Shown here: in pieces, positions 1 to 64,000 of the stretch
Position numbering within the stretch: the stretch's first letter is position 1
Layout of the letters: each line of letters opens with the position of its first letter
Assembly (NCBI RefSeq): GCF_055900595.2
Contig: NZ_CM148325.1
DNA: 64,000 nucleotides
Direction: 5' to 3' (one strand)
Position numbers and translations under genes: made by a program
The notes under the pieces: generated by a model
Database searches by the model: none
What the model was told of the DNA's origin: nothing
Seen by the model: the letters and a program-made list of their open reading frames with translations, nothing else

Positions 1-3000
1 TTTTCGATTCCGGCACCAATACCTGCAATATAGAGACGTCCATCCCGTGTCTGCTGCAGCTTCACAGCCCACATGCTGTTCAGGTTCCGGCGCGTGTCCT
101 CCTGAACTTTCTGTATCTGCTCAATGCTGGCATTCCAGGATCCCAGTTTTTTATCCGTGCTCTGTTTGATCTGACTTCCCTTATCATCAACATACTGTCT
201 GATCTGCGCTATCTGTCGGCTGTTCTCCTCCGTGCTCCTGCTTACTGTCTGCCGGATTTCGCTGCCCATCCTGTCAACTTTTCTGTCAACTTCCGCAATG
301 GCCATTGACTGTTCACCGCTCTTTTTCGCCACAACCGTACTTATTTCCGCACTTTTATCATCAACATACTGCCTGACCTGCGCTATCTGTCGGCTGTTCT
401 CCTCCGTGCTCCTGGTTACTGTCTGCCGGATTTCACTGCTCACGCTGTCAACTTTCCTGTCGACTTTCGCAATGGCCAGCGACTGTTCACCGCTCTTTTT
501 CGCCACCAGTTCCGTTATGCTGTTTTCAGACGCCGTGATTTTTTTCGTCACCTCTGCGATATCACGCTCCGCACGCTGCCTCACATCTTTCTCCAGCTGC
601 GTCATTTCGCGGTTAATCTCATTCTCCAGTTGCTCAACTTCAGTGCGCAGTGCAGAGGCATCAATGCGTTCATTGATCTCCCGTCCCAGATGCGTTTTAT
701 TTATCGCCCCCCTGAAAAAATTAAGGTAAGCGGCAGGATCATTACTCGGTTGACCGACTGCCTCCACGAATGCCGATTTACCGACAGTGTTAACACTGCG
801 GATATAAAAGTAATAATCATGGCCCGGCTTAATATTGATACTGGCGGCTATCCAGTACAGCGCCGTGCCAAGATAGCGGGCTGTGGTTTCAACCTGCCTG
901 ATATCGGTAATCCGCGTTTCCGAGAACCAGAACTCAAACTGTACCGTCGGGTCATAAACGGCAAGATGCGGCGTGGCGGTTATCTGAAAATAGCCCGGCG
1001 TCAGCTCAATCCGCGACGGCGCTGCCGGTGCGGCAATCCGGAACGATACCGACGCCGGGTCTCCCTGCTGCCCCCGGGCATTTACCGCCCGGACCGTCAG
1101 CGTGTAACGCCCCAGCGCCAGTTGCCTGAAGCGGTATGTGGTTTCCGTCGTCCGGGCCGTGCTGACCAGCCGCTCACTGCCGTCATCCGCTGCCACGGTC
1201 AGGCGAAGCAGGAAGCTCACGCCCTTCACCACCTTCGGCGTGTCCCAGCGCGCCAGCACCTGATATTCCCCGCTGTCTGCGGTGACTTCTGCGGTCAGGT
1301 GCTGCACCGCTGGCGGCGTGACACCATTCACCGTTCCGCTCTGGTCGCCGTCAAAGTGCGCCCCGTTATCCACGATGGCCTCTTTTTCCGGTACATGCTG
1401 CACGGCAGTGATGGCATACGTGCCGTCGTCGTTCTCACGGATACTCACGCAGCGGAACAGGCGCTGGCGCAGCGTCGGCAGCTTCAGCCCCCACACGCTG
1501 TATTCAGCAACGCCGTCAGGAACACTGCTCACTTTCACCTTCACGCCGTCAGTGACGGACTGAACCTCCACGCTGACCGGATTGCCACTTCCGTCAACCA
1601 GGCTTATCAGCGTGGTACCGGAGGATGGCAGCGTGATTTCACGATCGAGCGTCAGCGTCCGGGTCTGGCTGTTCACCGCCAGCACGCGCCCACCGGTGCT
1701 GATACCGGCATAGTCATCATCACAGATTTCAATGACATCGCCCGGCACATGGCGAAGCCCTTCGGCACCCACGCTGAAGTCCACGGTCTGCGTTTCCAGC
1801 AGCTCCGTTTTAATCAGCCACAGCCCGGCGCGGTGTGCCTGCCCCCGGCTGGTACAGCCAAAGGCATCCATCTTCGTGACGTTACGACCGTAACGGGCAA
1901 TGGCCTGCGTGTCCTCCACAAGCTCTGTCGCCGTCTCCTGGCCGTTATCCGGGTCACTCCAGTTCACCTCAACGGCATTATGGCGGTCCTTCAGGGCGCT
2001 GAAGCTGTAGCGGAACGGCGCGCCATCATCCGGCATCACCACATTACTGCGGTTATAGGTCCACACCTTATCCGACGGTCGGTCCTGCACGAACGTCAGC
2101 GTCTGCCCGTTCCATACCGGCATACAGCGCATCGCCGAGCAGAAATCACTGAGCACATCCCACGCCTTACGCTGCCTGGTCAGCCAGGCATTACAGGTGA
2201 TGCGCGGCTCCGTGCCACCAGAGCCGTCCGGCACCGACTGGTCGCAGTACTGGCCGATGACATACAGCGCCCATTTGTCCACATCCGCTGCGCCAACACG
2301 TTTCCCCATGCCGTAGCGCGGGTGGGTCAGCATATCCCACAGACACCAGGCCGGGTTATCGCTGTATGCCGGTTTAAACGTTCCGTCCCAGATACCGCTG
2401 TATTGCCGCGTCTGCGGGTTATAGTTCGACGGCACCTGCAGAATGCGCCCGCGAAAATGATAATTACGGCTCACCTGCTGGCTGCCGAACTCCTCCGAAT
2501 CCACCTGCACACCGACCAGTGCCGTGTTCGGGTAGCACTGTTTCACATCGATGATTTCGGTGTATGACGACCAGAGCGTTTTGTTCTGCAGCTGGTCTGT
2601 GGTGCTGTCCGGTGTCATCCTGCGCATCCGGATATTGAACGGGCGCGGCGGCAGGTTATCCACCACCACCGAAGCCAGATACTGTGAAGTGGTTTTTCCC
2701 TTAATGGTGATGTCTTTTTCCGTTAACCAGCGACCGTTACGCTGTATCTGAACCAGCAGGCGGACTTCCGACGGATTCCGGTCCCCCTTTGAGGTGGTTT
2801 CCACCAGTGCCTGCACACCGAAGGTCAGGCGCAGACGGTCGATGTTTGCCGACGTGATGGTCCGGGTAATCGGCGTGTCGTACTTCACTTCCGTACCCAG
2901 CACCGTCTCGGAGCCGGAGGATTCAAATCCCTCCGGCGGCGTCTGCTCCTGCTCACCGGCCCGGAACACCACCGTGACGCCGGAGATATTGGTATTCCCC

Positions 3001-3170
3001 TCACTGTCCAGCACCGGCGTACCGTTCAGCAGCACGCTTTTTAATCCATCCACCGGTCCTTGTATCGGCCCTTCGCTGATGACATCGATCACACTCAGCA
3101 ACTGCGTGGACTTCAGGTTGTCCTTCGCTTCGCGCGGGGTATGCCCCTTACTGCTGCCTTTACCCATTCC
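1..3170 (-). CDS. J: tail tip / host specificity protein J (partial; C-terminal part lies beyond window start)
   Basis: Minus-strand start at 3170 translates [34 protein letters not shown], matching lambda J N-terminus; reverse complement of 1-70 encodes [20 protein letters not shown], a J-internal motif; plus-strand ORF 630..2567 is an Arg-rich antisense shadow. Frame continuity over the whole span not checked by hand. Confidence 0.8.
185..526 (-). repeat. tandem direct repeat, 2 copies of ~171 bp, inside J coding region
   Basis: 185-355 and 357-526 are near-identical (e.g. ctatctgtcggctgttctcctccgtgctcctg...caccgctctttttcgccac occurs twice); unit length is a multiple of 3. Confidence 0.8.
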
Positions 3171-3227
3171 TCACGCTCCATAAACGACAAAACCGCCCGG
3201 AGGCGGTTTCACATAAAACGTTTTTCA

Positions 3228-3869
3228 TCAGCGACCAATCACCACAACCTGACCACCATCACCTTCATCTGCTGTGCTGATCTCCTGAGATACCACACGT
3301 GATCCCACGCGCATTTCACCGTACAGAACGGGCAGAACATTGCCCTGGGCAACCATATTATCCAGTGAAGAAGAATAGGTGTTCTGTTTGCCGTTATCCG
3401 TTGTCTGTGTGCGGGGGGTTTTGGGTTTAGGGGCCAGCATCTGTGCAACACCGCCAAGCGTCATACTGGCACCGAGAGAAAACAGCAGATTACTCGCCAT
3501 AATTCCTACCCCCGGCATCCATATAGCAACCGCCATAACAGCCGCCCCCAGCACAGCCTGAAACACACCACCACGTTTGGCTCCCGCCAGACGCGGCACG
3601 ATGTGGATCACGGCACCATTTGCCAGCGGTTCATTAAGACGGGCTGATAATTCGTTTTCGCCTGTATCACGCCCGGCAATACGCACCTGATACCAGCCGT
3701 CGCTCAGTTTCTGACGAAACGCAGGGAGCTGCGTGGCCAGCGCCCGGATGGCTTCGGCTCCCGTTTTCACACGAAGGTCGATGCGGCGGCCAAATCGTTG
3801 CAAATCCCCGTAAAGGCAGATGCGTGCCATGCCCGGTGACGCCAGAGGGAGTGTGTGCGTCGCTGCCAT
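3228..3869 (-). CDS. I: tail assembly protein I
   Basis: 213-aa ORF; position between J and K; C-terminal hydrophobic segment; overlaps K by ~100 bp as in lambda. Confidence 0.8.
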   Translation of the reverse strand: MAATHTLPLASPGMARICLYGDLQRFGRRIDLRVKTGAEAIRALATQLPAFRQKLSDGWYQVRIAGRDTGENELSARLNEPLANGAVIHIVPRLAGAKRGGVFQAVLGAAVMAVAIWMPGVGIMASNLLFSLGASMTLGGVAQMLAPKPKTPRTQTTDNGKQNTYSSSLDNMVAQGNVLPVLYGEMRVGSRVVSQEISTADEGDGGQVVVIGR

Positions 3870-4510
3870 TTGTCGGTATACCTCTCTCGTTTGCTCAGTT
3901 GTTCAGGAATATGGTGCAGCAGCCCGCCGTCGCCGCAGTAAATGGCGGCATGATTCGGCACCGATGAACCAAAACAGCACAGCAGCACGTCGCCGGGCTG
4001 CGCCTCTGTCAGTGCGACACGGTAAAAACCAGTCGCCTCCATATTGTCAAGATAGAGATTCTGACCGTTACGCCACCAGTCATCCCCGCGATGAAAATCC
4101 GGCATCTCAATTCCCGCCAGATGGTAAGCATCCCGGAACAGCGTGTAACAGTCCGTCACCCCGTGCTCAAAGCACCGCCCGGTGAGATGCGGCACACAGC
4201 GGAACTTGTGAATCGCCCCCCGGCAGACCAGCCACCACGGCAAATCACTCTGCACCTGCAGCCGCCGGTCGGCCTCACTCAGCCAGGGCAGACCACCGGG
4301 GTGACTGTGGACCAGTGCCACAATCTCACCCTGCATCTCTGCCTGCAGCCAGTCCTCCGGCGACATCCGGAAATACGCCTCCGGCTCACCGGAGATATTC
4401 ACGCAGGGGAAATATCTTTCCCCCTCCGGCGCTCTCACCACGAAGCCGCACGACTCCGCTGGCGCACATCGCCGGGCGTGCGCCAGAATCGCTGATTCTG
4501 TCTCTGTCAT
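3767..4510 (-). CDS. K: tail assembly protein K (NlpC/P60 plus JAB/MPN-like)
   Basis: ORF 3767..4552; likely start MTETESAILAHARRCAPAESCGFVV; HSHP motif (VALVHSHPGG); lambda K-like. Confidence 0.85.
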   Translation of the reverse strand: MTETESAILAHARRCAPAESCGFVVRAPEGERYFPCVNISGEPEAYFRMSPEDWLQAEMQGEIVALVHSHPGGLPWLSEADRRLQVQSDLPWWLVCRGAIHKFRCVPHLTGRCFEHGVTDCYTLFRDAYHLAGIEMPDFHRGDDWWRNGQNLYLDNMEATGFYRVALTEAQPGDVLLCCFGSSVPNHAAIYCGDGGLLHHIPEQLSKRERYTDKWQRRTHSLWRHRAWHASAFTGICNDLAAASTFV

Positions 4511-4514
4511 GGGA

Positions 4515-5213
4515 TTACTGCGAAAGTTTGTTAATGGAAAGGAAGCCGCCAAAGTTGCCGACGTTATTGCGAAACTTACAGCCGCTCAGGCATTTGCTGC
4601 ATTTATCCTTCGTGATATCGGACGTCGGCTGGTCATATTCATCCGCGACTGCCGGACCGTGATAACCGCACTCATCACCGCGATAGGTCCAGGTGCAGGT
4701 GTTGGCCAGCATGATACGTCCCGGAAAAACAGCGCCATCCGTTTCCGTCGGCGTGGCCAGTACAAAGGTCGCGCTGACCGCTGTCAAATCACTGCACTGC
4801 TCGATGCGCCAGCGGCTGATCACCTCCTGCTCCGGATCGGCGTCACTGTTTCCGTTGACGAAGTTCACCGCATCCAGAAAACGGGCGTAAACCTTACGCC
4901 GGACCACCGTTCCGCCGACCAGACTCTGCATATCTTCCGCCATCCCGGTGACCATACCGTACAGGTTAGAAACCGTCAGCGTGGGGCGCGTACTGGTGCC
5001 TTTGCCATTCAGTTCAAAACCGCTCCCCTGAATGGGATACGGCTGATACTGTCGCACCTGCCAGGTGACCGGCTCACCTTTTTCGTTCTGCTCATTACAG
5101 AAAAAATAACGTTCTCCACCGACCTCTGTCAGGTCGATTTCCCAGAGCACCACGCTGGCCGACTGCTCCGCACGGGTGCATTCATTCAGTGTTTCCTGCC
5201 GGATATCCTGCAT
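4515..5213 (-). CDS. L: minor tail protein L
   Basis: 232-aa ORF, same length as lambda L; C-terminal Cys cluster (CSKCLSGCKF); synteny. Confidence 0.85.
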   Translation of the reverse strand: MQDIRQETLNECTRAEQSASVVLWEIDLTEVGGERYFFCNEQNEKGEPVTWQVRQYQPYPIQGSGFELNGKGTSTRPTLTVSNLYGMVTGMAEDMQSLVGGTVVRRKVYARFLDAVNFVNGNSDADPEQEVISRWRIEQCSDLTAVSATFVLATPTETDGAVFPGRIMLANTCTWTYRGDECGYHGPAVADEYDQPTSDITKDKCSKCLSGCKFRNNVGNFGGFLSINKLSQ

Positions 5214-5542
5214 CAGTTCACCACCTGTTCAAACTCTGCGCTGAACTCAACACGCAGCATACTGACCCGCGACGACCATTTTGCGCAGGTCACCTTTATC
5301 TGCCGCCACTCATAAGGCGGCGTCCACAGAAAGGCTTTCCAGCCCCCGTGCTCTTCCAGAAACGACTCCAGCGCCGTGGCCTCCCAACGGGGGACAGAAA
5401 GCGTCACGCTGTACGTTTTCAGGTTGGCATTCAGCCCGGCAGGCGCTCGCTGGGAATAGCCATCACCAAAGCGCACCTTTCTTACAGAAGGGGCCGAAGC
5501 CACATCCATACCGGGTTTCACTTTCCAGCGGAAGGTTTTCAT
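5213..5542 (-). CDS. M: minor tail protein M
   Basis: 109-aa ORF between L and H; lambda M-like. Confidence 0.85.
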   Translation of the reverse strand: MKTFRWKVKPGMDVASAPSVRKVRFGDGYSQRAPAGLNANLKTYSVTLSVPRWEATALESFLEEHGGWKAFLWTPPYEWRQIKVTCAKWSSRVSMLRVEFSAEFEQVVN

Positions 5543-8118
5543 CGTCCACCTCCGGAGAACAGGCCACCATCGCGCATCTGTGCCTGGATTTCATCACGGG
5601 CACCCTTGCGGGCCATGTCATACACCGCCTTCATCATCTGTGGACCTGGCAGACCATTCGTACCGTCGTTCTGAATCACCACGTTGTTGTTCTGCTCAAA
5701 CCTGATACCCTCTGAACGCCGCATTTGCGCCGGACTTCCGGTGCCACCGACATAACCGCCGGTGGCATAGCCGCGCATCAGCCGGTAGAGATTTCCCACG
5801 CCAATCCGGCTGGTTGCCTCCTTCGTGAAGACAAACTCACCACGGTGAACAATCCCCGCTGGCTCATATTTGCCGCCGGTTCCCGTAAATCCTCCGGTTG
5901 CAAAATGGAATTTCGCCGCAGCGGCCTGAATGGCTGTACCGCCTGACGCGGATGCGCCGCCACCAACAGCCCCGCCAATGGCGCTGCCGATACTCCCGAC
6001 AATCCCCACCATTGCCTGCTTAAGCAGAATTTCTGTCATCATGGACAGCACGGAGCGGGTGAAGCTGCGCCAGTTCTGTTCACTGCCGGTCAGCATCGCC
6101 GCCATATTCTGCGCAATACCATCAAAGGTCTGCGTGGCAGCACTTTTAACCTGCGACATACTGTCCGTGGCGCTCTCTTCCCACTCACTCCAGCCGGACT
6201 TCAGGCCTGCCATCCAGCTCCCGCGAAGCAGGTCTTCAGCCGCCCAGGTCTTTTTCTGCTCTGACATGACGTTATTCAGCGCCAGCGGATTATCGCCATA
6301 CTGTTCCTTCAGGCGCTGTTCCGTGGCTTCCCGTTCTGCCTGCCGGTCAGTCAGCCCCCGGCTTTTCGCATCAATGGCGGCCCGTTTTGCCCGTTGCTGC
6401 TGTGCGAATTTATCCGCCTGCTGCGCCAGCGCGTTCAGGCGCTCCTGATACGTAACCTTGTCGCCAAGTGCAGCCAGCTGGCGTTTGTACTCCAGCGTCT
6501 CATCTTTATGCGCCAGCAGGGATTTCTCCTGTGCAGACAGCTGGCGACGTTGCGCCGCCTCCTCCAGTACCGCGAACTGACTCTCCGCCTTCCACAAATC
6601 CCGGCGCTGCTGGCTGATTTTCTCATTTGCTCCGGCATGCTTCTCCAGCGTCCGGAGTTCAGCCTGAAGCGTCAGCAGGGCAGCATGAGCACTGTCTTCC
6701 TGACGCTCTCCCGCAGACACCTTCACGCCGGACTGTTTCGGCTTTTTCAGCGTCGCTTCATAATCCTTTTTCGCCGCCGCCATCAGCGTGTTGTAATCTG
6801 CCTGCAGGATTTTCCCGTCTTTCAGTGCCTTGTTCAGTTCTTCCTGACGGGCGGTATATTTCTCCAGCGGTGTCTGCAGCCGTTCGTAAGCCTTCTGCGC
6901 CTCTTCGGTATATTTCAGCCGTGATGCCTCAGAGTCGGCCCAGTCCTTTGCTGCCATCTCTCTGGCCTTTTCAAGATCGGCCTGCAACGTGGCGGCTGAA
7001 AGCCCAAGTTGCGCATTCGCTCTGTCCTCCCATGCTCCCCGGAGATTGGCAAGAAATGCTGAGGTTTTACCGCGCCGGTGGCTCCGGCTCTGATACCACT
7101 GCCATTTTTTGTCCGCCTCATCAAAAGCCTTTTCTGCTTTCTCCAGCATTTCCCGGGCAGTGTCCGGGCGACCAATATCCAGCACCGAATCCCACATGGA
7201 TTTGAATGCCCGCGCTGTCCTGTCTGCCCAGGTCTCCAGCGTGCCCATGTTCTCTTTCAGGCGGCGGGTCTGGTCATCAAACCCTTTCGTTGCGGCCTCG
7301 TTCGCCGCCTGCAATGCCCCTGCCTCATCGCCGGAACGCTGCAACTGAGCAACATACGCAATCTGCTCCGCCGTCACGTTATGGAACTGGCGCGCCATCG
7401 CCGTCAGCCCCGACGTCGGGTCTGTGGTCAGCTTCCCGAAGGCTTCAGCGACCTTGTCCACCTCCACGCCGGATGCAGAGGAGAAACGCGCCACACTCTG
7501 GCTGATGGACGCAATCTGAGCCTCACCGCTTACCCCCGCCTTAACCAGTGCGCTGAGTGACTCGCTGGTCTGGTTAAACGTCAGCCCTGCCGCCTGCCCG
7601 GCTCTGGACAGGACCAGCATACGATCTGCCGTCAGACCCGACTGATTGCCGGAAAGGACCAGCGTTTTGTTGAAATCGGACAGGGTTGAGTTGCCCTGAT
7701 ACCAGGCATACGCCAGCGCACCGGTCGCCACCGCCAGCGAGGTGGCCCCGACCATCGGCAGGGTGATCGCACCGGCAAGCCCCCTGAACATGGGGATCAT
7801 CCCGCCGAAGGAGTCCTTCACCTGACCGCCCTGTTGCAGCAGGATCAGCCACGGACTCTGCCCGCCTGCAAGCTGTGTGGCCACGTCGGTGAACTGTGCA
7901 GGCAGCATACGCATGGCGGCTTTATACTGTCCGACGGAAATCCCCGCTTTCTGTGCAGCCAGCGCCTGTCGGCTCAGCGACTGTTCAACGACTGCCGCTG
8001 TTTTTTTCGCATCACTTTCCGTACCGGAAAAATGACGCCTGACTCTGGCCATCTGCTCGTCAAATCTGGCCGCATCCAGACTTAAATCAACGACCAGATC
8101 GCCTACCGGTTCAGCCAT
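5539..8118 (-). CDS. H: tail tape measure protein H
   Basis: 859-aa ORF (lambda H 853 aa); Ala/Gln-rich coiled-coil centre; Gly-rich C-terminal part; synteny. Confidence 0.9.
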   Translation of the reverse strand: MAEPVGDLVVDLSLDAARFDEQMARVRRHFSGTESDAKKTAAVVEQSLSRQALAAQKAGISVGQYKAAMRMLPAQFTDVATQLAGGQSPWLILLQQGGQVKDSFGGMIPMFRGLAGAITLPMVGATSLAVATGALAYAWYQGNSTLSDFNKTLVLSGNQSGLTADRMLVLSRAGQAAGLTFNQTSESLSALVKAGVSGEAQIASISQSVARFSSASGVEVDKVAEAFGKLTTDPTSGLTAMARQFHNVTAEQIAYVAQLQRSGDEAGALQAANEAATKGFDDQTRRLKENMGTLETWADRTARAFKSMWDSVLDIGRPDTAREMLEKAEKAFDEADKKWQWYQSRSHRRGKTSAFLANLRGAWEDRANAQLGLSAATLQADLEKAREMAAKDWADSEASRLKYTEEAQKAYERLQTPLEKYTARQEELNKALKDGKILQADYNTLMAAAKKDYEATLKKPKQSGVKVSAGERQEDSAHAALLTLQAELRTLEKHAGANEKISQQRRDLWKAESQFAVLEEAAQRRQLSAQEKSLLAHKDETLEYKRQLAALGDKVTYQERLNALAQQADKFAQQQRAKRAAIDAKSRGLTDRQAEREATEQRLKEQYGDNPLALNNVMSEQKKTWAAEDLLRGSWMAGLKSGWSEWEESATDSMSQVKSAATQTFDGIAQNMAAMLTGSEQNWRSFTRSVLSMMTEILLKQAMVGIVGSIGSAIGGAVGGGASASGGTAIQAAAAKFHFATGGFTGTGGKYEPAGIVHRGEFVFTKEATSRIGVGNLYRLMRGYATGGYVGGTGSPAQMRRSEGIRFEQNNNVVIQNDGTNGLPGPQMMKAVYDMARKGARDEIQAQMRDGGLFSGGGR

Positions 8119-8545
8119 ACCGGACTCCTCCTGCGATCCCTTCTGATACTGTCATCAGCATTACGTCATCCTCCGTCATGTCCGCCACATCCGTGGATGC
8201 AGGGATAACTTCATTCCCGTCCGGACCAAAGCGGACGCCTCCGGCAAGCCCTGCCGCTTTCTGCATCAGCACATCATCTTCAGGCTCTTCGTCAGCCTCG
8301 CGCCGGTTCAGCAGACTGAAATCCAGCGGATGCATCTCCGGATCGCTGAAAAACAGGCTGAGCACGGTGTACGTCAGCCCGGAAAAGTGCATATCCAACA
8401 GAACATCATGAAAATAATGGGTACTGTAAAAACGGTGCCAGTCGGCATACTCCGTGGATGACATCCCGGCAAGCATGGCACGCCAGTCGGGTCGCCCCAT
8501 CTCACGCGCCAGTTTCAGGGCAAAACTCAGCTCACCGTCGAACAC
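8111..8545 (-). CDS. T: tail assembly chaperone T (T portion of G-T frameshift product)
   Basis: 144-aa ORF overlapping the 3' end of G in the -1 frame; slippery heptamer GGGAAAG on the minus strand at ~8530-8545. Confidence 0.75.
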   Translation of the reverse strand: MFDGELSFALKLAREMGRPDWRAMLAGMSSTEYADWHRFYSTHYFHDVLLDMHFSGLTYTVLSLFFSDPEMHPLDFSLLNRREADEEPEDDVLMQKAAGLAGGVRFGPDGNEVIPASTDVADMTEDDVMLMTVSEGIAGGVRYG

Positions 8546-8949
8546 TTTCCCGCAGAAACAGGCTCTGCAGGCCCGGCGTCCTCTGTCTGTTCAGGGGCAT
8601 TATTCACAACAAACTCATACATACCAGACAGCCGGTACACCACGTTTTCAGCATGAGAAATTGCCTCCGTGGGCCAGGTGGTAAGCACTTCCTGCTCAAT
8701 CTGTTTAACGGCTTCATTCATGGAAGGCAGCTTTGTCTTCTGCGGATGGTTATGCCACAGGGACATCGCCACCACAAAAGCACCGGTTCTGATGGCGTCT
8801 TCCACAGTAAACTTCCGGTTGCTGTCTGACTCCGCCTGTTCTGCCTGCCGTTTCATCAGGGCGAGATGCTCAATACGCTGCAGGGCTGACAGTTCAGAAA
8901 GCGTGACGGTCACACCGTTATGTTCAAATGATTCGGTTTTCAGGAACAT
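8527..8949 (-). CDS. G: tail assembly chaperone G
   Basis: 140-aa ORF (lambda G 140 aa); position between V and H; acidic C-terminus. Confidence 0.85.
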   Translation of the reverse strand: MFLKTESFEHNGVTVTLSELSALQRIEHLALMKRQAEQAESDSNRKFTVEDAIRTGAFVVAMSLWHNHPQKTKLPSMNEAVKQIEQEVLTTWPTEAISHAENVVYRLSGMYEFVVNNAPEQTEDAGPAEPVSAGKCSTVS

Positions 8950-8964
8950 CGCTGACTCTCCGGA

Positions 8965-9735
8965 TTAACTGGCGGTGACGTTGATTTCTGCAACCGCAGC
9001 AAGTTCACCATTACCGGATACGACCGGAATGTTGACCTTGCCTGCAGCAACGCCGTTCACGGTGATGGTCATACCACTGACCGACACGGTGGCTTTTGTT
9101 TTATCCGCAGACACCGCACGGAAGCTCTTGTCGGTTGCGCCTTCCGGCTGGAATGCCACGGTCAGCGTCGTGCTCTTCCCTTTCACCACCGAGGTGCTGG
9201 CAGGCGTCACGGTCATGCCGGTTGCCGCTGTTACCGTGCTGCGATCTTCTGCCATCGACGGACGTCCCACATTGGTGACTTTCACCGTGCGGGTGATCAC
9301 TTCCTTCGCCGTCACCGCCTTACCGATACTGCTGACCCAGCCGCGGAACACATCGATCGTGCCGTTCGGGAAGCGGATTTTATAGGCACGGGTATCACCT
9401 TCATTAAACCACGCCAGCAGCGCCTGCTGCCCCTGCTCTCCGGGCATCCACGCCAGCGTGAAGCTGGTATCTCCGGCAGATTTCTGCCCCTGTCCGGTCG
9501 CGGTCCAGTCCGCATCTTCATCATCGAGATAACTGTCGTCATAGGACTCAGCGGTCAGTTCGCCGGGCGTCAGGTCTTTAACCTTTGCCAGACGCGACCA
9601 GTCATTGTCTGAAAGCGGGTTTGCATAAGGGTCGCCGCTCCCGTTATAAACCCACAGTGTGGTCCCGGCCCCTTTCACCGGTGCCAGAGGATTTGGTGTT
9701 GGCATATCGTCCTCACATTTCATAGGTAATGACAT
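8965..9735 (-). CDS. V: major tail tube protein V (with C-terminal Ig-like domain)
   Basis: 256-aa ORF; synteny; C-terminal Thr/Val-rich Ig-like (Big_2-type) region. Confidence 0.85.
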
Positions 9736-10108
9736 AAGTCAGATCGGCTGAACTCCACAGGCCCGCATCATCGTCGCGCCGGTAGTCATAGCCACTGGCC
9801 ACCATACTGGTGATCAAATCTGACAGTGCCGGGATATCGCTCATCACCGGATAAATCCGGGACTCCATCCACGCATCCAGCTCTGAATCCGGCACCTGAG
9901 CAGGCAGGAAAACTTCAATATGCAGCTCCGCCTGCCAGGTATCGCTGTCCAGCTCTTCGCCCGTGTATTCAGCGCCGGTGAGATAAACGGCAACTGCCGG
10001 AAAATCCGCCTCATCAAAAACAGCGGGGCGACCATCAAAAAACGTCGCCCCGGTGTCATGCTTCTCCAGTGCATCCAGTACGGCTGTACGGATATCAGTA
10101 TTTTTCAT
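9713..10108 (-). CDS. U: tail terminator protein U
   Basis: 131-aa ORF (lambda U 131 aa); synteny. Confidence 0.8.
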
Positions 10109-10680
10109 CGCTTTATTACAATCCTCAGTTGTTGTTTCAGCGCATAGCTCAGTTCTTTTGGCAGACGTTCGCGTCGGATACGGTTAACGTTCTCATCAAA
10201 AGCCTGTTTCAGTGGGGCCGACATCGGAATTTTCACCACCTGAATGGGAAGACGATTACGCTTTTTCCTTCCCTTATCGTCATTGCCCTTCGCATACCTG
10301 GCTTCTGGCAGACGTTGCATAACATGCCAGCGCCCATTATTCAGTCGCTGGATGAATGCCCGCTGATAACGATGCTGACCGGCTTTGAGTATGCTGTTCG
10401 GGCGACGTCCCAGCATCCTGATCCCCAGCTTAATCACAGGAAGATCGCCGCGGTTAACGATAATTTTTGCGTTCGGATTTCTGACCGTAGCCCGTTTCAG
10501 TCTGGATCGCTCTTTAACAAGTTTTCTCGGCACCCGGGTTTCACGGGCGACCTGAGACGAAGACTGATTAATCGCCGTTGTGGCCACGCGGTTAATGGCC
10601 ATTGCTGACGCACCGGGCACCGCCGTTCTGCTGATACGGCTGAGGTTTTCAACGGCCTGCTCAAGACCCTGTATGGCCAT
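10105..10680 (-). CDS. Z: tail completion protein Z
   Basis: 191-aa ORF (lambda Z 192 aa); synteny. Confidence 0.8.
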   Translation of the reverse strand: MAIQGLEQAVENLSRISRTAVPGASAMAINRVATTAINQSSSQVARETRVPRKLVKERSRLKRATVRNPNAKIIVNRGDLPVIKLGIRMLGRRPNSILKAGQHRYQRAFIQRLNNGRWHVMQRLPEARYAKGNDDKGRKKRNRLPIQVVKIPMSAPLKQAFDENVNRIRRERLPKELSYALKQQLRIVIKR

Positions 10681-10691
10681 ACATCCCCCTT

Positions 10692-11054
10692 TCAGCGGCG
10701 ACGATTAACGGCAGGCGGTACGCCCCGCCCAAGCCAGAGATGACAGCTTCCGCCATCATCCGGCGAAATCCGGTCTATCCAGAAGTTTTCCTCACCGATG
10801 GTCAGCGTGTCGCCACGCCGCAGTTGCCGCACATCATCAGTCCGGACAAACAGGGACGGGCTGGAGCCTTCAACGCGCACGCCCTGTCCGGCATAGCTGA
10901 TATTTTCAGGGTCATCAAAAACACCACGTATTACTGCGCCGGGCTGCTCACCGGATGTAATGGTGGCTGACGTTCCCATGTACCCGCGTATCGTTTCATC
11001 AGCCCGGGCAATGGCTGTATCAAAACCGTTATCCCTGATATTAATAACTTTCAT
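10692..11054 (-). CDS. FII: head-tail connector protein FII
   Basis: ORF 10692..11090; probable start MKVINIRDNGF; position after FI. Confidence 0.7.
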   Translation of the reverse strand: MKVINIRDNGFDTAIARADETIRGYMGTSATITSGEQPGAVIRGVFDDPENISYAGQGVRVEGSSPSLFVRTDDVRQLRRGDTLTIGEENFWIDRISPDDGGSCHLWLGRGVPPAVNRRR

Positions 11055-11451
11055 CTGTAACAAGCCCCTCCAGGACAAGTTCCGCAACATTCACTGGATC
11101 AACTCTGACAGTCATACCTGTAACAACAATCTCCATATCACTGTCATCATGCGGATGTTTTCCCGCCACATGCAGGGTTTTGAGTACACGAACAGTGCTC
11201 ATTTCATCCCCGCCAGTGGAGTGGCTATACGTCATCAAATGCCTTTCGTTCTCATCACTCGCCTGGTTTTTGTCCTCTGCTTCCTCTTCCCATTCCGCCA
11301 CCCGCTGCGCTATCTCTGCGGCACTCCCGGATATATCCGGCTCACGCCCCAGAATCCGGGCCAGTTCATCAAGCCGTTTCAGATTTTGCTCTTTCGTTGC
11401 CATATCAGGCCTCTGTGAAAAAAGACACGGGGGCATTTCGCCCCCGCTCAC
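11041..11451 (-). CDS. FI: DNA packaging protein FI
   Basis: 136-aa ORF (lambda FI 132 aa) immediately downstream of E; acidic linker. Confidence 0.7.
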   Translation of the reverse strand: MSGGEMPPCLFSQRPDMATKEQNLKRLDELARILGREPDISGSAAEIAQRVAEWEEEAEDKNQASDENERHLMTYSHSTGGDEMSTVRVLKTLHVAGKHPHDDSDMEIVVTGMTVRVDPVNVAELVLEGLVTDESY

Positions 11452-11454
11452 GGA

Positions 11455-12483
11455 TTATTTCACCTGTACCACCACAAACTCATCCGGGTCCGGCAACACC
11501 ATCAGCGGCGCGGACTGCGTCATGGTAAATTCACGGGCGGGATCCCCCACCGTCAGCCAGTGTTTCGGATAACGGGAAGAGGCCACCACTCCTTCAGACA
11601 ACGCCTGTGCATCCTGAATGGCACCGTAACAACGGATCCCATCTGCAGCAGTATTCCCCAGGACCAGCGTGCCGTCTGGCAGATAACGTTTTTCGGTACC
11701 GTCCTCTGCCACATAAGACGTTTTCGCCACCACAATGGCCAGATCACCGTAATACCCTTTGAAAGACACCACCGCCCCCAGGTCTTTCACTGCCGTTTCG
11801 AGTTGCGAATTTGAACCGCGACGGGTATCCAGTTTTTCGCGGAACAGCTTAAAACCATTCAGCAGACGCCAGACGCTACCGTCCATAATGGCAATATTCA
11901 CAAGGCCGCTGGCCTGGTCGCAGTAGAGGTCAATATCATGCGCAGGATCGAACGTGTCACGATCGTGCTCAGACCATTTTTTACCACTGGCCTGCGTAAT
12001 GTTATTCGCCGGCGATCTGCCAAAATCGACCTCAATTTTCTCGAACTGGTCTCCTTCCATGGTGTATTTGCCATACAGCACGGCATTTACCGCCTGCATT
12101 TCTTCCACCTGGACAATCGCGTACTCTTCCTGTTTGAGGTTATCGGTAATGATACGCAGACGGCGGTAAGCCGGATCGTTCAGTTGAGCCGGATCTTCAC
12201 CAGGAAGGCGCTCAACCGCCTGCCGGGAATTAAATTCGTGTTTCGGCTTGACGTAGCCCGGACGCAAGACGCGGGTTTCACCACCACGATGACGCAGCAC
12301 TTTTCCTTCAACAACCGGGGAGACATAGGCCGCCACCGGCGTTTTTCCGGTAATTTTGTCCAGCATCACCTCTTCGGTATGGAAATTCACCGTACGGCGG
12401 AAAAACAGCTCCAGAAACAGCGCACGAAATTTCACTTTTTGTTCGGTATAACCGAGTAACTGGCGGGTCGTAAACAATCCCAT
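11455..12483 (-). CDS. E: major capsid protein E
   Basis: 342-aa ORF (lambda E 341 aa); position between D and FI. Confidence 0.9.
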   Translation of the reverse strand: MGLFTTRQLLGYTEQKVKFRALFLELFFRRTVNFHTEEVMLDKITGKTPVAAYVSPVVEGKVLRHRGGETRVLRPGYVKPKHEFNSRQAVERLPGEDPAQLNDPAYRRLRIITDNLKQEEYAIVQVEEMQAVNAVLYGKYTMEGDQFEKIEVDFGRSPANNITQASGKKWSEHDRDTFDPAHDIDLYCDQASGLVNIAIMDGSVWRLLNGFKLFREKLDTRRGSNSQLETAVKDLGAVVSFKGYYGDLAIVVAKTSYVAEDGTEKRYLPDGTLVLGNTAADGIRCYGAIQDAQALSEGVVASSRYPKHWLTVGDPAREFTMTQSAPLMVLPDPDEFVVVQVK

Positions 12484-12540
12484 AAATCAGTTCCTTTCAT
12501 TCAGAAATCAGTCAGGCCACCGCGGTGGCCTGATAACGTG

Positions 12541-12888
12541 TTACGGCAGCGCCGCGTGACTCAGGGCACTGCCAGCAAAGGCGTTGGCCTTTTTGTGTTC
12601 ATCCACACTGTCAGGCCAGCGGATTGCCTCCGTCGCAAAAGTCCCCGACTTGTAATACGTCAGCACCGTCTCTGTGCCTTCAAGCGGCAGTACCAGTATG
12701 CCAACCGCACCTCCGGCTTTCTGTCCGTCCCAGACCACCAGTTTCCCGGTGGCTTCATCCAGCATCAGGGGCGTCAGTGCCGGTGTTGCCGAGGAAATCC
12801 CGCTGCTGCCTGTGGCGGTGTGAGCCGGATCATTACCGGCAAAAATACGTACTTCCGCACGCTGTTCAGTGATGGTTTTCGTTACCAT
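12541..12888 (-). CDS. D: head decoration protein D
   Basis: 115-aa ORF (lambda D 110 aa); synteny. Confidence 0.85.
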   Translation of the reverse strand: MVTKTITEQRAEVRIFAGNDPAHTATGSSGISSATPALTPLMLDEATGKLVVWDGQKAGGAVGILVLPLEGTETVLTYYKSGTFATEAIRWPDSVDEHKKANAFAGSALSHAALP

Positions 12889-12924
12889 ATTGTCAAAACC
12901 TCCTATTGATGGTCAGCACTGACT

Positions 12925-14430
12925 TCATGGCATGGCCATGAGCATTTTCACGTCCGCATCACCGTCTGCTGACGTCTGTGGCACGCCACCCTGTACCGCT
13001 GCCGGTGAATGGTTCGCCATGAAATGTTCAAACATGGCGGTTGTGGATGCAGAGACCGGTTCTGCCTTACCTGATCCCGCAGCCAGCACAGCCCGGGCGT
13101 TCTCCACGGTCATTCCCGGGCAGGCAGCCAGCTGTTCAGCCTGCGCCTCAGCCCCTTTTGCCTCATCCAGGGCCATGATCTGATCACGGAGTGATGGTCC
13201 GGCATCCGCCTGCGGTGAAGCTGCCAGGATCGGGCGGGCTTTTTCCACCGTCATCTCCGGCATCGCCGCCAGCGTTGCCGCCAGTTGTTCACGACCTTTC
13301 GCCTCTTCACACGCCATAATGCGATCGGCTTCACTCTGCGCGGATGCCACCGGCTGCTGTGGTGCCGCCGCGGCCAGGATCTCCCGGGCCTGTTCAACGC
13401 TCATGCCCTGTTGTCCCGCCAGCATCGTGGCAAGCTGTTCACGTCCTTTCGCTTCCTTACTCGTCAGGATCCCCATCACTCGCTGGTTCTCCTGCGCGGC
13501 GGCTTCCGTTGCAGTTAATTGCGGCATAGTGCCTCCTGTATCATGTGTGTACAGCGCCGTGGTCATCACACTGATGGCATCCGACGCATTGACTAATTCA
13601 TCCGCCAGCCCGGCCTCAATGCCGGACTGACCTTCAAAAACGGCGGCCTCTGTTCCCGTGACCACATCCACAGACAGCCCGGTATACATCGCCACTTTTT
13701 CGGCAAACATCCGGTGTGCCGCATCAATGCGCTGCTGCATGTCCTGACGCACCTCTTCCGGTAAGGCTTCAAACTGATTGCCATCCACCTTGTGCGCCCC
13801 GGCATAAATCAGCGTGATATCCACACCGGCCTGCGCCAGATGACCGGCATAGCTGAGATGGCTCATCATCACGCCAATGGAGCCGATACGGGATGTCTGG
13901 GTAACCAGCCGTCGGGAGCAGGCCGACGCCAGCAGCATGGCTGCAGAACAGGCCGTGTCATTGCACAGTGCCCAGACCGGCTTCTGCTGACGGAGGCGGT
14001 AAATCATGTCAGCGCAGTCAAACGCGCCTGCGGCCTGCCCGCCCGGACTGTCAATGTCCAGCAGTACGCCCCGGACAGCGGTGTCCGCCATTGCCTGCTG
14101 AAGACAGGCGACAATGCCGTCATAGCCTGTCATTCCGGAAAATGGCCGCATACCACCCAGCCGGTGCACCAGCATGCCGGTCACCGGCAGTACAGCAATA
14201 CCGTTCACCACCCGGTAAACACGGGCCGGTCGTTTACCTCCGGCCATGTACTCGTCCGTTTCAGCCAGCATTCCGGGAGCATCAAGCTGTACCTGCTGTT
14301 GTGGTACCGAAAGACTTGCTGCCCCCATCTCGCGCCCGAGCGCGCAAAAGAAAACCCGCGCATAGGCGGGCTCCAGAAGCAGCGGTTCATTGAATGCTGC
14401 GGCAATAATGTGTGAAAGATTACGTCTCAC
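12925..14430 (-). CDS. C: head maturation protease C / scaffold Nu3 (S49 peptidase family)
   Basis: 501-aa ORF; N-terminal S49/ClpP-like protease region; C-terminal Ala/Glu-rich scaffold-like region with three tandem repeats. Confidence 0.85.
   Translation of the reverse strand: MRRNLSHIIAAAFNEPLLLEPAYARVFFCALGREMGAASLSVPQQQVQLDAPGMLAETDEYMAGGKRPARVYRVVNGIAVLPVTGMLVHRLGGMRPFSGMTGYDGIVACLQQAMADTAVRGVLLDIDSPGGQAAGAFDCADMIYRLRQQKPVWALCNDTACSAAMLLASACSRRLVTQTSRIGSIGVMMSHLSYAGHLAQAGVDITLIYAGAHKVDGNQFEALPEEVRQDMQQRIDAAHRMFAEKVAMYTGLSVDVVTGTEAAVFEGQSGIEAGLADELVNASDAISVMTTALYTHDTGGTMPQLTATEAAAQENQRVMGILTSKEAKGREQLATMLAGQQGMSVEQAREILAAAAPQQPVASAQSEADRIMACEEAKGREQLAATLAAMPEMTVEKARPILAASPQADAGPSLRDQIMALDEAKGAEAQAEQLAACPGMTVENARAVLAAGSGKAEPVSASTTAMFEHFMANHSPAAVQGGVPQTSADGDADVKMLMAMP
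13065..13495 (-). repeat. three in-frame tandem repeats (~45 aa each) in the scaffold part of C/Nu3
   Basis: Protein repeats ...EAKGREQLATMLA...SVEQAREILAAA / ...EAKGREQLAATLA...TVEKARPILAAS / ...EAKGAEAQAEQLA...TVENARAVLAAG; coordinates approximate. Confidence 0.6.
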
Positions 14431-16012
14431 GTGGTGTTGTCTCCTCTTCCGGCCTGCGACTCGCCGCTATCTGCTGCTGATACGCCTGCGCTATCCACAC
14501 CGGACGTGAGAGTCCGGCTTTTTCCCGCTCTGCAGATTCCCTGACCTGCTGGCGGAAAATGTCCTGATAATCCTCACCCATCAGCGCCAGCTCTTTCTCA
14601 TACGTGCTCAGTCCGGCCTCAATGCGCATCACCGATTCCTGGACCTCCTTGAGCCCGTCAATGGCCATTCTTCCGGCTCCAATCCACTCTGCCCGTGACC
14701 AGGATGAACGCGCCTGATAAAAATCAAAACGCGCCCGTGGCGGACGAATAATCCCCCGCAGAAGAGCCTCTTCCAGCCAGCAGGAAAACATCTGCGTGGC
14801 CAGCCGGGCCGCAATAAATTTTCGCCGCCCCATAAAATAGCGCCACGACTCATTGGCGGAGGCGCGGGCACTTGAATAACTGACCTTCGAGTAATCACGG
14901 GACAACTGTTCGTAGGAAACGCCAAGACCGGCGGCGATATACCGCAGCAGCGCCTGTTCAAGCGCAGAAAATCCATTGTCTGAATCCTGCGCAGTCTGTA
15001 GTTTCAGATCATCACCGGGGAAAAGGTGCGGAATTTTGACACCGCCCAGTGTCACGTTATTCGTGTCATACCAGCTGGAAAACTTCTCCAGAATATTAAT
15101 AAGCGGATTATCCTTCTGCTCCTGCGGCGCACCGGCGATATATTCAAAGGCCTTTTCGGTATCAAGTTCACTTTCAATCGTCGCTGCATACATGGCCCTC
15201 ACTATGGCCGACTGAAGCTGTGTTGCCTGCAGGGAATCGAGCATCTTCAGCCGTTCCATGACGCTGTAAAACTGATTAGCCCCACGGGTCTGCCCGTCCT
15301 CCACCGGCTCGAAAATATGCAGCATGGCCGGACGCCCGGTGGGAAGTTCACGCGGGATCCGTTCCCATCGTCCACTACCAGAGAACGGAAAATCATCCTC
15401 ACAGATATGGTACGCGACGGCACGGCCATATCGATCGACCTCCACACCGGCCCGCAGAAAACGGTTCCCCATACCGTGTCCTGGCGTGTCCACCCGTTTC
15501 GGACTCACGGCTTTAAAACGCGTACGGAATAACTGCGTGGTTTCCGTATCCCAGACCGGCTGAACAAAGATTTCGCCGTTAAACGCATGAACGCCCACAC
15601 CTTCACGGATAAATTCCGTGAACGTGCGTTTTCCTTCCACATCGATCTCGCCAGACATCCCTTCGGCGTATTCCGACCAGGCCGCCTCCACCTCATCGAC
15701 AAAGCTTTTTGCTGCGGTCTCCCGCATCCCCAGCCAGCGCCAGTTCGGACGGTAGCTGATCAGAAACATATGCCCGACTATGTGATCCTTATGCAGAGCC
15801 ACCGCATTAGCCGCTATTCCGTTATTGCGCACCAGATCATCTGCCCGGGCATTCCCCAGACGCAACGCGGGCAGCAGGGCCGCATCGACACTCTGTGCCG
15901 GTGGCAACCACTCCTCCATTTGCCCGCCAAATCCTGCGCCGCCCCCGTTGTAGCTGAGACTCTCACGAAGCGGAACGCCGTTCACATCAATCAGGACAGG
16001 CGTTCTTTTCAT
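14420..16012 (-). CDS. B: portal protein B
   Basis: 530-aa ORF (lambda B 533 aa); synteny. Confidence 0.9.
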   Translation of the reverse strand: MKRTPVLIDVNGVPLRESLSYNGGGAGFGGQMEEWLPPAQSVDAALLPALRLGNARADDLVRNNGIAANAVALHKDHIVGHMFLISYRPNWRWLGMRETAAKSFVDEVEAAWSEYAEGMSGEIDVEGKRTFTEFIREGVGVHAFNGEIFVQPVWDTETTQLFRTRFKAVSPKRVDTPGHGMGNRFLRAGVEVDRYGRAVAYHICEDDFPFSGSGRWERIPRELPTGRPAMLHIFEPVEDGQTRGANQFYSVMERLKMLDSLQATQLQSAIVRAMYAATIESELDTEKAFEYIAGAPQEQKDNPLINILEKFSSWYDTNNVTLGGVKIPHLFPGDDLKLQTAQDSDNGFSALEQALLRYIAAGLGVSYEQLSRDYSKVSYSSARASANESWRYFMGRRKFIAARLATQMFSCWLEEALLRGIIRPPRARFDFYQARSSWSRAEWIGAGRMAIDGLKEVQESVMRIEAGLSTYEKELALMGEDYQDIFRQQVRESAEREKAGLSRPVWIAQAYQQQIAASRRPEEETTPRET

Positions 16013-16215
16013 AACCTCACTCCCAGCGGACGACGGCGACGTCGGGTTGTCCCCAGTACCGACTCCGCATCATTGATCGCCCGGTTAAGCTCATCCAGAG
16101 AAGCCGCCGTATATTCAATTCTGCGACCATCTTTCTGGACAGACACCACCCGTTTACCGGTTAATAAATCAAGGCGCGCCTGACGCAGCGCCTGCAGTTC
16201 AGCGACTGTAACCAT
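16009..16215 (-). CDS. W: head-tail joining protein W
   Basis: 68-aa ORF; motif LLTGKRVVSVQKDGRRIEYT resembles lambda W. Confidence 0.8.
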   Translation of the reverse strand: MVTVAELQALRQARLDLLTGKRVVSVQKDGRRIEYTAASLDELNRAINDAESVLGTTRRRRRPLGVRL

Positions 16216-16546
16216 TCACTCCTCCGGACAGCTTCGCTGCCAGTTCTTTAAGGGTTGGCCGGGTCGTCTCTTCTTCCCGGGATTTTGCCAGTACAGCCAG
16301 ATCAAGCTGCCAGCGTTGCACGGACACACGTAATGCCGCGTAGGCATACACCAGGCAGTCCAGCGCTTCGTTACGCCGCTTTTTGTTATCCCACAGCAGA
16401 CGCATCTTTCCTTTTTCCCACTTCTCCACAAGCTCTTCCGCGGCCAGTTGCTGCGCCTCTGTCTGCGAAAAAATCTCCGGATCATCAGGAAAACGGATGG
16501 CATACGACGTGGCTTCATCCGCAGGCGTGGGATCGGCTTTCATACG
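16199..16546 (-). pseudogene. A: terminase large subunit A, C-terminal fragment (gene split by IS insertion)
   Basis: Frame encodes ...YRMKADPTPADEATSYAIRFPDDPEIFSQTEAQQLAAEELVEKW..., continuing the sequence at which the N-terminal fragment stops. Confidence 0.85.
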
Positions 16547-16599
16547 GTAACCGGCTCATTTAAACCGTCTGGTCTGTTTCCTCCGGCTCTACAAAAATA

Positions 16600-17277
16600 A
16601 TGTCCATCATTTTTAATGGACACTATCGTATGAAACACCGGACCTGGATCACTGAAGCTTTACGTCTTCACTTTGAAGAACATTTACCCCGGGTTGTGGC
16701 CGGGCGTCGCCTGGGTGTACCAAAATCAACAGTTTGTAGTATGTTCGTGCGCTTTCGGAGAGCTGGCCTTTCGTGGCCTTTGCCCGCAGGCATGTCGGAG
16801 CAGGAACTTGATGCCTGCCTTTACGGACAATTTTCCACGGTACCAGTCGTACGTCCTGAAAGCACCGTTATATCCGAAGCCCCCGTGGTAAAAAAACGTC
16901 CCCGGCGGCCCAACTTCCCTTATGAGTTTAAAATCGCCTTAGTGGAGCAGTCACTGCAGCCCGGAGCCTGTGTGGCGCAGATCGCCCGGGAAAACGGAAT
17001 CAACGATAACCTGCTCTTCAACTGGCGCCATCAATACCGGAAAGGTGGCCTGCTGCCTTCCGGAAAAAATATGCCGGCACTGCTTCCCGTGACGTTAACG
17101 CCGGAGCCGGATAATAAAATCCCGGCCCCCGCACAGGAACCAGAGCGGATAAATACACCGTCCGACAGTCTGTGTTGTGAGCTGGTTCTGCCGGCCGGAA
17201 CTCTCAGGCTTAAAGGTAAACTGACGCCGGCGTTATTACAGACACTTATCCGCGAAATAAAAGGGAGCAGCCACTGA
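16600..17277 (+). CDS. IS66 accessory protein TnpA (orf1)
   Basis: First ORF of the IS66-type operon; stop overlaps the next start (TGATGA); true start may be an internal Met. Confidence 0.8.
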   Translation: MSIIFNGHYRMKHRTWITEALRLHFEEHLPRVVAGRRLGVPKSTVCSMFVRFRRAGLSWPLPAGMSEQELDACLYGQFSTVPVVRPESTVISEAPVVKKRPRRPNFPYEFKIALVEQSLQPGACVAQIARENGINDNLLFNWRHQYRKGGLLPSGKNMPALLPVTLTPEPDNKIPAPAQEPERINTPSDSLCCELVLPAGTLRLKGKLTPALLQTLIREIKGSSH

Positions 17278-17624
17278 TGATATCTCTCCCTGCAGGTTCG
17301 CGTATCTGGCTGGTTGCAGGTATCACCGATATGCGAAATGGCTTTAACGGCCTGGCATCAAAAGTTCAGAACGTCCTGAAGGATGACCCGTTCTCCGGAC
17401 ACCTGTTCATCTTCCGCGGACGCCGGGGTGACCAGATAAAAGTGTTGTGGGCTGACAGTGACGGACTGTGCCTCTTCACCAAACGCCTGGAGCGGGGCCG
17501 CTTCGTCTGGCCAGTCACCCGTGACGGCAAGGTGCACCTTACTCCGGCTCAGTTATCCATGCTTCTTGAAGGTATCAACTGGAAGCACCCGAAACGAACG
17601 GAACGCGCTGGAATCCGCATATAA
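17277..17624 (+). CDS. IS66 accessory protein TnpB (orf2)
   Basis: 115-aa ORF, typical IS66 Orf2 size and position. Confidence 0.85.
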   Translation: MISLPAGSRIWLVAGITDMRNGFNGLASKVQNVLKDDPFSGHLFIFRGRRGDQIKVLWADSDGLCLFTKRLERGRFVWPVTRDGKVHLTPAQLSMLLEGINWKHPKRTERAGIRI

Positions 17625-17643
17625 CCCGTTGTAAAGTGAGGAT

Positions 17644-19215
17644 ATGGACACCTCACTTGCTCATGAGAACGCCCGCCTGCGGGCACTGTTGCAGACGCAA
17701 CAGGACACCATCCGCCAGATGGCTGAATACAACCGCCTGCTCTCACAGCGGGTGGCGGCTTATGCTTCCGAAATCAACCGGCTGAAGGCGCTGGTTGCGA
17801 AACTGCAACGTATGCAGTTCGGTAAAAGCTCAGAAAAACTTCGTGCAAAAACCGAACGGCAGATACAGGAAGCACAGGAGCGAATCAGCGCACTTCAGGA
17901 AGAAATGGCGGAAACGCTGGGTGAGCAATATGACCCGGTACTGCCATCCGCCCTGCGCCAGTCTTCAGCCCGTAAACCGTTACCGGCCTCACTTCCCCGT
18001 GAAACCCGGGTTATCCGGCCGGAAGAGGAATGCTGTCCTGCCTGTGGTGGTGAACTCAGTTCTCTGGGATGTGATGTGTCAGAGCAACTGGAGCTTATCA
18101 GCAGCGCCTTTAAGGTTATCGAAACACAACGTCCGAAACAGGCCTGTTGCCGGTGCGACCATATCGTGCAGGCACCAGTACCTTCAAAACCCATTGCACG
18201 CAGTTATGCCGGAGCGGGGCTTCTGGCCCATGTTGTCACCGGGAAATATGCAGACCATCTGCCGTTATACCGCCAGTCAGAAATATACCGTCGTCAGGGA
18301 GTGGAGCTGAGCCGTGCCACACTGGGGCGCTGGACAGGTGCTGTTGCTGAACTGCTGGAGCCGCTGTATGACGTCCTGCGCCAGTATGTGCTGATGCCCG
18401 GTAAAGTCCATGCTGATGATATCCCCGTCCCGGTCCAGGAGCCGGGCAGCGGTAAAACCCGGACAGCCCGGCTGTGGGTCTACGTCCGTGATGACCGTAA
18501 CGCCGGTTCACAGATGCCCCCGGCGGTCTGGTTCGCGTACAGTCCGGACCGGAAAGGTATCCATCCACAAAATCACCTGGCCGGTTACAGCGGTGTGCTT
18601 CAGGCCGATGCTTACGGTGGTTACCGGGCGTTATACGAATCCGGCAGAATAACGGAAGCCGCGTGTATGGCTCATGCCCGGAGAAAAATCCACGATGTGC
18701 ATGCAAGAGCGCCCACCTACATCACCACGGAAGCCCTGCAGCGTATCGGTGAACTGTATGCCATCGAGGCAGAGGTCCGGGGCTGTTCAGCAGAACAGCG
18801 TCTGGCGGCAAGAAAAGCCAGAGCCGCGCCACTGATGCAGTCACTGTATGACTGGATACAGCAACAGATGAAAACACTGTCGCGTCACTCAGATACGGCA
18901 AAAGCGTTCGCATACCTGCTGAAACAGTGGGATGCACTGAACGTGTACTGCAGTAATGGCTGGGTGGAAATCGACAACAACATCGCAGAGAACGCCTTAC
19001 GGGGAGTGGCCGTAGGCCGGAAAAACTGGATGTTCGCGGGTTCCGACAGCGGTGGTGAACATGCGGCGGTGTTGTACTCGCTGATCGGCACATGCCGTCT
19101 GAACAATGTGGAGCCAGAAAAGTGGCTGCGTTACGTCATTGAACATATCCAGGACTGGCCGGCAAACCGGGTACGCGATCTGTTGCCCTGGAAAGTTGAT
19201 CTGAGCTCTCAGTAA
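17644..19215 (+). CDS. IS66-family transposase TnpC (orf3)
   Basis: 523-aa ORF; N-terminal leucine-zipper-like region, CxxC...CxxC zinc motif (CCPACGG...CCRCDH), DDE-type core. Confidence 0.9.
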
Positions 19216-19241
19216 ATATCAATACGGTTCTGACGAGTCGC

Positions 19242-20834
19242 TTACTTCATACGGGCATAGAGAATTTCTTTTGCGGTGTCCGTCCCCACTTCACACAGAT
19301 ACACGCCCCGCTGATTGCGGGTTTTTGGCATGGTGATCACCGGCTTGCCATAGACAGATGCGCCTTTTACCGGCAGCACCCGGAAAACACCGTGTTTTTT
19401 TGACCTCTGATAAACGATTTCGCCATCGATCCCCCCGATGTCCCAGCAGACACGGGAAATGGTCATTTCGGTTCCGTCTGCATGGCGGTATTTTTTGTTG
19501 ATCGCTGCATCCACACGTAACAGCGTCTCTTCCTCATCGGGACGTCCCATAATAATGATTTTATCCACCAGAAAGGCTTCCTCTCCCGGAGCCCATCCCC
19601 AGACATACATCTCAAAACGGTTTCGCTGCGAGTCAATGCCCGCCGTCAGATAAACCACCCGGGCAGGCACCGCCGCCGTGTAACGCACAACCTTATCCAT
19701 CAGTACCTGGTGATCGAGTTTTTCGCCCACGGCCTCTTCCCAGGTCTCGCCCAGCGTGGTGTTCACAAAGGTTTTCAGGCCGTTGGGATCTTTCAGTGCA
19801 TCCAGCCAGTCATAGACTATCTGTACCCAGGTGGTGAACGGACTGTACGCCGTCCAGATATGGAAAGTGATGGAGCGCGGCGGCGGAATTTCATCACCCC
19901 GGGCGCTGAAAAACATCAGGCCGTCACGGGTCCACATGCCCGTGTTTTCAGAGATCCACCGCCCGTTACTCTGGTCAAGCTCAGACTGATGGATCACACA
20001 GCCATGATGCTCACAAAGGTAGAAAACGCTTTCGGGGCTGTCCTTCTCCCATTTAAGGCCAAAAGGCGTGGATTCATCGCCAAATTTCAGATACTGCTCC
20101 TCCCCACAGTGCGGGCAGGGCACATAAAAACGCATGAAATGTGCCGACTCGTTAGCGGCTTTTTCGATCTGGCAGGAGCCTTTGATTTTAGGCGTCGAGC
20201 CGCGAATGGATTTTGGCCATACAGAGCCCTCAATACGCTTATCCCCCAGCAGGGTTGGCGAGCCCTCTTTTTCAACATCAGGTTCAAACGATGAGAGTTC
20301 GTCATAGCAGACCACGTCCACGGATTTTTCACGGTAGTTTTTTGCTGCCGCACCACCCAGGCACCAGAAGCCCACACCCGATGAAAAGCGTTTCAGCGTG
20401 AGAGTATTGTCACGATGTTTACGCCCCAGCCATGGAGAAAGGTCTTTCAGACATGGCACATCCCGAATCGTCGCCTCCACGTGAGACTTCATAAAATCTT
20501 CAGCGGCAGAATCCGTGGGCTGAAAAAGCAGACTGTTTCGGGATTTATGCTCAATAAAATACCCGACCACCCCCAGCAACATCTTTGTATAACCAACACG
20601 GGCAGATTTAATCAGGTTAACAGTGCGAATCAGATCGTTGCCCATACAGTTCATGATGGCGATCTGGAACGGCAGCGTTTTCCATTCTCCCTCACCATAT
20701 GAAGATTCTTTAGGCAGATAATAATTTTGATCAGCCCATTCAACTGCCGTCACCGGCAATGCCCTTATCAGGGGCTGTAATGCTGTTGTGACAGCACTCA
20801 TCATATTATTCAGTTGTTGCTCTGATATATTCAT
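19242..20834 (-). pseudogene. A: terminase large subunit A, N-terminal fragment (truncated by IS66 insertion)
   Basis: Starts MNISEQQLNN..., contains TAVEWADQNYYLPKES and KNYREKSVDV (Walker-like) as in lambda gpA; the stop codon lies inside the IS end. Confidence 0.9.
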
Positions 20835-21315
20835 CGAGTAAATCCGGTAATTTATCCCCTGCCCGCGCACACTGATTTGCCCCCTTCGCAATAAGGGTTT
20901 TCAGATGGTCAAGATGGCGCGGTGTTAAATCAGGAAACTGTCGTTGCATGGATAAAGGGATGGAATCAAGCGTACTGGATAACGCCATTGCCAGCTTGCT
21001 GAGGGCAAAAATACAGAACCCGGTGTCAATAAGTTTTCCTTTTGACACCTCATTTTTTAACTGCTGTGTAACAGCCTGTTCTGCTGTCAGTTCCCATCTG
21101 GCAATAAGCAATTTCTCCTCATAGTCGTCTTCGCTATCGCCATCAGGCACATCGTTTTTACTTCTTCTCAGATACGATATGTAAAAATCACGCCAGGCAT
21201 CCAGATCCAGTTGCCCTCGCTTATTCGATATCGGGGCACCCGGCAATTTCTGCAGTCTGCGAAGCTGGCGATCGGTCAGACTCAAATGCCTGGCAACTTC
21301 AGTCTGCGTAGCCAC
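20806..21315 (-). CDS. nu1: terminase small subunit Nu1
   Basis: 169-aa ORF; N-terminal HTH (MATQTEVARHLSLTDRQLRRL); overlaps start of A; cos immediately upstream. Confidence 0.8.
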   Translation of the reverse strand: MATQTEVARHLSLTDRQLRRLQKLPGAPISNKRGQLDLDAWRDFYISYLRRSKNDVPDGDSEDDYEEKLLIARWELTAEQAVTQQLKNEVSKGKLIDTGFCIFALSKLAMALSSTLDSIPLSMQRQFPDLTPRHLDHLKTLIAKGANQCARAGDKLPDLLDEYIRATTE

Positions 21316-21379
21316 TGTTCACCTCGCAAAAAATCTCCCCTCATGCGTTTTAAACATGCATCTTGCGAGCAACTTTATG

Positions 21380-21545
21380 CAAACGCACGCATATGTCCGG
21401 TTTGTTTGTACATTTTTTGCACATGTCCGGTTCGCAGAAAGCATGTTTTTATATTTTTCATATAGTTAACTTGCAGAGAAACCGGACATGGATCCCGGAA
21501 AATTTTCATAAATAGCGAAAACGCGCGAGGTCGACGCCCCGTAAC
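21380..21545 (-). promoter_or_regulatory. cos region (cosB-like terminase binding repeats and cosN)
   Basis: Repeated ATGTCCGGTT elements at ~21395, ~21421 and inverted at ~21482; 21528-21540 reverse complement GGGGCGTCGACCT resembles lambda cohesive end GGGCGGCGACCT. Confidence 0.7.
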
Positions 21546-21690
21546 CTGTTGGATCGCCGGAAAGGACCCGAAAAAAACGAGAATAATTATCACTTACAGC
21601 AAGAATCGAATCTGATCTATTCTGATGCTTGCTATTATGTGCCGGCACAAGTGCGTCGTTTACCGTCATTTCACACAGAGGCATCATCAA

Positions 21691-21942
21691 ATGAAAATCA
21701 GAAATATTCTCGCTATCTCCCTTGCAACATCATCCTTCAGTTGCCTGGCATTTAAACCCTCGCCCAATGTGCTACCAGGACCAACGAATCAACTAACTGC
21801 GGTAGAAAGTAAAATTATCGGACATTTTTATGCCCCACACAGTGCATTACCCGGAACAACCATCACAGGGACATGTGACGCCTCCCCCATTCCGGGATGC
21901 ACCTGTCCGTTTTGTACTATGCTGCGTAGCCAAAACCGATAA
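21691..21942 (+). CDS. small secreted cysteine-containing protein (hypothetical moron)
   Basis: Start MKIRNILAISLATSSFSCLA (signal-peptide-like) preceded by AGAGG RBS; mature part has CDASPIPGCTCPFC cluster; opposite strand to late operon. Confidence 0.5.
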   Translation: MKIRNILAISLATSSFSCLAFKPSPNVLPGPTNQLTAVESKIIGHFYAPHSALPGTTITGTCDASPIPGCTCPFCTMLRSQNR

Positions 21943-22306
21943 CATCCGCATTTACCTGGTATTCCATGATGAGTTCACGCAGCGACTGATAGAGTAAGGA
22001 AAGATGGTTAGCAAAAGCAAAGGCGCATTGCCGCCGCATGCTGCAGGCATTGCAACAGACGAGAGCAGGTATTTTTGACCAGTTGGAAAACTGCCAGCAT
22101 ACTTTGCCCGAGCATATCGCCATCTCATCGGAAACCAGTGCAACTCTTATTCATCGGGTTACACCAGAGAAAAAGAAGAAATGAACAGTGAGGCGTTGTG
22201 TGGCATACAACGCCTTCTTCCATCATTTCTCGTCAGCCATGACAAAAATATAACCGCTGGCTCTTTCATTTTTCTCCTGCTTCCAGCCCCTCTCTACCTG
22301 GAAGCA

Positions 22307-22633
22307 TCAGGGACGTGATGGCGTAAAGATAAATTGTCTCTTCACTCCCTGACGGGGACTATTCTTTTCAAATCTCCATTTCGCCATGGCCTTCACCACT
22401 TCATCACGAAACAAATTATGAGGCTCTGAGCGGAGAAAAACGATCCGTGTCACAGTCCCGTCAGCACCAATATCGAACTTAACCTCAACCAGCCCCTTGA
22501 TATAATTTGCTGCAGCATATTCCGGATATCGTGGATACACCGTCACTAATTGCCGGGGCTCATCAGCTTTTTGCTGCGAGCATCCCACTGCCAGGGCAGA
22601 TAACAGAAAAAGTAGTGAAAGGCGTCTTTTCAT
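22307..22633 (-). CDS. lipoprotein with TonB C-terminal-like domain
   Basis: Start MKRRLSLLFLLSALAVGCSQ (lipobox AVGC) with AGGA RBS; body YPEYAAANYIKGLVEVKFDIGADGTVTRIVFLRSEPHNLFRDEVVKAMAKWRFE aligns with host TonB C-terminus in this same window ([54 protein letters not shown]). Confidence 0.7.
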   Translation of the reverse strand: MKRRLSLLFLLSALAVGCSQQKADEPRQLVTVYPRYPEYAAANYIKGLVEVKFDIGADGTVTRIVFLRSEPHNLFRDEVVKAMAKWRFEKNSPRQGVKRQFIFTPSRP

Positions 22634-23265
22634 TTTTATTCCTACGGGTCTTATTCTGACAATATATCCTGTGTTCCAGACTGCCATATCACCACATCCT
22701 GTGCCATTATCTGACTCACATTACATACATCGCATCAGGATACAGTAGTAGCACTTTCTGTAATACAGCTTCCGGTTTCTTCCACCATCGCACCGGACTG
22801 GCGAGCATGAGGGACAAACCCGCGAACCATAAACGCGGTAAAAACCCGGTGTGCATCGTTTTTGATTATTCCCGCACACTCGCGCAGAAGGAGTTCCCCG
22901 TCGGGCTACGGTCATGGTTAATGCGGGAATACAGCGACGATACAGCGCATGATGTGTCAGGCTTGAATACCTTTATCCGTTAAAAGGGATATCAGTTAAG
23001 TTATCCCGTGTAGGGTATAAGCCATTATCAAAGCCACTCTGTAGGGAGTGGCTTTTGTAATGGCAATAAAAAAGCCCCGCGAATGCGAGGCTAAATCCAG
23101 GTATTTTTAATGACTGGCTCTTATCTCAACGCAGCCCCTTACCGCGCGCCAGATGCTCAATATCAAGCATCAGCAATGAGATGTTTAATCTGGATTCACT
23201 CCAGAAGTGATCACCACCCTGTCTACAGAGCCAGATGTGAAGGATGATGAGTAAAATTATCGCTA

Positions 23266-23748
23266 TCATCGAAGGCATTGCGTCCTGATGTATTCCTGAA
23301 GCGTTCTCAGTGCTGTCTGGTCGCGGATAATTCCGTCCCGGATACCGAGAACGTTTCGTCCAGCAACTGGAGAGAGTTCGACGGTGGCATCATTGCCCAT
23401 GCCGGAGGCGCTGGAGGTTTCGGCTGAGGATGGCACAGGGCATTTTCCTTTGACGAGCACCCTGCCACCATTATCAAGCTTGCGCCGAAGAGCATCATTT
23501 TCAGCTTTCGCATCAGCTAACTCCTTCGTGTATTTTGCATCGAGCGCAGCAACATCACGCTGACGCTGCTGCATGTCAGCGATGGTGGCGGTCGCCTGCT
23601 TCAGCTCACTGACTTTTTTATCACGTTGTTCTTTGTAGGCTATGGCGTTATCACGGTAATGATTGACCGCCAACGACAGGCAGACGATGATGCAGATAAC
23701 CAGAGCATAAATAATCGCGGCGACTCTGCTCACTGATCTATCCCCCAA
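23266..23748 (-). CDS. Rz: spanin inner-membrane subunit Rz
   Basis: N-terminal TM segment [28 protein letters not shown] and [24 protein letters not shown] match lambda Rz; start uncertain. Confidence 0.9.
23307..23513 (-). CDS. Rz1: spanin outer-membrane lipoprotein Rz1 (embedded in Rz, +1 frame)
   Basis: [21 protein letters not shown] lipobox and Pro-rich [13 protein letters not shown], like lambda Rz1. Confidence 0.85.
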
Positions 23749-24263
23749 CAGGCTAATGCGCTTTCCTGGTCACGACGAATAACCTGTCCATAGCAGTTAT
23801 TTGAACGGATACGGCAGTCACGCCCACCATCCTTTATCCACCAGCGAATCGCCTCGCAGGCGCCTTTTCGATCACCGGCATTAAGCCGCTTATAAAACGT
23901 CGACGGGAAACACTTACCGGGGCCAATGTTATAGGGACAGAATGACGCAATACCCGCTTTCTGTGGTTCGGTCAGAGGTACTTTAATATTGCGCTCCACC
24001 CATGCCAGTGCCTTATCACGTTCAATAGCGTTAACCTGGTCGCATTTTTCCTTCGACAGCTTCATTCCGGGAAAAACGGGTTTTCCATCCACCATCGTGG
24101 CACCCCGACAGATGGTCCAGATGCCGGACCCATCGCGGTATGCCGTTGTGTGGTTACCCTCTTTTTCGTCCAGAAACTGATCAAGTATCTGAGGAGCAGA
24201 TGCGCCAGCACCAATCAGCGCCAGAACGGCAGCCGACAGGCCGTATCTGATTTTTGCGTTCAT
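23730..24263 (-). CDS. R: SAR endolysin (T4-lysozyme-like, GH24)
   Basis: N-terminal weakly hydrophobic Gly/Ala-rich segment [16 protein letters not shown]; catalytic E..D..T spacing ([24 protein letters not shown]). Confidence 0.85.
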
Positions 24264-24386
24264 GTATATTTATCAGGATCTAAAGGTTTATAACCCTGGA
24301 TATATCAGGTATATAATCCAGTACCAGCATGTCTCATAAACATACCCGTTCAGGAAAACCAAACGACAACAGATGAGGCTTCAGAA

Positions 24387-24764
24387 ATGAACAGTAAAGA
24401 AAATTTGCGCAGTAGATTTTTGCAACTAATGACAGAAAAAGTTAAATCAGCGCTACTTCCACTTATGGTGGATAATAACGAAGCAACGAGCAGCATCCTT
24501 GCAGACCCTTACGGTAAACTCTCGCATAAAACGCTGGATATTATTATGAGTGCATTAACACCCCGTATGCTTCAACACCTGAAACAAGATATTAACGCAT
24601 GGGTGAATGAAGAATTGAGCCCCCCCTGTTCATGGGACAGACATTATGCATGGCAGCAAAAAATGAGGATTTTCAATTCATTATCACTAAAGTTCAGAGA
24701 ACCGAAACAGCGTCCCTTCCCTCTGGAATCAGACAAAAAACAACCTGATCCCACAGGCCCGTAA
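24387..24764 (+). CDS. hypothetical protein inserted between holin and endolysin on the opposite strand
   Basis: 125-aa ORF; position analogous to ydfR between essQ and rrrQ in the K-12 Qin prophage (sequence similarity not verified). Confidence 0.5.
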   Translation: MNSKENLRSRFLQLMTEKVKSALLPLMVDNNEATSSILADPYGKLSHKTLDIIMSALTPRMLQHLKQDINAWVNEELSPPCSWDRHYAWQQKMRIFNSLSLKFREPKQRPFPLESDKKQPDPTGP

Positions 24765-24920
24765 TATTTTGAATACCGTGATTATTGATATCACAATGAA
24801 AGCTATTCCGCACAGTTATGCCCTGCTCCCCACGGGGCATGCCTCATGAAACGTTCCGGGCGTTTCATGTTCCCGGATTTTGTTAAAAGGTATATTATCC
24901 CCTCACTCCCGGGATATTCG

Positions 24921-25193
24921 TCATATTTCTTTTGGTGCCTTTTTCGCAATCTCAGCCACAGCATGTGCCGTAGCCGGAACATTACCGGCATTAGTTCGTT
25001 CCAGAATTTCGAGCAATATGCGGGTTCGTTTTTCCTGCTCCCGTTTGTTAAGGCGATAAGTAAGAACGCCAAGAATGATACTGAACGCCACGCCGATAAT
25101 AAATCCCCAATCCTGCAGTGACAGGCTGGCAAAGAACGCAACAAGTCCTGCGCTGCCGTATGCAGCGTTACTGTATCGTTCGTCCATTCTCAT
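24921..25193 (-). CDS. S: class II holin (phage-21 S-like pinholin) with dual-start motif
   Basis: Starts MRMDERY (Met1-Arg-Met3); two TM segments (GLVAFFASL / GFIIGVAFSIILGVLTY); charged C-terminus; paired with a SAR endolysin. Confidence 0.8.
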   Translation of the reverse strand: MRMDERYSNAAYGSAGLVAFFASLSLQDWGFIIGVAFSIILGVLTYRLNKREQEKRTRILLEILERTNAGNVPATAHAVAEIAKKAPKEI

Positions 25194-25529
25194 AGTCCCT
25201 CACCTCCGCCATCCGACATTACGGACGGCAGCAAGTCAGAATCTCGTTATAAAAAAGCCGCACGAAGAGGCTGTTTGTTCAGGTATTTTATCCAGTGCGC
25301 CGTAAAACCCCGACCTTCAGGGTGTGGAGGATGTCAACATCAATAACTGACATTCTGCCCAAAGCTCCCGAAGATTCCCTTTGCACAATTTCACTGACCG
25401 GATCTCAGCACAAGCCACAGGGAATGGTCAGTGTGACGCTCTCTGTGGCCCCTCCTGAAAAGCCCTGTGGTTTAATCGCGACGGACCTGGCGCGGATATG
25501 AAGCAGGCCGTGAGCACGAGCCTGGAAAT

Positions 25530-25608
25530 TTAGTGCCGACTACCGGAATTGAAGTGGTGGCCTGATGGTTACAACTAAACTGTTCTGCCGACTGAGGTAA
25601 GTCGGCAC
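25530..25608 (-). other. tRNA-like element, degenerate (possible pseudo-tRNA)
   Basis: Starts directly after the CCA of the adjacent tRNA; ends are inverted complements (GTGCCGAC...GTCGGCAC) but no canonical T-arm or D-arm could be folded by eye. Confidence 0.3.
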
Positions 25609-25685
25609 TGGACCGCCACCGGGGACTCGAACCTCGCACACTCAACTTAAAGGGTTGACGCTCTTTCCTGATGAGCTAGTGGCGG
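25609..25685 (-). tRNA. tRNA, identity uncertain (anticodon loop CCUUUAA)
   Basis: Acceptor CCGCCAC/GTGGCGG, D-arm GCTC..GAGC, anticodon stem TCAAC/GTTGA, T-loop TTCGAGT, 3' CCA encoded; position 33 is C rather than U. Confidence 0.65.
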
Positions 25686-25687
25686 TT

Positions 25688-25762
25688 GGTGGCCCTTGCT
25701 GGATTTGAACCAGCGACCTGGCGATTATGAGTCGCTCGCTCTCACCACTGAGCTAAAGGGCC
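25688..25762 (-). tRNA. ileZ: tRNA-Ile2 (CAU anticodon; ileX/ileZ-like)
   Basis: Reverse complement GGCCCTTTAGCTCAGTGGTGAGAGCGAGCGACTCATAATCGCCAGGTCGCTGGTTCAAATCCAGCAAGGGCCACCA is a near-match to E. coli ileX; T-arm GCTGG-TTCAAAT-CCAGC. Confidence 0.85.
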
Positions 25763-25880
25763 GGGCGCAGGATAATAACGTTACGAAATCAATGTTGCAA
25801 GCATTCAAAAATCACCTGGTTAAAAATCACCCTTAGCTCCTCCACCAGCGCATTCACCATGTCTATCCGAGATAAGTGGC

Positions 25881-25908
25881 ACAAAAAAACCCGCTTGTGG
25901 GCGGGTTT
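25881..25908 (-). terminator. tR'-like intrinsic terminator downstream of late promoter
   Basis: Minus strand AACCCGCCCACAAGCGGGTT hairpin followed by a T-run. Confidence 0.75.
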
Positions 25909-25952
25909 TGTTTGCTTTTGCCATCACGTACAAAATCGGCAAAATATCAGAT

Positions 25953-25989
25953 TTGCATGAAATATATGCCTTTCAATCTACTTTTGCAA
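25953..25989 (-). promoter_or_regulatory. late promoter pR'-like (sigma70)
   Basis: Minus strand TTGCAA (-35; 25984-25989), 17-bp spacer, TATATT (-10; 25961-25966), just downstream of Q. Confidence 0.6.
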
Positions 25990-26668
25990 CACTTTGCTTT
26001 GAAAATGCCGCCTTTTGTTTTGAACGTGTTCTCATTACAAACAATAAAGCCTCACTATCCAGTCGTTGAAAAATGTGTTTCATTGCAACCCAGTGACGAG
26101 TAAATGTTTTGGACCAGTTTTTAGTTGTCACTCCCGCCAGTAATGCCAGCTCCTGGTATTCATAACCTTCCCCACCAAAAAGTTCTGCTTTTACTGCCTG
26201 CGCCGCCAGCCAGATTAATTTTTTCAGGCGTTCCTGCGTTTTCCCTGCAATTTTTCTGGTACCTGATTGAGTATTAAATTCATTCCACGCCCACTGTGTT
26301 ATCGCGATCTGATATTCCCAACAAATACTCCCGCTGTAACTCCACAACAACCAGGCTTTATGATGTTCTTCAAGAGACAGAACAGCCCGCCGCCACGATG
26401 ATGTCGAAAACTCAACCGGGCTGACCAGGGCAATTGATGAGCCTTTCGCCAGTGATTGTTTTCCCGGGATTGGTGGATTATCCCGCGTAATCATTTTTCC
26501 GGTCACTTCATCTCGGTACCGGATTTTTTTACGCCTGTAACGCCCTGTATCGAACATGGCATTCTCCTGCCAGGCTTCAAGCTGACCTTTTGTTGCCCCA
26601 CTCAAATCAGCGGTGGCGATAATGAGCTCCTCACGCACAAACTGTAAATACTGGTTATTCATGCGCAC
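25973..26668 (-). CDS. Q: late antiterminator Q-like protein
   Basis: 231-aa ORF immediately upstream of pR'/tR' and downstream of rusA; canonical Q position. Confidence 0.7.
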   Translation of the reverse strand: MRMNNQYLQFVREELIIATADLSGATKGQLEAWQENAMFDTGRYRRKKIRYRDEVTGKMITRDNPPIPGKQSLAKGSSIALVSPVEFSTSSWRRAVLSLEEHHKAWLLWSYSGSICWEYQIAITQWAWNEFNTQSGTRKIAGKTQERLKKLIWLAAQAVKAELFGGEGYEYQELALLAGVTTKNWSKTFTRHWVAMKHIFQRLDSEALLFVMRTRSKQKAAFSKQSVAKVD

Positions 26669-27024
26669 TCCAGTTCTGTGATTTTTATCCCCAGCCGCCC
26701 ACCAGGAACGAGCTGACCGCGCACAATATTGATTTCATCAAACTGCTCGTCGTCTATGATAAGTCCGGCATGCGTCAGCGCATCCAGTGGTGCTTTCAGG
26801 ATATTGTCCAAGTCACGACGGCGCTTATCCGGTGGCTCTGCAATAATCTTTATCGCCAGCCTTCCGGACAGGTTTAATTTCAGCCGCTGCTGGCGAACAA
26901 TTAGCGCCACATCACGGCGATAACGCTTTCCGGCCTCCGAGATGAAATACGTATTGCCATGACGTCGCCAGTAGGTATTCACCGTCGGCGGGTAAGGCAA
27001 AACAAATTCTATGCGTTCAGTCAT
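26659..27024 (-). CDS. rusA: Holliday junction resolvase RusA
   Basis: 121-aa ORF; motif PDKRRRDLDNILKAPLDALTHAG and C-terminal GGRLGIKITE match RusA. Confidence 0.9.
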   Translation of the reverse strand: MTERIEFVLPYPPTVNTYWRRHGNTYFISEAGKRYRRDVALIVRQQRLKLNLSGRLAIKIIAEPPDKRRRDLDNILKAPLDALTHAGLIIDDEQFDEINIVRGQLVPGGRLGIKITELECA

Positions 27025-28083
27025 TCATGCTTTCCACTTCAGGACACCCGAATTTCTCGCGTGCATTAAAAAACGAATCAGCAACAACAGCTGGCTGCCG
27101 TGTTTTTCTTCAAAATCTTTTACCCCGGCGTGCAGTTCGTTATGACATTTACGGCACAGCGGAATAACAAACAAATCATCAGCCTTTGTTCCCATCCCTC
27201 CCAGTCCATGATCAATGATGTGATGCGGATCATCTGCCTGATTACCGCACGTCATGCATTTCTGCGTTTTTACCCAGCGCGTGTATACAGGCATCTCTTC
27301 CCGTTGTGGTTTCTTGCGCTGGAGATATTGGGCCGGAGAATCCGGATCCACGACAATGCTGACCACCGTCTTTTCCTGTGGTGGGTTCTGTTGATGGTGA
27401 GCGTGAGGTGGTAGCGCAATATTTTTTGTGCGCTGCTTCAGTATGCTGGTGGCGGTCTGCTCTCCCGGTATGATGTCGCTTTCGCGGCACACCGAGCGGA
27501 TTTTTTCCGCACGTAACCCCAGCGAACGACGTAATACTGCCTCCGGAAGCGCGTCCGCCACCTGATTGCAGACCGCCCACCAGGACAATTCTGCCAGCGA
27601 TAATTCCCGCTCCTGCGTGCCATTCATTGCATGGCGTATGACGTCAATCATCCATGCTGACAGGTTTTGACAGGCAAGTTGCCCGAGTGATTCGGATGTC
27701 TGGTCACGCAGCTGGTTGTCGCAGTGCCAGCACAACACCATTGCGCCTGCACCATAACGATGTATAACGATTTCACTATGGTGATAATCGCCGTGTGGCC
27801 ACTGGCAGGATTTAACATTGCGTAACAGCCAGTCAGACAGCGCACCAGCACCACCAGCAGCACGAATCACCCGTTCGTTACTGAAAAATGGCAGTAATGA
27901 GTTATCTTCCGCCAGCGGCTGGCGGACTGCAGGAACGACCCCGGACGGCAGATTACGCATGCTTTTCGGTTCCGGCTCCACCAGTACACGCCCCTGCATA
28001 AACAAAGGCATCGCATCAGGACCGGGCCTGAAAAGTACAATCCCCAGACGGTGAGCAATTTCAGGAGTCACTAATACCCTCAC
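27025..28083 (-). CDS. DUF968-like protein with C-terminal HNH/zinc-ribbon-like motif
   Basis: ORF 27025..28179; likely GTG start at 28083 after GGAGG RBS; C-terminus CMTCGNQADDPHHIIDHG...CRKCHNELHAG. Confidence 0.6.
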   Translation of the reverse strand: MRVLVTPEIAHRLGIVLFRPGPDAMPLFMQGRVLVEPEPKSMRNLPSGVVPAVRQPLAEDNSLLPFFSNERVIRAAGGAGALSDWLLRNVKSCQWPHGDYHHSEIVIHRYGAGAMVLCWHCDNQLRDQTSESLGQLACQNLSAWMIDVIRHAMNGTQERELSLAELSWWAVCNQVADALPEAVLRRSLGLRAEKIRSVCRESDIIPGEQTATSILKQRTKNIALPPHAHHQQNPPQEKTVVSIVVDPDSPAQYLQRKKPQREEMPVYTRWVKTQKCMTCGNQADDPHHIIDHGLGGMGTKADDLFVIPLCRKCHNELHAGVKDFEEKHGSQLLLLIRFLMHARNSGVLKWKA

Positions 28084-28084
28084 G

Positions 28085-28363
28085 TTACCTCCAGATCCGT
28101 TGCTGGTACGTGCGGGATGGACGCGGTGGGCGTTCGGAATAAGGGAGCCTGACGGAGATGATCCAGTACAGGCGGTCAAGGCTTAGGTCTTTCTGAAACT
28201 CGTAACCACGTCTGCGGTAGTTCTGAATTAGCCACTCTGCCTGTTCTTCAGTACATGGATCATGCCGGAACCAGTCAGATTTGAATGCGTGTGAATACTG
28301 CCCGTGCGTGCAGGCAAGAACGGGCGAATTATCAGAATTGTAATATTTTACGTTGCGTGCCAT
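28085..28363 (-). CDS. hypothetical nin-region protein
   Basis: 92-aa ORF; stop abuts the next start (TAACGTG). Confidence 0.5.
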   Translation of the reverse strand: MARNVKYYNSDNSPVLACTHGQYSHAFKSDWFRHDPCTEEQAEWLIQNYRRRGYEFQKDLSLDRLYWIISVRLPYSERPPRPSRTYQQRIWR

Positions 28364-28507
28364 CGGTTTTCTCCGGTGGCACGGTGTTACTCAGCGGGAG
28401 TTCAGCCCCGCGCAAGATTGTAGATGAGTTTATTCTTCTGAAAAAGCAGAAAAGCCAGCTTTTATTCCGATCTCTTTCAATGCCTGTAATGAAGTGACAA
28501 ACTCACC

Positions 28508-28680
28508 TTAGCGCAAGATAAATCCGTCCGTCACTCGGGCATCCACAAAATTAATTAACGCAGCCCCATTTTTTTGCAAACACACAATGCGGTAATGACT
28601 AACAATATTTCCATTTTCAACGCACACAGCATAGAGGCCATCTTCACAAAAAATTTTACGCAGTTCTTCGATGTTCATCA
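28508..28680 (-). CDS. hypothetical small protein (57 aa)
   Basis: Hand-translated: MMNIEELRKIFCEDGLYAVCVENGNIVSHYRIVCLQKNGAALINFVDARVTDGFILR; below the ORF-track size cutoff. Confidence 0.4.
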
Positions 28681-28795
28681 TCAGAATCCTTCCGGATAAT
28701 TAGCTCTCCCCTTTAAGGGACCATCCCTCTTATCCCTGCGCGCTACTTAAGTATTTTTGATTCTATTCCGGCACCGTCCAGAACTTCAAACGTGT

Positions 28796-28829
28796 TAAAA
28801 ATAAAAACAAAAACCCGCCGAAGCGGGTT
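28796..28829 (-). terminator. intrinsic terminator downstream of hok
   Basis: AACCCGCTTCGGCGGGTT hairpin followed by T-rich run on the minus strand. Confidence 0.75.
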
Positions 28830-28897
28830 AAGTGTGGGTGCATTGAGGATGCCTGACTCATCAGAGGTGGCGAGGGATTTCTCCCTCGCCTGGTCTC

Positions 28898-29053
28898 TTA
28901 CTCCTCAGGTTCGTAAGCTGTGAAGACAGCGACCTCCGTCTGGCCGGTTCGGATTCGTACCTCGCAGAGGTCTTTCCTCGTTACCAGTGCCGTCACAATG
29001 ACGGTAATACAGATGACGATCAGGGCGACTAACATCGCCTTTTGCTGCTTCAT
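28898..29053 (-). CDS. hok: Hok/Gef-family type I toxin (in-frame upstream extension to 29110 is mok-like)
   Basis: MKQQKAMLVALIVICITVIVTALVTRKDLCEVRIRTGQTEVAVFTAYEPEE resembles Hok (single TM, conserved C...EVA.F.AYE); inverted repeat GGCGAGGGATTTCTCCCTCGCC in the 3' region. Confidence 0.85.
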   Translation of the reverse strand: MKQQKAMLVALIVICITVIVTALVTRKDLCEVRIRTGQTEVAVFTAYEPEE

Positions 29054-29264
29054 AGCCTGCTTCTCCTTGCCTTTCGGCACGTAAGAGGCTAACCTAGATT
29101 TGCCGTTCATAGATTGAGCCTCAGATTAATGTTAAGCGTCTTGCCGGACGCGTAATGTTAACTGGGGCTTTTCTCTATCTGCCTTTTGGGGTTCATGCCT
29201 GAGACAGATAGCCTCAAGCACCCGCTGCAATTCTACTTAACTCTCCTTTTCCCGCAAACCGTTT

Positions 29265-29348
29265 TTATCCCCAGCGGCAAATCGAATACACCACCAGCGC
29301 CACCGCCATCGCAATTCCTACCGTTGTGAATGCTTCAGGCCAGCTCAT
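29265..29348 (-). CDS. small hydrophobic peptide (27 aa), start overlaps upstream stop (TAATG)
   Basis: Hand-translated: MSWPEAFTTVGIAMAVALVVYSICRWG; single predicted TM helix. Confidence 0.3.
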   Translation of the reverse strand: MSWPEAFTTVGIAMAVALVVYSICRWG

Positions 29349-29608
29349 TATCTCACCTCCAGTCTCCATACCGCCTGACCAATCCGGCTGGCATGGGTAT
29401 CTTTGGATACTGTTCCGTCTTTAGCCATCTCCATAAGAATTTTGCGCAAATCTGCCGAACGCCATTCTTCATCAGGAAATTCCTTCTCCATTGCCAACCG
29501 CAGATTCCAGGTTGCCATCCTGAATGGATATTCCCCGCCGAGAGCTTTATCTTGCAGGGCAGCCCGGGAACGCATCACCTGCAAAACCTTCTCTTTTACA
29601 TTCATCAT
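29348..29608 (-). CDS. hypothetical phage protein
   Basis: 86-aa ORF in a co-directional gene string. Confidence 0.5.
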   Translation of the reverse strand: MMNVKEKVLQVMRSRAALQDKALGGEYPFRMATWNLRLAMEKEFPDEEWRSADLRKILMEMAKDGTVSKDTHASRIGQAVWRLEVR

Positions 29609-30285
29609 TTCGCCTCCTGCGGCGGTTCTGGTATCGGCATCCAGTGGGTTACTTTCGATGCCGGTTCTTCCCCATCGTCAGTAACTGCCCACCATTTGTT
29701 TCTCGACCAATCGTAATACCCTTCGAAGGTATTGCACTCAGTCCAGCCGTAAGACTTACCCCAACACCAAACATACTGTTTATCGTTCGGCATTCGCTCA
29801 CTACAGCTTATCCAACTATCCGGAGTTACCGGAGAGTTGCCACCGGGAATATTTTCCGGAATATTTTGTTGTGCGTTTTGTGGTTGTTCGTATTTACCAT
29901 GAAGCATGGCGGCGCGGCAGGCGTTCCAGCCAGCTGTTCGCCCAAGCGCGTAAACTTCAGATGGCTCAAGATAATCAATGTCATGCCCGTCCTCATCGTC
30001 GTTCTCAGGTAATGCAGCAGGTACTACCGGTACTGGCGGAGCGGCGTAGACTTCAATAATCCCATTATCAATAGGCCATTCTCCATCCTTGAGATAGTCA
30101 CTTGTGCCGTCAACTTGCTGTTCAGCAATGTGGAATGCACCAACTGGCTCTGCCTCAAGCGAGGCCAGCGCAATCCGCGCCAGTTCTTCCGCTTCTTCTG
30201 CTGGCAGTACAACGTTGCTACCAGGTCCGTATGTTTCGCGCCACTGTTTGATTGTCAGCAGTCGCTCTTTGGTTATAGTGGTCAT
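29605..30285 (-). CDS. DUF551-like phage protein
   Basis: 226-aa ORF; Trp/Cys-rich C-terminus ending THWMPIPEPP. Confidence 0.55.
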   Translation of the reverse strand: MTTITKERLLTIKQWRETYGPGSNVVLPAEEAEELARIALASLEAEPVGAFHIAEQQVDGTSDYLKDGEWPIDNGIIEVYAAPPVPVVPAALPENDDEDGHDIDYLEPSEVYALGRTAGWNACRAAMLHGKYEQPQNAQQNIPENIPGGNSPVTPDSWISCSERMPNDKQYVWCWGKSYGWTECNTFEGYYDWSRNKWWAVTDDGEEPASKVTHWMPIPEPPQEAK

Positions 30286-30491
30286 TTATTAATCCTCAAA
30301 ACTTTATGCCCGGGTGCAAAAGCACGCGTTTTGTCTTTGCTTATTCGCCAGCCATCCTTACGCGCCTCTTTTGCACAGCCAGTCCATGACGTACCGATAT
30401 ATTCACCGAAGTCTGGCGTTTGATATTTACCATTTGTACACTGGCGACAATCACAATAGAGATGCATGGTGTAACTTGCGGCAATAGCCAT
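30282..30491 (-). CDS. hypothetical Cys-rich small protein
   Basis: 69-aa ORF; CDCRQCTNGK...C motif. Confidence 0.45.
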   Translation of the reverse strand: MAIAASYTMHLYCDCRQCTNGKYQTPDFGEYIGTSWTGCAKEARKDGWRISKDKTRAFAPGHKVLRINK

Positions 30492-30492
30492 A

Positions 30493-30852
30493 TCAGTCTC
30501 CTTTGATGCCAGTGTTTACAACCTGACAAGCCTCTTTGAGCACCCAGTCAACAGCGTCTTGCCATGCTCCGGTTTCGACTGGCGGATTCTCACGCTTAAC
30601 CTGTTCATAGAAGCGCACTGCTTTAATCAATCCTTCTGGTGTCAGTGGCGCAGGCGGTGCAGTGAATAACGCCTGAATTTCATAGTTCGGCCTGTCGTTG
30701 CAATCCTCTTTTGTCGGTACATATTTCCAGTCACCAACCCACATCTTCTCCTGAAAGTCCGTAACGCCTTTTTTCACGTAGCGATATCGCCATGCAACTG
30801 GTTTTGCCTGCCCTGCCGTTTCATGCCCTTCCTGATAATTAATCTCGCTCAT
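30493..30852 (-). CDS. hypothetical phage protein
   Basis: 119-aa ORF in the co-directional gene string. Confidence 0.5.
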   Translation of the reverse strand: MSEINYQEGHETAGQAKPVAWRYRYVKKGVTDFQEKMWVGDWKYVPTKEDCNDRPNYEIQALFTAPPAPLTPEGLIKAVRFYEQVKRENPPVETGAWQDAVDWVLKEACQVVNTGIKGD

Positions 30853-31017
30853 TCATCACCCCACTCATCACAATATGCTTCGACCGGATTTTTTCCTGCT
30901 TCATAATCATCACGCCATGCTTCAGCATCAGCAGCACTGCCACCACGTAACTCTGCATAGTCCATTAACAGTTCATGCCATTCTTCAAAACTGACGTTGT
31001 ATTTAGTTGAACCAAAA

Positions 31018-31200
31018 TCAGCCATTTTGCTCTTCCTCTTCGTCTTTTATTTCGTGATATGAGTAATTGCAGTAGTTAAAGAAAATTTCTTTTGCTTCGT
31101 CATGAATTTCATCAGGTGTTGCGTCATCGTCCACTTCGAATACATCCTCAAAATCTCCACCAGCTATTCCAGTTTCAATAATTATTTTGAACTTTCGCAT
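31018..31200 (-). CDS. hypothetical acidic small protein
   Basis: 60-aa ORF, highly acidic. Confidence 0.4.
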   Translation of the reverse strand: MRKFKIIIETGIAGGDFEDVFEVDDDATPDEIHDEAKEIFFNYCNYSYHEIKDEEEEQNG

Positions 31201-31293
31201 TTCACTACCGCCCTTTCGGGTGGCCTCCTGCTGTTCTGAAGGTGCAGAAATCCCTCCGGTTAAGGATTAAATTTTTAACAGTGCTAAATTTAA

Positions 31294-31650
31294 TTATTCA
31301 GTTCTGGATTTTGTCACCCTGCGTATCCGCGCTTTCGCGTTACGCTCAATCTGAATTAGCTTTTCTATATTTTTTCGCCTTTCCCGTTCCTCCTGGCGCA
31401 AGAGCCTTACATCATCTGCCAGTCTGGTTTCTCTTTTCGCCACAGAGAGCATCCAGTCAAATGGCTCCACAACTGCACCGCAGATTTTACAGCGGACCTG
31501 ACGCTCTTTTTCGTCAACGCGGACAGAGGCGTGATGACAATATGGTCTTTCCGATGGCTCATAAAGAAAATTAACCTGATTACGTGGGTCATCCTCTTTT
31601 ACCGGAAATAAAACAATATTACTTAACTCATCTTCTGGTTTTATTTCCAT
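31294..31650 (-). CDS. hypothetical protein with putative zinc-binding motif
   Basis: 118-aa ORF; CHH...CKIC; basic C-terminus. Confidence 0.5.
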   Translation of the reverse strand: MEIKPEDELSNIVLFPVKEDDPRNQVNFLYEPSERPYCHHASVRVDEKERQVRCKICGAVVEPFDWMLSVAKRETRLADDVRLLRQEERERRKNIEKLIQIERNAKARIRRVTKSRTE

Positions 31651-31703
31651 GCTCCTCTCCTTTGATGCGAATGCCAGCGATAATTGAAGCCTGATAGCTA
31701 ATT

Positions 31704-32159
31704 TTACTCACAGCCCCCCTGATAATTTCCCTGATAAAACGCCAGCACGCGCTGCATAACTTCGCTCTTCCTGCACTCGCAACAGATTATGTTCTGACGC
31801 CTGTCGTAGCGGCGTATTTCTCCGTCTGGTAATGACCAGATAAGGTCAGGATCAACCACAACCGGTTTTTTCACCTTTTCCCTTGATAGTTTTTTGCGGG
31901 CGTTTTGCCAGTCTTTACGCGCCTGCTCAGACGGGAATAATCCGTAGCCTGAATTGTATACATCACCACTGGCAACCAGCTCTCTGGCAAGAACGCTCAG
32001 CAGATATCTTGTCGCACCTGTTTTCGCTTCCAGTTGTCGTAACGTCTCGCGCCCGCTCTGTCGCACGAGTTCGACAACCTGCCTCTTAATTTTTTCCCGC
32101 TCTTCCTGTGTAAATACTTTTTTCACAAGTCCTCCTGAAAAATCTCCTTCACAATTCAT
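31704..32159 (-). CDS. hypothetical phage protein (ren/nin position)
   Basis: 151-aa ORF directly downstream of the P-like gene. Confidence 0.5.
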   Translation of the reverse strand: MNCEGDFSGGLVKKVFTQEEREKIKRQVVELVRQSGRETLRQLEAKTGATRYLLSVLARELVASGDVYNSGYGLFPSEQARKDWQNARKKLSREKVKKPVVVDPDLIWSLPDGEIRRYDRRQNIICCECRKSEVMQRVLAFYQGNYQGGCE

Positions 32160-32821
32160 ACAAAACCAGCCGCTTTCCGGCGTTCATACTCCTGTTTCAG
32201 CAACTCAATTGGCGTTGGTCCCGACGGGCGTTTGGGGGCAGCCAGTTGTCGCCGGACTGGCGGAACGCTGAGGCCCATACCAACATGCTTTGACCATTTC
32301 GTCAGTTGCCGTTCTGCAAACCGTTTTAACTCCCCTTCGGTCATCTGGCGTTCAATCCCCTTTGAACGCATCTCGAGGCATATGTGATACAGCACAGGCT
32401 GAGACCACGGGTATTTATCGCTTCCGTCGTATCGCCAGGACTCATTGCGCCAGCGTCGGTACTCCTCCATCACAGCCCCCACCGTCAGACCGAATGGATT
32501 GGCCCCGCTTTCCGGAATCAGTGCCACAAACTCAGCCAGGTCAGGAGGCCATGTTTCACCCGCCCGGCAGCGGTCCATGCACTGGCGGCAGACCTGCCGG
32601 ATTTGCTGCTCAGTCATCGCGCCAATCTGTGCAATCCAGAGCTTCGAAGGTGCGGCCCCGTTCTTCCGGGTCCAGCGGTCCGAATAAACCTCCCCCATGA
32701 GTTCCCACAGCTTCCAGGCTGTTTCCGTCGCTGATAAATCCGTTTTCACGTTCCCACTGCTCACGTGCTGCCCGAATTTCCTGAACTGCCCGTGATGCGG
32801 TGCCACCTGGTGCTGCTGCAT
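32156..32821 (-). CDS. P: replication protein P-like (helicase loader)
   Basis: Segments AMTEQQIRQVCRQC...WPPDLAEFVALI and DKYPWSQP align with lambda P; position after O. Confidence 0.75.
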   Translation of the reverse strand: MQQHQVAPHHGQFRKFGQHVSSGNVKTDLSATETAWKLWELMGEVYSDRWTRKNGAAPSKLWIAQIGAMTEQQIRQVCRQCMDRCRAGETWPPDLAEFVALIPESGANPFGLTVGAVMEEYRRWRNESWRYDGSDKYPWSQPVLYHICLEMRSKGIERQMTEGELKRFAERQLTKWSKHVGMGLSVPPVRRQLAAPKRPSGPTPIELLKQEYERRKAAGFV

Positions 32822-33650
32822 GGTTCACCCCCTTGCTGACTGGTTTAACCTGCGCCCTGACGTGATTTACGTGACGGGCGAATTTCTGCTCCCACTGAAC
32901 CTGTGTGAACACTTTCCCCTCCGCCATCCAGTAATCCCGGAAGGCGGCAAGTTCAGCAGGTGTAAATTCCGGTTCCGGCAAAGCCGCTCCCCACAACGCA
33001 GCCCGCCGTCGAAAATCCAGCGACGGATGCCAGCCATCGGTCATCGGAAATTTTCCGATGGGTTCGCTCAGGCCATCCAGGAATACAGGGGGGGCTGCCT
33101 GTAACGACAAAACTTCCTGCTCACTGATCGGAGCACTCTCGCGTGTGTTATGTGTGGGGTTTAGATCTTTGGGTTCCTTTGGGTTCCGTGATCCGTTTTT
33201 GGGTGTCTTTGATGGAAAATTTGGGTGTTTTTGGTTATTTTCCATGCAGCTAAGAGTTCCGTTTTTGGGTCTGTTTTGTGCTGAAACATAACCATTTTCG
33301 GTACTGTTTTTATTAACAGCACCAATTTTACCCTCCTTTAAAGACTCCCGTTTTTGGGTGTATTCAGGCTCTGCAACGCTTTCTTCTACACCGATAAGTC
33401 GGTACACCACGATTTGCTTTGTTCGGCCTTTTCTCTCACCGGTATCAACAATTAACCCAATCTCCATCAGGTGTCGTAAGCTGTCCTGCACAGTCTTTTT
33501 GTTCAGTTCCGTTACTTCTGCCAGTGCAGATACAGACGGGTATGCACACAAATCGGCACCGCACATATCAGCAAGCCAGGTCAATACTGACTTACTGGAT
33601 GAACTGCCGGTTTTCACCTTTTTAGCCCATCGTAGTGCATCGATGCTCAT
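32610..33650 (-). CDS. O: replication initiator O-like protein (origin-binding; iterons inside gene)
   Basis: ORF 32610..33725 with likely start MSIDALRWAKK; N-terminal HTH; internal iteron array; 3' ~210 bp overlaps P in another frame. Confidence 0.75.
   Translation of the reverse strand: MSIDALRWAKKVKTGSSSSKSVLTWLADMCGADLCAYPSVSALAEVTELNKKTVQDSLRHLMEIGLIVDTGERKGRTKQIVVYRLIGVEESVAEPEYTQKRESLKEGKIGAVNKNSTENGYVSAQNRPKNGTLSCMENNQKHPNFPSKTPKNGSRNPKEPKDLNPTHNTRESAPISEQEVLSLQAAPPVFLDGLSEPIGKFPMTDGWHPSLDFRRRAALWGAALPEPEFTPAELAAFRDYWMAEGKVFTQVQWEQKFARHVNHVRAQVKPVSKGVNHAAAPGGTASRAVQEIRAAREQWERENGFISDGNSLEAVGTHGGGLFGPLDPEERGRTFEALDCTDWRDD
33150..33370. repeat. origin-like iteron array plus AT-rich segment inside the O gene
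   Basis: Repeated TTTGGGT(G/T) motifs (tttgggttcc, cgtttttgggtgtc, aatttgggtgtttttgg, cgtttttgggtctg, cccgtttttgggtgt) followed by AT-rich ttttattaacagcaccaatttt. Confidence 0.7.
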
Positions 33651-34173
33651 ACGAACTCCTGGCAGACATTTGTTTATCTGCAAAGTAATATTGATATTGC
33701 TGACGATACGCATGCTTGAAAGCAATAGCTTTTTCTATAAGCTCGTCAGTCTCACGTTCCACAACAGATGGATCCGCAAAAAGCAGCCCGGACTCCACCA
33801 CATCGCCATATTCTTTGTTTAACCCGGCGATCATGTACGTAATGCTTTTTCCGTCAGTAATTTCACAATACAACCTGAAATCGCTGATCCGGATAGCCTC
33901 CATAATTGCCGGAATCAGCGCCGTGAATTTTTCCCGCTTATCCCTGGTGTCGATAGCTTTCCAGCGTTCGAATATCTTCACCCGGTTAACGCCCAGCGCC
34001 CGTTGATCAACCTCGCCATCATTAAACGTGACGCGTTGAACATCGATGTTCGGGCGTTCTTTCAGAGCCCAGAATGCTTCCGTGATTAATATCGTCGCCT
34101 GCTCCTGTGTCATTCCTGGTCGGCATACCCAGGCATCCAGAGCCTCACAAACCTGTTCAGGGGTGATTTTCAT
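33622..34173 (-). CDS. hypothetical early-operon protein at the cII position
   Basis: 183-aa ORF between the cro-like gene and O. Confidence 0.5.
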   Translation of the reverse strand: MKITPEQVCEALDAWVCRPGMTQEQATILITEAFWALKERPNIDVQRVTFNDGEVDQRALGVNRVKIFERWKAIDTRDKREKFTALIPAIMEAIRISDFRLYCEITDGKSITYMIAGLNKEYGDVVESGLLFADPSVVERETDELIEKAIAFKHAYRQQYQYYFADKQMSARSSYEHRCTTMG

Positions 34174-34384
34174 TGTTCAACCGCCCCGCCCGCTTCGTCT
34201 TACGATATTCGTCATAAACTTTGGGGTCGTACTGAAGTTCCCCGCCAGATGCCTCTTGCAGGCGCATCGCGCGACCTTCAGGAACCAGTTCTCCCCATTG
34301 AGAAACAGCAGATGGATCAACACCAGCAGCTTTCGCTACTTTGGCTTTCGTCCCATAAAAATTAATTACGTCTGATTTAAACAT
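34157..34384 (-). CDS. Cro-like / YdaS-type HTH protein
   Basis: Short HTH protein (GTKAKVAKAAGVDPSAVSQW) transcribed divergently from the repressor; start could be 34411. Confidence 0.7.
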   Translation of the reverse strand: MFKSDVINFYGTKAKVAKAAGVDPSAVSQWGELVPEGRAMRLQEASGGELQYDPKVYDEYRKTKRAGRLNNENHP

Positions 34385-34461
34385 CACCCCTCCAAAGTTG
34401 AGTTTTCTCAATGGTAATCACTCAAGGAATCTCAAGCCAAGGGTTATTAAGATATCTAAAT
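34385..34461. promoter_or_regulatory. immunity-region divergent promoter/operator (pR/pRM-like)
   Basis: 77-bp intergenic between divergent cro-like and repressor genes; palindrome TTGAGTTTTCTCAA at ~34397-34410. Confidence 0.6.
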
Positions 34462-34869
34462 ATGAACGAGAAAACTTTAGGTCAACGAATTAGAGAAAGA
34501 CGCAAACAGGTTGGTTTAAGTCAAAACGATTTAAGCAAAGCTGCTGGCGTATCTGGCTCATCAATTTCACTATGGGAAAGCGACCATACAGCCCCGCGCG
34601 GGCAAAATTTGCATCGCCTGGCTGAGGTATTGCAATGTTCACCAACTTGGATACTGTTTGGTGACGAGGATAAAACACCAGATCCACCAGTTGCACTCAA
34701 CAGCGCCTTAGACTTATCGGAAGATGAGTTGGAGATGTTGCGATTGTATCGCGCACTTCCAAAATCAGAGCAGCAAGCACAAATCAGCGAACTCCGTGCC
34801 CGCGTTGAGAATTTTAATCGCCTATTCACCGAGCTACTAGAAGCTCGCAAACGTAACAAACATCAATAA
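34462..34869 (+). CDS. CI-like repressor (XRE-family HTH, no peptidase domain)
   Basis: Start MNEKTLGQRIRERRKQVGLSQNDLSKAAGVSGSSISLWE (HTH_XRE signature); divergent from the cro-like gene. Confidence 0.8.
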   Translation: MNEKTLGQRIRERRKQVGLSQNDLSKAAGVSGSSISLWESDHTAPRGQNLHRLAEVLQCSPTWILFGDEDKTPDPPVALNSALDLSEDELEMLRLYRALPKSEQQAQISELRARVENFNRLFTELLEARKRNKHQ

Positions 34870-35120
34870 CCCCCCTTCACAAATTTTAAAGCCTTACATT
34901 TCAATGTATTGGCTTTATTTTGCATTAAATATTGAGTTTTCTAATCAAAACACTTGACCAATTTTCATGAGAAAACTAAATTACCATCCATCAAGACACC
35001 GCACGGTGTTCTCAGCAAACAGTTCCGCTACCCCGGCGTTAAGGGGAAACAGAGGATTTCTCAGTGGGCGAAGTCAAACATCAGAATGGAAGGCATCCCG
35101 GGATCGGCAAAGAAGCAGCA

Positions 35121-35420
35121 ATGGCGCTTTATATTGACATCAGCGCCATTGCCGGACAGGTAAGAATTATCAGAGCGGTAACTAAGCGGTATGTGCCTTT
35201 ACTTCAGAAAGGCTCCGGTGATTACACCGAAGATATTGTCAACGATTTCCTCATCGAATTGCGAGGACTCATCTTCAGTTACAAGGTGACCACAATTTTT
35301 GCAGATGGCTCCCGCGAAACTGTCAGAGCCCTGCGGCTTAAAGGATGTGTCGAAGACTTCGCCACCACATTCTGGGCAAGAAAACTTGATTGTATTCATA
35401 ACCAATTTCCTCTCGGGTAA
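35121..35420 (+). CDS. hypothetical protein downstream of repressor (rex/sieB position)
   Basis: ORF 35064..35420 with probable start MALYIDISAI; overlapped on the opposite strand by the zinc-ribbon ORF; only one may be real. Confidence 0.4.
   Translation: MALYIDISAIAGQVRIIRAVTKRYVPLLQKGSGDYTEDIVNDFLIELRGLIFSYKVTTIFADGSRETVRALRLKGCVEDFATTFWARKLDCIHNQFPLG
35199..35405 (-). CDS. zinc-ribbon small protein (antisense to 35121..35420)
   Basis: 68 aa with CPECGG...CKNCGH four-Cys zinc-ribbon motif. Confidence 0.45.
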   Translation of the reverse strand: MVMNTIKFSCPECGGEVFDTSFKPQGSDSFAGAICKNCGHLVTEDESSQFDEEIVDNIFGVITGAFLK

Positions 35421-36208
35421 CAGACCCCTCAGAGGATACCACCTCGCCTGACGTGGTTAAAAGCAGGCACACAACACGAAAGCGCACGGCGAGGTAGCTG
35501 GTTCATATATAGCCTGTCGTTAAATTTTCGTCGACCGTGCGCTTCCGGTTGTGGCACTCCGCGAAATGGCGCGGCGGTAAGCATGGCGGGGTTCCCTTCC
35601 CCTTGAGGACACCGGGTTGTCAGGTTGACCATGCGCCTGAGTGACAACCCCGCTGCAACGCCCTCTGTTATCAATTTTCTGGTGACGTTTGGCGGTATCA
35701 GTTTTACTCCGTGACTGCTCTGCCGCCCTTTTTAAAGTGAATTTTGTGATGTGGTGAATGCGGCTCAGCGCACGCGGAACAGTTAAAACCAAAAACAGAG
35801 TTATGGGTGGATTCTCTGTATCCGGCGTTAATTGTTAACTGGTTAACGTCACCTGGAGGCACCTGGCACCGCATCAACAAAGTTCACTTCGGTGATGAAA
35901 GGTAAGAGAAAATGTTGAATGTAGCTATTGAAAACCAGTACGGGTGGAATTATAGTGCACCTGCACCTCATAAAACGGGTGCCGGGCGTGGAAACCCGAA
36001 AGTTACTCGAGCGCATAACCGCGCCGAAGCGGTTTTTTTATGCGTAATGCACAGCCACATTCAGATAATGGTGGGGCGTGCAGGGCAGCTGCAAGGCTGG
36101 CCGGGTTCTCGAGTGACCGGTATTTCCACCCCTGTACGTCTCGCCACCCTTATGGTCGTGGAAAGCCTCGGTGGTGAGTTAATTAACTTAACACTTGAGG
36201 ATGCCATC

Positions 36209-36760
36209 ATGGCTACTACCCTTACCCTTTCTCACCCTGACGTAACCATTGAAAATGGTCGCGCTGTCACTACGTCTATTGCGATCGCAGAATTCTTCGG
36301 CAAGCAGCATCACCATGTTGTTCAAAAAATAGAGGCCCTCGAATGTTCTGAACGCTTTTTAACCAGCAACTTTTCGCGGGTTAAATTCGAGCACCGTGGC
36401 AATACCTACAATGCCTACCAAATCACCAAAAACGGCTTCGTTTTCCTGGTGATGGGCTTCACCGGCAAAAAGGCCGCTGCATTCAAGGAAGCCTACATTG
36501 CCGAGTTCGACCGCATGGAGGAAGAACTGCGCCGGAATAACACCACACCCGCTGACAAAATAATCCCGGGTGATGGCCGCACCCTGGTTATCCGCTTCGA
36601 CGAACACGGCTACATCAAATTCACCGAAACCGTTCCTGATGGCGCACTGGTCTGTACTCTGGATACTTTCCGTTTTTATCTGGAAAAGCAGGGATGGACT
36701 CTCATAAACCGGGGCGCAATTAAAAATATGACCGTCGAGCAGTTGCTGAGTATTAAATAG
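36209..36760 (+). CDS. Rha-family phage regulatory protein
   Basis: ORF 35912..36760; probable start MATTLTLSHPDV; motif TTSIAIAEFFGKQHHHVVQKIEAL typical of Rha. Confidence 0.7.
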   Translation: MATTLTLSHPDVTIENGRAVTTSIAIAEFFGKQHHHVVQKIEALECSERFLTSNFSRVKFEHRGNTYNAYQITKNGFVFLVMGFTGKKAAAFKEAYIAEFDRMEEELRRNNTTPADKIIPGDGRTLVIRFDEHGYIKFTETVPDGALVCTLDTFRFYLEKQGWTLINRGAIKNMTVEQLLSIK

Positions 36761-36805
36761 TTTTCTGGAATTTCCTTCATATCACAAATTATTAAGGAGA
36801 TTATT

Positions 36806-37027
36806 ATGATTGCTCATCACTTCGGAACCGATGAAATACCACGCCAGTGCGTCACTCCCGGCGATTACGTTATTTACGAAGGCCGGACATATGTTGCATC
36901 GGCAAACAATATCGAAAAGCAAAAACTTTATATCCGTGATTTCACTACAAAAACATGCATTACTGACCGCATGATTAAAGTCTTCCTCGGTCGTGATGGT
37001 TTACCTGTAAAGGCGGAGGCATGGTGA
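36806..37027 (+). CDS. hypothetical small protein
   Basis: 73-aa ORF preceded by AAGGAG RBS. Confidence 0.5.
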
Positions 37028-37146
37028 GCTGTAATAAATAACTGACCCAATACGACATTCAGCTTAATAAATACATAAGGGTCGATTCTTATATGCCAGC
37101 AATGGCAGGGATTCGCACAACCTTAAAACAGCAATGAGGTTTATCA

Positions 37147-39600
37147 ATGAGCACTGATAAAGAAACTTTTGCGCTATATTGCGAAGCTAAAAATGACAAA
37201 GTCAGAAAACGCCTTGGGATTAAAGGTGGTTTTTACTGGACTACAGCAAAAAAATTATCTGTTGCCATCTCCCGCTGCATTACCGCAATGGATGATAACG
37301 ATTATGATGAAGACGACTTTAAAAAACCTGTTCGCGTCCATTTGCCCGTTGTTGATGACCTTCCACCGGAAGGCGTGTTTGATACCGAATTCTGTAACCG
37401 GTATGAAAAAGGCGGCGAAGATGGCATCACAATGATATTTATCGCGCCTCCGCCATCCGCGCAGGACAAACCAGCCAGCACTGACAACACCAATGTTAAT
37501 GGCGAAGACATGACTGAGATTGAGGAGAATATGCTTCTGCCGGTTTCAGGTCAGATTCTGCCTGTTCGCTGGCTGGCGCAACACAGCGGCGAAAAACCAG
37601 TAACGCACGTTTCGCGGGATGAACTGCGCTCATTACATAACGCACAGGAAGAAAAACTTCCCGCCGTTACCGCGCTGGCCATCTCAAATAAAGCAGCGCA
37701 ACTCGAACCGCTGGAGATTCGGGATTTGTACAAACTGGTGCGGGACACTGACAAAGTTTTTCCCGCCCCCGTAAATTCAGACCTGGGACTGATGACCTCC
37801 TTCATCGAAGCATACCTGGACGCTGACTACACTGATCGTGGTCTGCTTACAAAAGAGTGGATGAAAGGAAATCGTGTTTCTCGCATCAGTCGCACACCAT
37901 CCGGCGCTAACGCTGGCGGCGGTATTCTTACCGATCGCGGCGAAGGTTTTGTGCATGATAATGCGTCAATGGCATTCGATGTTGCTACAGGAAAACTGGC
38001 TCGTTCGATGGATGTGGATATTTACAACATGCATCCTTCACATACCAGACGTGTTAACGAAATTATCGCAGAAAATGATCCCTGTTTCTCCGTCTTCCTT
38101 AAGGCTTTTCTGAACATGCCAGGCGGGATGGATTATTCCCGCGCCATCGTGGTTGCCTCCGTGAAAGAAGCACCGGTTGGTATAGAGGCTATGCCCCACC
38201 GCGTCACCGAATACCTGAATAAAGTGCTGACCGAAACCGATCATGCCAACCCTGATCCGGAAATCGTGGATATTGCCTGCGGTCGTTCCTCTGCCCCAAT
38301 GCCGCAGCGTGTAACAGAAGAAGGAAAACAGGATGATGAAGAAAAACCGCAACCGTCTGGCGCAATGGCAGATGAACAGCCAACGACTGAAACAGTGGAA
38401 CCGGATACAACTGAACATCATCCGGACACGCAGCCGCTGGATGCTCAGCCGCAGGTGAATTCTGTTGATGCGAAATATCAGAAACTGCGGGCAGAACTCC
38501 ATGAATCCCGGAAAAACATTCCGCCCCAAAATCCTGTCGACGAAGACAAATTGCTGGCAACCTCTGGCGGAGAATTTGCTGAAGGGATTAGCGACCCGAA
38601 TGATCCGAAATGGGTGAAGGGGATTGAAACCCGCGATTCTGTGAACCAGAACCAGCAAGAATCGGAACAGAACGACCAGAAAGCGGAAAAAAACAGCCAA
38701 AATGCGTTACAAAACGAGCCAGAAACGAAACAATCCGAACCAGTAGCGCAACAGGAACCGGAAAAAGTCTGCACCATCTGCGGTCAGAGCGGTGTCGGCA
38801 ACTGTCCTGATTGTGGCGTGGTGATGGGCGACGCAACATACCAGGAAATGTTCGATGAAGATAATCAGCCTGAAGTTCAGGAAAATGATCCAGAGGAAAT
38901 GGAAGGCTCTGCGCATCAGAACAAGGAGAACTCTGGCGGCAATCAGCATCATGCCAGCGATAGTGAAACTGGCGAGACGGCAAATCCCTTAATTAAGATA
39001 ACCAGTCATCACAAATATAAGTCCACAAGCAAAACGTGGTATCACCTGATGATCGACCTTGAAACAATGGGAACCAACACCAATGCACCCATAGTAGTTA
39101 TTGGTGCGGTTTTCTTCGACCCGGAAACAGGGGAAATCGGGCCGGTATTTTATATCGTTATCAGCCTGACTGACGCAATGAATACAGGGGCTGTTCCTGA
39201 TGGTGGCACCATCGAATGGTGGCTGAAGCAGTCCAGCGAAGCCAGAGCTGCCATTTTAACTGACCAGGTAAAAATGAAAGATGCCCTTTTGCGTTTTCGG
39301 GAATTCGTCAATGAACACTCTGATGAAAAATTCGTTCAGGTGTGGGGTAATGGCGCAACGTTCGATAACGCAATTTTGCGCACCTCATACGAACGTCTGG
39401 ACATCCCCTGTCCGTGGCATTACAGCAACGATCGTGATGTACGCACAATCGTTGAGATGGGGAAAATCACAGACTTCAATGCCAGAAGCGTAATTCCATT
39501 CGAAGGCGTGCGCCATAATGCTCTGGATGACGCTCTTCACCAGGCAAAATACGTAACAGCCGCTATACAAAAACTGATCCCGAATCAGGCTGATTTTTAA
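37147..39600 (+). CDS. RecE-like N-terminal region fused to C-terminal DEDDh 3'-5' exonuclease domain
   Basis: 817-aa ORF; N-terminal ~590 aa recalled as similar to the non-catalytic part of Rac RecE ([17 protein letters not shown]...); C-terminus has Exo I (MIDLETMG), Exo II ([12 protein letters not shown]), Exo III (HNALDDALH) motifs. Confidence 0.7.
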
Positions 39601-39664
39601 TGTTCAACCCCGGTCGTCGCCCACCGGCTATAGTGGCGGCGACCATGATTAGCGAACGACGCTC

Positions 39665-39913
39665 ATGGCAAGACTTATTCTGCTCACTGAGTGGGCAAAA
39701 GAGGAATTCAGTGAACCGGTCCCTAGTCCGGGTACGTTAAGTAAATACGCTAAAGCCGGAATGATATTTCCTCTCCCCAAAAAAGTAGGAAGGCACTGGC
39801 GAGTGGATCCACGCGCTCGCTTTGTCGGAATGGTAAACAAGCCGGAGGTGATCGCCACAGATCACCCTGCTTTGAAGAGGATACTGGAAGATGGCGCGCC
39901 CGCGAAAATATAA
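39665..39913 (+). CDS. xis: excisionase (Xis)
   Basis: 82-aa ORF overlapping the int start; motif resembles lambda Xis. Confidence 0.75.
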   Translation: MARLILLTEWAKEEFSEPVPSPGTLSKYAKAGMIFPLPKKVGRHWRVDPRARFVGMVNKPEVIATDHPALKRILEDGAPAKI

Positions 39914-41021
39914 AACCGATGTTCCGGGTTTATCTCCGTATTTTGACAAAAGAAATAACAAAGTTTACTGGCGTTACAGGCATCCCATCACAGGTAAAAA
40001 TCATGGACTCGGCAGTATTGACCAGAAACTGGCGGAAACCATTGCAGCAGAAGCGAACAGCCGTCTTGCCAGACAACAAATGGAGCAAATGCTCAGTCTG
40101 CAGGAGAAAATTATTAGTGATACCGGCGGCGCATCAACCGTTTCCATTTTTCTGAATAATTACAGAAAAATTCAACAGGAAAGATATGAGAACGGAGAGA
40201 TCAAACTCAGCACGCTGAAGCAAAAAGCGGCTCCTCTCAGGGTGTTTGATGAACGTTTTGGAGCCAGGCCGCTAGATGCCATAACCGTAAAAGATGTGGT
40301 ATCGGTGCTGGAAGAATACAAGGCAAAGGGACATAACAGAATGGGACAAATTTTCAGGAAGGTATTGATCGATGTTTTCCGGGAGGCTCAACAAACGGGT
40401 GATGTTCCGCCAGGCTTTAACCCGGCTGAATCGGCAAAAAAACCGCAAGTGCGGATATCAAGACAGCGACTGACTTTTGATGAGTGGATGATGATTTATA
40501 ACGCAGCGGAAAAGGATGGTTACTTTTTACAGCGCGGCATGCTGCTGGCACTGATGACGGGCCAGCGTCTTTCGGATATTTGCAAAATGCAGTTTTCGGA
40601 TATCCGGGATGGTTACCTTCATGTCGAACAGCAAAAAACAGGAGCCCGGATAGCCATTCCTCTGGCTCTGCGTTGCGACAAATTAAATCTTACCCTGGGT
40701 GACGTGGTGTCATCCTGTCGTGATTACATCCTTAGTCCGTGGTTATTGCACCATCATCACGCTAAGGGGATGGGTAAGCGCGGCGGGATGGTTAAACCAG
40801 CAACATTAACAGTCGCATTTAAAAAAGCCCGGGATTCTGTGGATTACAACTGGCGTGCTAATGGCACGCCACCCTCTTTCCATGAGCAAAGATCTTTATC
40901 AGAACGATTGTTCAGAGAACAGGGAATTGATACCAAAATTTTGCTGGGCCATTCGAATCAAAAAATGACCGATATTTACAACGACGCACGCGGTAAAGAG
41001 TGGAAAAAACTGGTTATTTGA
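39891..41021 (+). CDS. int: tyrosine integrase (lambda Int family)
   Basis: 376-aa ORF; N-terminal arm-binding-like region; C-terminal catalytic region (...LLGHSNQKMTDIY) ; att junction immediately downstream. Confidence 0.9.
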   Translation: MARPRKYKTDVPGLSPYFDKRNNKVYWRYRHPITGKNHGLGSIDQKLAETIAAEANSRLARQQMEQMLSLQEKIISDTGGASTVSIFLNNYRKIQQERYENGEIKLSTLKQKAAPLRVFDERFGARPLDAITVKDVVSVLEEYKAKGHNRMGQIFRKVLIDVFREAQQTGDVPPGFNPAESAKKPQVRISRQRLTFDEWMMIYNAAEKDGYFLQRGMLLALMTGQRLSDICKMQFSDIRDGYLHVEQQKTGARIAIPLALRCDKLNLTLGDVVSSCRDYILSPWLLHHHHAKGMGKRGGMVKPATLTVAFKKARDSVDYNWRANGTPPSFHEQRSLSERLFREQGIDTKILLGHSNQKMTDIYNDARGKEWKKLVI

Positions 41022-41066
41022 TAACCAGTTTTGCAGAAGAGTTTTGCAGAGGTTTTGCAGAGAAAA
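40995..41066. promoter_or_regulatory. prophage attachment junction next to ompW
   Basis: Perfect palindrome AAACTGGTTAT-TTG-ATAACCAGTTT spanning the int stop; three tandem TTTTGCAGA(A/G)G repeats; ompW stop at 41067. Confidence 0.55.
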
Positions 41067-41705
41067 TTAGAAGCGGTATCCGGCAGAGAACATAAACACC
41101 CACGGATCCAGTCGTACCGCGTCTTTCACGGGGGTTCCATTAAATTTATAGCTGGCGGTGGTGTCGATATCCATGTACCAGACTGACATGTTCACCAACC
41201 AGTCACGGTTAATCAGATAATCAACCCCCACCTGCCCGGCAGCTCCCCAGGAGTCTTTCAGACTGAGATCGGAAAGTCCCGCCTCTTTGCCATGATCGTT
41301 GAATCCATTATCAAAGAAGGTGGTGTAGTTAATACCTGCCCCAACGTAAGGACGGAATTTGCTGCTGGCATCACCAAAATACCACTGCGCCATCAGTGTT
41401 GGCGGCAGATGATGAACGGTTGCAATATCGCCGGTCGCCCGGGTGCCGATTTTATGGCGGAACGGCGTCGCTGCCAGCAATTCCACACCAATGTTATCGG
41501 TCGCCATATAAGTAAACGTCAGGCCCAGTTGCGTGTTATTGGTCACGCTGAATCCACCCAGACTTCCTAACGTACCACCAGCACCTTCTGTTGGACGTAC
41601 GGTTGCAGAACCTGCACGCATAAAAAATTCGCCTGCTTCATGCGCAAAGGCACTGCCAGAGAGAAGAGTTGTTACTGCCAAAGCCGCCACTGTTAACTTT
41701 TTCAT
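41067..41705 (-). CDS. ompW: outer membrane protein W
   Basis: 212-aa product MKKLTVAALAVTTLLSGSAFA...SAGYRF (C-terminal Phe); ORF-track start extended upstream. Confidence 0.95.
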   Translation of the reverse strand: MKKLTVAALAVTTLLSGSAFAHEAGEFFMRAGSATVRPTEGAGGTLGSLGGFSVTNNTQLGLTFTYMATDNIGVELLAATPFRHKIGTRATGDIATVHHLPPTLMAQWYFGDASSKFRPYVGAGINYTTFFDNGFNDHGKEAGLSDLSLKDSWGAAGQVGVDYLINRDWLVNMSVWYMDIDTTASYKFNGTPVKDAVRLDPWVFMFSAGYRF

Positions 41706-42061
41706 ATCCGCTCCGTCGTTATGGTTATAAAAACGTGACGAATATACCCACATTGGAGTAACAAATGATCCTACATAGATCACATTACATATGATAATTC
41801 ACCCTTTATTGATCTGGATTAATTTAGAAGTTGCACTGGAAATCCTGGTTAATGTGATTTAAATCAATTTTTAAATATTTTCGCTACGCAAATATTAACT
41901 CGCTCGCCACTTGCAGCGGTTTGCCCACGCCTGAAGGCCAGCAATTACCTCCGCTTTACAAAGATATGCTTTTCCATACAAGACCTGATGCTGCCACCCG
42001 AGGCTTAACCAGGGTACAATTGCCCGCTAATTAACACCTGCATAAAACTCAAGGAGAGTGC

Positions 42062-42805
42062 ATGTCTATCACGGCGCAGTCCGTATACCGTGACACCGGA
42101 AATTTCTTCCGTAATCAATTTATGACCATTCTGTTGGTATCGTTGCTATGTGCGTTTATCACAGTGGTGTTAGGGCATGTTTTCTCACCCAGTGATGCAC
42201 AGCTTGCACAGCTCAATGACGGCGTGCCCGTTAGCGGCAGTAGTGGGTTGTTCGACCTGGTGCAGAATATGTCACCGGAACAGCAACAAATTTTGCTGCA
42301 GGCTTCAGCGGCGTCCACTTTTTCAGGATTAATCGGTAACGCCATTCTCGCCGGAGGCGTAATATTAATTATCCAGCTGGTGTCTGCGGGTCAGAGAGTC
42401 AGTGCGCTTCGAGCTATTGGTGCCAGTGCGCCGATATTGCCAAAGTTATTTATTCTGATTTTTCTGACTACCCTTTTAGTACAGATTGGCATCATGCTGG
42501 TGGTCGTTCCGGGAATTATCATGGCCATTTTACTGGCTCTGGCACCGGTGATGTTGGTACAGGACAAAATGGGCATTTTTGCCTCGATGCGCAGCAGTAT
42601 GCGGCTGACATGGGCGAATATGCGTCTGGTGGCACCCGCGGTACTGAGCTTGTTGCTGGCAAAAACACTATTGCTACTTTTTGCCTCTTCTTTTGCCGCA
42701 TTAACCCCGGAAATTGGTGCCGTACTGGCGAACACCTTGAGCAATCTGATTTCAGCCGTACTGCTCATCTATCTGTTCCGCCTGTATATGTTGATTCGCC
42801 AATAA
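42062..42805 (+). CDS. yciC: inner membrane protein YciC
   Basis: 247-aa polytopic membrane protein; conserved ompW-yciCBA-tonB synteny. Confidence 0.9.
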
Positions 42806-42834
42806 CCTTAAGCATTTGATTACGGAATCGTAAA

Positions 42835-43374
42835 ATGAAGCAGTTTCTTGATTTTTTACCGCTGGTTGTTTTTTTCGCGTTTTACAAGATTTATGACATC
42901 TATGCGGCTACTGCGGCGCTGATCGTCGCCACGGCGATTGTGCTTATATATAGCTGGGTTCGCTTTCGTAAGGTTGAGAAGATGGCCCTGATCACTTTTG
43001 TTCTGGTGGTCGTCTTCGGTGGCTTGACGCTGTTCTTCCACAATGATGAGTTTATTAAATGGAAGGTTACTGTCATTTATGCCCTGTTTGCAGGTGCCCT
43101 GTTAGTCAGCCAATGGGTGATGAAAAAGCCGCTAATTCAGCGGATGCTGGGTAAAGAACTCACGCTGCCGCAACCGGTATGGTCGAAGCTGAATCTGGCC
43201 TGGGCTGTTTTCTTTATCCTTTGCGGTCTGGCAAACATCTACATCGCATTCTGGCTGCCGCAAAATATTTGGGTCAACTTTAAAGTGTTTGGCCTGACCG
43301 CTCTTACCTTAATCTTCACATTGTTAAGCGGTATCTATATCTACCGCCACATGCCGCAGGAAGATAAATCCTAA
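42835..43374 (+). CDS. yciB: intracellular septation protein YciB
   Basis: 179-aa membrane protein; synteny. Confidence 0.9.
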
Positions 43375-43478
43375 CCAGACTGCCAGTCCTTCGGGGCTGG
43401 CACTGTATCTCCTCTGTTCTCCTCAGGAAAATCATAGTAGCATCGCGCCTGTGATTTTCCTTTTAAGTCGGTTTTACC

Positions 43479-43877
43479 ATGTCTACAACACATAACGTCC
43501 CTCAGGGCGATCTTGTTTTACGTACTTTAGCCATGCCCGCCGATACCAATGCCAATGGTGACATCTTTGGTGGTTGGTTAATGTCACAAATGGATATTGG
43601 CGGCGCTATTCTGGCGAAAGAAATTGCGCACGGTCGCGTAGTGACCGTGCGGGTTGAAGGAATGACTTTCTTACGACCGGTTGCGGTCGGCGATGTGGTG
43701 TGCTGCTATGCACGCTGTGTCCAGAAAGGGACGACATCGGTCAGCATTAATATTGAAGTGTGGGTGAAAAAAGTCGCGTCTGAACCCATCGGGCAACGCT
43801 ATAAAGCGACAGAAGCATTATTTAAGTATGTCGCGGTTGATCCTGAAGGAAAACCTCGCGCCTTACCTGTTGAGTAA
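43479..43877 (+). CDS. yciA: acyl-CoA thioesterase YciA
   Basis: 132-aa hotdog-fold protein; synteny. Confidence 0.9.
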   Translation: MSTTHNVPQGDLVLRTLAMPADTNANGDIFGGWLMSQMDIGGAILAKEIAHGRVVTVRVEGMTFLRPVAVGDVVCCYARCVQKGTTSVSINIEVWVKKVASEPIGQRYKATEALFKYVAVDPEGKPRALPVE

Positions 43878-43883
43878 TAGTCA

Positions 43884-43907
43884 AAAGCCTCCGGTCGGAG
43901 GCTTTTG
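43884..43907. terminator. bidirectional intrinsic terminator between yciA and tonB
   Basis: AAAAGCCTCCGGTCGGAGGCTTTT hairpin flanked by A/T runs. Confidence 0.8.
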
Positions 43908-43916
43908 ACTTTCTGC

Positions 43917-44636
43917 TTACTGAATTTCGGTGGTGCCGTTAATTTTAAACAGGATATTCACCACAATCCCACTGCCTGGCTTACCCGGCTCATAACGCCA
44001 TCTGCGCATCGCATTTTTCACCTCACGCTCAAACATGTTCGCAGGCTTGGCTGAGAGGATTTGCACGTTATCCACGCGACCATCCGGCGTGACATCAAAT
44101 TTAACTTTAACCTGCCCTTCAATGCGCAATGCCTGTGCTCGTGCCGGATACTGCGGCTGATTGCGACTTAATGCGCGTGGTCCTGAAGCCACACTTGTAA
44201 CCGGCTTGCTGGTTGCAGCCGTCGCCGTACTTGATGTCGGGCGCGCGGGTGCCGTATTTTCAAACGGTGATGCCGGACGCGATTCTACGGGTTTGACATC
44301 GCGTTTTGGCTGCTCCTGTACCTTTTTCACCGGCTTCGGTTTTGGCTTAGGTTTCGGCTTAGGCTTTTCAATGACCACCGGTGCTTCTTTTGGCGGTTCA
44401 GGGATCGGCTCAGGTTCCGGTTCTGGCTCTACCACCGGCTCCGGTGGCGGCTGAACGGCTTGTGGCGGTTCGAGATCCGCAGGCGCAACCATCGTGACAG
44501 AAATTGGCTGCGCAGGCGCAGGTAGTTCAATAACCTGATGTACCGAGGTATAGAGCAGACCCGCCACAACAGCACCATGAATGCAGACCGAAAGTAACGT
44601 CGGCCAGGGGAAGCGGCGAGGTAAATCAAGGGTCAT
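43917..44636 (-). CDS. tonB: TonB energy transducer
   Basis: 239-aa product [21 protein letters not shown]..., Pro-rich (EP)n/(KP)n spacer, conserved C-terminal domain. Confidence 0.95.
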
Positions 44637-44859
44637 TGAAGTCATAATCATTTCAGTAGAAAAACCAGGCCTCGATTTTAAATGCAAATAGCAATCATAT
44701 TCAATAAGGCAAGACGATCAGGATCAGTGAAAATGTCATTTTTGGCGTAATTGACCTTACTTTATGCATGGTCTTAACAAAGACATCATCTTTCCGTTGC
44801 AGATCTTCGCCCTTTCAAATAACGTACTTTACAACTTTCCCGAACAAGGAGTTGTGCCC

Positions 44860-45156
44860 GTGTTGTATGTTATTTACGCTCAAGACAAAGCTGATAGCCT
44901 CGAAAAACGCCTTTCCGTTCGTCCGGCACATTTAGCACGTTTACAGTTACTGCATGATGAAGGTCGATTGTTGACCGCCGGTCCAATGCCAGCAGTAGAC
45001 AGTAACGATCCAGGGGCTGCGGGATTTACTGGCTCAACCGTTATTGCTGAATTTGAATCGCTGGAAGCAGCTCAGGCCTGGGCCGATGCTGACCCGTACG
45101 TAGCGGCAGGAGTCTATGAACACGTTTCAGTGAAACCATTTAAGAAAGTGTTCTGA
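44860..45156 (+). CDS. yciI: YciI-like protein
   Basis: 98 aa from GTG start (M)LYVIYAQDK...; synteny. Confidence 0.85.
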
Positions 45157-45456
45157 ATAGAGATTCAATATTTAAGGGCACGGTTTTAGCAACCGTGTTC
45201 TAGTTTGGCCTTTCCTTATAGGTCGGTCAGTGCATTCACCCCCACAAGCAGATAATAACTTTATCTGTATTTCTTTATATGATGTGAGCATATTCAGGAA
45301 AAATGCCCTTTCCTGACGCAGAGTTGCTCACTCAAAACCTTTGATTACTTCAGATAAAGTCATCTACTATTGTTTAACACATTCACGCGCTGCATGTATG
45401 TTCAGAAAATGTGCACGTTGAGATAATTAAACAAAATTGTGGTTACAGAGGTATCA

Positions 45457-46710
45457 GTGAGTCACTGGACTACATTCAAACAAACAGCAACAAATTTATG
45501 GGTGACCCTACGGCACGACATTCTCGCGCTGGCCGTCTTTTTAAATGGATTGCTCATTTTTAAAACAATCTATGGTATGTCGGTCAATTTGCTTGATATT
45601 TTCCATATCAAAGCCTTTTCAGAGTTAGATCTCTCCTTGCTGGCAAATGCCCCACTCTTTATGCTCGGCGTCTTTCTTGTCCTCAACTCCATTGGCTTAC
45701 TGTTCCGGGCAAAGCTCGCATGGGCAATCAGTATCATTTTGTTGTTGATAGCGCTAATTTACACCCTGCATTTTTATCCCTGGCTGAAATTTAGTATTGG
45801 ATTTTGCATTTTTACGCTGGTGTTTTTGCTGATACTGCGCAAAGACTTCTCCCACAGTAGCGCCGCAGCCGGGACAATTTTCGCATTTATTAGTTTCACG
45901 ACGTTACTGTTTTACTCCACCTACGGTGCGCTTTATTTAAGCGAAGGTTTTAATCCGCGAATAGAAAGTTTGATGACCGCGTTCTATTTTTCGATAGAAA
46001 CCATGTCAACCGTCGGCTATGGCGATGTTGTCCCTGTTTCTGAATCAGCACGATTGTTCACTATTTCGGTCATTATTTCCGGCATTACCGTTTTTGCCAC
46101 CTCCATGACTTCAATTTTTGGTCCGCTTATCCGCGGGGGATTCAACAAACTTGTAAAAGGAAACAATCATACAATGCATCGTAAAGATCATTTTATTGTT
46201 TGCGGGCATTCGATTCTCGCCATCAATACGATTCTGCAACTGAATCAACGCGGACAAAATGTAACGGTTATCAGCAACTTGCCTGAAGATGATATTAAGC
46301 AACTTGAGCAACGCTTAGGTGATAACGCTGATGTTATCCCCGGTGACAGTAATGACAGTTCAGTATTAAAGAAAGCAGGAATCGATCGATGCCGGGCCAT
46401 TCTGGCGCTGAGTGATAACGATGCTGATAACGCGTTTGTTGTACTATCGGCAAAAGATATGAGCAGTGATGTCAAAACAGTTCTCGCCGTCAGTGATAGC
46501 AAAAACCTTAATAAGATTAAGATGGTACATCCGGATATTATTCTCTCGCCGCAACTGTTTGGCAGCGAAATTCTGGCGCGGGTCTTAAATGGTGAAGAGA
46601 TTAATAATGATATGCTCGTTTCAATGTTGTTGAACTCCGGTCATGGCATTTTCAGCGATAACGATGAACAAGAAACGAAAACTGACAGCAAAGAATCGGC
46701 GCAAAAATAG
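45457..46710 (+). CDS. kch: voltage-gated potassium channel Kch
   Basis: Probable GTG start giving (M)SHWTTFKQT...; selectivity filter TVGYGD; RCK/TrkA-N domain. Confidence 0.9.
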   Translation: MSHWTTFKQTATNLWVTLRHDILALAVFLNGLLIFKTIYGMSVNLLDIFHIKAFSELDLSLLANAPLFMLGVFLVLNSIGLLFRAKLAWAISIILLLIALIYTLHFYPWLKFSIGFCIFTLVFLLILRKDFSHSSAAAGTIFAFISFTTLLFYSTYGALYLSEGFNPRIESLMTAFYFSIETMSTVGYGDVVPVSESARLFTISVIISGITVFATSMTSIFGPLIRGGFNKLVKGNNHTMHRKDHFIVCGHSILAINTILQLNQRGQNVTVISNLPEDDIKQLEQRLGDNADVIPGDSNDSSVLKKAGIDRCRAILALSDNDADNAFVVLSAKDMSSDVKTVLAVSDSKNLNKIKMVHPDIILSPQLFGSEILARVLNGEEINNDMLVSMLLNSGHGIFSDNDEQETKTDSKESAQK

Positions 46711-46764
46711 AGTTTGAAGACGAAAGGGCAAACTTATTGGGCACCGCAATGGTGCCCAGAACAT

Positions 46765-46938
46765 TTAGATATTGTAGATCGCAAACAATAACGAGTTACG
46801 CTGTTTGTTTAGAATGCACTTCCTGATGCTGTGGATACGCATATTTCGGCGCGACTGCCCCTCAAGCCAACGCGATTTACGTCGGCTAGCCTGACGCTGC
46901 ATGCGCCAGCGCCCCACTTCCGTTCTACTCCGCTTCAT
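46765..46938 (-). CDS. yciY: small protein YciY
   Basis: 57-aa basic protein MKRSRTEVGRWRMQRQASRRKSRW... between kch and cls; ORF-track start extended upstream. Confidence 0.75.
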   Translation of the reverse strand: MKRSRTEVGRWRMQRQASRRKSRWLEGQSRRNMRIHSIRKCILNKQRNSLLFAIYNI

Positions 46939-47080
46939 GTTAACTACTCTATGCAATAACAGAATGGTCATTATACCCCCGACCCCGACGCTGACCAGTG
47001 CTTTTCCCGCGTTTTTATTTGCCAGATGAATCCATATGCGTAAACTCATAACAATGCGCTTTCAAAAGGATTTCTAATCT

Positions 47081-48905
<1,825 letters not shown>

Positions 48906-48926
48906 ATAATCGCTTTCGGCGTGAAA

Positions 48927-48950
48927 AAGGGCTGACAATTGTCAGCCCTT
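48927..48950. terminator. bidirectional intrinsic terminator between yciU and oppF
   Basis: AAGGGCTGACAATTGTCAGCCCTT hairpin followed by T-rich run. Confidence 0.8.
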
Positions 48951-48957
48951 ATTTTGT

Positions 48958-49962
48958 TTAAAGCGGATCGACTTTCAGGCAAGACACGGCGTGTCTGAAA
49001 CTCCCCTCCAGCACAGGACGTGTTTTGGCACACTCTGGACCGGCAATCGGGCAACGGGTACGGAAAACACAACCGGAAGGCGGGTTGATCGGCGACGGTA
49101 ATTCCCCTTCCAGTAACTGGATGGTTTTGTTCTTCTCCAGATCCGGATCAGGTATGGGGACTGCCGACATCAATGCCCTGGTGTAAGGATGTAGTGGATT
49201 GTGATAGACCTCATCATAGGTCCCCAGTTCTACCGCATGGCCGAGATACATCACCAGCACACGATCGGAAATGTGTTTTACCACGGCCAGGTCGTGAGCG
49301 ATAAAAATTAATGACAATCCCATCTCGCGTTGCAGCTGCTGGAGCAGGTTGACCACCTGCGCCTGAATTGACACGTCCAGCGCCGACACCGGCTCATCAC
49401 AGATAATCAGCTTCGGTTCAAGAATAAGAGCACGAGCAATCCCGATACGCTGGCACTGCCCACCAGAGAACTCATGCGGATAGCGGTTAATCAGGTTAGG
49501 CAATAACCCGACTTTCAGCATCATCGCCTTCACGCGCTCGCGAACTTCCTGGCGTGACATTTTCGGATGATAAGTACGCAGTGGTTCAGCGATGATCTCG
49601 CCGATGGTCATACGCGGGTTAAGCGATGCCAATGGATCCTGGAAAATCATCTGAATATCACTGCGAACGGCACGCCATTCATCGGGCTTCATGCCCAGCA
49701 ACTCTTTACCTAACCAGGCAACATGACCGTCGGTCGCTTTAACCAGGCCAATGATGGCGCGAGCAAAGGTGGACTTACCGCATCCCGACTCCCCTACCAC
49801 ACCTAATGTTTCCCCTTCATACAGGCGAAGAGTTACACCATCTACGGCTTTGAGCGTTTTCGGCGGTTGCCAGAACCACTGTTTGCCATCTTTGATTTCA
49901 AAGTGCACTTTCAAATCGGCGATTTCGAGGAGGACTTTTCTTCCTTCGGTTACAGCATTCAT
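48958..49962 (-). CDS. oppF: oligopeptide ABC transporter ATP-binding protein OppF
   Basis: 334 aa; Walker A GESGCGKS, ABC signature LSGGQ, Walker B. Confidence 0.95.
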   Translation of the reverse strand: MNAVTEGRKVLLEIADLKVHFEIKDGKQWFWQPPKTLKAVDGVTLRLYEGETLGVVGESGCGKSTFARAIIGLVKATDGHVAWLGKELLGMKPDEWRAVRSDIQMIFQDPLASLNPRMTIGEIIAEPLRTYHPKMSRQEVRERVKAMMLKVGLLPNLINRYPHEFSGGQCQRIGIARALILEPKLIICDEPVSALDVSIQAQVVNLLQQLQREMGLSLIFIAHDLAVVKHISDRVLVMYLGHAVELGTYDEVYHNPLHPYTRALMSAVPIPDPDLEKNKTIQLLEGELPSPINPPSGCVFRTRCPIAGPECAKTRPVLEGSFRHAVSCLKVDPL

Positions 49963-50972
49963 AACAGTTCCTCCACCGGTTTAAAGCAAGCACGCAGACG
50001 GCCAAGCGTAAACTCTTCCAGCGGCGGTGCGCTACTACAAATTTCCATCGCATGCGGACAACGTGGCTGGAACGGGCAACCTTTCGGTAATCGCAACAGG
50101 TTTGGCGGATTACCCGGGATGGTCAACATTGTTTCACCTTCAGCATCGAGACGCGGCACCGCGTTGAGTAAACCGATAGAATAAGGATGAACGGGTTGAT
50201 AAAAGACATCGCGCGCGTTGCCATATTCCATCGTGCGCCCGGCGTACATTACCAGCACTTTGTCGCAGATCCCTGCCACCACGCCAAGATCGTGGGTGAT
50301 CATAATGATGGCGGTATTAAATTCCCGCTTCAGTTCATTCAATAGCGTCATGATCTGCGCCTGTACGGTGACGTCCAGCGCAGTAGTGGGTTCATCAGCA
50401 ATCAGCAGCTTAGGTCGACATAGCAATGCCATCGCAATCATGACTCTTTGACGCATGCCGCCAGAAAATTCATGCGGAAACATCTTCATGCGTTTACGCG
50501 CTTCCGGCATTTTTACCGCATCGAGCATCCGCACCGACTCTTCAAACGCCTCAGATTTGCTCATGTTCTTATGCAACATCAGCACTTCCATCAACTGCTC
50601 ACCGACGCGCATATAGGGATTCAACGAAGTCATCGGATCCTGAAAAATCATTGAGATTTGTTCAGCACGCAGTTTATTGAGTTCACGCTCTGGCAAATTG
50701 AGGATTTCACGCCCATTGAAGGTTGCCGAGCCGCCAATACGCCCATTGGCAGCCAGCAGGCCCATCAACGCAAATGCAGTTTGCGATTTACCCGAACCAG
50801 ACTCACCGACAATGCCCAGCGTTTCCCCGGCACGTAGAGAAAAATTCAAATCATTGACCGCCGTGACGTCGCCGTCCGGGGTACTAAAGGTGACACGCAA
50901 ATCTTTCACGTTCAGCAGTGCGTCAGCCTGTTGTTGTGCGAGCGGCACAGTTGCAGTTTCAATTACGCTCAT
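49959..50972 (-). CDS. oppD: oligopeptide ABC transporter ATP-binding protein OppD
   Basis: 337 aa; Walker A GESGSGKS, ABC signature FSGGMRQR. Confidence 0.95.
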   Translation of the reverse strand: MSVIETATVPLAQQQADALLNVKDLRVTFSTPDGDVTAVNDLNFSLRAGETLGIVGESGSGKSQTAFALMGLLAANGRIGGSATFNGREILNLPERELNKLRAEQISMIFQDPMTSLNPYMRVGEQLMEVLMLHKNMSKSEAFEESVRMLDAVKMPEARKRMKMFPHEFSGGMRQRVMIAMALLCRPKLLIADEPTTALDVTVQAQIMTLLNELKREFNTAIIMITHDLGVVAGICDKVLVMYAGRTMEYGNARDVFYQPVHPYSIGLLNAVPRLDAEGETMLTIPGNPPNLLRLPKGCPFQPRCPHAMEICSSAPPLEEFTLGRLRACFKPVEELL

Positions 50973-50983
50973 GGCTGCACTCC

Positions 50984-51892
50984 TTAACGATCTTTCGGGT
51001 CGAGGGCATCACGCAAGCCATCGCCGATAAAGTTGAAACAAAATAGCGTCACCACGAGGAATCCCGCTGGGAACAACAGTAACCATGGAGAGACTTCCAT
51101 CGAGTTCGCGCCATCACTCAGCAATGCGCCCCAGCTGCTTAACGGCTCTTGCGTCCCCAACCCCAGGAAGCTAAGGAAAGATTCAAAGAGGATCATGCTG
51201 GGCACCAGTAGCGATGCGTAGACCACCACCACACCGAGTACGTTCGGTACAATGTGGCGAATAACAATGCCCGGCGTCGATACACCGCCAACTTGTGCCG
51301 CCTCAATAAACTCTTTACGCTTCAGACTCAGGGTTTGCCCACGCACAATACGAGCCATATCCAGCCAGGAAACCATGCCAATCGCCACGAAAATCAGCAG
51401 GATGTTTTGACCGAAAAAGGTCACCAGCAAAATGACGAAGAACATGAATGGGAAGGAGTTGAGGATTTCCAGCAGACGCATCATTACCGAATCCACTTTA
51501 CCGCCCAGATAACCGGAAAGCGAACCATAAAGTGTCCCCACGACCACTGCCACCAGTGCCGCAGCAACACCGACCATGAGTGAGATACGCCCGCCAATCG
51601 CAACACGCACAAGCAGGTCGCGACCGGATGAGTCAGTACCAAAGTAGTGACCGGACTCCATATCTGGGGCGCTGGACATCATCGCCCAGTCAGTATCGTC
51701 ATAGGCAAACTGCGAAAGCATCGGTGCCAGGATTACAAATAACGCGATTAGCACCAGCACTATCAGACTGGCAACCGCCGCACGGTTATGCATAAAACGT
51801 CGACGTGCGTCCTGCCACAAGCTGCGCCCTTCGACCTCCAGCTTTTCACTGAAATTTTCCAGCGTCTCGCTGTTTTTCTTACTTAACATCAT
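50984..51892 (-). CDS. oppC: oligopeptide ABC transporter permease OppC
   Basis: 302-aa permease; operon position. Confidence 0.95.
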   Translation of the reverse strand: MMLSKKNSETLENFSEKLEVEGRSLWQDARRRFMHNRAAVASLIVLVLIALFVILAPMLSQFAYDDTDWAMMSSAPDMESGHYFGTDSSGRDLLVRVAIGGRISLMVGVAAALVAVVVGTLYGSLSGYLGGKVDSVMMRLLEILNSFPFMFFVILLVTFFGQNILLIFVAIGMVSWLDMARIVRGQTLSLKRKEFIEAAQVGGVSTPGIVIRHIVPNVLGVVVVYASLLVPSMILFESFLSFLGLGTQEPLSSWGALLSDGANSMEVSPWLLLFPAGFLVVTLFCFNFIGDGLRDALDPKDR

Positions 51893-51906
51893 CGCGAGCT
51901 CCAGTA

Positions 51907-52827
51907 TCAGTAACGGATTTTCGGGTCGATAACCGCATATAGCACATCGACAATGGCATTAAACAAAATGGTTAACGCGCCAACCAGAATGGTCAGACTT
52001 AACACTAAGGAATAGTCACGATTCAATGCGCCATTAACGAACAATTGCCCAATCCCCGGTAAACCATAAATGGTTTCGATGACCATAGAACCGGTAATAA
52101 TGCCGACAAATGCAGGGCCCATATAGGAGAGCACGGGTAACAGAGCAGGTTTTAATGCGTGGCGTAAAATGATCCGCCGCATAGGTAACCCTTTCGCCCG
52201 GGCAGTACGAATAAAGTTGGAGTGTAATACTTCAATCATAGAGCCACGGGTAATACGCGCAATACTGGCGATATAGGCGAGTGACAACGCCACCATTGGC
52301 AGTATCATGAATTTAAGCGCACCACCATTCCAGCCACCGCCCGGCAGCCAATGCAAAATGATCGCAAATATCATGACTAATAATGGCGCAACCACAAAAC
52401 TGGGGATAACAACCCCGGTCATTGCCAGCCCCATCACGGTATAGTCCCATTTGGTGTTTTGTTTTAATGCGGCAATAACGCCAGCACTAACACCCAGTAT
52501 TACCGCAAGGAAAAATGCTGCGGCTCCCAGTTTGGCAGAAACGGGAAAACTGGATGCAACCAGGTCGTTGACCGAATAATCTTTATATTTAAACGATGGA
52601 CCGAAATCGCCATGCGCCAGTTGTTTCAGGTAGCTGAAATACTGTGTCATGATCGGATCATTAAGATGATATTTCGCTTCGATATTGGCCATCACTTCTG
52701 GCGGTAAAGTACGTTCGCCGGTAAAAGGGCTTCCCGGCGCGAGGCGCATCATGAAGAACGAAATAGTAATAAGAATAAATAGCGTCGGAATCGCTTCCAG
52801 ACAGCGACGTAGAATAAATTTTAACAT
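51907..52827 (-). CDS. oppB: oligopeptide ABC transporter permease OppB
   Basis: 306-aa permease; operon position. Confidence 0.95.
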   Translation of the reverse strand: MLKFILRRCLEAIPTLFILITISFFMMRLAPGSPFTGERTLPPEVMANIEAKYHLNDPIMTQYFSYLKQLAHGDFGPSFKYKDYSVNDLVASSFPVSAKLGAAAFFLAVILGVSAGVIAALKQNTKWDYTVMGLAMTGVVIPSFVVAPLLVMIFAIILHWLPGGGWNGGALKFMILPMVALSLAYIASIARITRGSMIEVLHSNFIRTARAKGLPMRRIILRHALKPALLPVLSYMGPAFVGIITGSMVIETIYGLPGIGQLFVNGALNRDYSLVLSLTILVGALTILFNAIVDVLYAVIDPKIRY

Positions 52828-52912
52828 TGCCCTACCTTCTGGCCTGTGCCTTCTGTAATGCGATAAAAATCAGACACCGTGGAGCAGGACACTCCTGCCC
52901 CACGTATTGCCA

Positions 52913-54544
52913 TTAGTGCTTCACAATGTACATATTCCGGGTGTAGGTATTATCCAGCGGATCTTTGCCGGTATAGCCACCAACCCACGGTTTCACCAGA
53001 CGCGCATTCACGTAGTAATAAACAGGAACAATGGCCGAATCCTTATCCAGCTGTTGTTCTGCTTTAGTGTACAGAGCTGTGCGCTGCGCCTCGTCAGTCG
53101 CTTTCAGCGTTTCCGCCATAATGCTGTCAAAGGCCGGGCTCTTATAATGCGCGGTATTCATCGAGCTGTTCGACAGCATGGTGTTCAGGAAGGAAGTTGG
53201 TTCGTTGTAGTCTGCGCACCAGCCTGCACGGGCCACATCAAAAGTGCCCTGGTGACGGGTGTCGAGGAACGTTTTCCACTCCTGGTTAACCAGTTTGACG
53301 TTTACACCAATGTTTTTCTTCCACAATGAAGAGGCAGCAATCGCCAGCTTTTTATGCAGATCGGAGGTGTTATACAACAGGTTGATGGTCAACGGTTTGT
53401 CTGCGGTATAACCCGCTTCAGCCAGCAGTTTTTTCGCTTCTTCGTTACGTTTTTCCTGGCTCCAGCCAAACCATTCCGGCTGAGTCAATTTTGCGCCATC
53501 AGTATACGGTGGAGTGTAACCATAGGCGGGCATGTCGCCCTGCGCTTTCACTTTATTAACAATGATATCGCGGTCCATACCCAGTTTCAGTGCGGTACGC
53601 ACACGTACATCGTTGAATGGCGGTTTCTGGTTGTTAATTTCGTAATAATAAGTGCACAGGTATGGATCAACGTGAACTTCGTCCGGGATCTCTTTTTTCA
53701 GCTTCTGGAACAATTCGATCGGCATGTTGTTATAAGTCATGTCGATTTCACCACTACGGTAGCGGTTGACATCGGTAACTTCAGAAGCAATAGGCAAATA
53801 GGTTACCTGGTTAATAACGGTTTTCGCGTTGTTCCAGTAGGTTGGGCTGCGTTCAAGAACGATTCGTTCGTTTACGACCCAATCTTTTAAGGTATAGGCA
53901 CCGTTGGTGATGATATTACCAGGCTGGGTCCATTTTTCGCCGAATTTCTCGATAGCGGCTTTTGGCACCGGTGAAGTTGATGGGTGAACAAGTAATTTAT
54001 AGAAGTACGGAACAGGTTCACTTAAGGTGACTTCTAATGTGTGATCATCAATAGCTTTCACGCCGAGATCGGTAATCGGTTTTTTCCCTTCAAGAATTTC
54101 ATCAATACCGGCGATATGCCCATATTGCAGATAACTGGCATACGGAGAAGCGGTGTTTGGATCAACAGAACGTTGCCAGCTATACACAAAGTCTTGTGCT
54201 GTGACTGGCGTGCCATCAGACCATTTCGCATCTTTACGCAAATGGAAGGTCCAGACTTTCGCGTCTTTATTATCCCAGGATTCAGCGACGCCAGGTGCCG
54301 GATGACCGTCAAGATCGCTGACCAGTAAGCCTTCAAACAGGTCTCGGCTGATATTAGACTCCGGAACACCTTCAATTTTATGCGGATCCAATGACTGAAC
54401 TTCTGAACCATTGTTACGTACCAGCGTTTGTTTTTCCGCCAGTGTGACGCCTGCGGGTACATCAGCTGCCAGCGCGACATTCCCTGCCATAAGCGCAGCC
54501 AGAACGCCAGCTGCTACTAAACTTCTCTTGGTGATGTTGGTCAT
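52913..54544 (-). CDS. oppA: periplasmic oligopeptide-binding protein OppA
   Basis: 543 aa starting MTNITKRSLVAAGVLAALMAGNVALA (signal peptide); family 5 solute-binding protein. Confidence 0.95.
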   Translation of the reverse strand: MTNITKRSLVAAGVLAALMAGNVALAADVPAGVTLAEKQTLVRNNGSEVQSLDPHKIEGVPESNISRDLFEGLLVSDLDGHPAPGVAESWDNKDAKVWTFHLRKDAKWSDGTPVTAQDFVYSWQRSVDPNTASPYASYLQYGHIAGIDEILEGKKPITDLGVKAIDDHTLEVTLSEPVPYFYKLLVHPSTSPVPKAAIEKFGEKWTQPGNIITNGAYTLKDWVVNERIVLERSPTYWNNAKTVINQVTYLPIASEVTDVNRYRSGEIDMTYNNMPIELFQKLKKEIPDEVHVDPYLCTYYYEINNQKPPFNDVRVRTALKLGMDRDIIVNKVKAQGDMPAYGYTPPYTDGAKLTQPEWFGWSQEKRNEEAKKLLAEAGYTADKPLTINLLYNTSDLHKKLAIAASSLWKKNIGVNVKLVNQEWKTFLDTRHQGTFDVARAGWCADYNEPTSFLNTMLSNSSMNTAHYKSPAFDSIMAETLKATDEAQRTALYTKAEQQLDKDSAIVPVYYYVNARLVKPWVGGYTGKDPLDNTYTRNMYIVKH

Positions 54545-55279
54545 TGTTTTTTGGACTCCCTCATTATAATTACTGGTATTAACCAGCATGTGTAATCCCG
54601 GATTGGGACCCTGCACAGGCTCGGAGACTTTCTGCTGTCAGGTTACTTTATCGTTACGGATTGCTATCACCGACTTTATTTATTCTGGTGATTCAGACGA
54701 TCACCTTATGTCGATTCGTACTGTGTCTCCCCTGTCGAGACACATTATTCTTTTGCGACGCTCTTTAATTGTTAATTATTCTCATTACCAATAAAAATCG
54801 CCTGGCGGTTGGTCGGAAAGTACCAAATGCGCTTCTTACTCGCCAATACATTTTGCAAAATTGTTAAGCAATTCTCTTTTATTGACCGTATCAGAATCTA
54901 TAGCTTGTATCCATGTCTTAACAAACATCTTTCAATTCAATCAAATAGAGATTGGTTAAGCATGTCTATCTTTTCTGATTACAGTTCCAGTAGTGAAATG
55001 CACAATAATTTAACAATTGATTGTTATTTAGCACTTTCCTCTACCAAAGGCAGTGGAATTACTAATATCATTTCAATTATTCTTCAGCAAGCCCAGGATT
55101 ATGATGTGGCGAAAATAACATGATGGTGAGGCGAAGCAGTTAAGGAAATCCTTATAAATAACTGTAATTTCAGAGGAATATTCTGACCTATTCCTTTTGC
55201 TTTTGATAACTGCGCGGGAACAAAGTAAAAATAATGACGATAAAACGGAGCATGTCAGCTCCGTTTCATTTGAAAGGAA

Positions 55280-55927
55280 TTAATTAAGCAGGCCGGGGAA
55301 AATCCCCTTAATACCAGTAACGATAAATTCAATCCCCAACGCCATCAGCAATAGCCCCATAATACGCGTAATCACGTTGATGCCGGTCTGGCGTAAAACC
55401 CGTACCAGCCACGGTGCCATGCGGAACAATCCCCAGCAGCATAAAGCAAACAATGCAATAGCCACAAAGAAACCAAACAGATAGCTAATACTGTGATAAC
55501 GCGTACCCCAGACGATGGTGGAACTAATCGCCCCTGGCCCCGCCATCAACGGCAACGCCAATGGCACTACACCAATGCTTTCACGTACCGCGGTTTCTGA
55601 TTTTTCTTGCTTGTTCTGTTTATCCTCGCCGAGCTTGCCGCTGATCATCGACATCGCAATCGTCACCACCAGGATGCCACCGGCGATACGGAACGAATCA
55701 ATTGATATACCAAAAAGCTGTAGAATCGTGTCGCCGAGAAAAAGCGAGATCCACAAGATAATGGCCACAGACAGGTTGGCTGTAAGGTTCGTTTTGTTTC
55801 GCGCTGCCGCTGTCTGATAACTGGTCATGCTGATAAAGACGGGAATAATCCCAACCGGGTTGACCAGCGCAAATAACCCGATGAAAAATTTGAAGTAAAC
55901 GGGAAAATCAAAAAGGGTCTGAATCAC
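55280..55927 (-). CDS. ychE: MarC-family inner membrane protein YchE
   Basis: 215-aa polytopic membrane protein between oppA and adhE. Confidence 0.9.
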   Translation of the reverse strand: MIQTLFDFPVYFKFFIGLFALVNPVGIIPVFISMTSYQTAAARNKTNLTANLSVAIILWISLFLGDTILQLFGISIDSFRIAGGILVVTIAMSMISGKLGEDKQNKQEKSETAVRESIGVVPLALPLMAGPGAISSTIVWGTRYHSISYLFGFFVAIALFALCCWGLFRMAPWLVRVLRQTGINVITRIMGLLLMALGIEFIVTGIKGIFPGLLN

Positions 55928-56403
55928 GGTTAGCTCCGAAGCAAAAGCCGGATAATGTTAGCCATAAAAAGGTTAAAAAGACGCGCTGACAATACGCCTT
56001 TTAACCGCATTTTTCACCTCCTAACTACTTAAAATTGCTATCATTCGTTATTGTTATCTAGTTGTACAAAACATGCTAATGTAACCAACAAACCATACTA
56101 CAATTTATTAACTGTTAGCTATAATGGCGAAAAGCGATGCTGAAAGGTGTCAGCTTCGCAAAAATTTGATTTGGATCACGTAATCAGTACCCAGAAGTGA
56201 GTAATCTTGCTTACGCCACCTGGAAGTGACGCATTAGAGATAAATAGCTCTAATGTTTAAACTCTTTTAGTAAATCACAGTGAGTGTGAGCGCGAGTAAG
56301 CTTTTGATTTTCATCGGTTAAGCAAATCATCACCGCACTGACTATACTCTCGTATTCGAGCAGATGATTTACTAAAAAAGTTTAACATTATCAGGAGAGC
56401 ATT

Positions 56404-59079
56404 ATGGCTGTTACTAATGTCGCTGAACTTAACGCACTCGTAGAGCGTGTAAAAAAAGCCCAGCGTGAATATGCCAGTTTCACTCAAGAGCAAGTAGACA
56501 AAATCTTCCGCGCCGCCGCCCTGGCAGCTGCAGATGCTCGAATCCCACTCGCGAAAATGGCCGTTGCCGAATCCGGCATGGGTATCGTCGAAGATAAAGT
56601 AATCAAAAACCACTTTGCTTCTGAATATATCTACAACGCCTATAAAGATGAAAAAACCTGTGGTGTTCTGTCTGAAGACGACACTTTTGGTACCATCACT
56701 ATCGCTGAACCAATCGGTATTATTTGCGGTATCGTTCCGACTACTAACCCGACTTCAACGGCTATCTTCAAATCGCTGATCAGCCTGAAGACCCGTAACG
56801 CCATTATCTTCTCCCCGCACCCGCGTGCAAAAGATGCAACCAACAAAGCTGCAGATATTGTTCTGCAGGCTGCTATCGCTGCTGGTGCGCCGAAAGACCT
56901 GATTGGCTGGATCGATCAACCTTCTGTTGAACTGTCTAACGCGCTGATGCACCACCCAGACATCAACCTGATCCTCGCGACCGGTGGTCCGGGTATGGTT
57001 AAAGCCGCATACAGCTCCGGTAAACCAGCTATCGGCGTAGGCGCGGGTAACACTCCAGTCGTTATCGATGAAACTGCTGATATCAAACGTGCAGTTGCAT
57101 CTGTACTGATGTCTAAAACCTTCGACAACGGCGTAATCTGTGCTTCTGAACAATCTGTTGTTGTAGTTGACTCTGTTTATGACGCGGTACGTGAGCGTTT
57201 CGCTACCCACGGCGGTTACATACTGCAGGGCAAAGAGCTGAAAGCAGTTCAGGACGTTATCCTGAAAAACGGCGCACTGAACGCAGCTATCGTTGGTCAG
57301 CCAGCCTATAAAATTGCTGAACTGGCAGGCTTCTCTGTACCAGAAAATACCAAGATTCTGATCGGTGAAGTGACCGTTGTTGATGAAAGCGAACCGTTCG
57401 CACATGAAAAACTGTCCCCGACTCTGGCAATGTACCGTGCTAAAGATTTCGAAGACGCGGTAGAAAAAGCAGAGAAACTGGTTGCTATGGGCGGCATCGG
57501 TCATACCTCTTGCCTGTACACTGACCAGGATAACCAACCGGCTCGCGTTGCCTACTTCGGTCAGAAAATGAAAACGGCCCGTATTCTGATCAACACCCCG
57601 GCGTCTCAGGGTGGTATCGGTGACCTGTATAACTTCAAACTCGCACCTTCCCTGACTCTGGGTTGTGGTTCCTGGGGTGGTAACTCCATCTCTGAAAACG
57701 TTGGTCCGAAACACCTGATCAACAAGAAAACCGTTGCTAAGCGAGCTGAAAACATGTTGTGGCACAAACTTCCGAAATCTATCTACTTCCGCCGTGGCTC
57801 TCTGCCAATCGCGCTGGATGAAGTGATTACTGATGGCCACAAACGTGCGCTCATCGTGACTGACCGCTTCCTGTTCAACAATGGTTATGCTGATCAGATC
57901 ACTTCCGTACTGAAAGCAGCAGGCGTTGAAACTGAAGTCTTCTTCGAAGTAGAAGCTGACCCGACCCTGAGCATCGTTCGTAAAGGTGCAGAACTGGCAA
58001 ACTCCTTCAAACCAGACGTGATTATCGCGCTGGGTGGTGGTTCCCCGATGGATGCCGCGAAGATCATGTGGGTCATGTACGAGCATCCAGAAACTCACTT
58101 CGAAGAACTGGCGCTGCGCTTTATGGATATCCGTAAACGTATCTACAAGTTCCCGAAAATGGGCGTGAAAGCGAAAATGATCGCTGTCACCACCACTTCT
58201 GGTACAGGTTCTGAAGTCACTCCGTTTGCGGTTGTAACTGACGACGCTACTGGTCAGAAATATCCGCTGGCAGACTATGCGCTGACCCCGGATATGGCGA
58301 TTGTCGATGCCAACCTGGTTATGGACATGCCGAAGTCCCTGTGTGCTTTCGGTGGTCTGGACGCAGTAACTCACGCCATGGAAGCTTATGTTTCTGTACT
58401 GGCATCTGAGTTCTCTGATGGTCAGGCACTGCAGGCACTGAAACTGCTGAAAGAATATCTGCCAGCGTCCTACCACGAAGGATCTAAAAATCCGGTAGCG
58501 CGTGAACGTGTTCACAGTGCAGCAACTATCGCTGGTATCGCGTTTGCGAACGCCTTCCTGGGTGTATGTCACTCAATGGCGCACAAACTGGGTTCCCAGT
58601 TCCATATTCCGCACGGTCTGGCAAACGCCCTGCTGATTTGTAACGTTATTCGCTACAACGCGAATGACAACCCGACCAAGCAGACTGCATTCAGCCAGTA
58701 TGACCGTCCGCAGGCTCGCCGTCGTTATGCTGAAATTGCTGACCACCTGGGTCTGAGCGCACCGGGCGACCGTACTGCTGCTAAGATCGAGAAACTGCTG
58801 GCATGGCTGGAAACGCTGAAAGCTGAACTGGGTATTCCGAAATCTATCCGTGAAGCTGGCGTTCAGGAAGCAGACTTCCTGGCGAATGTGGATAAACTGT
58901 CTGAAGATGCATTCGATGACCAGTGCACCGGCGCTAACCCGCGTTACCCACTGATCTCCGAGCTGAAACAGATTCTGCTGGATACCTACTACGGTCGTGA
59001 TTATGTAGAAGGTGAAACTGTAGCGAAAAAAGAAGCCGCTCCGGCTAAAGCTGAGAAAAAAGCGAAGAAATCCGCTTAA
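56404..59079 (+). CDS. adhE: bifunctional aldehyde/alcohol dehydrogenase AdhE
   Basis: 891-aa ORF starting [26 protein letters not shown]; ALDH and Fe-ADH domains. Confidence 0.97.
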
Positions 59080-59103
59080 TAAGTAGCACTGTCTGGCAAC
59101 ATA

Positions 59104-59131
59104 AACGGTCCCTTCTGGGGCCGTTTTTTTG
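59104..59131 (+). terminator. adhE intrinsic terminator
   Basis: ACGGTCCCTTCTGGGGCCGT hairpin followed by TTTTTTT. Confidence 0.75.
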
Positions 59132-59381
59132 TTTTACCCAAAGCAACTTTCCCATAAACCGACAGCATTTGCCTTCATCATATTTACGGCGATGTATAAC
59201 GCCTACACACAGCGATATTGTACTTTACGGGTCACAAGTCAACGTCACTGTAAAAGCGATCTGTGAGGGGTATAGTGGCGTTAAAGAACTGTCGAGAAGG
59301 GTATATACACCGGATGAAGTGCGTAAAATGAACTGACAGGATAAAAGCGCTCTGCTCACCCTGTCAGTAAAGAAATTCTTA

Positions 59382-59999
59382 TTAATCGTGGCGATGCCTT
59401 TCCTGAATAGCCGTTAATGAGCCGACTTCTAACGCCTCTTTATAGTGTTTGCGGCATACAGAAACGTAGCGTTCATTACCACCAATAACCACCTGCTCAC
59501 CTTCGTTATAAGGTCTGCCTGCTTGATCAAGACGCAGCACCATGCTTGCTTTACGGCCACAAAAACAGATGGTTTTTAATTCAACCAGTTTGTCGGACCA
59601 TGCCAGTAAGTATTGGCTGCCAACAAATAATTCACCTCGAAAATCGGTACGTAAACCATAACAAAGTACGGGTATATCGAGTTGATCTACAACCTCCGAT
59701 AATTCATATACTTGTTGTCTGGTTAAAAACTGGCATTCATCAACCAGTACGCAATGAATTGCCTGCTGTTCATGTTCCGCACGAATCTCATCAAATAATG
59801 ATGAATTTTGGTTAAATAATTTTGCAGGCGATGACAAACCTATACGCGAGCTGACTTTCCCGGCACCAAAGCGATCATCAATTTCTGCCGTATATACGAC
59901 AGTGCGCATGCCGCGTTCCTGGTAATTGTATGAAGATTGCAACAATGCTGTAGACTTACCCGCATTCATTGCGGAATAGTAGAAATATAGCTGTGCCAT
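59382..59999 (-). CDS. tdk: thymidine kinase
   Basis: 205 aa; Walker A MNAGKST; C-terminal zinc Cys pairs. Confidence 0.95.
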
Positions 60000-60602
60000 C
60001 AGCCACAGGCCCTCAATGATATGAATTAAAGTTGGCTGGAGTTTATCATAATTCGTCAGTTTTTCAGCTCAACAGTATGCATAGAAGTGGTATATGCGTT
60101 CTCCCTTACGAAGCCTTCCATAATCCTTCTGAGCTATCATTACAACTGCCTCGCTTGTTATAAGCGGGTAAATGACTGCTGGTAACTATTCACAATCTTT
60201 AACCTGTTGCGCAAGTAATAGCCCTCTGTTGACCTCCTGGAGATAGTGCAATACTAAGTCCCTGCTCTTATTGCGACTGTTCTACTTTTCATCATTCGCT
60301 TAATAGGGAATTCTCGTAAACACGACTAATACAGAAGACTGAAAGGTCGTCAGCCTACGATAATCTCCCCATAAAATGTGACATGAATCAGGAAGTTTTA
60401 ACCTCACGTGCTGCGAAATCATCGGCGCAAATAGGGCTATATGCCGCGTCTTTTCTGGCTAATTTTATGAAAAGATATTTATTGGCGGCACAAAATAAAG
60501 AACAATTTTGAATTCCTTACATTCCTGGCTATTGCACAACTGAATTTAAGGCTCTATTATTACCTCAACAAACCACCCCAATATAAGTTTGAGATTACTA
60601 CA

Positions 60603-61016
60603 ATGAGCGAAGCACTTAAAATTCTGAACAACATCCGTACTCTTCGTGCGCAGGCAAGAGAATGTACACTTGAAACGCTGGAAGAAATGCTGGAAAAATT
60701 AGAAGTTGTTGTTAACGAACGTCGCGAAGAAGAAAGCGCGGCTGCTGCTGAAGTTGAAGAGCGCACTCGTAAACTGCAGCAATATCGCGAAATGCTGATC
60801 GCTGACGGTATTGACCCGAACGAACTGCTGAATAGCCTTGCTGCCGTTAAATCTGGCACCAAAGCTAAACGCGCTCAGCGTCCGGCAAAATACAGCTACG
60901 TTGACGAAAACGGCGAAACTAAAACCTGGACTGGCCAGGGTCGTACTCCAGCTGTAATCAAAAAAGCAATGGATGAGCAAGGTAAATCCCTCGACGATTT
61001 CCTGATCAAGCAATAA
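60603..61016 (+). CDS. hns: nucleoid-associated protein H-NS
   Basis: 137 aa [20 protein letters not shown]...TWTGQGRTP... Confidence 0.97.
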
Positions 61017-61039
61017 TCTTTTGTAGATGACACTTGCTT

Positions 61040-61068
61040 AAAATCCCGCCATTGGCGGGATTTTTTAT
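61040..61068 (+). terminator. hns intrinsic terminator
   Basis: AAATCCCGCCATTGGCGGGATTTTTTATT. Confidence 0.85.
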
Positions 61069-61103
61069 TGTCCGGTTTAAGACAATTTAATAAGAATAAG
61101 CTA

Positions 61104-61137
61104 TAAAAAAACGGCGTCGATTGCTCAACGCCGTTTC
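61104..61137 (-). terminator. galU intrinsic terminator
   Basis: Minus strand CGAAACGGCGTTGAGCAATCGACGCCGTTTTTTT. Confidence 0.8.
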
Positions 61138-61159
61138 GTGGATAACACCGATACGGAAG

Positions 61160-62068
61160 TTACTTCTTAATGCCCATCTCTTCTTCAAGCCAGGCTTTAA
61201 ATTCCGTGCCAAGGGTGTTATGACGAATACCGTATTCAACGAAGGCCTGCATGTAACCTAATTTATTACCGCAGTCATGGCTCTTCCCTTTCATATGATA
61301 GGCTTCCACCGTTTCTTTTTCGATCAGCATATCAATTGCGTCGGTGAGCTGAATTTCATCACCAGCACCCGGAGGGGTTTTTGCCAGCAACGGCCAAATA
61401 TCCGCGCTAAGAACGTAACGACCCACAATAGCGAGATTAGACGGCGCAACATCCGCTTTTGGTTTTTCAACCACGCCAACCATCGGTACGCTTTCACCCG
61501 GCGCTAATTCAACGCCTTTGCAATCCACAACGCCATATGCGGTCACATCAGCAACCGGTTCAACCATGATCTGGCTATGACCCGTTTCATCAAAGCGGCG
61601 GATCATCTCTGCCAGGTTATCCTGTGACAAATCGGATTCATATTCATCCAGAATAACGTCAGGCAAAATAACAGCCACAGGTTCATCACCCACTACCGGG
61701 TGAGCACACAATACCGCGTGTCCCAGGCCTTTCGCCAGCCCCTGACGAACTTGCATAATAGTCACGTGCGGCGGACAAATAGACTGCACTTCATCAAGCA
61801 GTTGACGTTTTACACGTTTTTCCAGCATTGCTTCCAGTTCAAAACTGGTATCAAAGTGGTTTTCAATAGAGTTTTTAGATGAGTGAGTAACCAGCACAAT
61901 TTCAGTAATGCCAGCCGCAATACATTCATTCACGACGTATTGAATTAATGGCTTATCGACAAGTGGCAGCATCTCTTTCGGGATGGCTTTCGTCGCCGGC
62001 AACATCCTGGTTCCTAATCCCGCAACGGGGATAACGGCTTTTTTGACTTTCGTATTAATGGCAGCCAT
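61160..62068 (-). CDS. galU: UTP--glucose-1-phosphate uridylyltransferase GalU
   Basis: 302 aa starting [35 protein letters not shown]. Confidence 0.97.
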
Positions 62069-62269
62069 TTAAATTCTCCTGGACTGTTCGTGTTTTGAAC
62101 GTGTTCATATTTCTGTATCGCATCCCAGTATATCAGCACCCCGAAGGGGCTAAGTTATGAAAAGGAGGCGAGTTAGCATAATTAAGACAATTACTTATAC
62201 GAATGGCGACGATAGTACCACCAGCCGACATTAGCAGGTAATGCAAATTTAGCCCGCGTTATCGTTTGC

Positions 62270-63283
62270 TCATTCTGCAGACAACATCAAGCGAAGCCGA
62301 CCACCGGTTCCCCATATTTGGCATTGCCAGGCATCGCATCGCTGGCTCAATTGATTCAAATAAGCGTTACCTAAAGTGCCTAACGGAACACCATTACTGA
62401 TTTGCACCTGGTGTTCGCCAGTATTTAACGTCGCATTCAGACCCGCAGAAACCAGAATGAGATTTTTCAGTTCGCGATGATAATAGCCAACTAATAGCGG
62501 AAACTGCCCCGGCAGATTGGCCTGACGGAGTAAATGGTTTACCTGCTTCAATAACGCGCCCAACTCTGGCAACCGTTGATTTTGATGTGCAAGCTGTTCC
62601 TGTAATAATCCGTTAAACAATGCGCGTAATAACAAGGCAGCAAGTACGCCATTATGTCCAGCTCTGGTGACATCAAGGCAATAAAATGCAAGATCGTTTT
62701 CCGAAAGTGCGGCAATATCAAGCACCAGGCCGGGTTTGTCCGCGGCAACCAATTGACGATAATTAACCCGGCAATGGGAAATCACCTGCTGAACCGGCGG
62801 TTGCAATTCCTGTAATAATTTCGCCGCTGCGGCAGGGTTATCAACCATTGCATCCCAGTCGCGAAAAAGCCTCTCCTCTTCCTCAACGCGGGAATTAAAC
62901 ATGCTGGGATAGAGACAGGCAAAAACCATCTCGCGCAAGCGATTCAGATCTTTAACTGGTTTCAGCAAAACATCTTCAACGCCCAGACGTAACGCTTTGG
63001 CAATATCTGCCATATTTTCAGTGGCAGATATCACCAGAACCGGTGTCTGGTCACCTCTGTTGCGTATATGTTCCAGCAGTTTAAGCCCGTTCATTCGTGG
63101 CATCGCGATATCACATATCATCAGGTCTGGAGTGAAACCTCCCAGCAACTCAAGGGCATCCACCCCATCAGCCGCCAGTACCGTTGTCGCTCCCAATGAG
63201 GAAAACCACGAATCCAGAAGCGAGCGAAATACCTGCTCATCTTCAACAATGAGAATCTGTTTTCCGACCAATGGCTGCGTCAT
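62270..63283 (-). CDS. rssB: RpoS proteolysis adaptor / response regulator RssB
   Basis: 337 aa; N-terminal receiver domain (LIVEDEQVFRSLL...D), PP2C-like C-terminal domain. Confidence 0.95.
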   Translation of the reverse strand: MTQPLVGKQILIVEDEQVFRSLLDSWFSSLGATTVLAADGVDALELLGGFTPDLMICDIAMPRMNGLKLLEHIRNRGDQTPVLVISATENMADIAKALRLGVEDVLLKPVKDLNRLREMVFACLYPSMFNSRVEEEERLFRDWDAMVDNPAAAAKLLQELQPPVQQVISHCRVNYRQLVAADKPGLVLDIAALSENDLAFYCLDVTRAGHNGVLAALLLRALFNGLLQEQLAHQNQRLPELGALLKQVNHLLRQANLPGQFPLLVGYYHRELKNLILVSAGLNATLNTGEHQVQISNGVPLGTLGNAYLNQLSQRCDAWQCQIWGTGGRLRLMLSAE

Positions 63284-63374
63284 GTTCTCTCCCCTGACTG
63301 GCTTTACTCAATAGTGGCATGCTATTGCCACCTGCGCCTGTCAGAATTAACTTAAGTGTAGATAAAAATTCTGG

Positions 63375-64000
63375 TCAAATGTTGGTGCGTACCAACGGCA
63401 AAAGTTCGTCCATTTTCTTTTCCACTGCCAGCTGCCCAGCCGCAATGGCAGCGTGCGCGCGATGGAAATCAAGCGTAGATATTTGCGGGCAAACAGGTTG
63501 AATCAGAATATCGGGCGGATCACCTGCCATGCGGTTCCTTTTAAGGCGGTTCTCCAGCACCTGGATAGAAGTGGTCATAATCTCTGTTGCCGTTGGCGCT
63601 GTCACCGCCCGACGTGTCGTTATGCTGCCCAACCTTTCTTTCAGACGCGCATGCCACGGCAGAGAATCACCATTCTCGCTATTTTCTTCACTGACATTAA
63701 AGGAGAGCAGATCTTGTTGCATCAAATGAGCATCGTGCTGCAGGTCGACCGCTATCACAATATCAGCACCCAATGCACGCGTGAGCGAAATAGGAATTGG
63801 GTTAACTACTGCCCCATCAACCAGCCAGTAGCCGTTATGCGCAACGGGTGCCATTAGTCCTGGAATACTGCATGATGCACGAATAGCAAGATGGAGATCG
63901 CCTTCAGTAAACCATAATTCGCGCCCAGTACTTAAATTGGTGGCAACAGCCGCGAAGCGACGGGAACAATTTTCGATCTCTGTTTCCGGCATTATTTCGC
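63375..64000 (-). CDS. rssA: patatin-like phospholipase RssA (partial; N-terminus beyond window end)
   Basis: Minus-strand frame open to the window edge; C-terminal 205 aa present; position upstream of rssB. Confidence 0.85.
   Translation of the reverse strand, partial: EIMPETEIENCSRRFAAVATNLSTGRELWFTEGDLHLAIRASCSIPGLMAPVAHNGYWLVDGAVVNPIPISLTRALGADIVIAVDLQHDAHLMQQDLLSFNVSEENSENGDSLPWHARLKERLGSITTRRAVTAPTATEIMTTSIQVLENRLKRNRMAGDPPDILIQPVCPQISTLDFHRAHAAIAAGQLAVEKKMDELLPLVRTNI

What the first reader, a model, noticed from the sequence alone, without database searches (positions are those of the whole stretch)
35430..35905. GC-rich, highly structured ~470-bp noncoding block beside the immunity region
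Between the rex-position ORFs and the Rha gene there is no convincing coding frame; the two minus-strand ORFs here look like shadows. The sequence is unusually GC-rich for this prophage and full of stem-loops: ACCACCTCGCCTGACGTGGT, GCGCTTCCGG...CCGCGAAATGGCGCGG, GGTTGTCAGGTTGACCATGCGCCTGAGTGACAACC, and an inverted TTAACTGGTTAAC element. This is where a pL/nutL leader and an N-like gene would be expected, but no N-like ORF is evident. It may encode a structured RNA such as a nut-like leader, an sRNA or antitoxin RNA, or a remnant of a retron-type ncRNA that has lost its reverse transcriptase.
Basis: seen in the sequence. Interest (0 to 1): 0.55.

Follow-up and report, generated by a model that had tools for sequence, protein, structure and literature searches.

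The report
DicF small RNA gene and its processing leader
The "structured non-coding block" is the well-known prophage locus for DicF, a small RNA that blocks cell division, with the hairpins that cut it out of a longer transcript. It is ordinary and already explained, apart from one conserved RNA fold just upstream whose role is still unknown.

Summary
Window 35430-35905 is non-coding and folds far better than shuffled sequence.

It is not a new element. It is the dicF region of a dicBF-type early-left operon in a Qin/Rac-like lambdoid prophage of E. coli. Rfam finds DicF at 35677-35728 (76.7 bits against a gathering score of 48). The 53-nt gene (35676-35728) is identical to K-12 dicF, and 4626 of 5426 complete E. 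coli genomes hold a match to the block.

The rest of the block is the published processing context of DicF:
- a 21-bp RNase III-type hairpin (35467-55);
- a conserved ~110-nt four-helix fold, the body of the known 190-nt pre-DicF;
- an AU-rich RNase E linker;
- DicF with its terminator;
- a kil-type leader (35735-35889) closed by a ~22-bp duplex, resembling STnc100 below threshold.

In this prophage ydfABC and dicB are absent, and an isrK-C4-rha cassette sits between the leader and kil.

The nut, antitoxin and retron guesses are not supported.

One lead remains. The upstream fold shows covariation and is nearly invariant in sequence. It precedes at least nine different terminator-type cassettes (about 35-120 nt downstream) and also occurs in the phage P1 ban leader. 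Its function is unknown, and it is not detectably related to HK022 put RNA.

The parts
34954..34982 (+). dicBp-type (pL-like) promoter, followed by a conserved transcribed leader to about 35055. This is the presumed start of the transcript from which DicF is cut.
   Evidence: TTGACC-17-TAAATT is reported by the consensus scan. The -35 box and the leader 34990-35055 align almost base for base with the K-12 dicA-ydfA spacer. That this is the only promoter is taken from K-12 work (PMC10448788), not shown here.
35438..35457 (+). Small hairpin ACCACC..GTGGT in the spacer ahead of the long hairpin. Its role is unknown. It also lies where a minus-strand promoter for the ECs_2282 ORF would be expected.
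   Evidence: Fold -6.5 kcal/mol, z = -2.6. The same junction sequence is seen upstream of the long hairpin in several other loci. The promoter idea is inference only.
35467..35555 (+). Long hairpin with a 21-bp stem (35470-35492 paired with 35531-35553). It is the RNase III substrate that sets the 5' end of the 190-nt pre-DicF, with the cut expected near 35542-35547.
   Evidence: MFE -39.1 kcal/mol, z = -4.4. Across 28 distinct relatives 98.1% of cells are paired against at most 43% when slid, with 4 compensatory pairs. U-G pairs mark the + strand. cdtI-type phages keep a long stem with a different sequence. RNase III cleavage and the 190-nt species are published for K-12 (PMC10448788). The cut position here is inferred by counting back from the terminator.
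35548..35661 (+). Conserved four-helix, cloverleaf-like fold that forms the body of the 190-nt pre-DicF. Helices: P1 35548-55 with 35652-59; H1 35559-74; P2 35575-78 with 35611-14; variable P3 35588-91 with 35599-602; P4 35615-22 with 35642-49, carrying a near-invariant 19-nt loop. Function unknown.
   Evidence: The covariance model R1 hits the window once, at 35557-35661 (112 bits, E 3e-26). On 49 distinct sequences 95.8% of cells are paired against at most 53% when slid, with 7 pairs showing double changes and 0 of 500 shuffles reaching the observed score. P1 keeps 8 of 8 pairs in 23 of 25 flank variants. The cloverleaf is the MFE fold in relatives L003 and L004. No Rfam family matches it.
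35660..35675 (+). Single-stranded linker GCCCUCUGUUAUCAAU. RNase E cutting at its 3' end makes the mature DicF 5' end.
   Evidence: The sequence is identical to K-12. RNase E dependence of the 53-nt species is published (PMC10448788). It was not tested here.
35676..35733 (+). DicF small RNA (53 nt, 35676-35728) with its Rho-independent terminator hairpin and U tract (35729-35733).
   Evidence: Rfam RF00039 at 35677-35728 scores 76.7 bits against a gathering score of 48, E 3.6e-15. It is 100% identical to K-12 dicF b1574. The terminator hairpin folds at -15.9 kcal/mol.
35735..35889 (+). Structured kil-type leader closed by a ~22-bp duplex (35735-56 paired with 35867-89). It encloses four hairpins, including the TTAACTGGTTAAC hairpin. 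The closing duplex fits the RNase III site that gives the published 72-nt DicF 3' end. The leader is an STnc100-like RNA.
   Evidence: MFE -58.1 kcal/mol, z = -4.4, with 0 of 200 shuffles as good. It shows about 80% identity to the stretch just upstream of kil in Rac-type phages. The Rfam STnc100 match at 35740-35881 scores 32.5 bits, below the gathering score of 47, covering model positions 22-154 of 206. The 72-nt species is cited in PMC9438474. Assigning that cut to this duplex is inference.
35890..35905 (+). Left edge of an inserted isrK-C4-rha cassette (about 35890-36790) that separates the kil leader from the kil ribosome-binding site (36794) and start codon (36806).
   Evidence: Homology to kil leaders stops at about 35887-35890 and resumes at the kil SD/ATG. 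isrK lies at 35963-36039 and C4 at 36064-36151, both above Rfam gathering scores.

Best explanation
The block is the dicF segment of a dicBF-type early-left operon in a Qin/Rac-like lambdoid prophage.

**How it works (taken from K-12 work, not tested on this prophage).**
1. When the DicA-like repressor is relieved, transcription from the dicBp-type promoter at 34954 runs rightward through the block.
2. RNase III cuts the long hairpin (35467-35555). This frees a ~190-nt RNA that ends at the DicF terminator.
3. RNase E then cuts the AU-rich linker and releases the 53-nt DicF.
4. DicF, with Hfq, base-pairs with ftsZ, manX, xylR and pykA mRNAs. It blocks cell division and alters metabolism.
5. Transcripts that read through the terminator carry the structured leader. 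RNase III cuts its closing duplex, and the leader precedes the division inhibitor gene. That gene is kil here and dicB in K-12.

**What is inferred here for the upstream fold.** Cutting the long hairpin frees the G/U-only strand GUUGUGGC. This strand can then pair with GCUGCAAC and close the upstream fold into a compact four-helix structure that sits almost flush with the new 5' end. Most likely the fold works as a maturation and stability platform. It would protect the 5' end and present the linker to RNase E, so that interchangeable sRNA cassettes can be launched from a long early transcript. I put this last step at roughly 0.4.

**Shown here:** the identity of the locus, the structures and their conservation.
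For: **Identity as the dicF locus**
- Rfam DicF scores above the gathering score and the gene is 100% identical to K-12 dicF.
- The whole block aligns with the K-12 ydfC-dicB spacer and with phage Tritos, where DicF is annotated.
- 4626 of 5426 E. coli genomes hold a match.
- The repressor is DicA-like, and the dicBp promoter and leader are conserved.

**Published processing scheme**
- 190-nt species by RNase III, 53-nt by RNase E, no internal promoter, and read-through transcripts into dicB-ydfD (PMC10448788).
- The 72-nt species by RNase III (PMC9438474).

**Structures in the right places**
- The long hairpin is conserved and covaries.
- The closing duplex of the leader is strongly stable.

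**Upstream fold**
- It covaries.
- The P1 helix uses the same strand as the base of the RNase III stem.
- The cloverleaf is the MFE fold of the processed 5' part in relatives.
- It is followed within about 35-120 nt by a terminator-type cassette in nearly all of 119 loci, in at least nine sequence classes.
Against: - No expression or processing data exist for this strain.
- Here the operon lacks ydfABC. A minus-strand ORF (ECs_2282 family) lies between the promoter and dicF, so transcription from dicBp across it is assumed, not shown.
- The upstream fold alone is not thermodynamically unusual in the window sequence (z = -0.2). The window's own MFE for the processed 5' part is not the cloverleaf.
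- A simple scaffold role does not explain why the loops are almost invariant. That pattern suggests a specific partner.
Confidence: 0.9

Rival explanations
1. The conserved fold upstream of DicF is a protein-independent processive antiterminator that works like HK022 put RNA. It would bind the elongating polymerase and let it read through the DicF terminator and later terminators. That would allow dicB or kil, the exonuclease and other early-left genes to be expressed in phages that have no N protein.
For: - The fold always lies downstream of an early promoter and just upstream of an intrinsic terminator, which is followed by same-strand genes.
- In phage P1 it sits about 40 nt downstream of the C1-controlled ban promoter and just before a strong terminator-like hairpin. 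The ban gene lies 2.4 kb further on.
- Read-through transcripts into dicB-ydfD exist in K-12.
- No N-like gene or boxA is present here.
- The near-invariant loops suggest a conserved partner.
Against: - The covariance model of the fold finds nothing at putL or putR of HK022 or at five put homologues. The best E there is 0.9, at unrelated positions.
- The short sequence resemblances seen by eye did not hold up. They conflict with the covarying P4 helix.
- The window has no second copy in the rightward operon, unlike HK022.
- A conserved RNase III hairpin that trims the RNA just upstream is not a feature of put.
- There are no functional data.
Confidence: 0.12
2. The fold is itself a trans-acting RNA, either as the ~137-nt 5' fragment left after the RNase E cut or as the whole 190-nt species. 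It would act through its invariant P4 loop, by base pairing or by sequestering a protein.
For: - The 190-nt species accumulates stably in stationary phase.
- Loop sequences are conserved far more strongly than the flanking sequence, even when hits are selected with an independent pattern. 46 of 54 are exact and the rest differ by one base.
- The fold occurs once without any sRNA cassette after it, in L096.
Against: No target or partner is known. No complementarity search against host genes could be run with these tools. The strong conservation could equally reflect recent spread among closely related phages.
Confidence: 0.15
3. The block is protein-coding after all. Candidates are the minus-strand 81-aa and 90-aa ORFs, or the 32-aa plus-strand ORF at 35807-35905. 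RefSeq calls the latter a truncated DicB.
For: - The 32-aa ORF matches phrog_24763 (E 5.5e-13).
- PGAP annotates 35807-35881 as a DicB pseudogene.
- In dicB-type relatives this leader frame runs in frame into dicB (read from the alignment).
Against: - The open frames are not conserved among close relatives and length changes are not multiples of three.
- The minus-strand ORFs match no NCBIfam family and have at most one marginal PHROG match (E 0.003).
- In kil-type leaders the small frame ends in a stop before kil, and its start is missing in the Shigella phage leader.
- The real DicB start lies beyond the point where the window loses homology.
- Compensatory base changes and G-U pairs fit RNA, not codons.
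Confidence: 0.03
4. The block is a nutL-type leader, a toxin-antitoxin antisense RNA, or a decayed retron non-coding RNA.
For: It sits at the position of the pL leader and is strongly structured.
Against: - There is no boxA-like site in 34870-35905 and the count in the window is at chance level.
- There is no N-like ORF.
- No Rfam match other than DicF, sub-threshold STnc100, and the isrK/C4 matches just downstream of the block appears at E up to 10.
- No toxin ORF or reverse transcriptase lies nearby.
- Every structure is accounted for by the DicF processing scheme.
Confidence: 0.02

Closest known systems
dicF in the dicBF operon of cryptic prophage Qin, E. coli K-12 (ydfABC-dicF-dicB-ydfD)
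   Same: The 53-nt DicF is identical. The upstream hairpin, fold and linker and most of the downstream leader are nearly identical. The repressor is DicA-like and the dicBp promoter and leader are conserved.
   Different: ydfA, ydfB and ydfC are absent, and a minus-strand ECs_2282-family ORF (or an overlapping plus-strand ORF) takes their place. dicB and ydfD are absent. The end of the leader is of the kil type and is followed by an isrK-C4-rha cassette and then kil.
Leader upstream of kil in Rac-type prophages, and Rfam STnc100 (RF02076)
   Same: 35735-35889 aligns with the stretch between a DicF-like terminator and kil in Rac-SA53, vB_EcoS-683R6 and Shigella phage 75/02 Stx. Those loci give full-length STnc100 matches of 33-44 bits.
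   Different: All these matches, including the window's (32.5 bits), fall below the gathering score of 47. In the window the leader no longer abuts kil because of the inserted cassette.
"dicF-like region" in the ban operon leader of phage P1 (NC_005856 68791-68892)
   Same: It holds the same four-helix fold (92 bits with model R1). Compensatory changes occur in P2 in P1-like contigs and in P3 and P4 in P1 itself. A terminator-type hairpin follows.
   Different: There is no RNase III hairpin and no P1 closing helix, because the fold starts about 40 nt from the promoter. The RNA after it is not DicF. It belongs to a plasmid prophage of a different phage type.
HK022 put RNAs (putL, putR)
   Same: Both are structured RNAs in an early leader of an N-less lambdoid phage, placed upstream of terminators.
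   Different: No similarity was detected with the fold's covariance model R1. The architecture differs: a four-helix junction of about 110 nt against two stems of about 70 nt. The window has a single copy. Function was not tested.
RNase III site in the lambda pL / N leader
   Same: Both are long hairpins in the early-left leader that RNase III cuts, uncoupling the upstream from the downstream RNA. This rests on my general knowledge of lambda.
   Different: In lambda the cut regulates N translation. Here it releases an sRNA precursor.

Membership tests
DicF small RNA (Rfam RF00039) | Sequence and structure match at or above the curated gathering score | tested here: met
   76.7 bits against 48, full model 1-52, at 35677-35728 +.
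DicF small RNA (Rfam RF00039) | Identity with the experimentally defined K-12 dicF gene (b1574) | tested here: met
   All 53 positions are identical in the alignment with NC_000913.3 1649382-1649434.
DicF small RNA (Rfam RF00039) | 3' Rho-independent terminator hairpin with a U tract | tested here: met
   GGCGGUA..UGCCGCC hairpin at -15.9 kcal/mol, followed by UUUUU at 35729-35733. The simple terminator scan did not list it because of the interrupted stem.
DicF small RNA (Rfam RF00039) | [quoted passage not shown] | not testable with these tools
   The RNase III-type hairpin, the linker and the promoter are conserved. Cleavage itself is known only from K-12 (PMC10448788).
DicF small RNA (Rfam RF00039) | Represses ftsZ and other mRNAs by base pairing with Hfq | not tested
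   Follows from sequence identity with K-12 DicF. No pairing calculation was run.
Complete dicBF operon (ydfABC-dicF-dicB-ydfD) | ydfA, ydfB and ydfC upstream of dicF | tested here: not met
   ydfC and its flank are missing relative to O103 and Tritos. The space holds an ECs_2282-family minus-strand ORF and an overlapping plus-strand ORF.
Complete dicBF operon (ydfABC-dicF-dicB-ydfD) | dicB and ydfD downstream of dicF | tested here: not met
   Homology ends before the dicB start codon. The RefSeq "DicB pseudogene" at 35807-35881 lies in the leader. kil follows the inserted cassette instead.
STnc100 (Rfam RF02076) | Match at or above the gathering score over the whole model | tested here: not met
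   32.5 bits against 47, model positions 22-154 of 206. It resembles the family but is not filed under it.
HK022 put antiterminator RNA | Sequence and structure similarity to putL or putR | tested here: not met
   Model R1, run with filters off over HK022, HK639, phiEt88, CobraSix, S9-5 and UPF_BP1, gives no hit at any put site. The best E is 0.9, elsewhere.
HK022 put antiterminator RNA | One copy in each early operon (left and right) | tested here: not met
   The window has a single copy, at 35557-35661. The next best hit has E 0.25 at unrelated places.
HK022 put antiterminator RNA | Promotes read-through of downstream terminators without protein factors | not testable with these tools
   Only the position upstream of terminators is known.
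Lambda nut site / N antitermination | boxA and boxB in the leader and an N-like gene downstream | tested here: not met
   There is no boxA-like match in 34870-35905. The window has 19 matches against 22 expected by chance. There is no N-like ORF.

The most novel reading that the evidence does not exclude
The ~110-nt four-helix fold just upstream of DicF (35548-35661) may be an autonomous cis-acting RNA element that has not been characterised.
- It is shared by many lambdoid prophages and by the phage P1 ban leader.
- It is kept almost invariant while the sRNA cassette behind it is swapped, with at least nine types seen.
- RNase III trimming appears to switch it into its closed form.

Its role could be a universal launch pad for phage sRNAs, or a protein-independent antiterminator unrelated in sequence to put.
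Probability: 0.25. Interest if true: 0.6.

Novelty: already known. Interest (0 to 1): 0.2.

Why it matters
As a finding it matters little. DicF is one of the first bacterial small RNAs described, and this copy is identical to the K-12 gene.

It is useful for annotation:
- RefSeq leaves most of the block unannotated.
- RefSeq calls a piece of the RNA leader a DicB pseudogene.
- The annotated "Rha" ORF runs over two RNA genes.

The one point of wider interest is the conserved fold upstream of DicF. If it proves to be a generic platform or an antiterminator, it would explain two things. One is how N-less lambdoid phages and P1 express genes beyond strong terminators. The other is how phages exchange sRNA "payloads" behind a constant processing module.

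Tried and rejected
1. **put homology.** By eye, the fold and HK022 putL/putR share short motifs (CGAACGGCGCG, UAA..CAUG, GGGUU..CAGG.UGA.C). I fetched put from six phages and searched them with the fold's covariance model. Nothing was found. The apparent mini-hairpin also conflicts with the covarying P4 stem, so I rejected the homology.
2. **A second copy of the fold in the window.** None was found.
3. **tRNA-like gene.** ARAGORN finds nothing in 35300-36300.
4. **boxA/nut.** Not present.
5. **Alternative pairing between the fold and the DicF terminator.** It appears in the MFE, but it is not general, because the P1 and cdtI cassettes have unrelated terminators.
6. **Coding frames.** Rejected on frame instability and the lack of convincing family matches.
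7. **Scan of genome contigs with a degenerate 18-mer from the fold.**
   - Almost all of the 120 rows were chance hits in GC-rich genomes.
   - Only E. albertii, Citrobacter and E. coli carried real copies.
   - The scan therefore says little about the taxonomic range.
8. **Papers not held.** Faubladier & Bouche 1994 and the P1 genome paper were not in the library. What they say about the dicF-like region could not be read.
9. **Which of the two overlapping ORFs at 35064-35420 is real.** The codon-position test on 5 homologues gave 8/3/4 variable sites. This leans to the minus frame, but the numbers are too small to decide.

Full report
**What is there**

The stretch 35430-35905 lies in the early-left arm of a lambdoid prophage.
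- To its left are a Cro/DicC-like gene (minus strand) and a repressor at 34411-34869. The repressor is 57% identical to K-12 DicA.
- Next comes a promoter-like site TTGACC-17-TAAATT at 34954-34982. Its -35 box and transcribed leader align almost base for base with the K-12 dicA-ydfA spacer, that is, with dicBp.
- To its right are an ORF annotated as Rha, then kil, then a RecE-type exonuclease.
- The window is 100% identical over this stretch to E. coli strain LH50-c.

**Check of the observation**
- The block folds much better than dinucleotide shuffles: z = -3.6, with 0 of 100 shuffles as good. The opposite strand gives a similar value.
- GC is only mildly raised, 0.52-0.56 against 0.41-0.47 next door.
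- No frame is conserved. Across 22 distinct full-length relatives (closest matches about 92-96% identical) the stretch is 463 to 467 bases long and the open frames break up differently.
- The three minus-strand ORFs match no NCBIfam family and have at most one marginal PHROG match (E 0.003).
- So the description as non-coding and structured is right.
- One of the four named stem-loops was mis-parsed. GCGCTTCCGG pairs with sequence upstream, not with CCGCGAAATGGCGCGG, which is a hairpin by itself.

**Identification**
- Rfam places DicF at 35677-35728 on the plus strand, at 76.7 bits against a gathering score of 48.
- The annotated K-12 gene (b1574, 53 nt) aligns to 35676-35728 without a single difference. 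The whole block aligns with the K-12 ydfC-dicB spacer.
- Phage Tritos carries the same stretch with DicF annotated.
- A match to the block is present in 4626 of 5426 complete E. coli genomes, with a median of two places per genome.
- The element is therefore already known.

**How the rest of the block fits the published processing of DicF**

In K-12, DicF is cut from the polycistronic dicBp transcript. RNase III makes the 5' end of a 190-nt species. RNase E makes the 5' end of the 53-nt RNA. Both end at the terminator. No internal promoter was found, and read-through transcripts into dicB-ydfD exist (PMC10448788). RNase III also makes a 72-nt form from read-through RNA (PMC9438474). The window has structures in exactly these places.

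1. **A long hairpin at 35467-35555.**
   - It has a 21-bp stem (z = -4.4).
   - In 28 distinct relatives 98.1% of cells pair against at most 43% when the partner is slid. Four pairs change on both sides, and U-G pairs fit only the plus strand.
   - cdtI-type phages keep a long stem of different sequence at the same place.
   - Counting 190 nt back from the terminator puts the cut at about 35542-35547, in the 3' strand of this stem. This is an inference.
2. **The AU-rich linker 35660-35675,** ending at the mature DicF 5' end.
3. **DicF with its terminator hairpin and U tract,** to 35733.
4. **A 155-nt leader at 35735-35889.**
   - Its ends form a duplex of about 22 bp enclosing four hairpins (z = -4.4).
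   - The duplex begins right after the terminator and fits the RNase III cut that gives the 72-nt form. This too is an inference.
   - In Rac-type phages the same leader runs up to kil. There it matches Rfam STnc100 over the full model at 33-44 bits, below the gathering score of 47. The window match is 32.5 bits and partial.

**What is particular to this prophage**
- ydfA, ydfB and ydfC are missing. Between the promoter leader and the hairpin lie two overlapping ORFs on opposite strands.
  - One is of the ECs_2282 zinc-binding family on the minus strand (57 bits against a cutoff of 37).
  - The other is on the plus strand and matches phrog_21318 (E 2e-61).
  - A codon-position count leans to the minus frame but rests on only 15 sites.
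- dicB and ydfD are also missing. Homology to kil-type leaders stops at about 35887-35890 and resumes at the kil ribosome-binding site (36794).
- Between these points lies a cassette with its own promoter-like site (35928-35956), isrK (35963-36039), C4 antisense RNA (36064-36151) and an Rha-domain protein.
- The RefSeq "DicB pseudogene" at 35807-35881 lies in the RNA leader. The true dicB start in relatives lies beyond the breakpoint.

**The conserved fold upstream of DicF**

The 5' part of the 190-nt precursor is not just spacer.
- A pattern from it finds more than 120 viral contigs.
- It also matches the annotated "dicF-like region" in the ban operon leader of phage P1, as well as cdtI and Stx2c phages.
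- On 49 distinct sequences aligned to a covariance model, 95.8% of cells pair against at most 53% when slid. Seven pairs show double changes, and 0 of 500 shuffles reach the observed score.
- The helices are H1, P2 (U-A changing to C-G), a variable hairpin P3 (GC, CG, UA and AU at one pair) and P4 (four covarying pairs).
- An eighth-base-pair closing helix P1 joins GUUGUGGY just upstream to RYYRCAAC just downstream. It keeps 8 of 8 pairs in 23 of 25 flank variants. With it, the cloverleaf-like four-helix fold is the MFE of the processed 5' part in two relatives.
- The 5' strand of P1 is also the base of the RNase III stem, so the two pairings exclude each other. This suggests, by inference, that cutting the hairpin lets the fold close.
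- The loops are nearly invariant. That holds even when hits are chosen with an independent pattern from the other end of the fold: 46 of 54 are exact and the rest differ by one base.
- In nearly all of 119 loci the fold is followed within about 35-120 nt by a terminator-type hairpin, but the sequence between differs. At least nine cassette types occur, of which canonical DicF is the commonest.
- The fold is not in Rfam 15, and I found no paper in the held library that assigns it a function.

**What the fold might do**
- The most economical reading is a maturation and stability platform for sRNAs carried in a long early transcript.
- A put-like antiterminator is attractive because of its position before terminators, especially in P1. 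However, the model finds no put site in six put-bearing phages, the window has only one copy, and the architecture differs.
- I therefore do not file it under put and give that reading a low probability.
- A trans-acting role for the fold itself cannot be excluded.

**Other readings checked**
- There is no boxA-like site in the leader, no tRNA-like gene, and no other Rfam match within the block even at E up to 10 (isrK and C4 match just downstream).
- The nut, antitoxin and retron ideas are not supported.

**Verdict**

The finding is real as an observation, and ordinary as biology. It is the dicF small-RNA locus with its processing hairpins, in a mosaic prophage that has lost ydfABC and dicB. 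The only open point is the function of the conserved fold upstream of DicF.

Noticed in passing
window 35890-36790 (isrK 35963-36039, C4 36064-36151, ORF 35912-36760): An immI-type cassette sits between the kil leader and kil. It has a promoter-like site at 35928-35956, a weak C4-target (a1/b1) match at 35950-36002, isrK, C4 antisense RNA and an Rha-domain protein. The annotated 282-aa "Rha" ORF runs straight across both RNA genes. The Rha domain starts at residue 109, and an in-frame ATG with a GAGGA box lies at 36209, so the real protein may start there.
   Followed up: partly
window 35064-35420 (+) and 35199-35399 (-): Two overlapping ORFs on opposite strands both match families: phrog_21318 (E 2e-61) on the plus strand and NCBIfam ECs_2282 zinc-binding on the minus strand. 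One must be a shadow. Variable sites by codon position (8/3/4) lean to the minus frame, but there are only 15 sites. If the minus ORF is real, the dicF transcript runs antisense to it.
   Followed up: partly
window 35807-35881: RefSeq (PGAP) calls this a DicB pseudogene, but it lies inside the structured RNA leader. In dicB-type relatives the leader frame happens to run in frame into dicB. This probably seeded long DicB models and phrog_24763.
   Followed up: partly
window 29048-29223 (-): A full-length sok antitoxin RNA match (112 bits against a gathering score of 59), which implies a hok/sok-type toxin-antitoxin locus in the prophage.
   Followed up: no
window 25612-25762 (-): Two adjacent tRNA genes (72.5 and 44.4 bits) lie inside the window.
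   Followed up: no
L013 about 3560-3690 (-) and L101 about 4560-4700 (-), just downstream of the fold: In two cassette types the long terminator-like hairpin (GGCGGTACC...GGTACCGCC) encloses a Shine-Dalgarno-like AGGAG and an ATG. This suggests a tiny ORF or a translation-coupled terminator in place of a plain sRNA.
   Followed up: no
L096 995-1180: This is the one locus where the conserved fold is not followed by any terminator-type cassette. Instead an ORF with a GGAGG box follows directly. It shows that the fold can occur without an sRNA.
   Followed up: no
L008 (phage P1 NC_005856) 2499-2660: The P1 ban operon leader carries the same fold about 40 nt after the C1-controlled promoter, then a strong terminator-like hairpin, well before the tRNA genes and ban. 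How ban is expressed past it is unclear.
   Followed up: partly

Follow-up and report, generated by a model that had tools for sequence, protein, structure and literature searches.

A mosaic prophage gene that joins a RecE-type scaffold to a DEDDh exonuclease domain

What does a prophage do with a protein that resembles the recombination nuclease RecE over most of its length, ends in an exonuclease domain of another kind and has no annealing protein beside it? This question is raised by a gene in the window (the whole stretch of 64 kb of DNA that was analysed), for which the original prediction described a RecE-like front end, DnaQ/RNase T-type motifs in the C-terminus and no RecT/Bet-like partner, and implied that the combination was novel. 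Here, we use profile searches, structure models, family comparisons and gene context to establish how this gene is built and where its parts come from, and to weigh what it may do.

Architecture of the 817-aa protein

The gene starts with an ATG that is preceded by a GAGG Shine-Dalgarno sequence about 8 nt upstream, and the PGAP start is identical. We find that the protein has three parts: a scaffold of about 390 aa with two folded subdomains, a linker of about 240 aa and a DEDDh exonuclease. These parts and the adjacent genes are as follows.

36806..37027, plus strand: kil (Rac-type FtsZ inhibitor), directly upstream in the early-left operon (phrog_294, E = 6e-34)
37147..39600, plus strand: intact open reading frame of 817 aa plus stop, comprising a RecE-type scaffold, a linker and a DEDDh exonuclease
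37147..37446, plus strand: aa 1-100, small alpha/beta scaffold subdomain (AF2 model, mean pLDDT 88.7), with a disordered loop after it (aa 104-119)
37504..38316, plus strand: aa 120-390, second subdomain of the RecE-type scaffold, entirely helical
38317..39030, plus strand: aa 391-628, acidic linker, mostly disordered, with a single helix at aa 440-459 (AF2 and dN/dS)
38539..38994, plus strand: aa 465-616, middle module, the overlap zone of two parental gene types
38593..38613, plus strand: aa 483-489, short linear motif DPNDPKW, predicted disorder
38770..38817, plus strand: aa 542-557, putative zinc ribbon CxxCG-x6-CPxCG in a small beta element (pLDDT about 85)
39043..39561, plus strand: aa 633-805, Rv2179c-like/DexA-like DEDDh 3'-5' exonuclease domain (Pfam assignment)
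39665..39913, plus strand: excisionase, directly downstream
39891..41021, plus strand: integrase of an ompW-integrating (PPompW-type) prophage

The C-terminal domain matches PF16473 (Rv2179c-like) in Pfam at aa 633-805 (E = 1.5e-67, model positions 2-175 of 177) and, weakly, RNase_T. Three DEDDh motifs are located at aa 635-642, 733-744 and 790-798, and the catalytic pentad of the ExoI, ExoII and ExoIII motifs is complete (D637, E639, D740, H790, D795). The alignment of the third motif, which MAFFT had displaced by four residues, was fixed by eye so that H-x4-D was set on H-x4-D. The catalytic residues are retained in 11 of 13 divergent fused representatives, the N-termini of which are only 24-73% identical to the query; in one of the representatives, P0149, two of the catalytic positions are substituted. 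Among solved structures, the sole sequence match is T4 DexA (8KEL, E = 1.6e-8). The AF2 model has pLDDT >90 at aa 629-814, and its best Foldseek match is again DexA (E = 7e-13), followed by REXO2/Orn and RNase T. DexA (PDB 8KEL/8KEN), which has the same DEDDh pentad, is the nearest solved structure by both sequence and fold, with TM-scores of 0.66-0.74 when normalised to DexA length. However, identity is only 24-28%, DexA is a stand-alone protein of 227 aa from a virulent phage with extra loops, and its 5hmC-recognition residues are not kept in the 817-aa protein. The Pfam search, the five catalytic residues and the DnaQ fold match all support the predicted DnaQ/RNase T-type motifs; the C-terminal domain, expected to span some 230 aa, is of the DEDDh type, but its catalytic part is shorter, at about 185 aa. 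Because every characterised DEDDh enzyme shares this polarity, the domain can safely be predicted, at the level of the family, to act in the 3'-5' direction, and by family analogy it would be a metal-dependent, probably dimeric exonuclease that works on free 3' ends.

The front end is of the RecE type. In a BLASTP comparison with K-12 Rac RecE, query residues 58-616 align with RecE 50-591 at 387 identities in 559 positions (69%), and Pfam Exonuc_VIII (PF06630) matches aa 57-189 (E = 1.7e-25). The pairwise alignment and the profile match thus confirm the proposed RecE-like N-terminal region, although the similarity, supposed to cover the first 590 or so residues, begins only at aa 58 in K-12 RecE; aa 1-57 are nevertheless covered by other members of the family. 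The NCBIfam model NF007259 (exodeoxyribonuclease VIII) aligns its positions 1-620 of 877 with query residues 1-633, leaves positions 621-877 unmatched and scores 1016.4 bits over the whole protein, under the curated equivalog cut-off of 1269 bits. The DUF3799 (PDDEXK) profile, which Pfam finds in RecE, has no match in the 817-aa protein, and a tblastn search of the 64-kb window with the nuclease part of RecE (residues 591-866, containing DUF3799 at 615-850) returned only E >1. Rac RecE (K-12 b1350) therefore has in common with our protein the Exonuc_VIII domain and an acidic linker with the DPNDPKW motif and the zinc ribbon, and differs in its C-terminus, a PDDEXK 5'-3' dsDNA exonuclease that is followed by recT. 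According to a current review (PMC11611040), the N-terminal 600 or so residues of RecE are a domain of unknown function, and linear-linear recombination works better with full-length RecE than with the nuclease domain by itself. In our searches the scaffold front end had no match to any solved fold.

A mosaic gene under purifying selection

A family comparison places the RecE-type front end with a PDDEXK nuclease, with a DEDDh nuclease or without a recognisable nuclease. In the third class, which has neither nuclease type, Pfam detects nothing beyond Exonuc_VIII, apart from two RecT fusions and a single weak match to DUF3799. The pattern DP.DP.[WFY] occurs in 27 of 82 long family representatives and in all three C-terminal classes. 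It lies in a stretch of the linker where AF2 confidence is low (pLDDT <50 over most of aa 462-535 and 564-626). The putative zinc ribbon is kept in K-12 RecE and in the exonuclease of phage Tritos; Pfam zinc-ribbon matches were limited to non-significant ones in RecE and in the family member P0123.

Known proteins that share the back half are the exonucleases of Tritos (TRITO_27, 823 aa, for which a full BLASTP alignment to the 817-aa protein was obtained), mEp460_ev081 and PPompW prophages, which share the three-part architecture and are 71% identical to our protein over aa 465-816 (tblastn). In contrast, their first 460 or so residues are a divergent YdfE-like scaffold with almost no pairwise similarity to the Rac-type scaffold of the 817-aa protein. 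The two kinds of alignment overlap in a middle module of about 150 aa that is common to K-12 RecE (456-591), the Tritos exonuclease (475-625) and our protein (465-616). The gene is a mosaic that arose when a recE of the Rac type recombined, inside this shared module, with an exonuclease gene of the PPompW/Tritos type. The DEDDh domain also has relatives without scaffold or linker: stand-alone genes of 183-190 aa in enterobacterial prophages, annotated as '3'-5' exoribonuclease', are 57-91% identical to it. Like the fused gene, the related stand-alone DEDDh genes of 189 aa are the last gene before xis-int, and a position directly before an excisionase-type gene was found in both contexts examined (Salmonella P0115 and Citrobacter P0088).

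Genes of this kind are common, with near-full-length copies in 1038 of 5426 complete E. coli genomes, about a fifth. Database names for these copies include "exonuclease", "3'-5' exonuclease" and, wrongly, "exodeoxyribonuclease VIII". The implied novelty of the architecture does not hold: it is abundant, has its own PHROG families (phrog_2082 and phrog_20376), is named '3'-5' exonuclease' by PGAP and corresponds to the Tritos nuclease class of Zheng et al. 2025, whose listed prototype for a Chi-rich, nuclease-only class without an anti-RecBCD gene is Tritos. The gene class is thus common, annotated and noted in the literature, and literature searches on PF16473/Rv2179c-like domains in prophages, on ydfE and on DEDDh anti-defence proteins gave nothing specific to the family. 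What is new is the mosaic join in the middle module, the occurrence of one front end with PDDEXK, DEDDh or no recognisable nuclease, the purifying selection on the folded domains and the lack of a solved-fold match for the front end. Among copies that are 18-50% divergent, dN/dS is 0.15-0.25 for both folded domains (0.17-0.25 for the DEDDh domain) versus 0.34-0.48 for the linker, demonstrating that both folded domains are under purifying selection.

Genomic context and candidate roles

The host prophage is 28 kb long, located at ompW and defective, with a truncated portal gene and lost tail genes. Rha and xis/int had been named as the flanking genes; xis and int do lie downstream, but the upstream neighbour is kil (89% DNA identity to Rac kilR), and the Rha-like gene is one position further upstream. 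In Rac, recE takes up the corresponding place in the early-left operon, after kil, in the order kilR-ydaE-racC-recE-recT...xis-int. Where Rac has the PDDEXK domain, recT, ralR and rcbA, this prophage has the DEDDh domain, and xis follows directly. The Tritos, mEp460_ev081 and PPompW loci have a matching order of division inhibitor (dicB/kil), small ORF, exonuclease, xis and int. Scans for a promoter of the gene's own or an isolating terminator were no better than those of shuffled sequence.

The predicted lack of a RecT/Bet-like partner was upheld by each search that we made. A tblastn search for a RecT homologue in the window gave only E >1, and none of ten early-region ORFs scanned against PHROG matched an annealing protein (RecT/Bet/Erf-type), the families being repressor, Rha/Ant, Kil, O/P-like, CII-like, Ren-like or unknowns only. 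PGAP annotates no annealing protein in the same prophage of E. coli strain GF4, where the gene is 100% identical, and none is annotated between repressor and int in the functional phages Tritos and mEp460_ev081, in PPompW prophages or in other E. coli genomes. Precomputed Pfam matches likewise show no known annealing-protein family on the Salmonella, Citrobacter and metagenome contigs. The early-left operon also has no SSB or anti-RecBCD gene, Gam-like genes having been sought through PGAP names and the ten-ORF PHROG scan. Over 28.4 kb there are five Chi sites on the rightward/late-gene strand versus one on the other strand, in a truncated prophage and at a density of only about the host average. 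The E. coli genome averages about one Chi per 4.5 kb.

Based on these data, we tentatively favour a role in the processing of DNA 3' ends during lytic growth, with reliance on host RecBCD/RecA; we regard this as a real possibility that falls short of an even chance. As the gene order suggests, induction or infection would switch on the early-left promoter, from which the gene would be cotranscribed with kil, xis and int. The enzyme would then process 3' ends when the phage handles its own DNA, for example by trimming 3' tails or flaps or by resecting ends, and whichever nuclease the RecE-type scaffold carries would be brought to the same target. Recombination itself would be left to host RecBCD/RecA in these phages without an annealing protein, and Zheng et al. 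2025 have argued that lambdoid phages without a Rec module exploit host RecBCD. The scaffold is also that of RecE, a proven recombination nuclease, and we count this for the favoured role. The same study (Zheng et al. 2025) describes DnaQ-like 3'-5' nucleases near int in lambdoid phages and reports that such genes often accompany a canonical Rec module encoded separately and that 3'-5' exonucleases are usually inhibitors of recombination; the nuclease may therefore serve something other than recombination, which counts against end processing. Another point on that side is that the next fold relatives after DexA are the oligonucleotide or RNA 3'-trimming enzymes REXO2/Orn and RNase T, which makes RNA or short oligonucleotides possible substrates. 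Of the three functions first suggested (anti-defence, defence and non-canonical recombination), our data support none and refute none.

A role on RNA would mean that the enzyme trims RNA 3' ends or clears short oligoribonucleotides, in RNA stability or nucleotide recycling, and does not act on DNA ends. This fits the naming of the Pfam family after the 3'-5' exoribonuclease Rv2179c, the place of REXO2, Orn and RNase T among the fold neighbours and the PGAP label '3'-5' exoribonuclease' on many relatives. We consider it rather improbable: the nearest solved relative in sequence and fold, DexA, is a DNA exonuclease, and the domain stands in for a DNA nuclease on a DNA-recombination scaffold. Unlikely, in our view, is an anti-defence nuclease, in which the scaffold would direct the DEDDh domain to destroy an immune nucleic acid or signal (for instance retron msDNA, priming ssDNA or a messenger made of cyclic or linear oligonucleotides). 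Retron msDNA is a substrate of Rac RecE in vivo, and the product of the neighbouring racC blocks the retron toxin, so the recE slot already interacts with defence systems; relatives of the Orn/REXO2 type break down short oligonucleotides, and Zheng et al. assign sporadic DnaQ-type nuclease genes to the int-proximal end of lambdoid early-left operons. However, our literature searches found no described anti-defence family for PF16473 or for DEDDh phage nucleases, the sequence has no sign of oligonucleotide or cyclic-nucleotide specificity, and the same scaffold is found in a genuine recombination nuclease.

One defence model has been published for a relative in E. coli. In the work of Kang et al. 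(NAR 2025), the E. coli DexA homologue EcD is reported to break down T4 DNA and to give protection from T4; like our protein, it is a prophage-borne DexA-family DEDDh exonuclease. On such an HREX/EcD-like model of prophage defence or superinfection exclusion, incoming 5hmC phage DNA would be degraded and host DNA spared. Using the published forward primer, we found EcD-type genes whose product, 37% identical to the DEDDh domain, carries the published Ala at EcD position 78. The gene itself is not EcD, which begins MIDTET and finishes TIPETY according to the primers; genes of the EcD type reside in P2-like prophages, and their product is only 37% identical to the DEDDh domain. EcD is also a stand-alone protein of about 190 aa with W at DexA position 152 and A at DexA position 90, versus S760 and D712 in our protein. 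DexA W152, which is required for cleavage of 5hmC DNA, corresponds to S760; DexA D169 corresponds to F777 and has no acidic equivalent, in a region where the alignment is uncertain at 28% identity; and the tetramer residue DexA D90 (Ala78 in EcD) is retained as D712. Because these diagnostic residues are not conserved, the model does not transfer to the 817-aa protein. In addition, the gene order suggests a repressed early-left operon and not a lysogen-expressed moron (EcD-type genes themselves lie in early operons of P2-like prophages), and PADLOC-DB 2.0 gave only a generic CRISPR-associated DEDDh model at 22 bits and no catalogued defence system. We therefore hold this form of defence to be distinctly improbable. 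Far less credible still is an inert relic, that is, an accidental chimera without selected function in a decaying prophage. The defective state of the host prophage, frameshifted or IS-disrupted copies elsewhere and the catalytic substitutions in P0149 agree with decay, but the frame is intact, dN/dS is low on both domains, and the architecture is kept in viable phages as well as in the 1038 complete genomes.

Implications for the RecE N-terminal region

Taken with purifying selection, independence from RecT and the pairing with a nuclease of opposite polarity or with none, our data suggest that the N-terminal region of RecE may have an autonomous function, perhaps in targeting or in partner binding through the linker motif. 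An extension of this idea, which we put forward as speculative and rather doubtful, is that the scaffold and the disordered linker with its DPNDPKW motif, with or without the zinc ribbon, form an autonomous targeting platform whose interchangeable payload is a 5'-3' nuclease of the PDDEXK type, a 3'-5' nuclease of the DEDDh type or none. If so, the DEDDh version would be a self-sufficient enzyme for end processing or counter-defence that does not depend on an annealing protein, and a swap of nucleases could bring an advantage in that host immunity senses RecE/RecT-type activities, one such case being RecE on msDNA. Our analysis also draws attention to an abundant prophage exonuclease whose database names are inconsistent. 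Lastly, the scaffold and the conserved linker motif offer a handle for experiments on the RecE N-terminal region, and a binding partner of the scaffold, if found, would also explain what the first 600 residues of RecE are for, a question of long standing.

The RecE-type scaffold and its exonuclease domain

The ORF lies exactly where the original prediction had placed it (37147-39600, +), with an ATG start, a GAGG ribosome-binding site and an 817-aa product; PGAP gives an identical ORF of E. coli strain GF4 the name "exonuclease". The proposed N-terminal likeness to RecE is real. Pfam finds an Exonuc_VIII domain at aa 57-189 (E = 1.7e-25), and aa 58-616 match residues 50-591 of K-12 Rac RecE at 69% identity, with no BLASTP alignment beyond. 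In the NCBIfam exodeoxyribonuclease VIII equivalog only the first 620 of 877 model positions align, and the score of 1016 bits is below the curated cut-off of 1269 bits. K-12 RecE itself carries Exonuc_VIII (2-178) and a PDDEXK-like DUF3799 domain (615-850). Because the alignment ends at RecE 591, the likeness stops in the linker before the RecE nuclease and a different nuclease follows, as the original structural interpretation had it. AF2 models were made of aa 1-400 (70 sequences; mean pLDDT 88.7) and of aa 440-817 (pLDDT > 90 across aa 629-814).

Segments of the scaffold (aa 1-390) and linker, as predicted by AF2
aa 1-100, small alpha/beta subdomain
aa 104-119, disordered loop
aa 120-390, helical subdomain
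aa 391-628, linker, mostly predicted disorder apart from a helix at aa 440-459 and the CxxCG-x6-CPxCG element
aa 483-489 (38593-38613), DPNDPKW motif within the predicted-disordered linker
aa 542-557, small CxxCG-x6-CPxCG element

Among 82 long family representatives, 27 contain the pattern DP.DP.[WFY], and these span the PDDEXK, DEDDh and nuclease-less classes; DPNDPKW could be a docking motif for a partner.

The C-terminus is of the DnaQ/RNase T type, again in line with the prediction. Pfam assigns an Rv2179c-like domain to aa 633-805 (E = 1.5e-67), and T4 DexA (8KEL/8KEN) is the only solved structure with sequence similarity. DexA is also the top structural match of the aa 440-817 model (E = 7e-13); REXO2/Orn and RNase T, dimeric enzymes of the DEDDh 3'-5' exonuclease type, rank next. 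The catalytic pentad D637, E639, D740, H790 and D795 is complete, with motif III, which MAFFT offsets by four residues against DexA, matched H-x4-D to H-x4-D by eye. These residues are retained in 11 of 13 fused cluster representatives, the exceptions being P0149 (two substitutions) and P0156 (truncated). From its family assignment, the protein is very likely a metal-dependent 3'-5' exonuclease. P0149 (752 aa; 6001-8259 of comparison locus L016) has Lys for the ExoI Glu (DLKTMG) and Ala for the ExoII Asp (SFANV), and has perhaps lost catalytic activity while retaining the scaffold.

Prophage context and annealing proteins

The gene resides in a 28-kb lambdoid prophage in ompW (window ~12,635 to ~41,100), bounded on the left by a duplicated ompW fragment at ~12,635 and on the right by attR, just past the end of int at 41,021. 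The prophage is defective: its portal gene is truncated and most tail genes are absent.

Features of the prophage and its surroundings
1-12,600, host genes from yciQ to yciE, with the trp operon and an IS1 among them
close to the prophage left end, a YadA-like gene and a DinI-like gene
25612-25762, - strand, two prophage tRNA genes (Lys and Ile according to PGAP in the matching genome), just past the Q antiterminator gene on Q's transcribed strand
29048-29223, - strand, sok antisense RNA adjoining the annotated hokD toxin gene
34411-34869, + strand, repressor gene, first in the early-left operon
between the repressor gene and kil, + strand, small ORFs and sRNAs, then a Rha/Ant-like gene
35963-36039, + strand, isrK sRNA (Rfam, 67 bits)
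36064-36151, + strand, C4 antisense RNA (Rfam, 74 bits)
36806-37027, + strand, kil, directly before the exonuclease gene in operon order
39665-39913, + strand, xis, after the exonuclease gene
39891-41021, + strand, int, after xis

PGAP annotates 35912-36760 as a 'Rha family phage regulatory protein' ORF, whose 5' third contains both isrK and the C4 RNA, and a terminator-like hairpin at 36017-36034 agrees with the isrK end. The true Rha/Ant ORF probably starts near 36209 (MATTLTLSH...), and the arrangement looks like a C4-controlled antirepressor module of the P1 immI/Gifsy-1 IsrK type. For kil (also at 8660-8881 of comparison locus L001) the PGAP product name, 'cell division protein FtsZ', is misleading; PGAP's own note describes Rac Kil, an inhibitor of FtsZ.

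The claim that the gene has no annealing partner held up. Neither RecT nor the RecE nuclease domain has a tblastn match in the window at E < 1, none of the ten early-region ORFs scanned matches an annealing-protein PHROG, and PGAP annotates no such protein in the whole prophage. The order division inhibitor, small ORF, ~820-aa exonuclease, xis, int recurs in phages mEp460_ev081 and Tritos, in prophages of the PPompW type and in further E. coli genomes, where again no annealing protein is annotated within the region examined. Fused homologues with only ~35% identical scaffolds show this order too, and likewise lack an annealing protein in precomputed Pfam hits. Stand-alone DEDDh domain genes (189-190 aa) in Salmonella and Citrobacter prophages directly precede an excisionase-type gene, and the Salmonella gene also precedes int. 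Absence of an annealing partner is the rule for the fused exonuclease class.

A modular and mosaic family

The novelty implied by the original prediction did not survive. Copies with at least 80% coverage occur in 1038 of 5426 complete E. coli genomes (megablast), annotated as "exonuclease" or "3'-5' exonuclease", and in phage records as "exodeoxyribonuclease VIII"; PHROGs families phrog_2082 and phrog_20376 have the scaffold-DEDDh architecture. Zheng, Casjens, Davidson, Amundsen and Smith (Genome Res 2025) describe "RecE-2" proteins without a nuclease domain. They also report a nuclease-only class, made up of four Chi-rich phages that lack an anti-RecBCD gene, and take Tritos as its prototype. 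The Tritos gene TRITO_27 encodes an 823-aa homologue, 71% identical across aa 465-816. Thus novelty is limited: lambdoid early-left exonucleases of this class are abundant, annotated and recently noted, and the gene is a mosaic example of them.

When all 1.84 billion cluster representatives were searched with aa 1-400 (phmmer), no more than 175 proteins matched, which makes the scaffold family a narrow one. Among the best 150 of these, a DEDDh domain is present in 14, the RecE PDDEXK domain in 20, and neither in 49 proteins of at least 480 aa, in which Pfam finds Exonuc_VIII, two RecT fusions, one weak DUF3799 match and nothing else. Representative P0121 (703 aa) is an in-frame fusion in which the RecE N-terminal region continues, just past the zinc-ribbon CxxCG, into the last two-thirds of RecT; the junction looks like a deletion of the RecE nuclease domain and the recT start. 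A divergent fused homologue, P0135 (6001-8547 of comparison loci L014/L015), has a faint Pfam match to YdfE_C. Tritos-type exonuclease genes come after dicB-ydfD, an order that also precedes ydfE in the K-12 Qin prophage. Given this match and shared order, K-12 ydfE could be a Tritos-type fused exonuclease reduced to a truncated scaffold.

In nucleotide comparisons, the gene aligns with K-12 recE over nt 339-1847 (78.6%) and with its Tritos and mEp460_ev081 counterparts over nt 1393-2454 (78.6-80%); the overlap, aa 465-616, is common to all three gene types. Within the window, Rac-like sequence covers kil and the 5' two-thirds of the exonuclease gene, and PPompW-like sequence (87.6%) runs from 38539 through int. 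In an allele of 96% identity, both terminal parts are nearly identical and the middle is far more diverged. Together these patterns show that the shared middle module is a recombination zone exchanging catalytic domains.

Candidate roles

We tentatively favor a role in which the DEDDh nuclease would process DNA 3' ends during lytic development, with strand exchange left to the host in phages carrying the fused exonuclease. The domain takes the place of the RecE nuclease on a scaffold that boosts linear-linear recombination by RecE (review PMC11611040), and gene order puts the exonuclease in the early-left operon together with kil, xis and int. In addition, the class lacks annealing proteins and, according to Zheng et al., anti-RecBCD genes, and is Chi-bearing; the prophage remnant has five Chi sites (GCTGGTGG) on the strand of the rightward/late genes (23838, 25842, 27851, 29291 and 31157, -) versus one on the opposite strand (27445, +). 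This density is no higher than the E. coli genome average, and the remnant is truncated. Against the favored role, Zheng et al. find that int-proximal DnaQ-type genes often have a separate Rec module alongside, and note that recombination is usually inhibited by 3'-5' exonucleases. Our literature search found no measurement for the protein or any fused homologue.

The fold also lies near oligonucleotide and RNA trimming enzymes, which speaks against a role at DNA 3' ends; activity on RNA or oligonucleotides is itself doubtful, somewhat more so than an anti-defense function. The latter, though unlikely, draws on RecE, which degrades retron msDNA, and on the adjacent racC, which blocks the retron toxin, so this gene slot is already in an arms race. 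Less probable than either is defense of the HREX kind, modeled on the E. coli DexA homologue EcD, which protects against T4 (Kang et al., NAR 2025). The published forward primer led to EcD-type genes in the early operons of P2-like prophages; they encode a product 37% identical to our DEDDh domain. This product has Trp at the DexA W152 position and Ala at the D90 position, whereas our protein has S760 and D712; the HREX specificity features thus appear to be absent, and the PADLOC match is generic only. One EcD-type gene (L020:5989-6570, a locus of E. coli 2013C-3033), also found in 25 other complete genomes, has small early ORFs on one side and dam/gpA on the other. Given the exact primer match and Ala at position 78, the 'bacterial' defense exonuclease EcD seems to belong to the early operon of P2-like prophages. 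Finally, Nei-Gojobori dN/dS is 0.15-0.25 in scaffold and DEDDh domain alike and 0.34-0.48 in the linker; the comparisons were with an allele of 83% identity, with Tritos and mEp460_ev081 for the C-terminal domain and with recE for the scaffold. Both folded parts are thus kept by selection, and that the gene is an inert relic is highly improbable.

The main value of the gene is in what it tells about the RecE N-terminal region. This region is selected, does not depend on RecT or on the polarity of the nuclease, and probably serves as a targeting platform.

What the first reader, a model, noticed from the sequence alone, without database searches (positions are those of the whole stretch)
40995..41070. 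att junction abutting the ompW stop codon, with palindrome and triple TTTTGCAGAG repeat
The int stop is embedded in a perfect 11-bp-arm palindrome (AAACTGGTTAT/ATAACCAGTTT). It is followed by three tandem TTTTGCAGA(A/G)G units and then directly by the ompW stop codon. The prophage is therefore integrated at, or overlapping, the 3' end of ompW, and the repeats may be integrase arm sites or the att core.
Basis: seen in the sequence. Interest (0 to 1): 0.4.

Follow-up and report, generated by a model that had tools for sequence, protein, structure and literature searches.

The report
Prophage attachment junction inside ompW
This is the integrase-side end of a common, already published lambda-like E. 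coli prophage that inserts about 100 bp inside the ompW gene and brings its own replacement gene end, so the palindrome and triple repeat are phage attachment-site parts, not the crossover point.

Summary
The sequence features are real. A 12-bp-arm palindrome spans the int stop codon. Three GTTTTGCAG units follow at 13- and 11-bp spacing, and the ompW stop lies 4 nt further on.

The junction is not at the ompW stop. Compared with K-12, ompW 41067-41163 is only 69% identical, while everything from 41164 onward is about 98% identical. A closely related lysogen keeps the original 126-bp ompW 3' remnant beside yciE at the far prophage end. A phage record carries the whole arrangement as contiguous attP.

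The only block identical in attP, attB and both junctions is TCGATATCCATGTACCACACTG (41164-41185), inside ompW codons 174-181. The phage supplies the last 31 ompW codons.

This is the PPompW prophage family, whose published "121-bp att" corresponds to window 41065-41185. A prophage of this kind sits at ompW in 1714 of 5426 complete E. coli genomes.

The triple repeat is most likely a set of integrase arm-type binding sites:
- A fourth copy sits at +130 on the other attP arm.
- The same module follows the stop codon of integrases only 49-68% identical that target ushA, icd or ompW.
- e14 has the same layout with a different repeat sequence.

The palindrome is probably the substitute terminator for ompW and int. 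Overall this is ordinary and already known.

The parts
39665..39913 (+). xis (excisionase, 82 aa), overlapping the start of int
   Evidence: ORF. PHROG 629 excisionase, E 2e-34. Annotated as excisionase in the 99.3%-identical lysogen.
39891..41021 (+). int: lambda-type tyrosine integrase, 376 aa, with an N-terminal arm-DNA-binding domain
   Evidence: Pfam Arm-DNA-bind_1 at residues 2-71 (E 1.6e-21) plus Phage_integrase. Lambda Int PDB 5j0n, E 3e-55 over residues 14-375. 50% identical to e14 IntE.
41006..41032 (.). Perfect palindrome (12-bp arms, 3-nt spacer) spanning the int stop codon. Probable hairpin terminator for the rebuilt ompW (U6 tail on the minus strand) and for int (U4 tail on the plus strand).
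   Evidence: One compensatory double change, T..A in the window versus C..G in PPompW, is synonymous in int. The hairpin is kept in a 68%-identical ompW-targeting integrase (L031) but is absent in ushA- and icd-targeting relatives, which have their own terminator elsewhere. The consensus terminator scanner did not call it.
41028..41039 (+). Arm-type repeat 1 (GTTTTGCAGAAG), 147 bp from the core centre. Its first bases overlap the right palindrome arm.
   Evidence: Conserved in all junction variants and in 32 viral contigs.
41041..41052 (+). Arm-type repeat 2 (GTTTTGCAGAGG), 134 bp from the core centre
41052..41063 (+). Arm-type repeat 3 (GTTTTGCAGAGA), 123 bp from the core centre. It ends 4 nt before the ompW stop.
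41067..41163 (-). Phage-borne substitute 3' end of ompW: the stop codon, codons 182-212 and the third base of codon 181. It encodes the last surface loop and the last beta-strand.
   Evidence: 30 mismatches in 97 nt against K-12 (69% identity), versus about 98% beyond this point. Present in contiguous attP of phage 204576. Three sequence types exist among lysogens. The reading frame is kept, and residues 185-196 differ from K-12 and PDB OmpW.
41065..41185 (.). The interval equivalent to the published and GenBank-annotated 121-bp att sequence ('duplication due to insertion of PPompW')
   Evidence: The repeat_region annotated in LC567822.1 (91-211 and 43883-44003) maps base for base onto this interval. 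The paper states a 121-bp attL/R in ompW (PMC8112680).
41164..41185 (.). Identity block, or common core: TCGATATCCATGTACCACACTG (the window has G at 41181). It lies in ompW codons 174-181 (SVWYMDID), and strand exchange occurred within it.
   Evidence: It is the only block identical in attB (K-12), attP (phage 204576) and both junctions of two lysogens. Phage-type SNPs lie to its left and host-type SNPs to its right on the int side, and the reverse on the far side. The megablast match to the attP-bearing phage record ends exactly at 41185. It occurs once in the window.
41067..41705 (-). Chimeric but intact ompW: 212 codons, with host codons 1-181 and phage codons 182-212
   Evidence: identical to E. 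coli OmpW (PDB 2mhl, 2f1t) at every aligned residue (22-212) except residues 185-196.

Best explanation
The interval is the integrase-proximal arm of the attachment site of a lambda-like, PPompW-type prophage.

**How integration works.** The phage attP is about 300 bp long. In window orientation it reads:
1. the int stop codon inside a hairpin;
2. three tandem GTTTTGCAGRRG repeats;
3. a diverged, in-frame copy of the last 31 codons of ompW;
4. a 22-bp block identical to ompW codons 174-181;
5. an AT-rich arm with an IHF-like site at +99 and a fourth repeat copy at +130.

Int, a lambda-type tyrosine recombinase with an arm-binding N-domain, acts with Xis. It recombines the 22-bp block with the same block in chromosomal ompW.

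**Result of integration.** ompW is rebuilt with a phage-supplied 3' end, which gives a new last surface loop and an unchanged last beta-strand. The original 3' end is left as a remnant beside yciE at the far prophage end, which lies outside this window.

**Roles of the flagged elements.** The three repeats are the counterpart of lambda P'1-P'3 arm-type Int binding sites. The palindrome is the transcription terminator that the phage supplies for the rebuilt ompW, and it also ends int.

**Status of each step.**
- Shown: the position of the identity block, the phage origin of 41067-41163, and the contiguous attP.
- Inferred from comparison: arm-site function, about 0.8.
- Inferred: terminator function, about 0.65.
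For: **Junction position**
- Against K-12, 41067-41163 is 69% identical and 41164-42099 about 98% identical.
- In lysogen ECCNB12-2, whose junction is 99.3% identical to the window, an ompW 3' pseudogene of 126 bp lies next to yciE at the far end.
- In the alignment of both junctions with attB, host and phage SNPs swap sides across TCGATATCCATGTACCACACTG. PPompW_132418 shows the same.
- Phage 204576 holds the contiguous attP, and the match to the window stops at 41185.
- The published 121-bp att in ompW (PMC8112680; GenBank features) equals window 41065-41185.

**Arm sites**
- Int has the Pfam arm-binding domain and is a lambda Int homologue.
- Repeat positions of -147, -134, -123 and +130 are identical in three diverged attPs. 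Far-arm conservation ends right after the +130 copy.
- The same triple repeat, with the same spacing, lies 3-21 nt after the stop of a 374-381-codon int ORF in 29 of 32 viral contigs. Outside the near-identical PPompW-like group (96-97%), those integrases are only 49-68% identical to the window Int, and they face ushA, icd or ompW 3' ends.
- Within that integrase set, residues 1-45 are 42% invariant, against 16-24% for the rest of the protein.
- e14, whose IntE is 50% identical, has three TTTTGATAA repeats at the same 13/11 spacing beside its icd' end.

**Terminator**
- Hairpin energies and z-scores.
- One compensatory double change.
- ushA- and icd-targeting relatives carry a GC-rich hairpin with a U tract between the gene stop and the repeats. 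ompW-targeting elements have no hairpin there and instead all carry the hairpin at the int stop.
Against: - The far end of this window's own prophage is outside the window, so the far junction comes from a relative. That relative is 99.3% identical at the junction and 95-99% identical in shared structural genes.
- No binding data exist for the repeats.
- Only one clear distal copy was found, where lambda has two P-arm sites. The IHF-like match is weak.
- The hairpin stem is AT-rich, with 3-4 G-C pairs out of 12. The consensus terminator scanner did not report it, and its plus-strand U tract is only 4 nt.
- The compensatory change represents a single evolutionary event.
- The exact exchange point within the 22-bp block is unresolved. 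The window also carries a SNP (G at 41181) inside it.
Confidence: 0.85

Rival explanations
1. One reading: the att junction or core lies at 41029-41066, directly abutting the ompW stop codon, and the TTTTGCAGAG repeats are the att core.
For: Similarity to the K-12 chromosome does begin at 41065, two bases before the stop. That position is also the outer edge of the published 121-bp att.
Against: - The repeats are absent from attB.
- They are not next to the crossover at the far junction.
- They lie in phage DNA 113-147 bp from the only block shared by attP, attB and both junctions.
- The stretch 41067-41163 is phage-borne, with 69% identity to K-12 and presence in free attP.
Confidence: 0.02
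2. The triple repeat binds an accessory factor, such as Xis or another directionality or regulatory protein, rather than the Int N-domain.
For: In lambda, from established knowledge, Xis binds tandem direct repeats within attP. An excisionase is encoded immediately upstream.
Against: - The repeats lie on the int-proximal arm, where lambda has P'1-P'3 rather than the Xis sites (knowledge of lambda attP).
- An isolated single copy at +130 on the other arm fits Int bridging better than cooperative Xis binding.
- The module tracks the integrase family across different targets, and the arm-binding part of Int is its most conserved segment.
- Xis co-variation was not examined.
Confidence: 0.08
3. 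The palindrome is not a terminator. It is a protein-binding operator, or an RNase III (sib-like) processing site that controls int mRNA stability.
For: A perfect 12-bp inverted repeat could bind a dimer. Lambda regulates int through a 3' hairpin (sib), from established knowledge. The AT-rich stem was not called by the terminator scan.
Against: - The hairpin lies between int and the arm sites, so it stays linked to int in both phage and prophage. Lambda sib depends on being separated from int by integration.
- Its presence correlates with the absence of any other terminator for the rebuilt target gene.
- It has an A tract, a stem and a U tract on both strands.
- In one variant (A27) a changed base still allows a G.U pair in plus-strand RNA.
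Confidence: 0.15

Closest known systems
PPompW lambda-like prophages of STEC/EPEC (Nakamura et al. 2021, PLoS Pathog, PMC8112680; GenBank LC567818-LC567841)
   Same: - Same integration locus inside ompW.
- Same int-xis-exonuclease gene order.
- Same palindrome, triple repeat and 22-bp block.
- The published 121-bp att corresponds to window 41065-41185.
- 91.5% nucleotide identity over 800 bp.
   Different: - The window carries a different version (type A) of the phage-borne ompW 3' end, so the OmpW loop reads SYKFNGTPVKDA instead of KYKSGVTTVKDS.
- The palindrome has a T..A pair where PPompW has C..G.
- The 21-bp secondary attB described inside PPompW genomes is absent from the window.
- In the passages I read, the paper treats the whole 121 bp as 'att' and does not describe arm repeats or the hairpin.
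Phage 21 and e14 integration into icd (Hill et al. 1989 and Wang et al. 1997 J Bacteriol, recalled from memory; cited in PMC3603311)
   Same: - Integration inside a protein-coding gene, with the element carrying a diverged replacement 3' end that keeps the ORF.
- attP is enlarged by that gene fragment.
- Related integrase: IntE is 50% identical.
- In K-12 e14 there are three tandem repeats at the same 13/11 spacing next to the substitute gene end.
- icd-targeting relatives in viral contigs carry the identical GTTTTGCAG triple repeat.
   Different: - The target is ompW, not icd.
- The e14 repeat is TTTTGATAA rather than TTTTGCAGA.
- In e14 a separate GC-rich terminator sits between icd' and the repeats.
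- In e14, intE is 3 kb away from the repeats.
Bacteriophage lambda attP (P'1-P'2-P'3 arm-type sites next to int; P1, P2 and IHF sites on the other arm)
   Same: - Int homologue with the same three-domain layout, including the arm-binding domain.
- Three tandem arm-type repeats immediately after the int stop codon.
- A same-orientation copy at the outer edge of the other arm.
- An IHF-like site between the core and that copy.
The lambda layout is recalled from established knowledge.
   Different: - The repeat sequence is unrelated to the lambda arm consensus.
- The triple repeat is 113-147 bp from the core, against roughly 55-85 bp in lambda, because a 97-bp gene fragment lies in between.
- Only one clear distal copy was found.
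- attB is intragenic.
- The 3' hairpin lies on the int side of att, not beyond it as sib and tI do in lambda.

Membership tests
Lambda-type (arm-binding) tyrosine integrase attachment site | Integrase with a catalytic tyrosine-recombinase domain plus an N-terminal arm-DNA-binding domain | tested here: met
   Pfam PF09003 at residues 2-71 (E 1.6e-21) and PF00589 (E 9e-16). Lambda Int structures, E 3e-55.
Lambda-type (arm-binding) tyrosine integrase attachment site | A short block identical in attP, attB, attL and attR within which exchange occurs | tested here: met
   The 22-bp block TCGATATCCATGTACCACACTG is shared by the K-12 attB, the phage 204576 attP and both junctions of two lysogens. Flanking SNPs swap sides across it.
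Lambda-type (arm-binding) tyrosine integrase attachment site | Arm-type repeats, unrelated to the core, on both attP arms | tested here: met
   GTTTTGCAG lies at -147, -134, -123 and +130 in three diverged attPs. The module is conserved after the int stop in 32 viral contigs with different targets.
Lambda-type (arm-binding) tyrosine integrase attachment site | Int N-domain physically binds the arm repeats | not testable with these tools
   This needs EMSA or footprinting. There is only indirect support: Int residues 1-45 are the most conserved segment among integrases sharing the repeat.
Lambda-type (arm-binding) tyrosine integrase attachment site | IHF bending sites between the core and the arm sites | tested here: inconclusive
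   One WATCAANNNNTTR match at +99 is conserved in position in three attPs, perfect in one and with one mismatch in the others. None was found in the ompW' segment.
Lambda-type (arm-binding) tyrosine integrase attachment site | Adjacent excisionase gene | tested here: met
   The ORF at 39665-39913 matches PHROG 629 excisionase, E 2e-34.
Intragenic integration with element-borne replacement 3' end (phage 21 / e14-icd type) | attB lies inside a protein-coding sequence | tested here: met
   The identity block spans ompW codons 174-181 of 212.
Intragenic integration with element-borne replacement 3' end (phage 21 / e14-icd type) | The element carries a diverged copy of the gene's 3' end that restores a full-length ORF | tested here: met
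   41067-41163 is present in free attP. ompW stays at 212 codons in types A and B and 217 in type C. Residues 197-212 are unchanged and 185-196 are replaced.
Intragenic integration with element-borne replacement 3' end (phage 21 / e14-icd type) | The displaced original 3' end remains at the other prophage end | tested here: met
   Seen in related lysogens: ECCNB12-2 at L003 25728-25853 next to yciE, and PPompW_132418. For this window's own genome it lies outside the window.
PPompW prophage family (PMC8112680) | Integrase more than 90% identical to the PPompW integrase, and ompW split by the insertion | tested here: met
   91.5% nucleotide identity over 800 bp, including the last 620 bp of int, to 11 PPompW records. 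Int is 96-97% identical at protein level to viral-contig integrases that carry the PPompW-type junction. The full-length nucleotide comparison with EC112648_1574 was not done.
Intrinsic (Rho-independent) terminator, bidirectional | Stable stem-loop followed by a U tract on the transcribed strand | tested here: inconclusive
   The 12-bp stem folds at about -12 to -15 kcal/mol, with a U6 tail on the ompW strand and U4 on the int strand. The stem is AT-rich and the consensus scanner did not call it. No transcript data exist.

The most novel reading that the evidence does not exclude
Integration is also a form of lysogenic conversion of a surface protein.

- The phage replaces OmpW residues 185-196, which by barrel topology form the last extracellular loop, with one of at least three alternative cassettes.
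- Type A reads SYKFNGTPVKDA, type B reads KYKSGVTTVKDS, and type C has a 5-residue insertion.
- The final beta-strand stays identical in all three.

This could alter recognition of OmpW by colicin S4, by OmpW-dependent phages or by antibodies in roughly a third of E. coli strains.

A smaller new point is that one arm-site module (GTTTTGCAG three times, at 13/11 spacing) is shared by integrases that have diverged to target ompW, ushA and icd.
Probability: 0.2. Interest if true: 0.5.

Novelty: already known. Interest (0 to 1): 0.15.

Why it matters
Mainly as a correction. Anyone mapping this prophage boundary by eye, or by similarity to K-12, would place it at the ompW stop codon. The true recombination site is about 100 bp inside the gene, and the last 31 codons of ompW in lysogens are phage DNA.

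This affects three practical things:
- calling prophage boundaries;
- ompW allele typing, because the 3' end reports the prophage rather than the host lineage;
- any use of OmpW as an antigen or receptor, because its last surface loop differs between lysogens and non-lysogens.

The biology itself is established. It is a lambda-type attP with arm sites, an intragenic attB and a substitute gene end, as already known for phage 21, e14 and the published PPompW family.

Tried and rejected
- **Other prophage end in the window.** K-12 yciEFG DNA and the 22-bp block were sought in the window. Neither yciEFG nor a second copy of the block is present, so a related lysogen was used for the far junction.
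- **Genome-contig scan with Int.** It returned a single locus, E. albertii. This was useless for the co-variation question but gave a side observation.
- **Consensus terminator scan.** It did not report the palindrome. The likely reason is that the maximal 12-bp stem consumes the U tract. This was kept as evidence against the terminator reading.
- **Rfam.** The only match was a chance snoRNA hit far below threshold.
- **Region just downstream of K-12 intE.** It has no repeats. The e14 repeats lie beside icd' instead.
- **Literature on phage 21 arm sites.** The search did not retrieve Wang et al. 1997, so that parallel rests on memory.
- **The 21-bp secondary attB described inside PPompW genomes.** It is not in this window.
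- **The repeats as an ompW 3'UTR RNA element.** Rejected, because in ushA- and icd-targeting relatives the same repeats lie beyond the terminator of the target gene.
- **The origin of the phage-borne ompW fragment.** The donor species was not pursued, because the protein-database search is costly and the question is a side issue.
Full report
**1. The observation**

The window carries xis (39665-39913) and a 376-aa int (39891-41021) on the plus strand, converging on ompW (41067-41705, minus strand).

- The int TGA stop (41019-41021) sits in a perfect palindrome. Its arms are AAAACTGGTTAT and ATAACCAGTTTT, at 41006-41017 and 41021-41032, with a 3-nt spacer. The arms are 12 bp long, not 11.
- Three units follow, starting at 41029, 41042 and 41053. 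The conserved unit is GTTTTGCAG, at 41028, 41041 and 41052, a spacing of 13 and 11 bp.
- Four bases after the third unit comes the complement of the ompW stop (41067-41069).
- GTTTTGCAG occurs 4 times in the window against 0.8 expected, and none of 100 shuffles reached 4.
- The hairpin folds at about -12 kcal/mol on either strand, with z-scores of -3.0 and -5.9.

**2. Where the junction really is**

Prophage-free E. coli such as K-12 match the window only from 41065 rightwards. The identity profile, however, is sharply two-part:
- 41067-41163 has 30 mismatches in 97 nt (69% identity);
- 41164-42099 has 18 mismatches in 936 nt (about 98% identity).

In the lysogen ECCNB12-2 the junction is 99.3% identical to the window, and the shared phage structural genes are 95-99% identical. 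The far end of its prophage holds an annotated ompW pseudogene of 126 bp, missing its N-terminus, directly beside yciE.

I aligned the int-side junction, the far-side junction and the K-12 attB.
- The far side is K-12-like through ...GGTATCGATATCCATGTACCACACTG and then becomes AT-rich phage DNA.
- The int side is phage-type up to ...GGTG and K-12-like after ...CACTG.
- The only block common to all three is TCGATATCCATGTACCACACTG, at window 41164-41185.
- PPompW_132418 gives the same picture.

The record for Escherichia phage 204576 carries the whole arrangement as one contiguous attP: int stop, palindrome, three repeats, the ompW-like segment, the 22-bp block and then the AT-rich arm. Its match to the window stops exactly at 41185.

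So the phage carries its own copy of the ompW 3' end. Exchange happens in ompW codons 174-181, and the last 31 codons of ompW in the window are phage DNA. The other prophage end is not in the window, because no yciE DNA and no second copy of the block are present. Position 1 of the window maps inside the tail gene J of the related prophage.

**3. This is already published**

Eleven GenBank records named 'Enterobacteria phage PPompW_...' match at 91.5%. They annotate a 121-bp 'duplication due to insertion of PPompW', which maps base for base onto window 41065-41185.

Nakamura et al. [quoted passage not shown] They also say the 121-bp sequence found in phages is 81% identical to E. coli ompW.

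Bobay et al. 2013 (PMC3603311) list ompW and icd among the most occupied intragenic integration hotspots. In the complete-genome collection, 1714 of 5426 E. coli genomes have this int next to ompW.

**4. What the triple repeat is**

Int has the lambda arm-DNA-binding domain (PF09003, E 1.6e-21) and aligns with lambda Int over residues 14-375 (E 3e-55). Arm-type sites are therefore expected.

- *Fixed positions in attP.* I compared three attPs whose distal arms average only 74% column identity: the window/ECCNB12 type, phage 204576 and PPompW_132418. The motif sits at identical positions of -147, -134, -123 and +130 from the core centre, always in the same orientation. Distal-arm conservation ends right after the +130 copy. 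An IHF-like site is conserved at +99.
- *The module tracks the integrase family.* A scan of viral contigs for GTTTTGCAG-N4-GTTTTGCAG-N2-GTTTTGCAG found 32 loci. In 29 of them a 374-381-codon int ORF ends 3-21 nt upstream of the repeats.
- *Different targets, same repeats.* Apart from the near-identical PPompW group, these integrases are only 49-68% identical to the window Int. The convergent gene ends they face are ushA (NF007109, E 1e-68), icd (NF005425, E 6e-95), ompW of another species, and an unidentified small ORF.
- *Conservation within Int.* Among these integrases, residues 1-45, the DNA-binding part of the arm domain, are 42% invariant against 16-24% for the rest of the protein.
- *Co-variation in e14.* IntE of e14 is 50% identical. 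Beside its substitute icd end, e14 has three tandem TTTTGATAA repeats with exactly the same 13/11 spacing.

Same place, same number, same spacing and a different sequence with a diverged integrase: this is the pattern expected of arm-type Int sites, the counterpart of lambda P'1-P'3. It is not the pattern of a core. Binding itself was not tested.

**5. What the palindrome is**

- The window has a T..A pair where all PPompW-type sequences have C..G. The left-arm change is a synonymous Val codon in int, so this is a compensatory double change, although a single event.
- A 68%-identical ompW-targeting integrase (L031) keeps a hairpin at the same spot with a slightly different stem and loop.
- ushA- and icd-targeting relatives lack a hairpin at the int stop. 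Instead they have a GC-rich hairpin with a U tract between the target gene's stop and the repeats.
- ompW-targeting elements have only 4 nt between the gene stop and the repeats. Their sole hairpin is the one at the int stop, with a U6 tail on the ompW strand and a U4 tail on the int strand.

The native hairpin in the K-12 yciE-ompW spacer stays with the remnant at the far end. The most economical reading is that the palindrome is the phage-supplied terminator for the rebuilt ompW and also ends int.

Caveats are the AT-rich stem, the lack of a call by the consensus scanner and the absence of transcript data. No Rfam family matches.

**6. Consequence for OmpW**

The chimeric OmpW is full length. 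It is identical to E. coli OmpW (PDB 2mhl, 2f1t) at every aligned residue (22-212) except residues 185-196.

Three phage-borne versions exist among lysogens:

| Version | OmpW loop sequence |
|---|---|
| Type A (window) | SYKFNGTPVKDA |
| Type B (O145/O157 PPompW) | KYKSGVTTVKDS |
| Type C (5 residues longer) | KYKSDGRKLAKGSYSDN |
| K-12 (no prophage) | NYKLGGAQQHDS |

All are followed by the identical last strand VRLDPWVFMFSAGYRF. By outer-membrane barrel topology this stretch is the last extracellular loop. That assignment is an inference, and whether the swap has a phenotype is untested.

**7. Verdict**

The sequence features are real and functional-looking. The interpretation 'att junction at the ompW stop, repeats may be the core' is wrong in position. 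The alternative guess, that the repeats are arm sites, is well supported.

The element belongs to a published, very common prophage family and follows the architecture known from lambda and from phage 21 and e14. Interest is low.

The comparative points I did not find in the papers searched here are two. One GTTTTGCAG arm module is shared among integrases targeting ompW, ushA and icd. The terminator is relocated to the int stop in ompW-targeting elements.

Noticed in passing
L013 2300-3200 (Escherichia albertii NBRC 107761, NZ_BBMY01000048.1): A 97%-identical int, with the same palindrome, triple repeat, type-B ompW' segment and 22-bp block, is joined not to ompW but to rlmC (ybjF) nt 701 to 1. 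This is apparently a secondary-site integration inside rlmC, and it creates an RlmC-N-terminus::OmpW'-C-terminus fusion ORF. Phage sequence runs through ...CCACACTG, and the next bases GGCAG are shared by the phage arm and rlmC. This hints that strand exchange lies at the right edge of the 22-bp block.
   Followed up: partly
window 41118-41152 (ompW codons 185-196): The phage-borne segment replaces what is, by topology, the last surface loop of OmpW. At least three alternative loop cassettes occur among E. coli lysogens, while the final beta-strand is unchanged. This could be lysogenic conversion of a receptor or antigen.
   Followed up: partly
L015-L046 (IMG/VR contigs): The GTTTTGCAG x3 module directly follows the stop codon of diverged integrases (49-68% identical) that sit at the 3' ends of ushA, icd, ompW and one unidentified small gene (L029). 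It looks like a family that keeps its arm recognition while changing target gene.
   Followed up: yes
L012 1290-1400 (E. coli K-12 e14, next to icd): e14 has three tandem TTTTGATAA(C) repeats at 13/11-bp spacing, then a GC-rich terminator hairpin, then the substitute icd 3' end. intE lies about 3 kb away, beyond lit, ymfE and ymfD.
   Followed up: partly
window 16547-19210: An IS66-family element (tnpA, tnpB, tnpC) is inserted among the prophage genes. It is 98.8% identical to an IS66 copy found at a different position in the related ECCNB12-2 prophage.
   Followed up: partly
window 41181 and 41193: The window has G at 41181, inside the 22-bp identity block, and C at 41193. Strain C31 has the same two bases, and its ompW is a more divergent allele. 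The pair may therefore be a host ompW polymorphism, which would place the exchange left of 41181 in this lineage.
   Followed up: no
PMC3603311 (Bobay et al. 2013), section 'Integration Hotspots': [quoted passage not shown] If the second case means ompW, this disagrees with the intact 212- or 217-codon ompW seen in all lysogens examined here.
   Followed up: no
window 29579-29587 (minus strand): A fourth exact GTTTTGCAG copy lies elsewhere in the prophage, far from att. It is probably chance.
   Followed up: no
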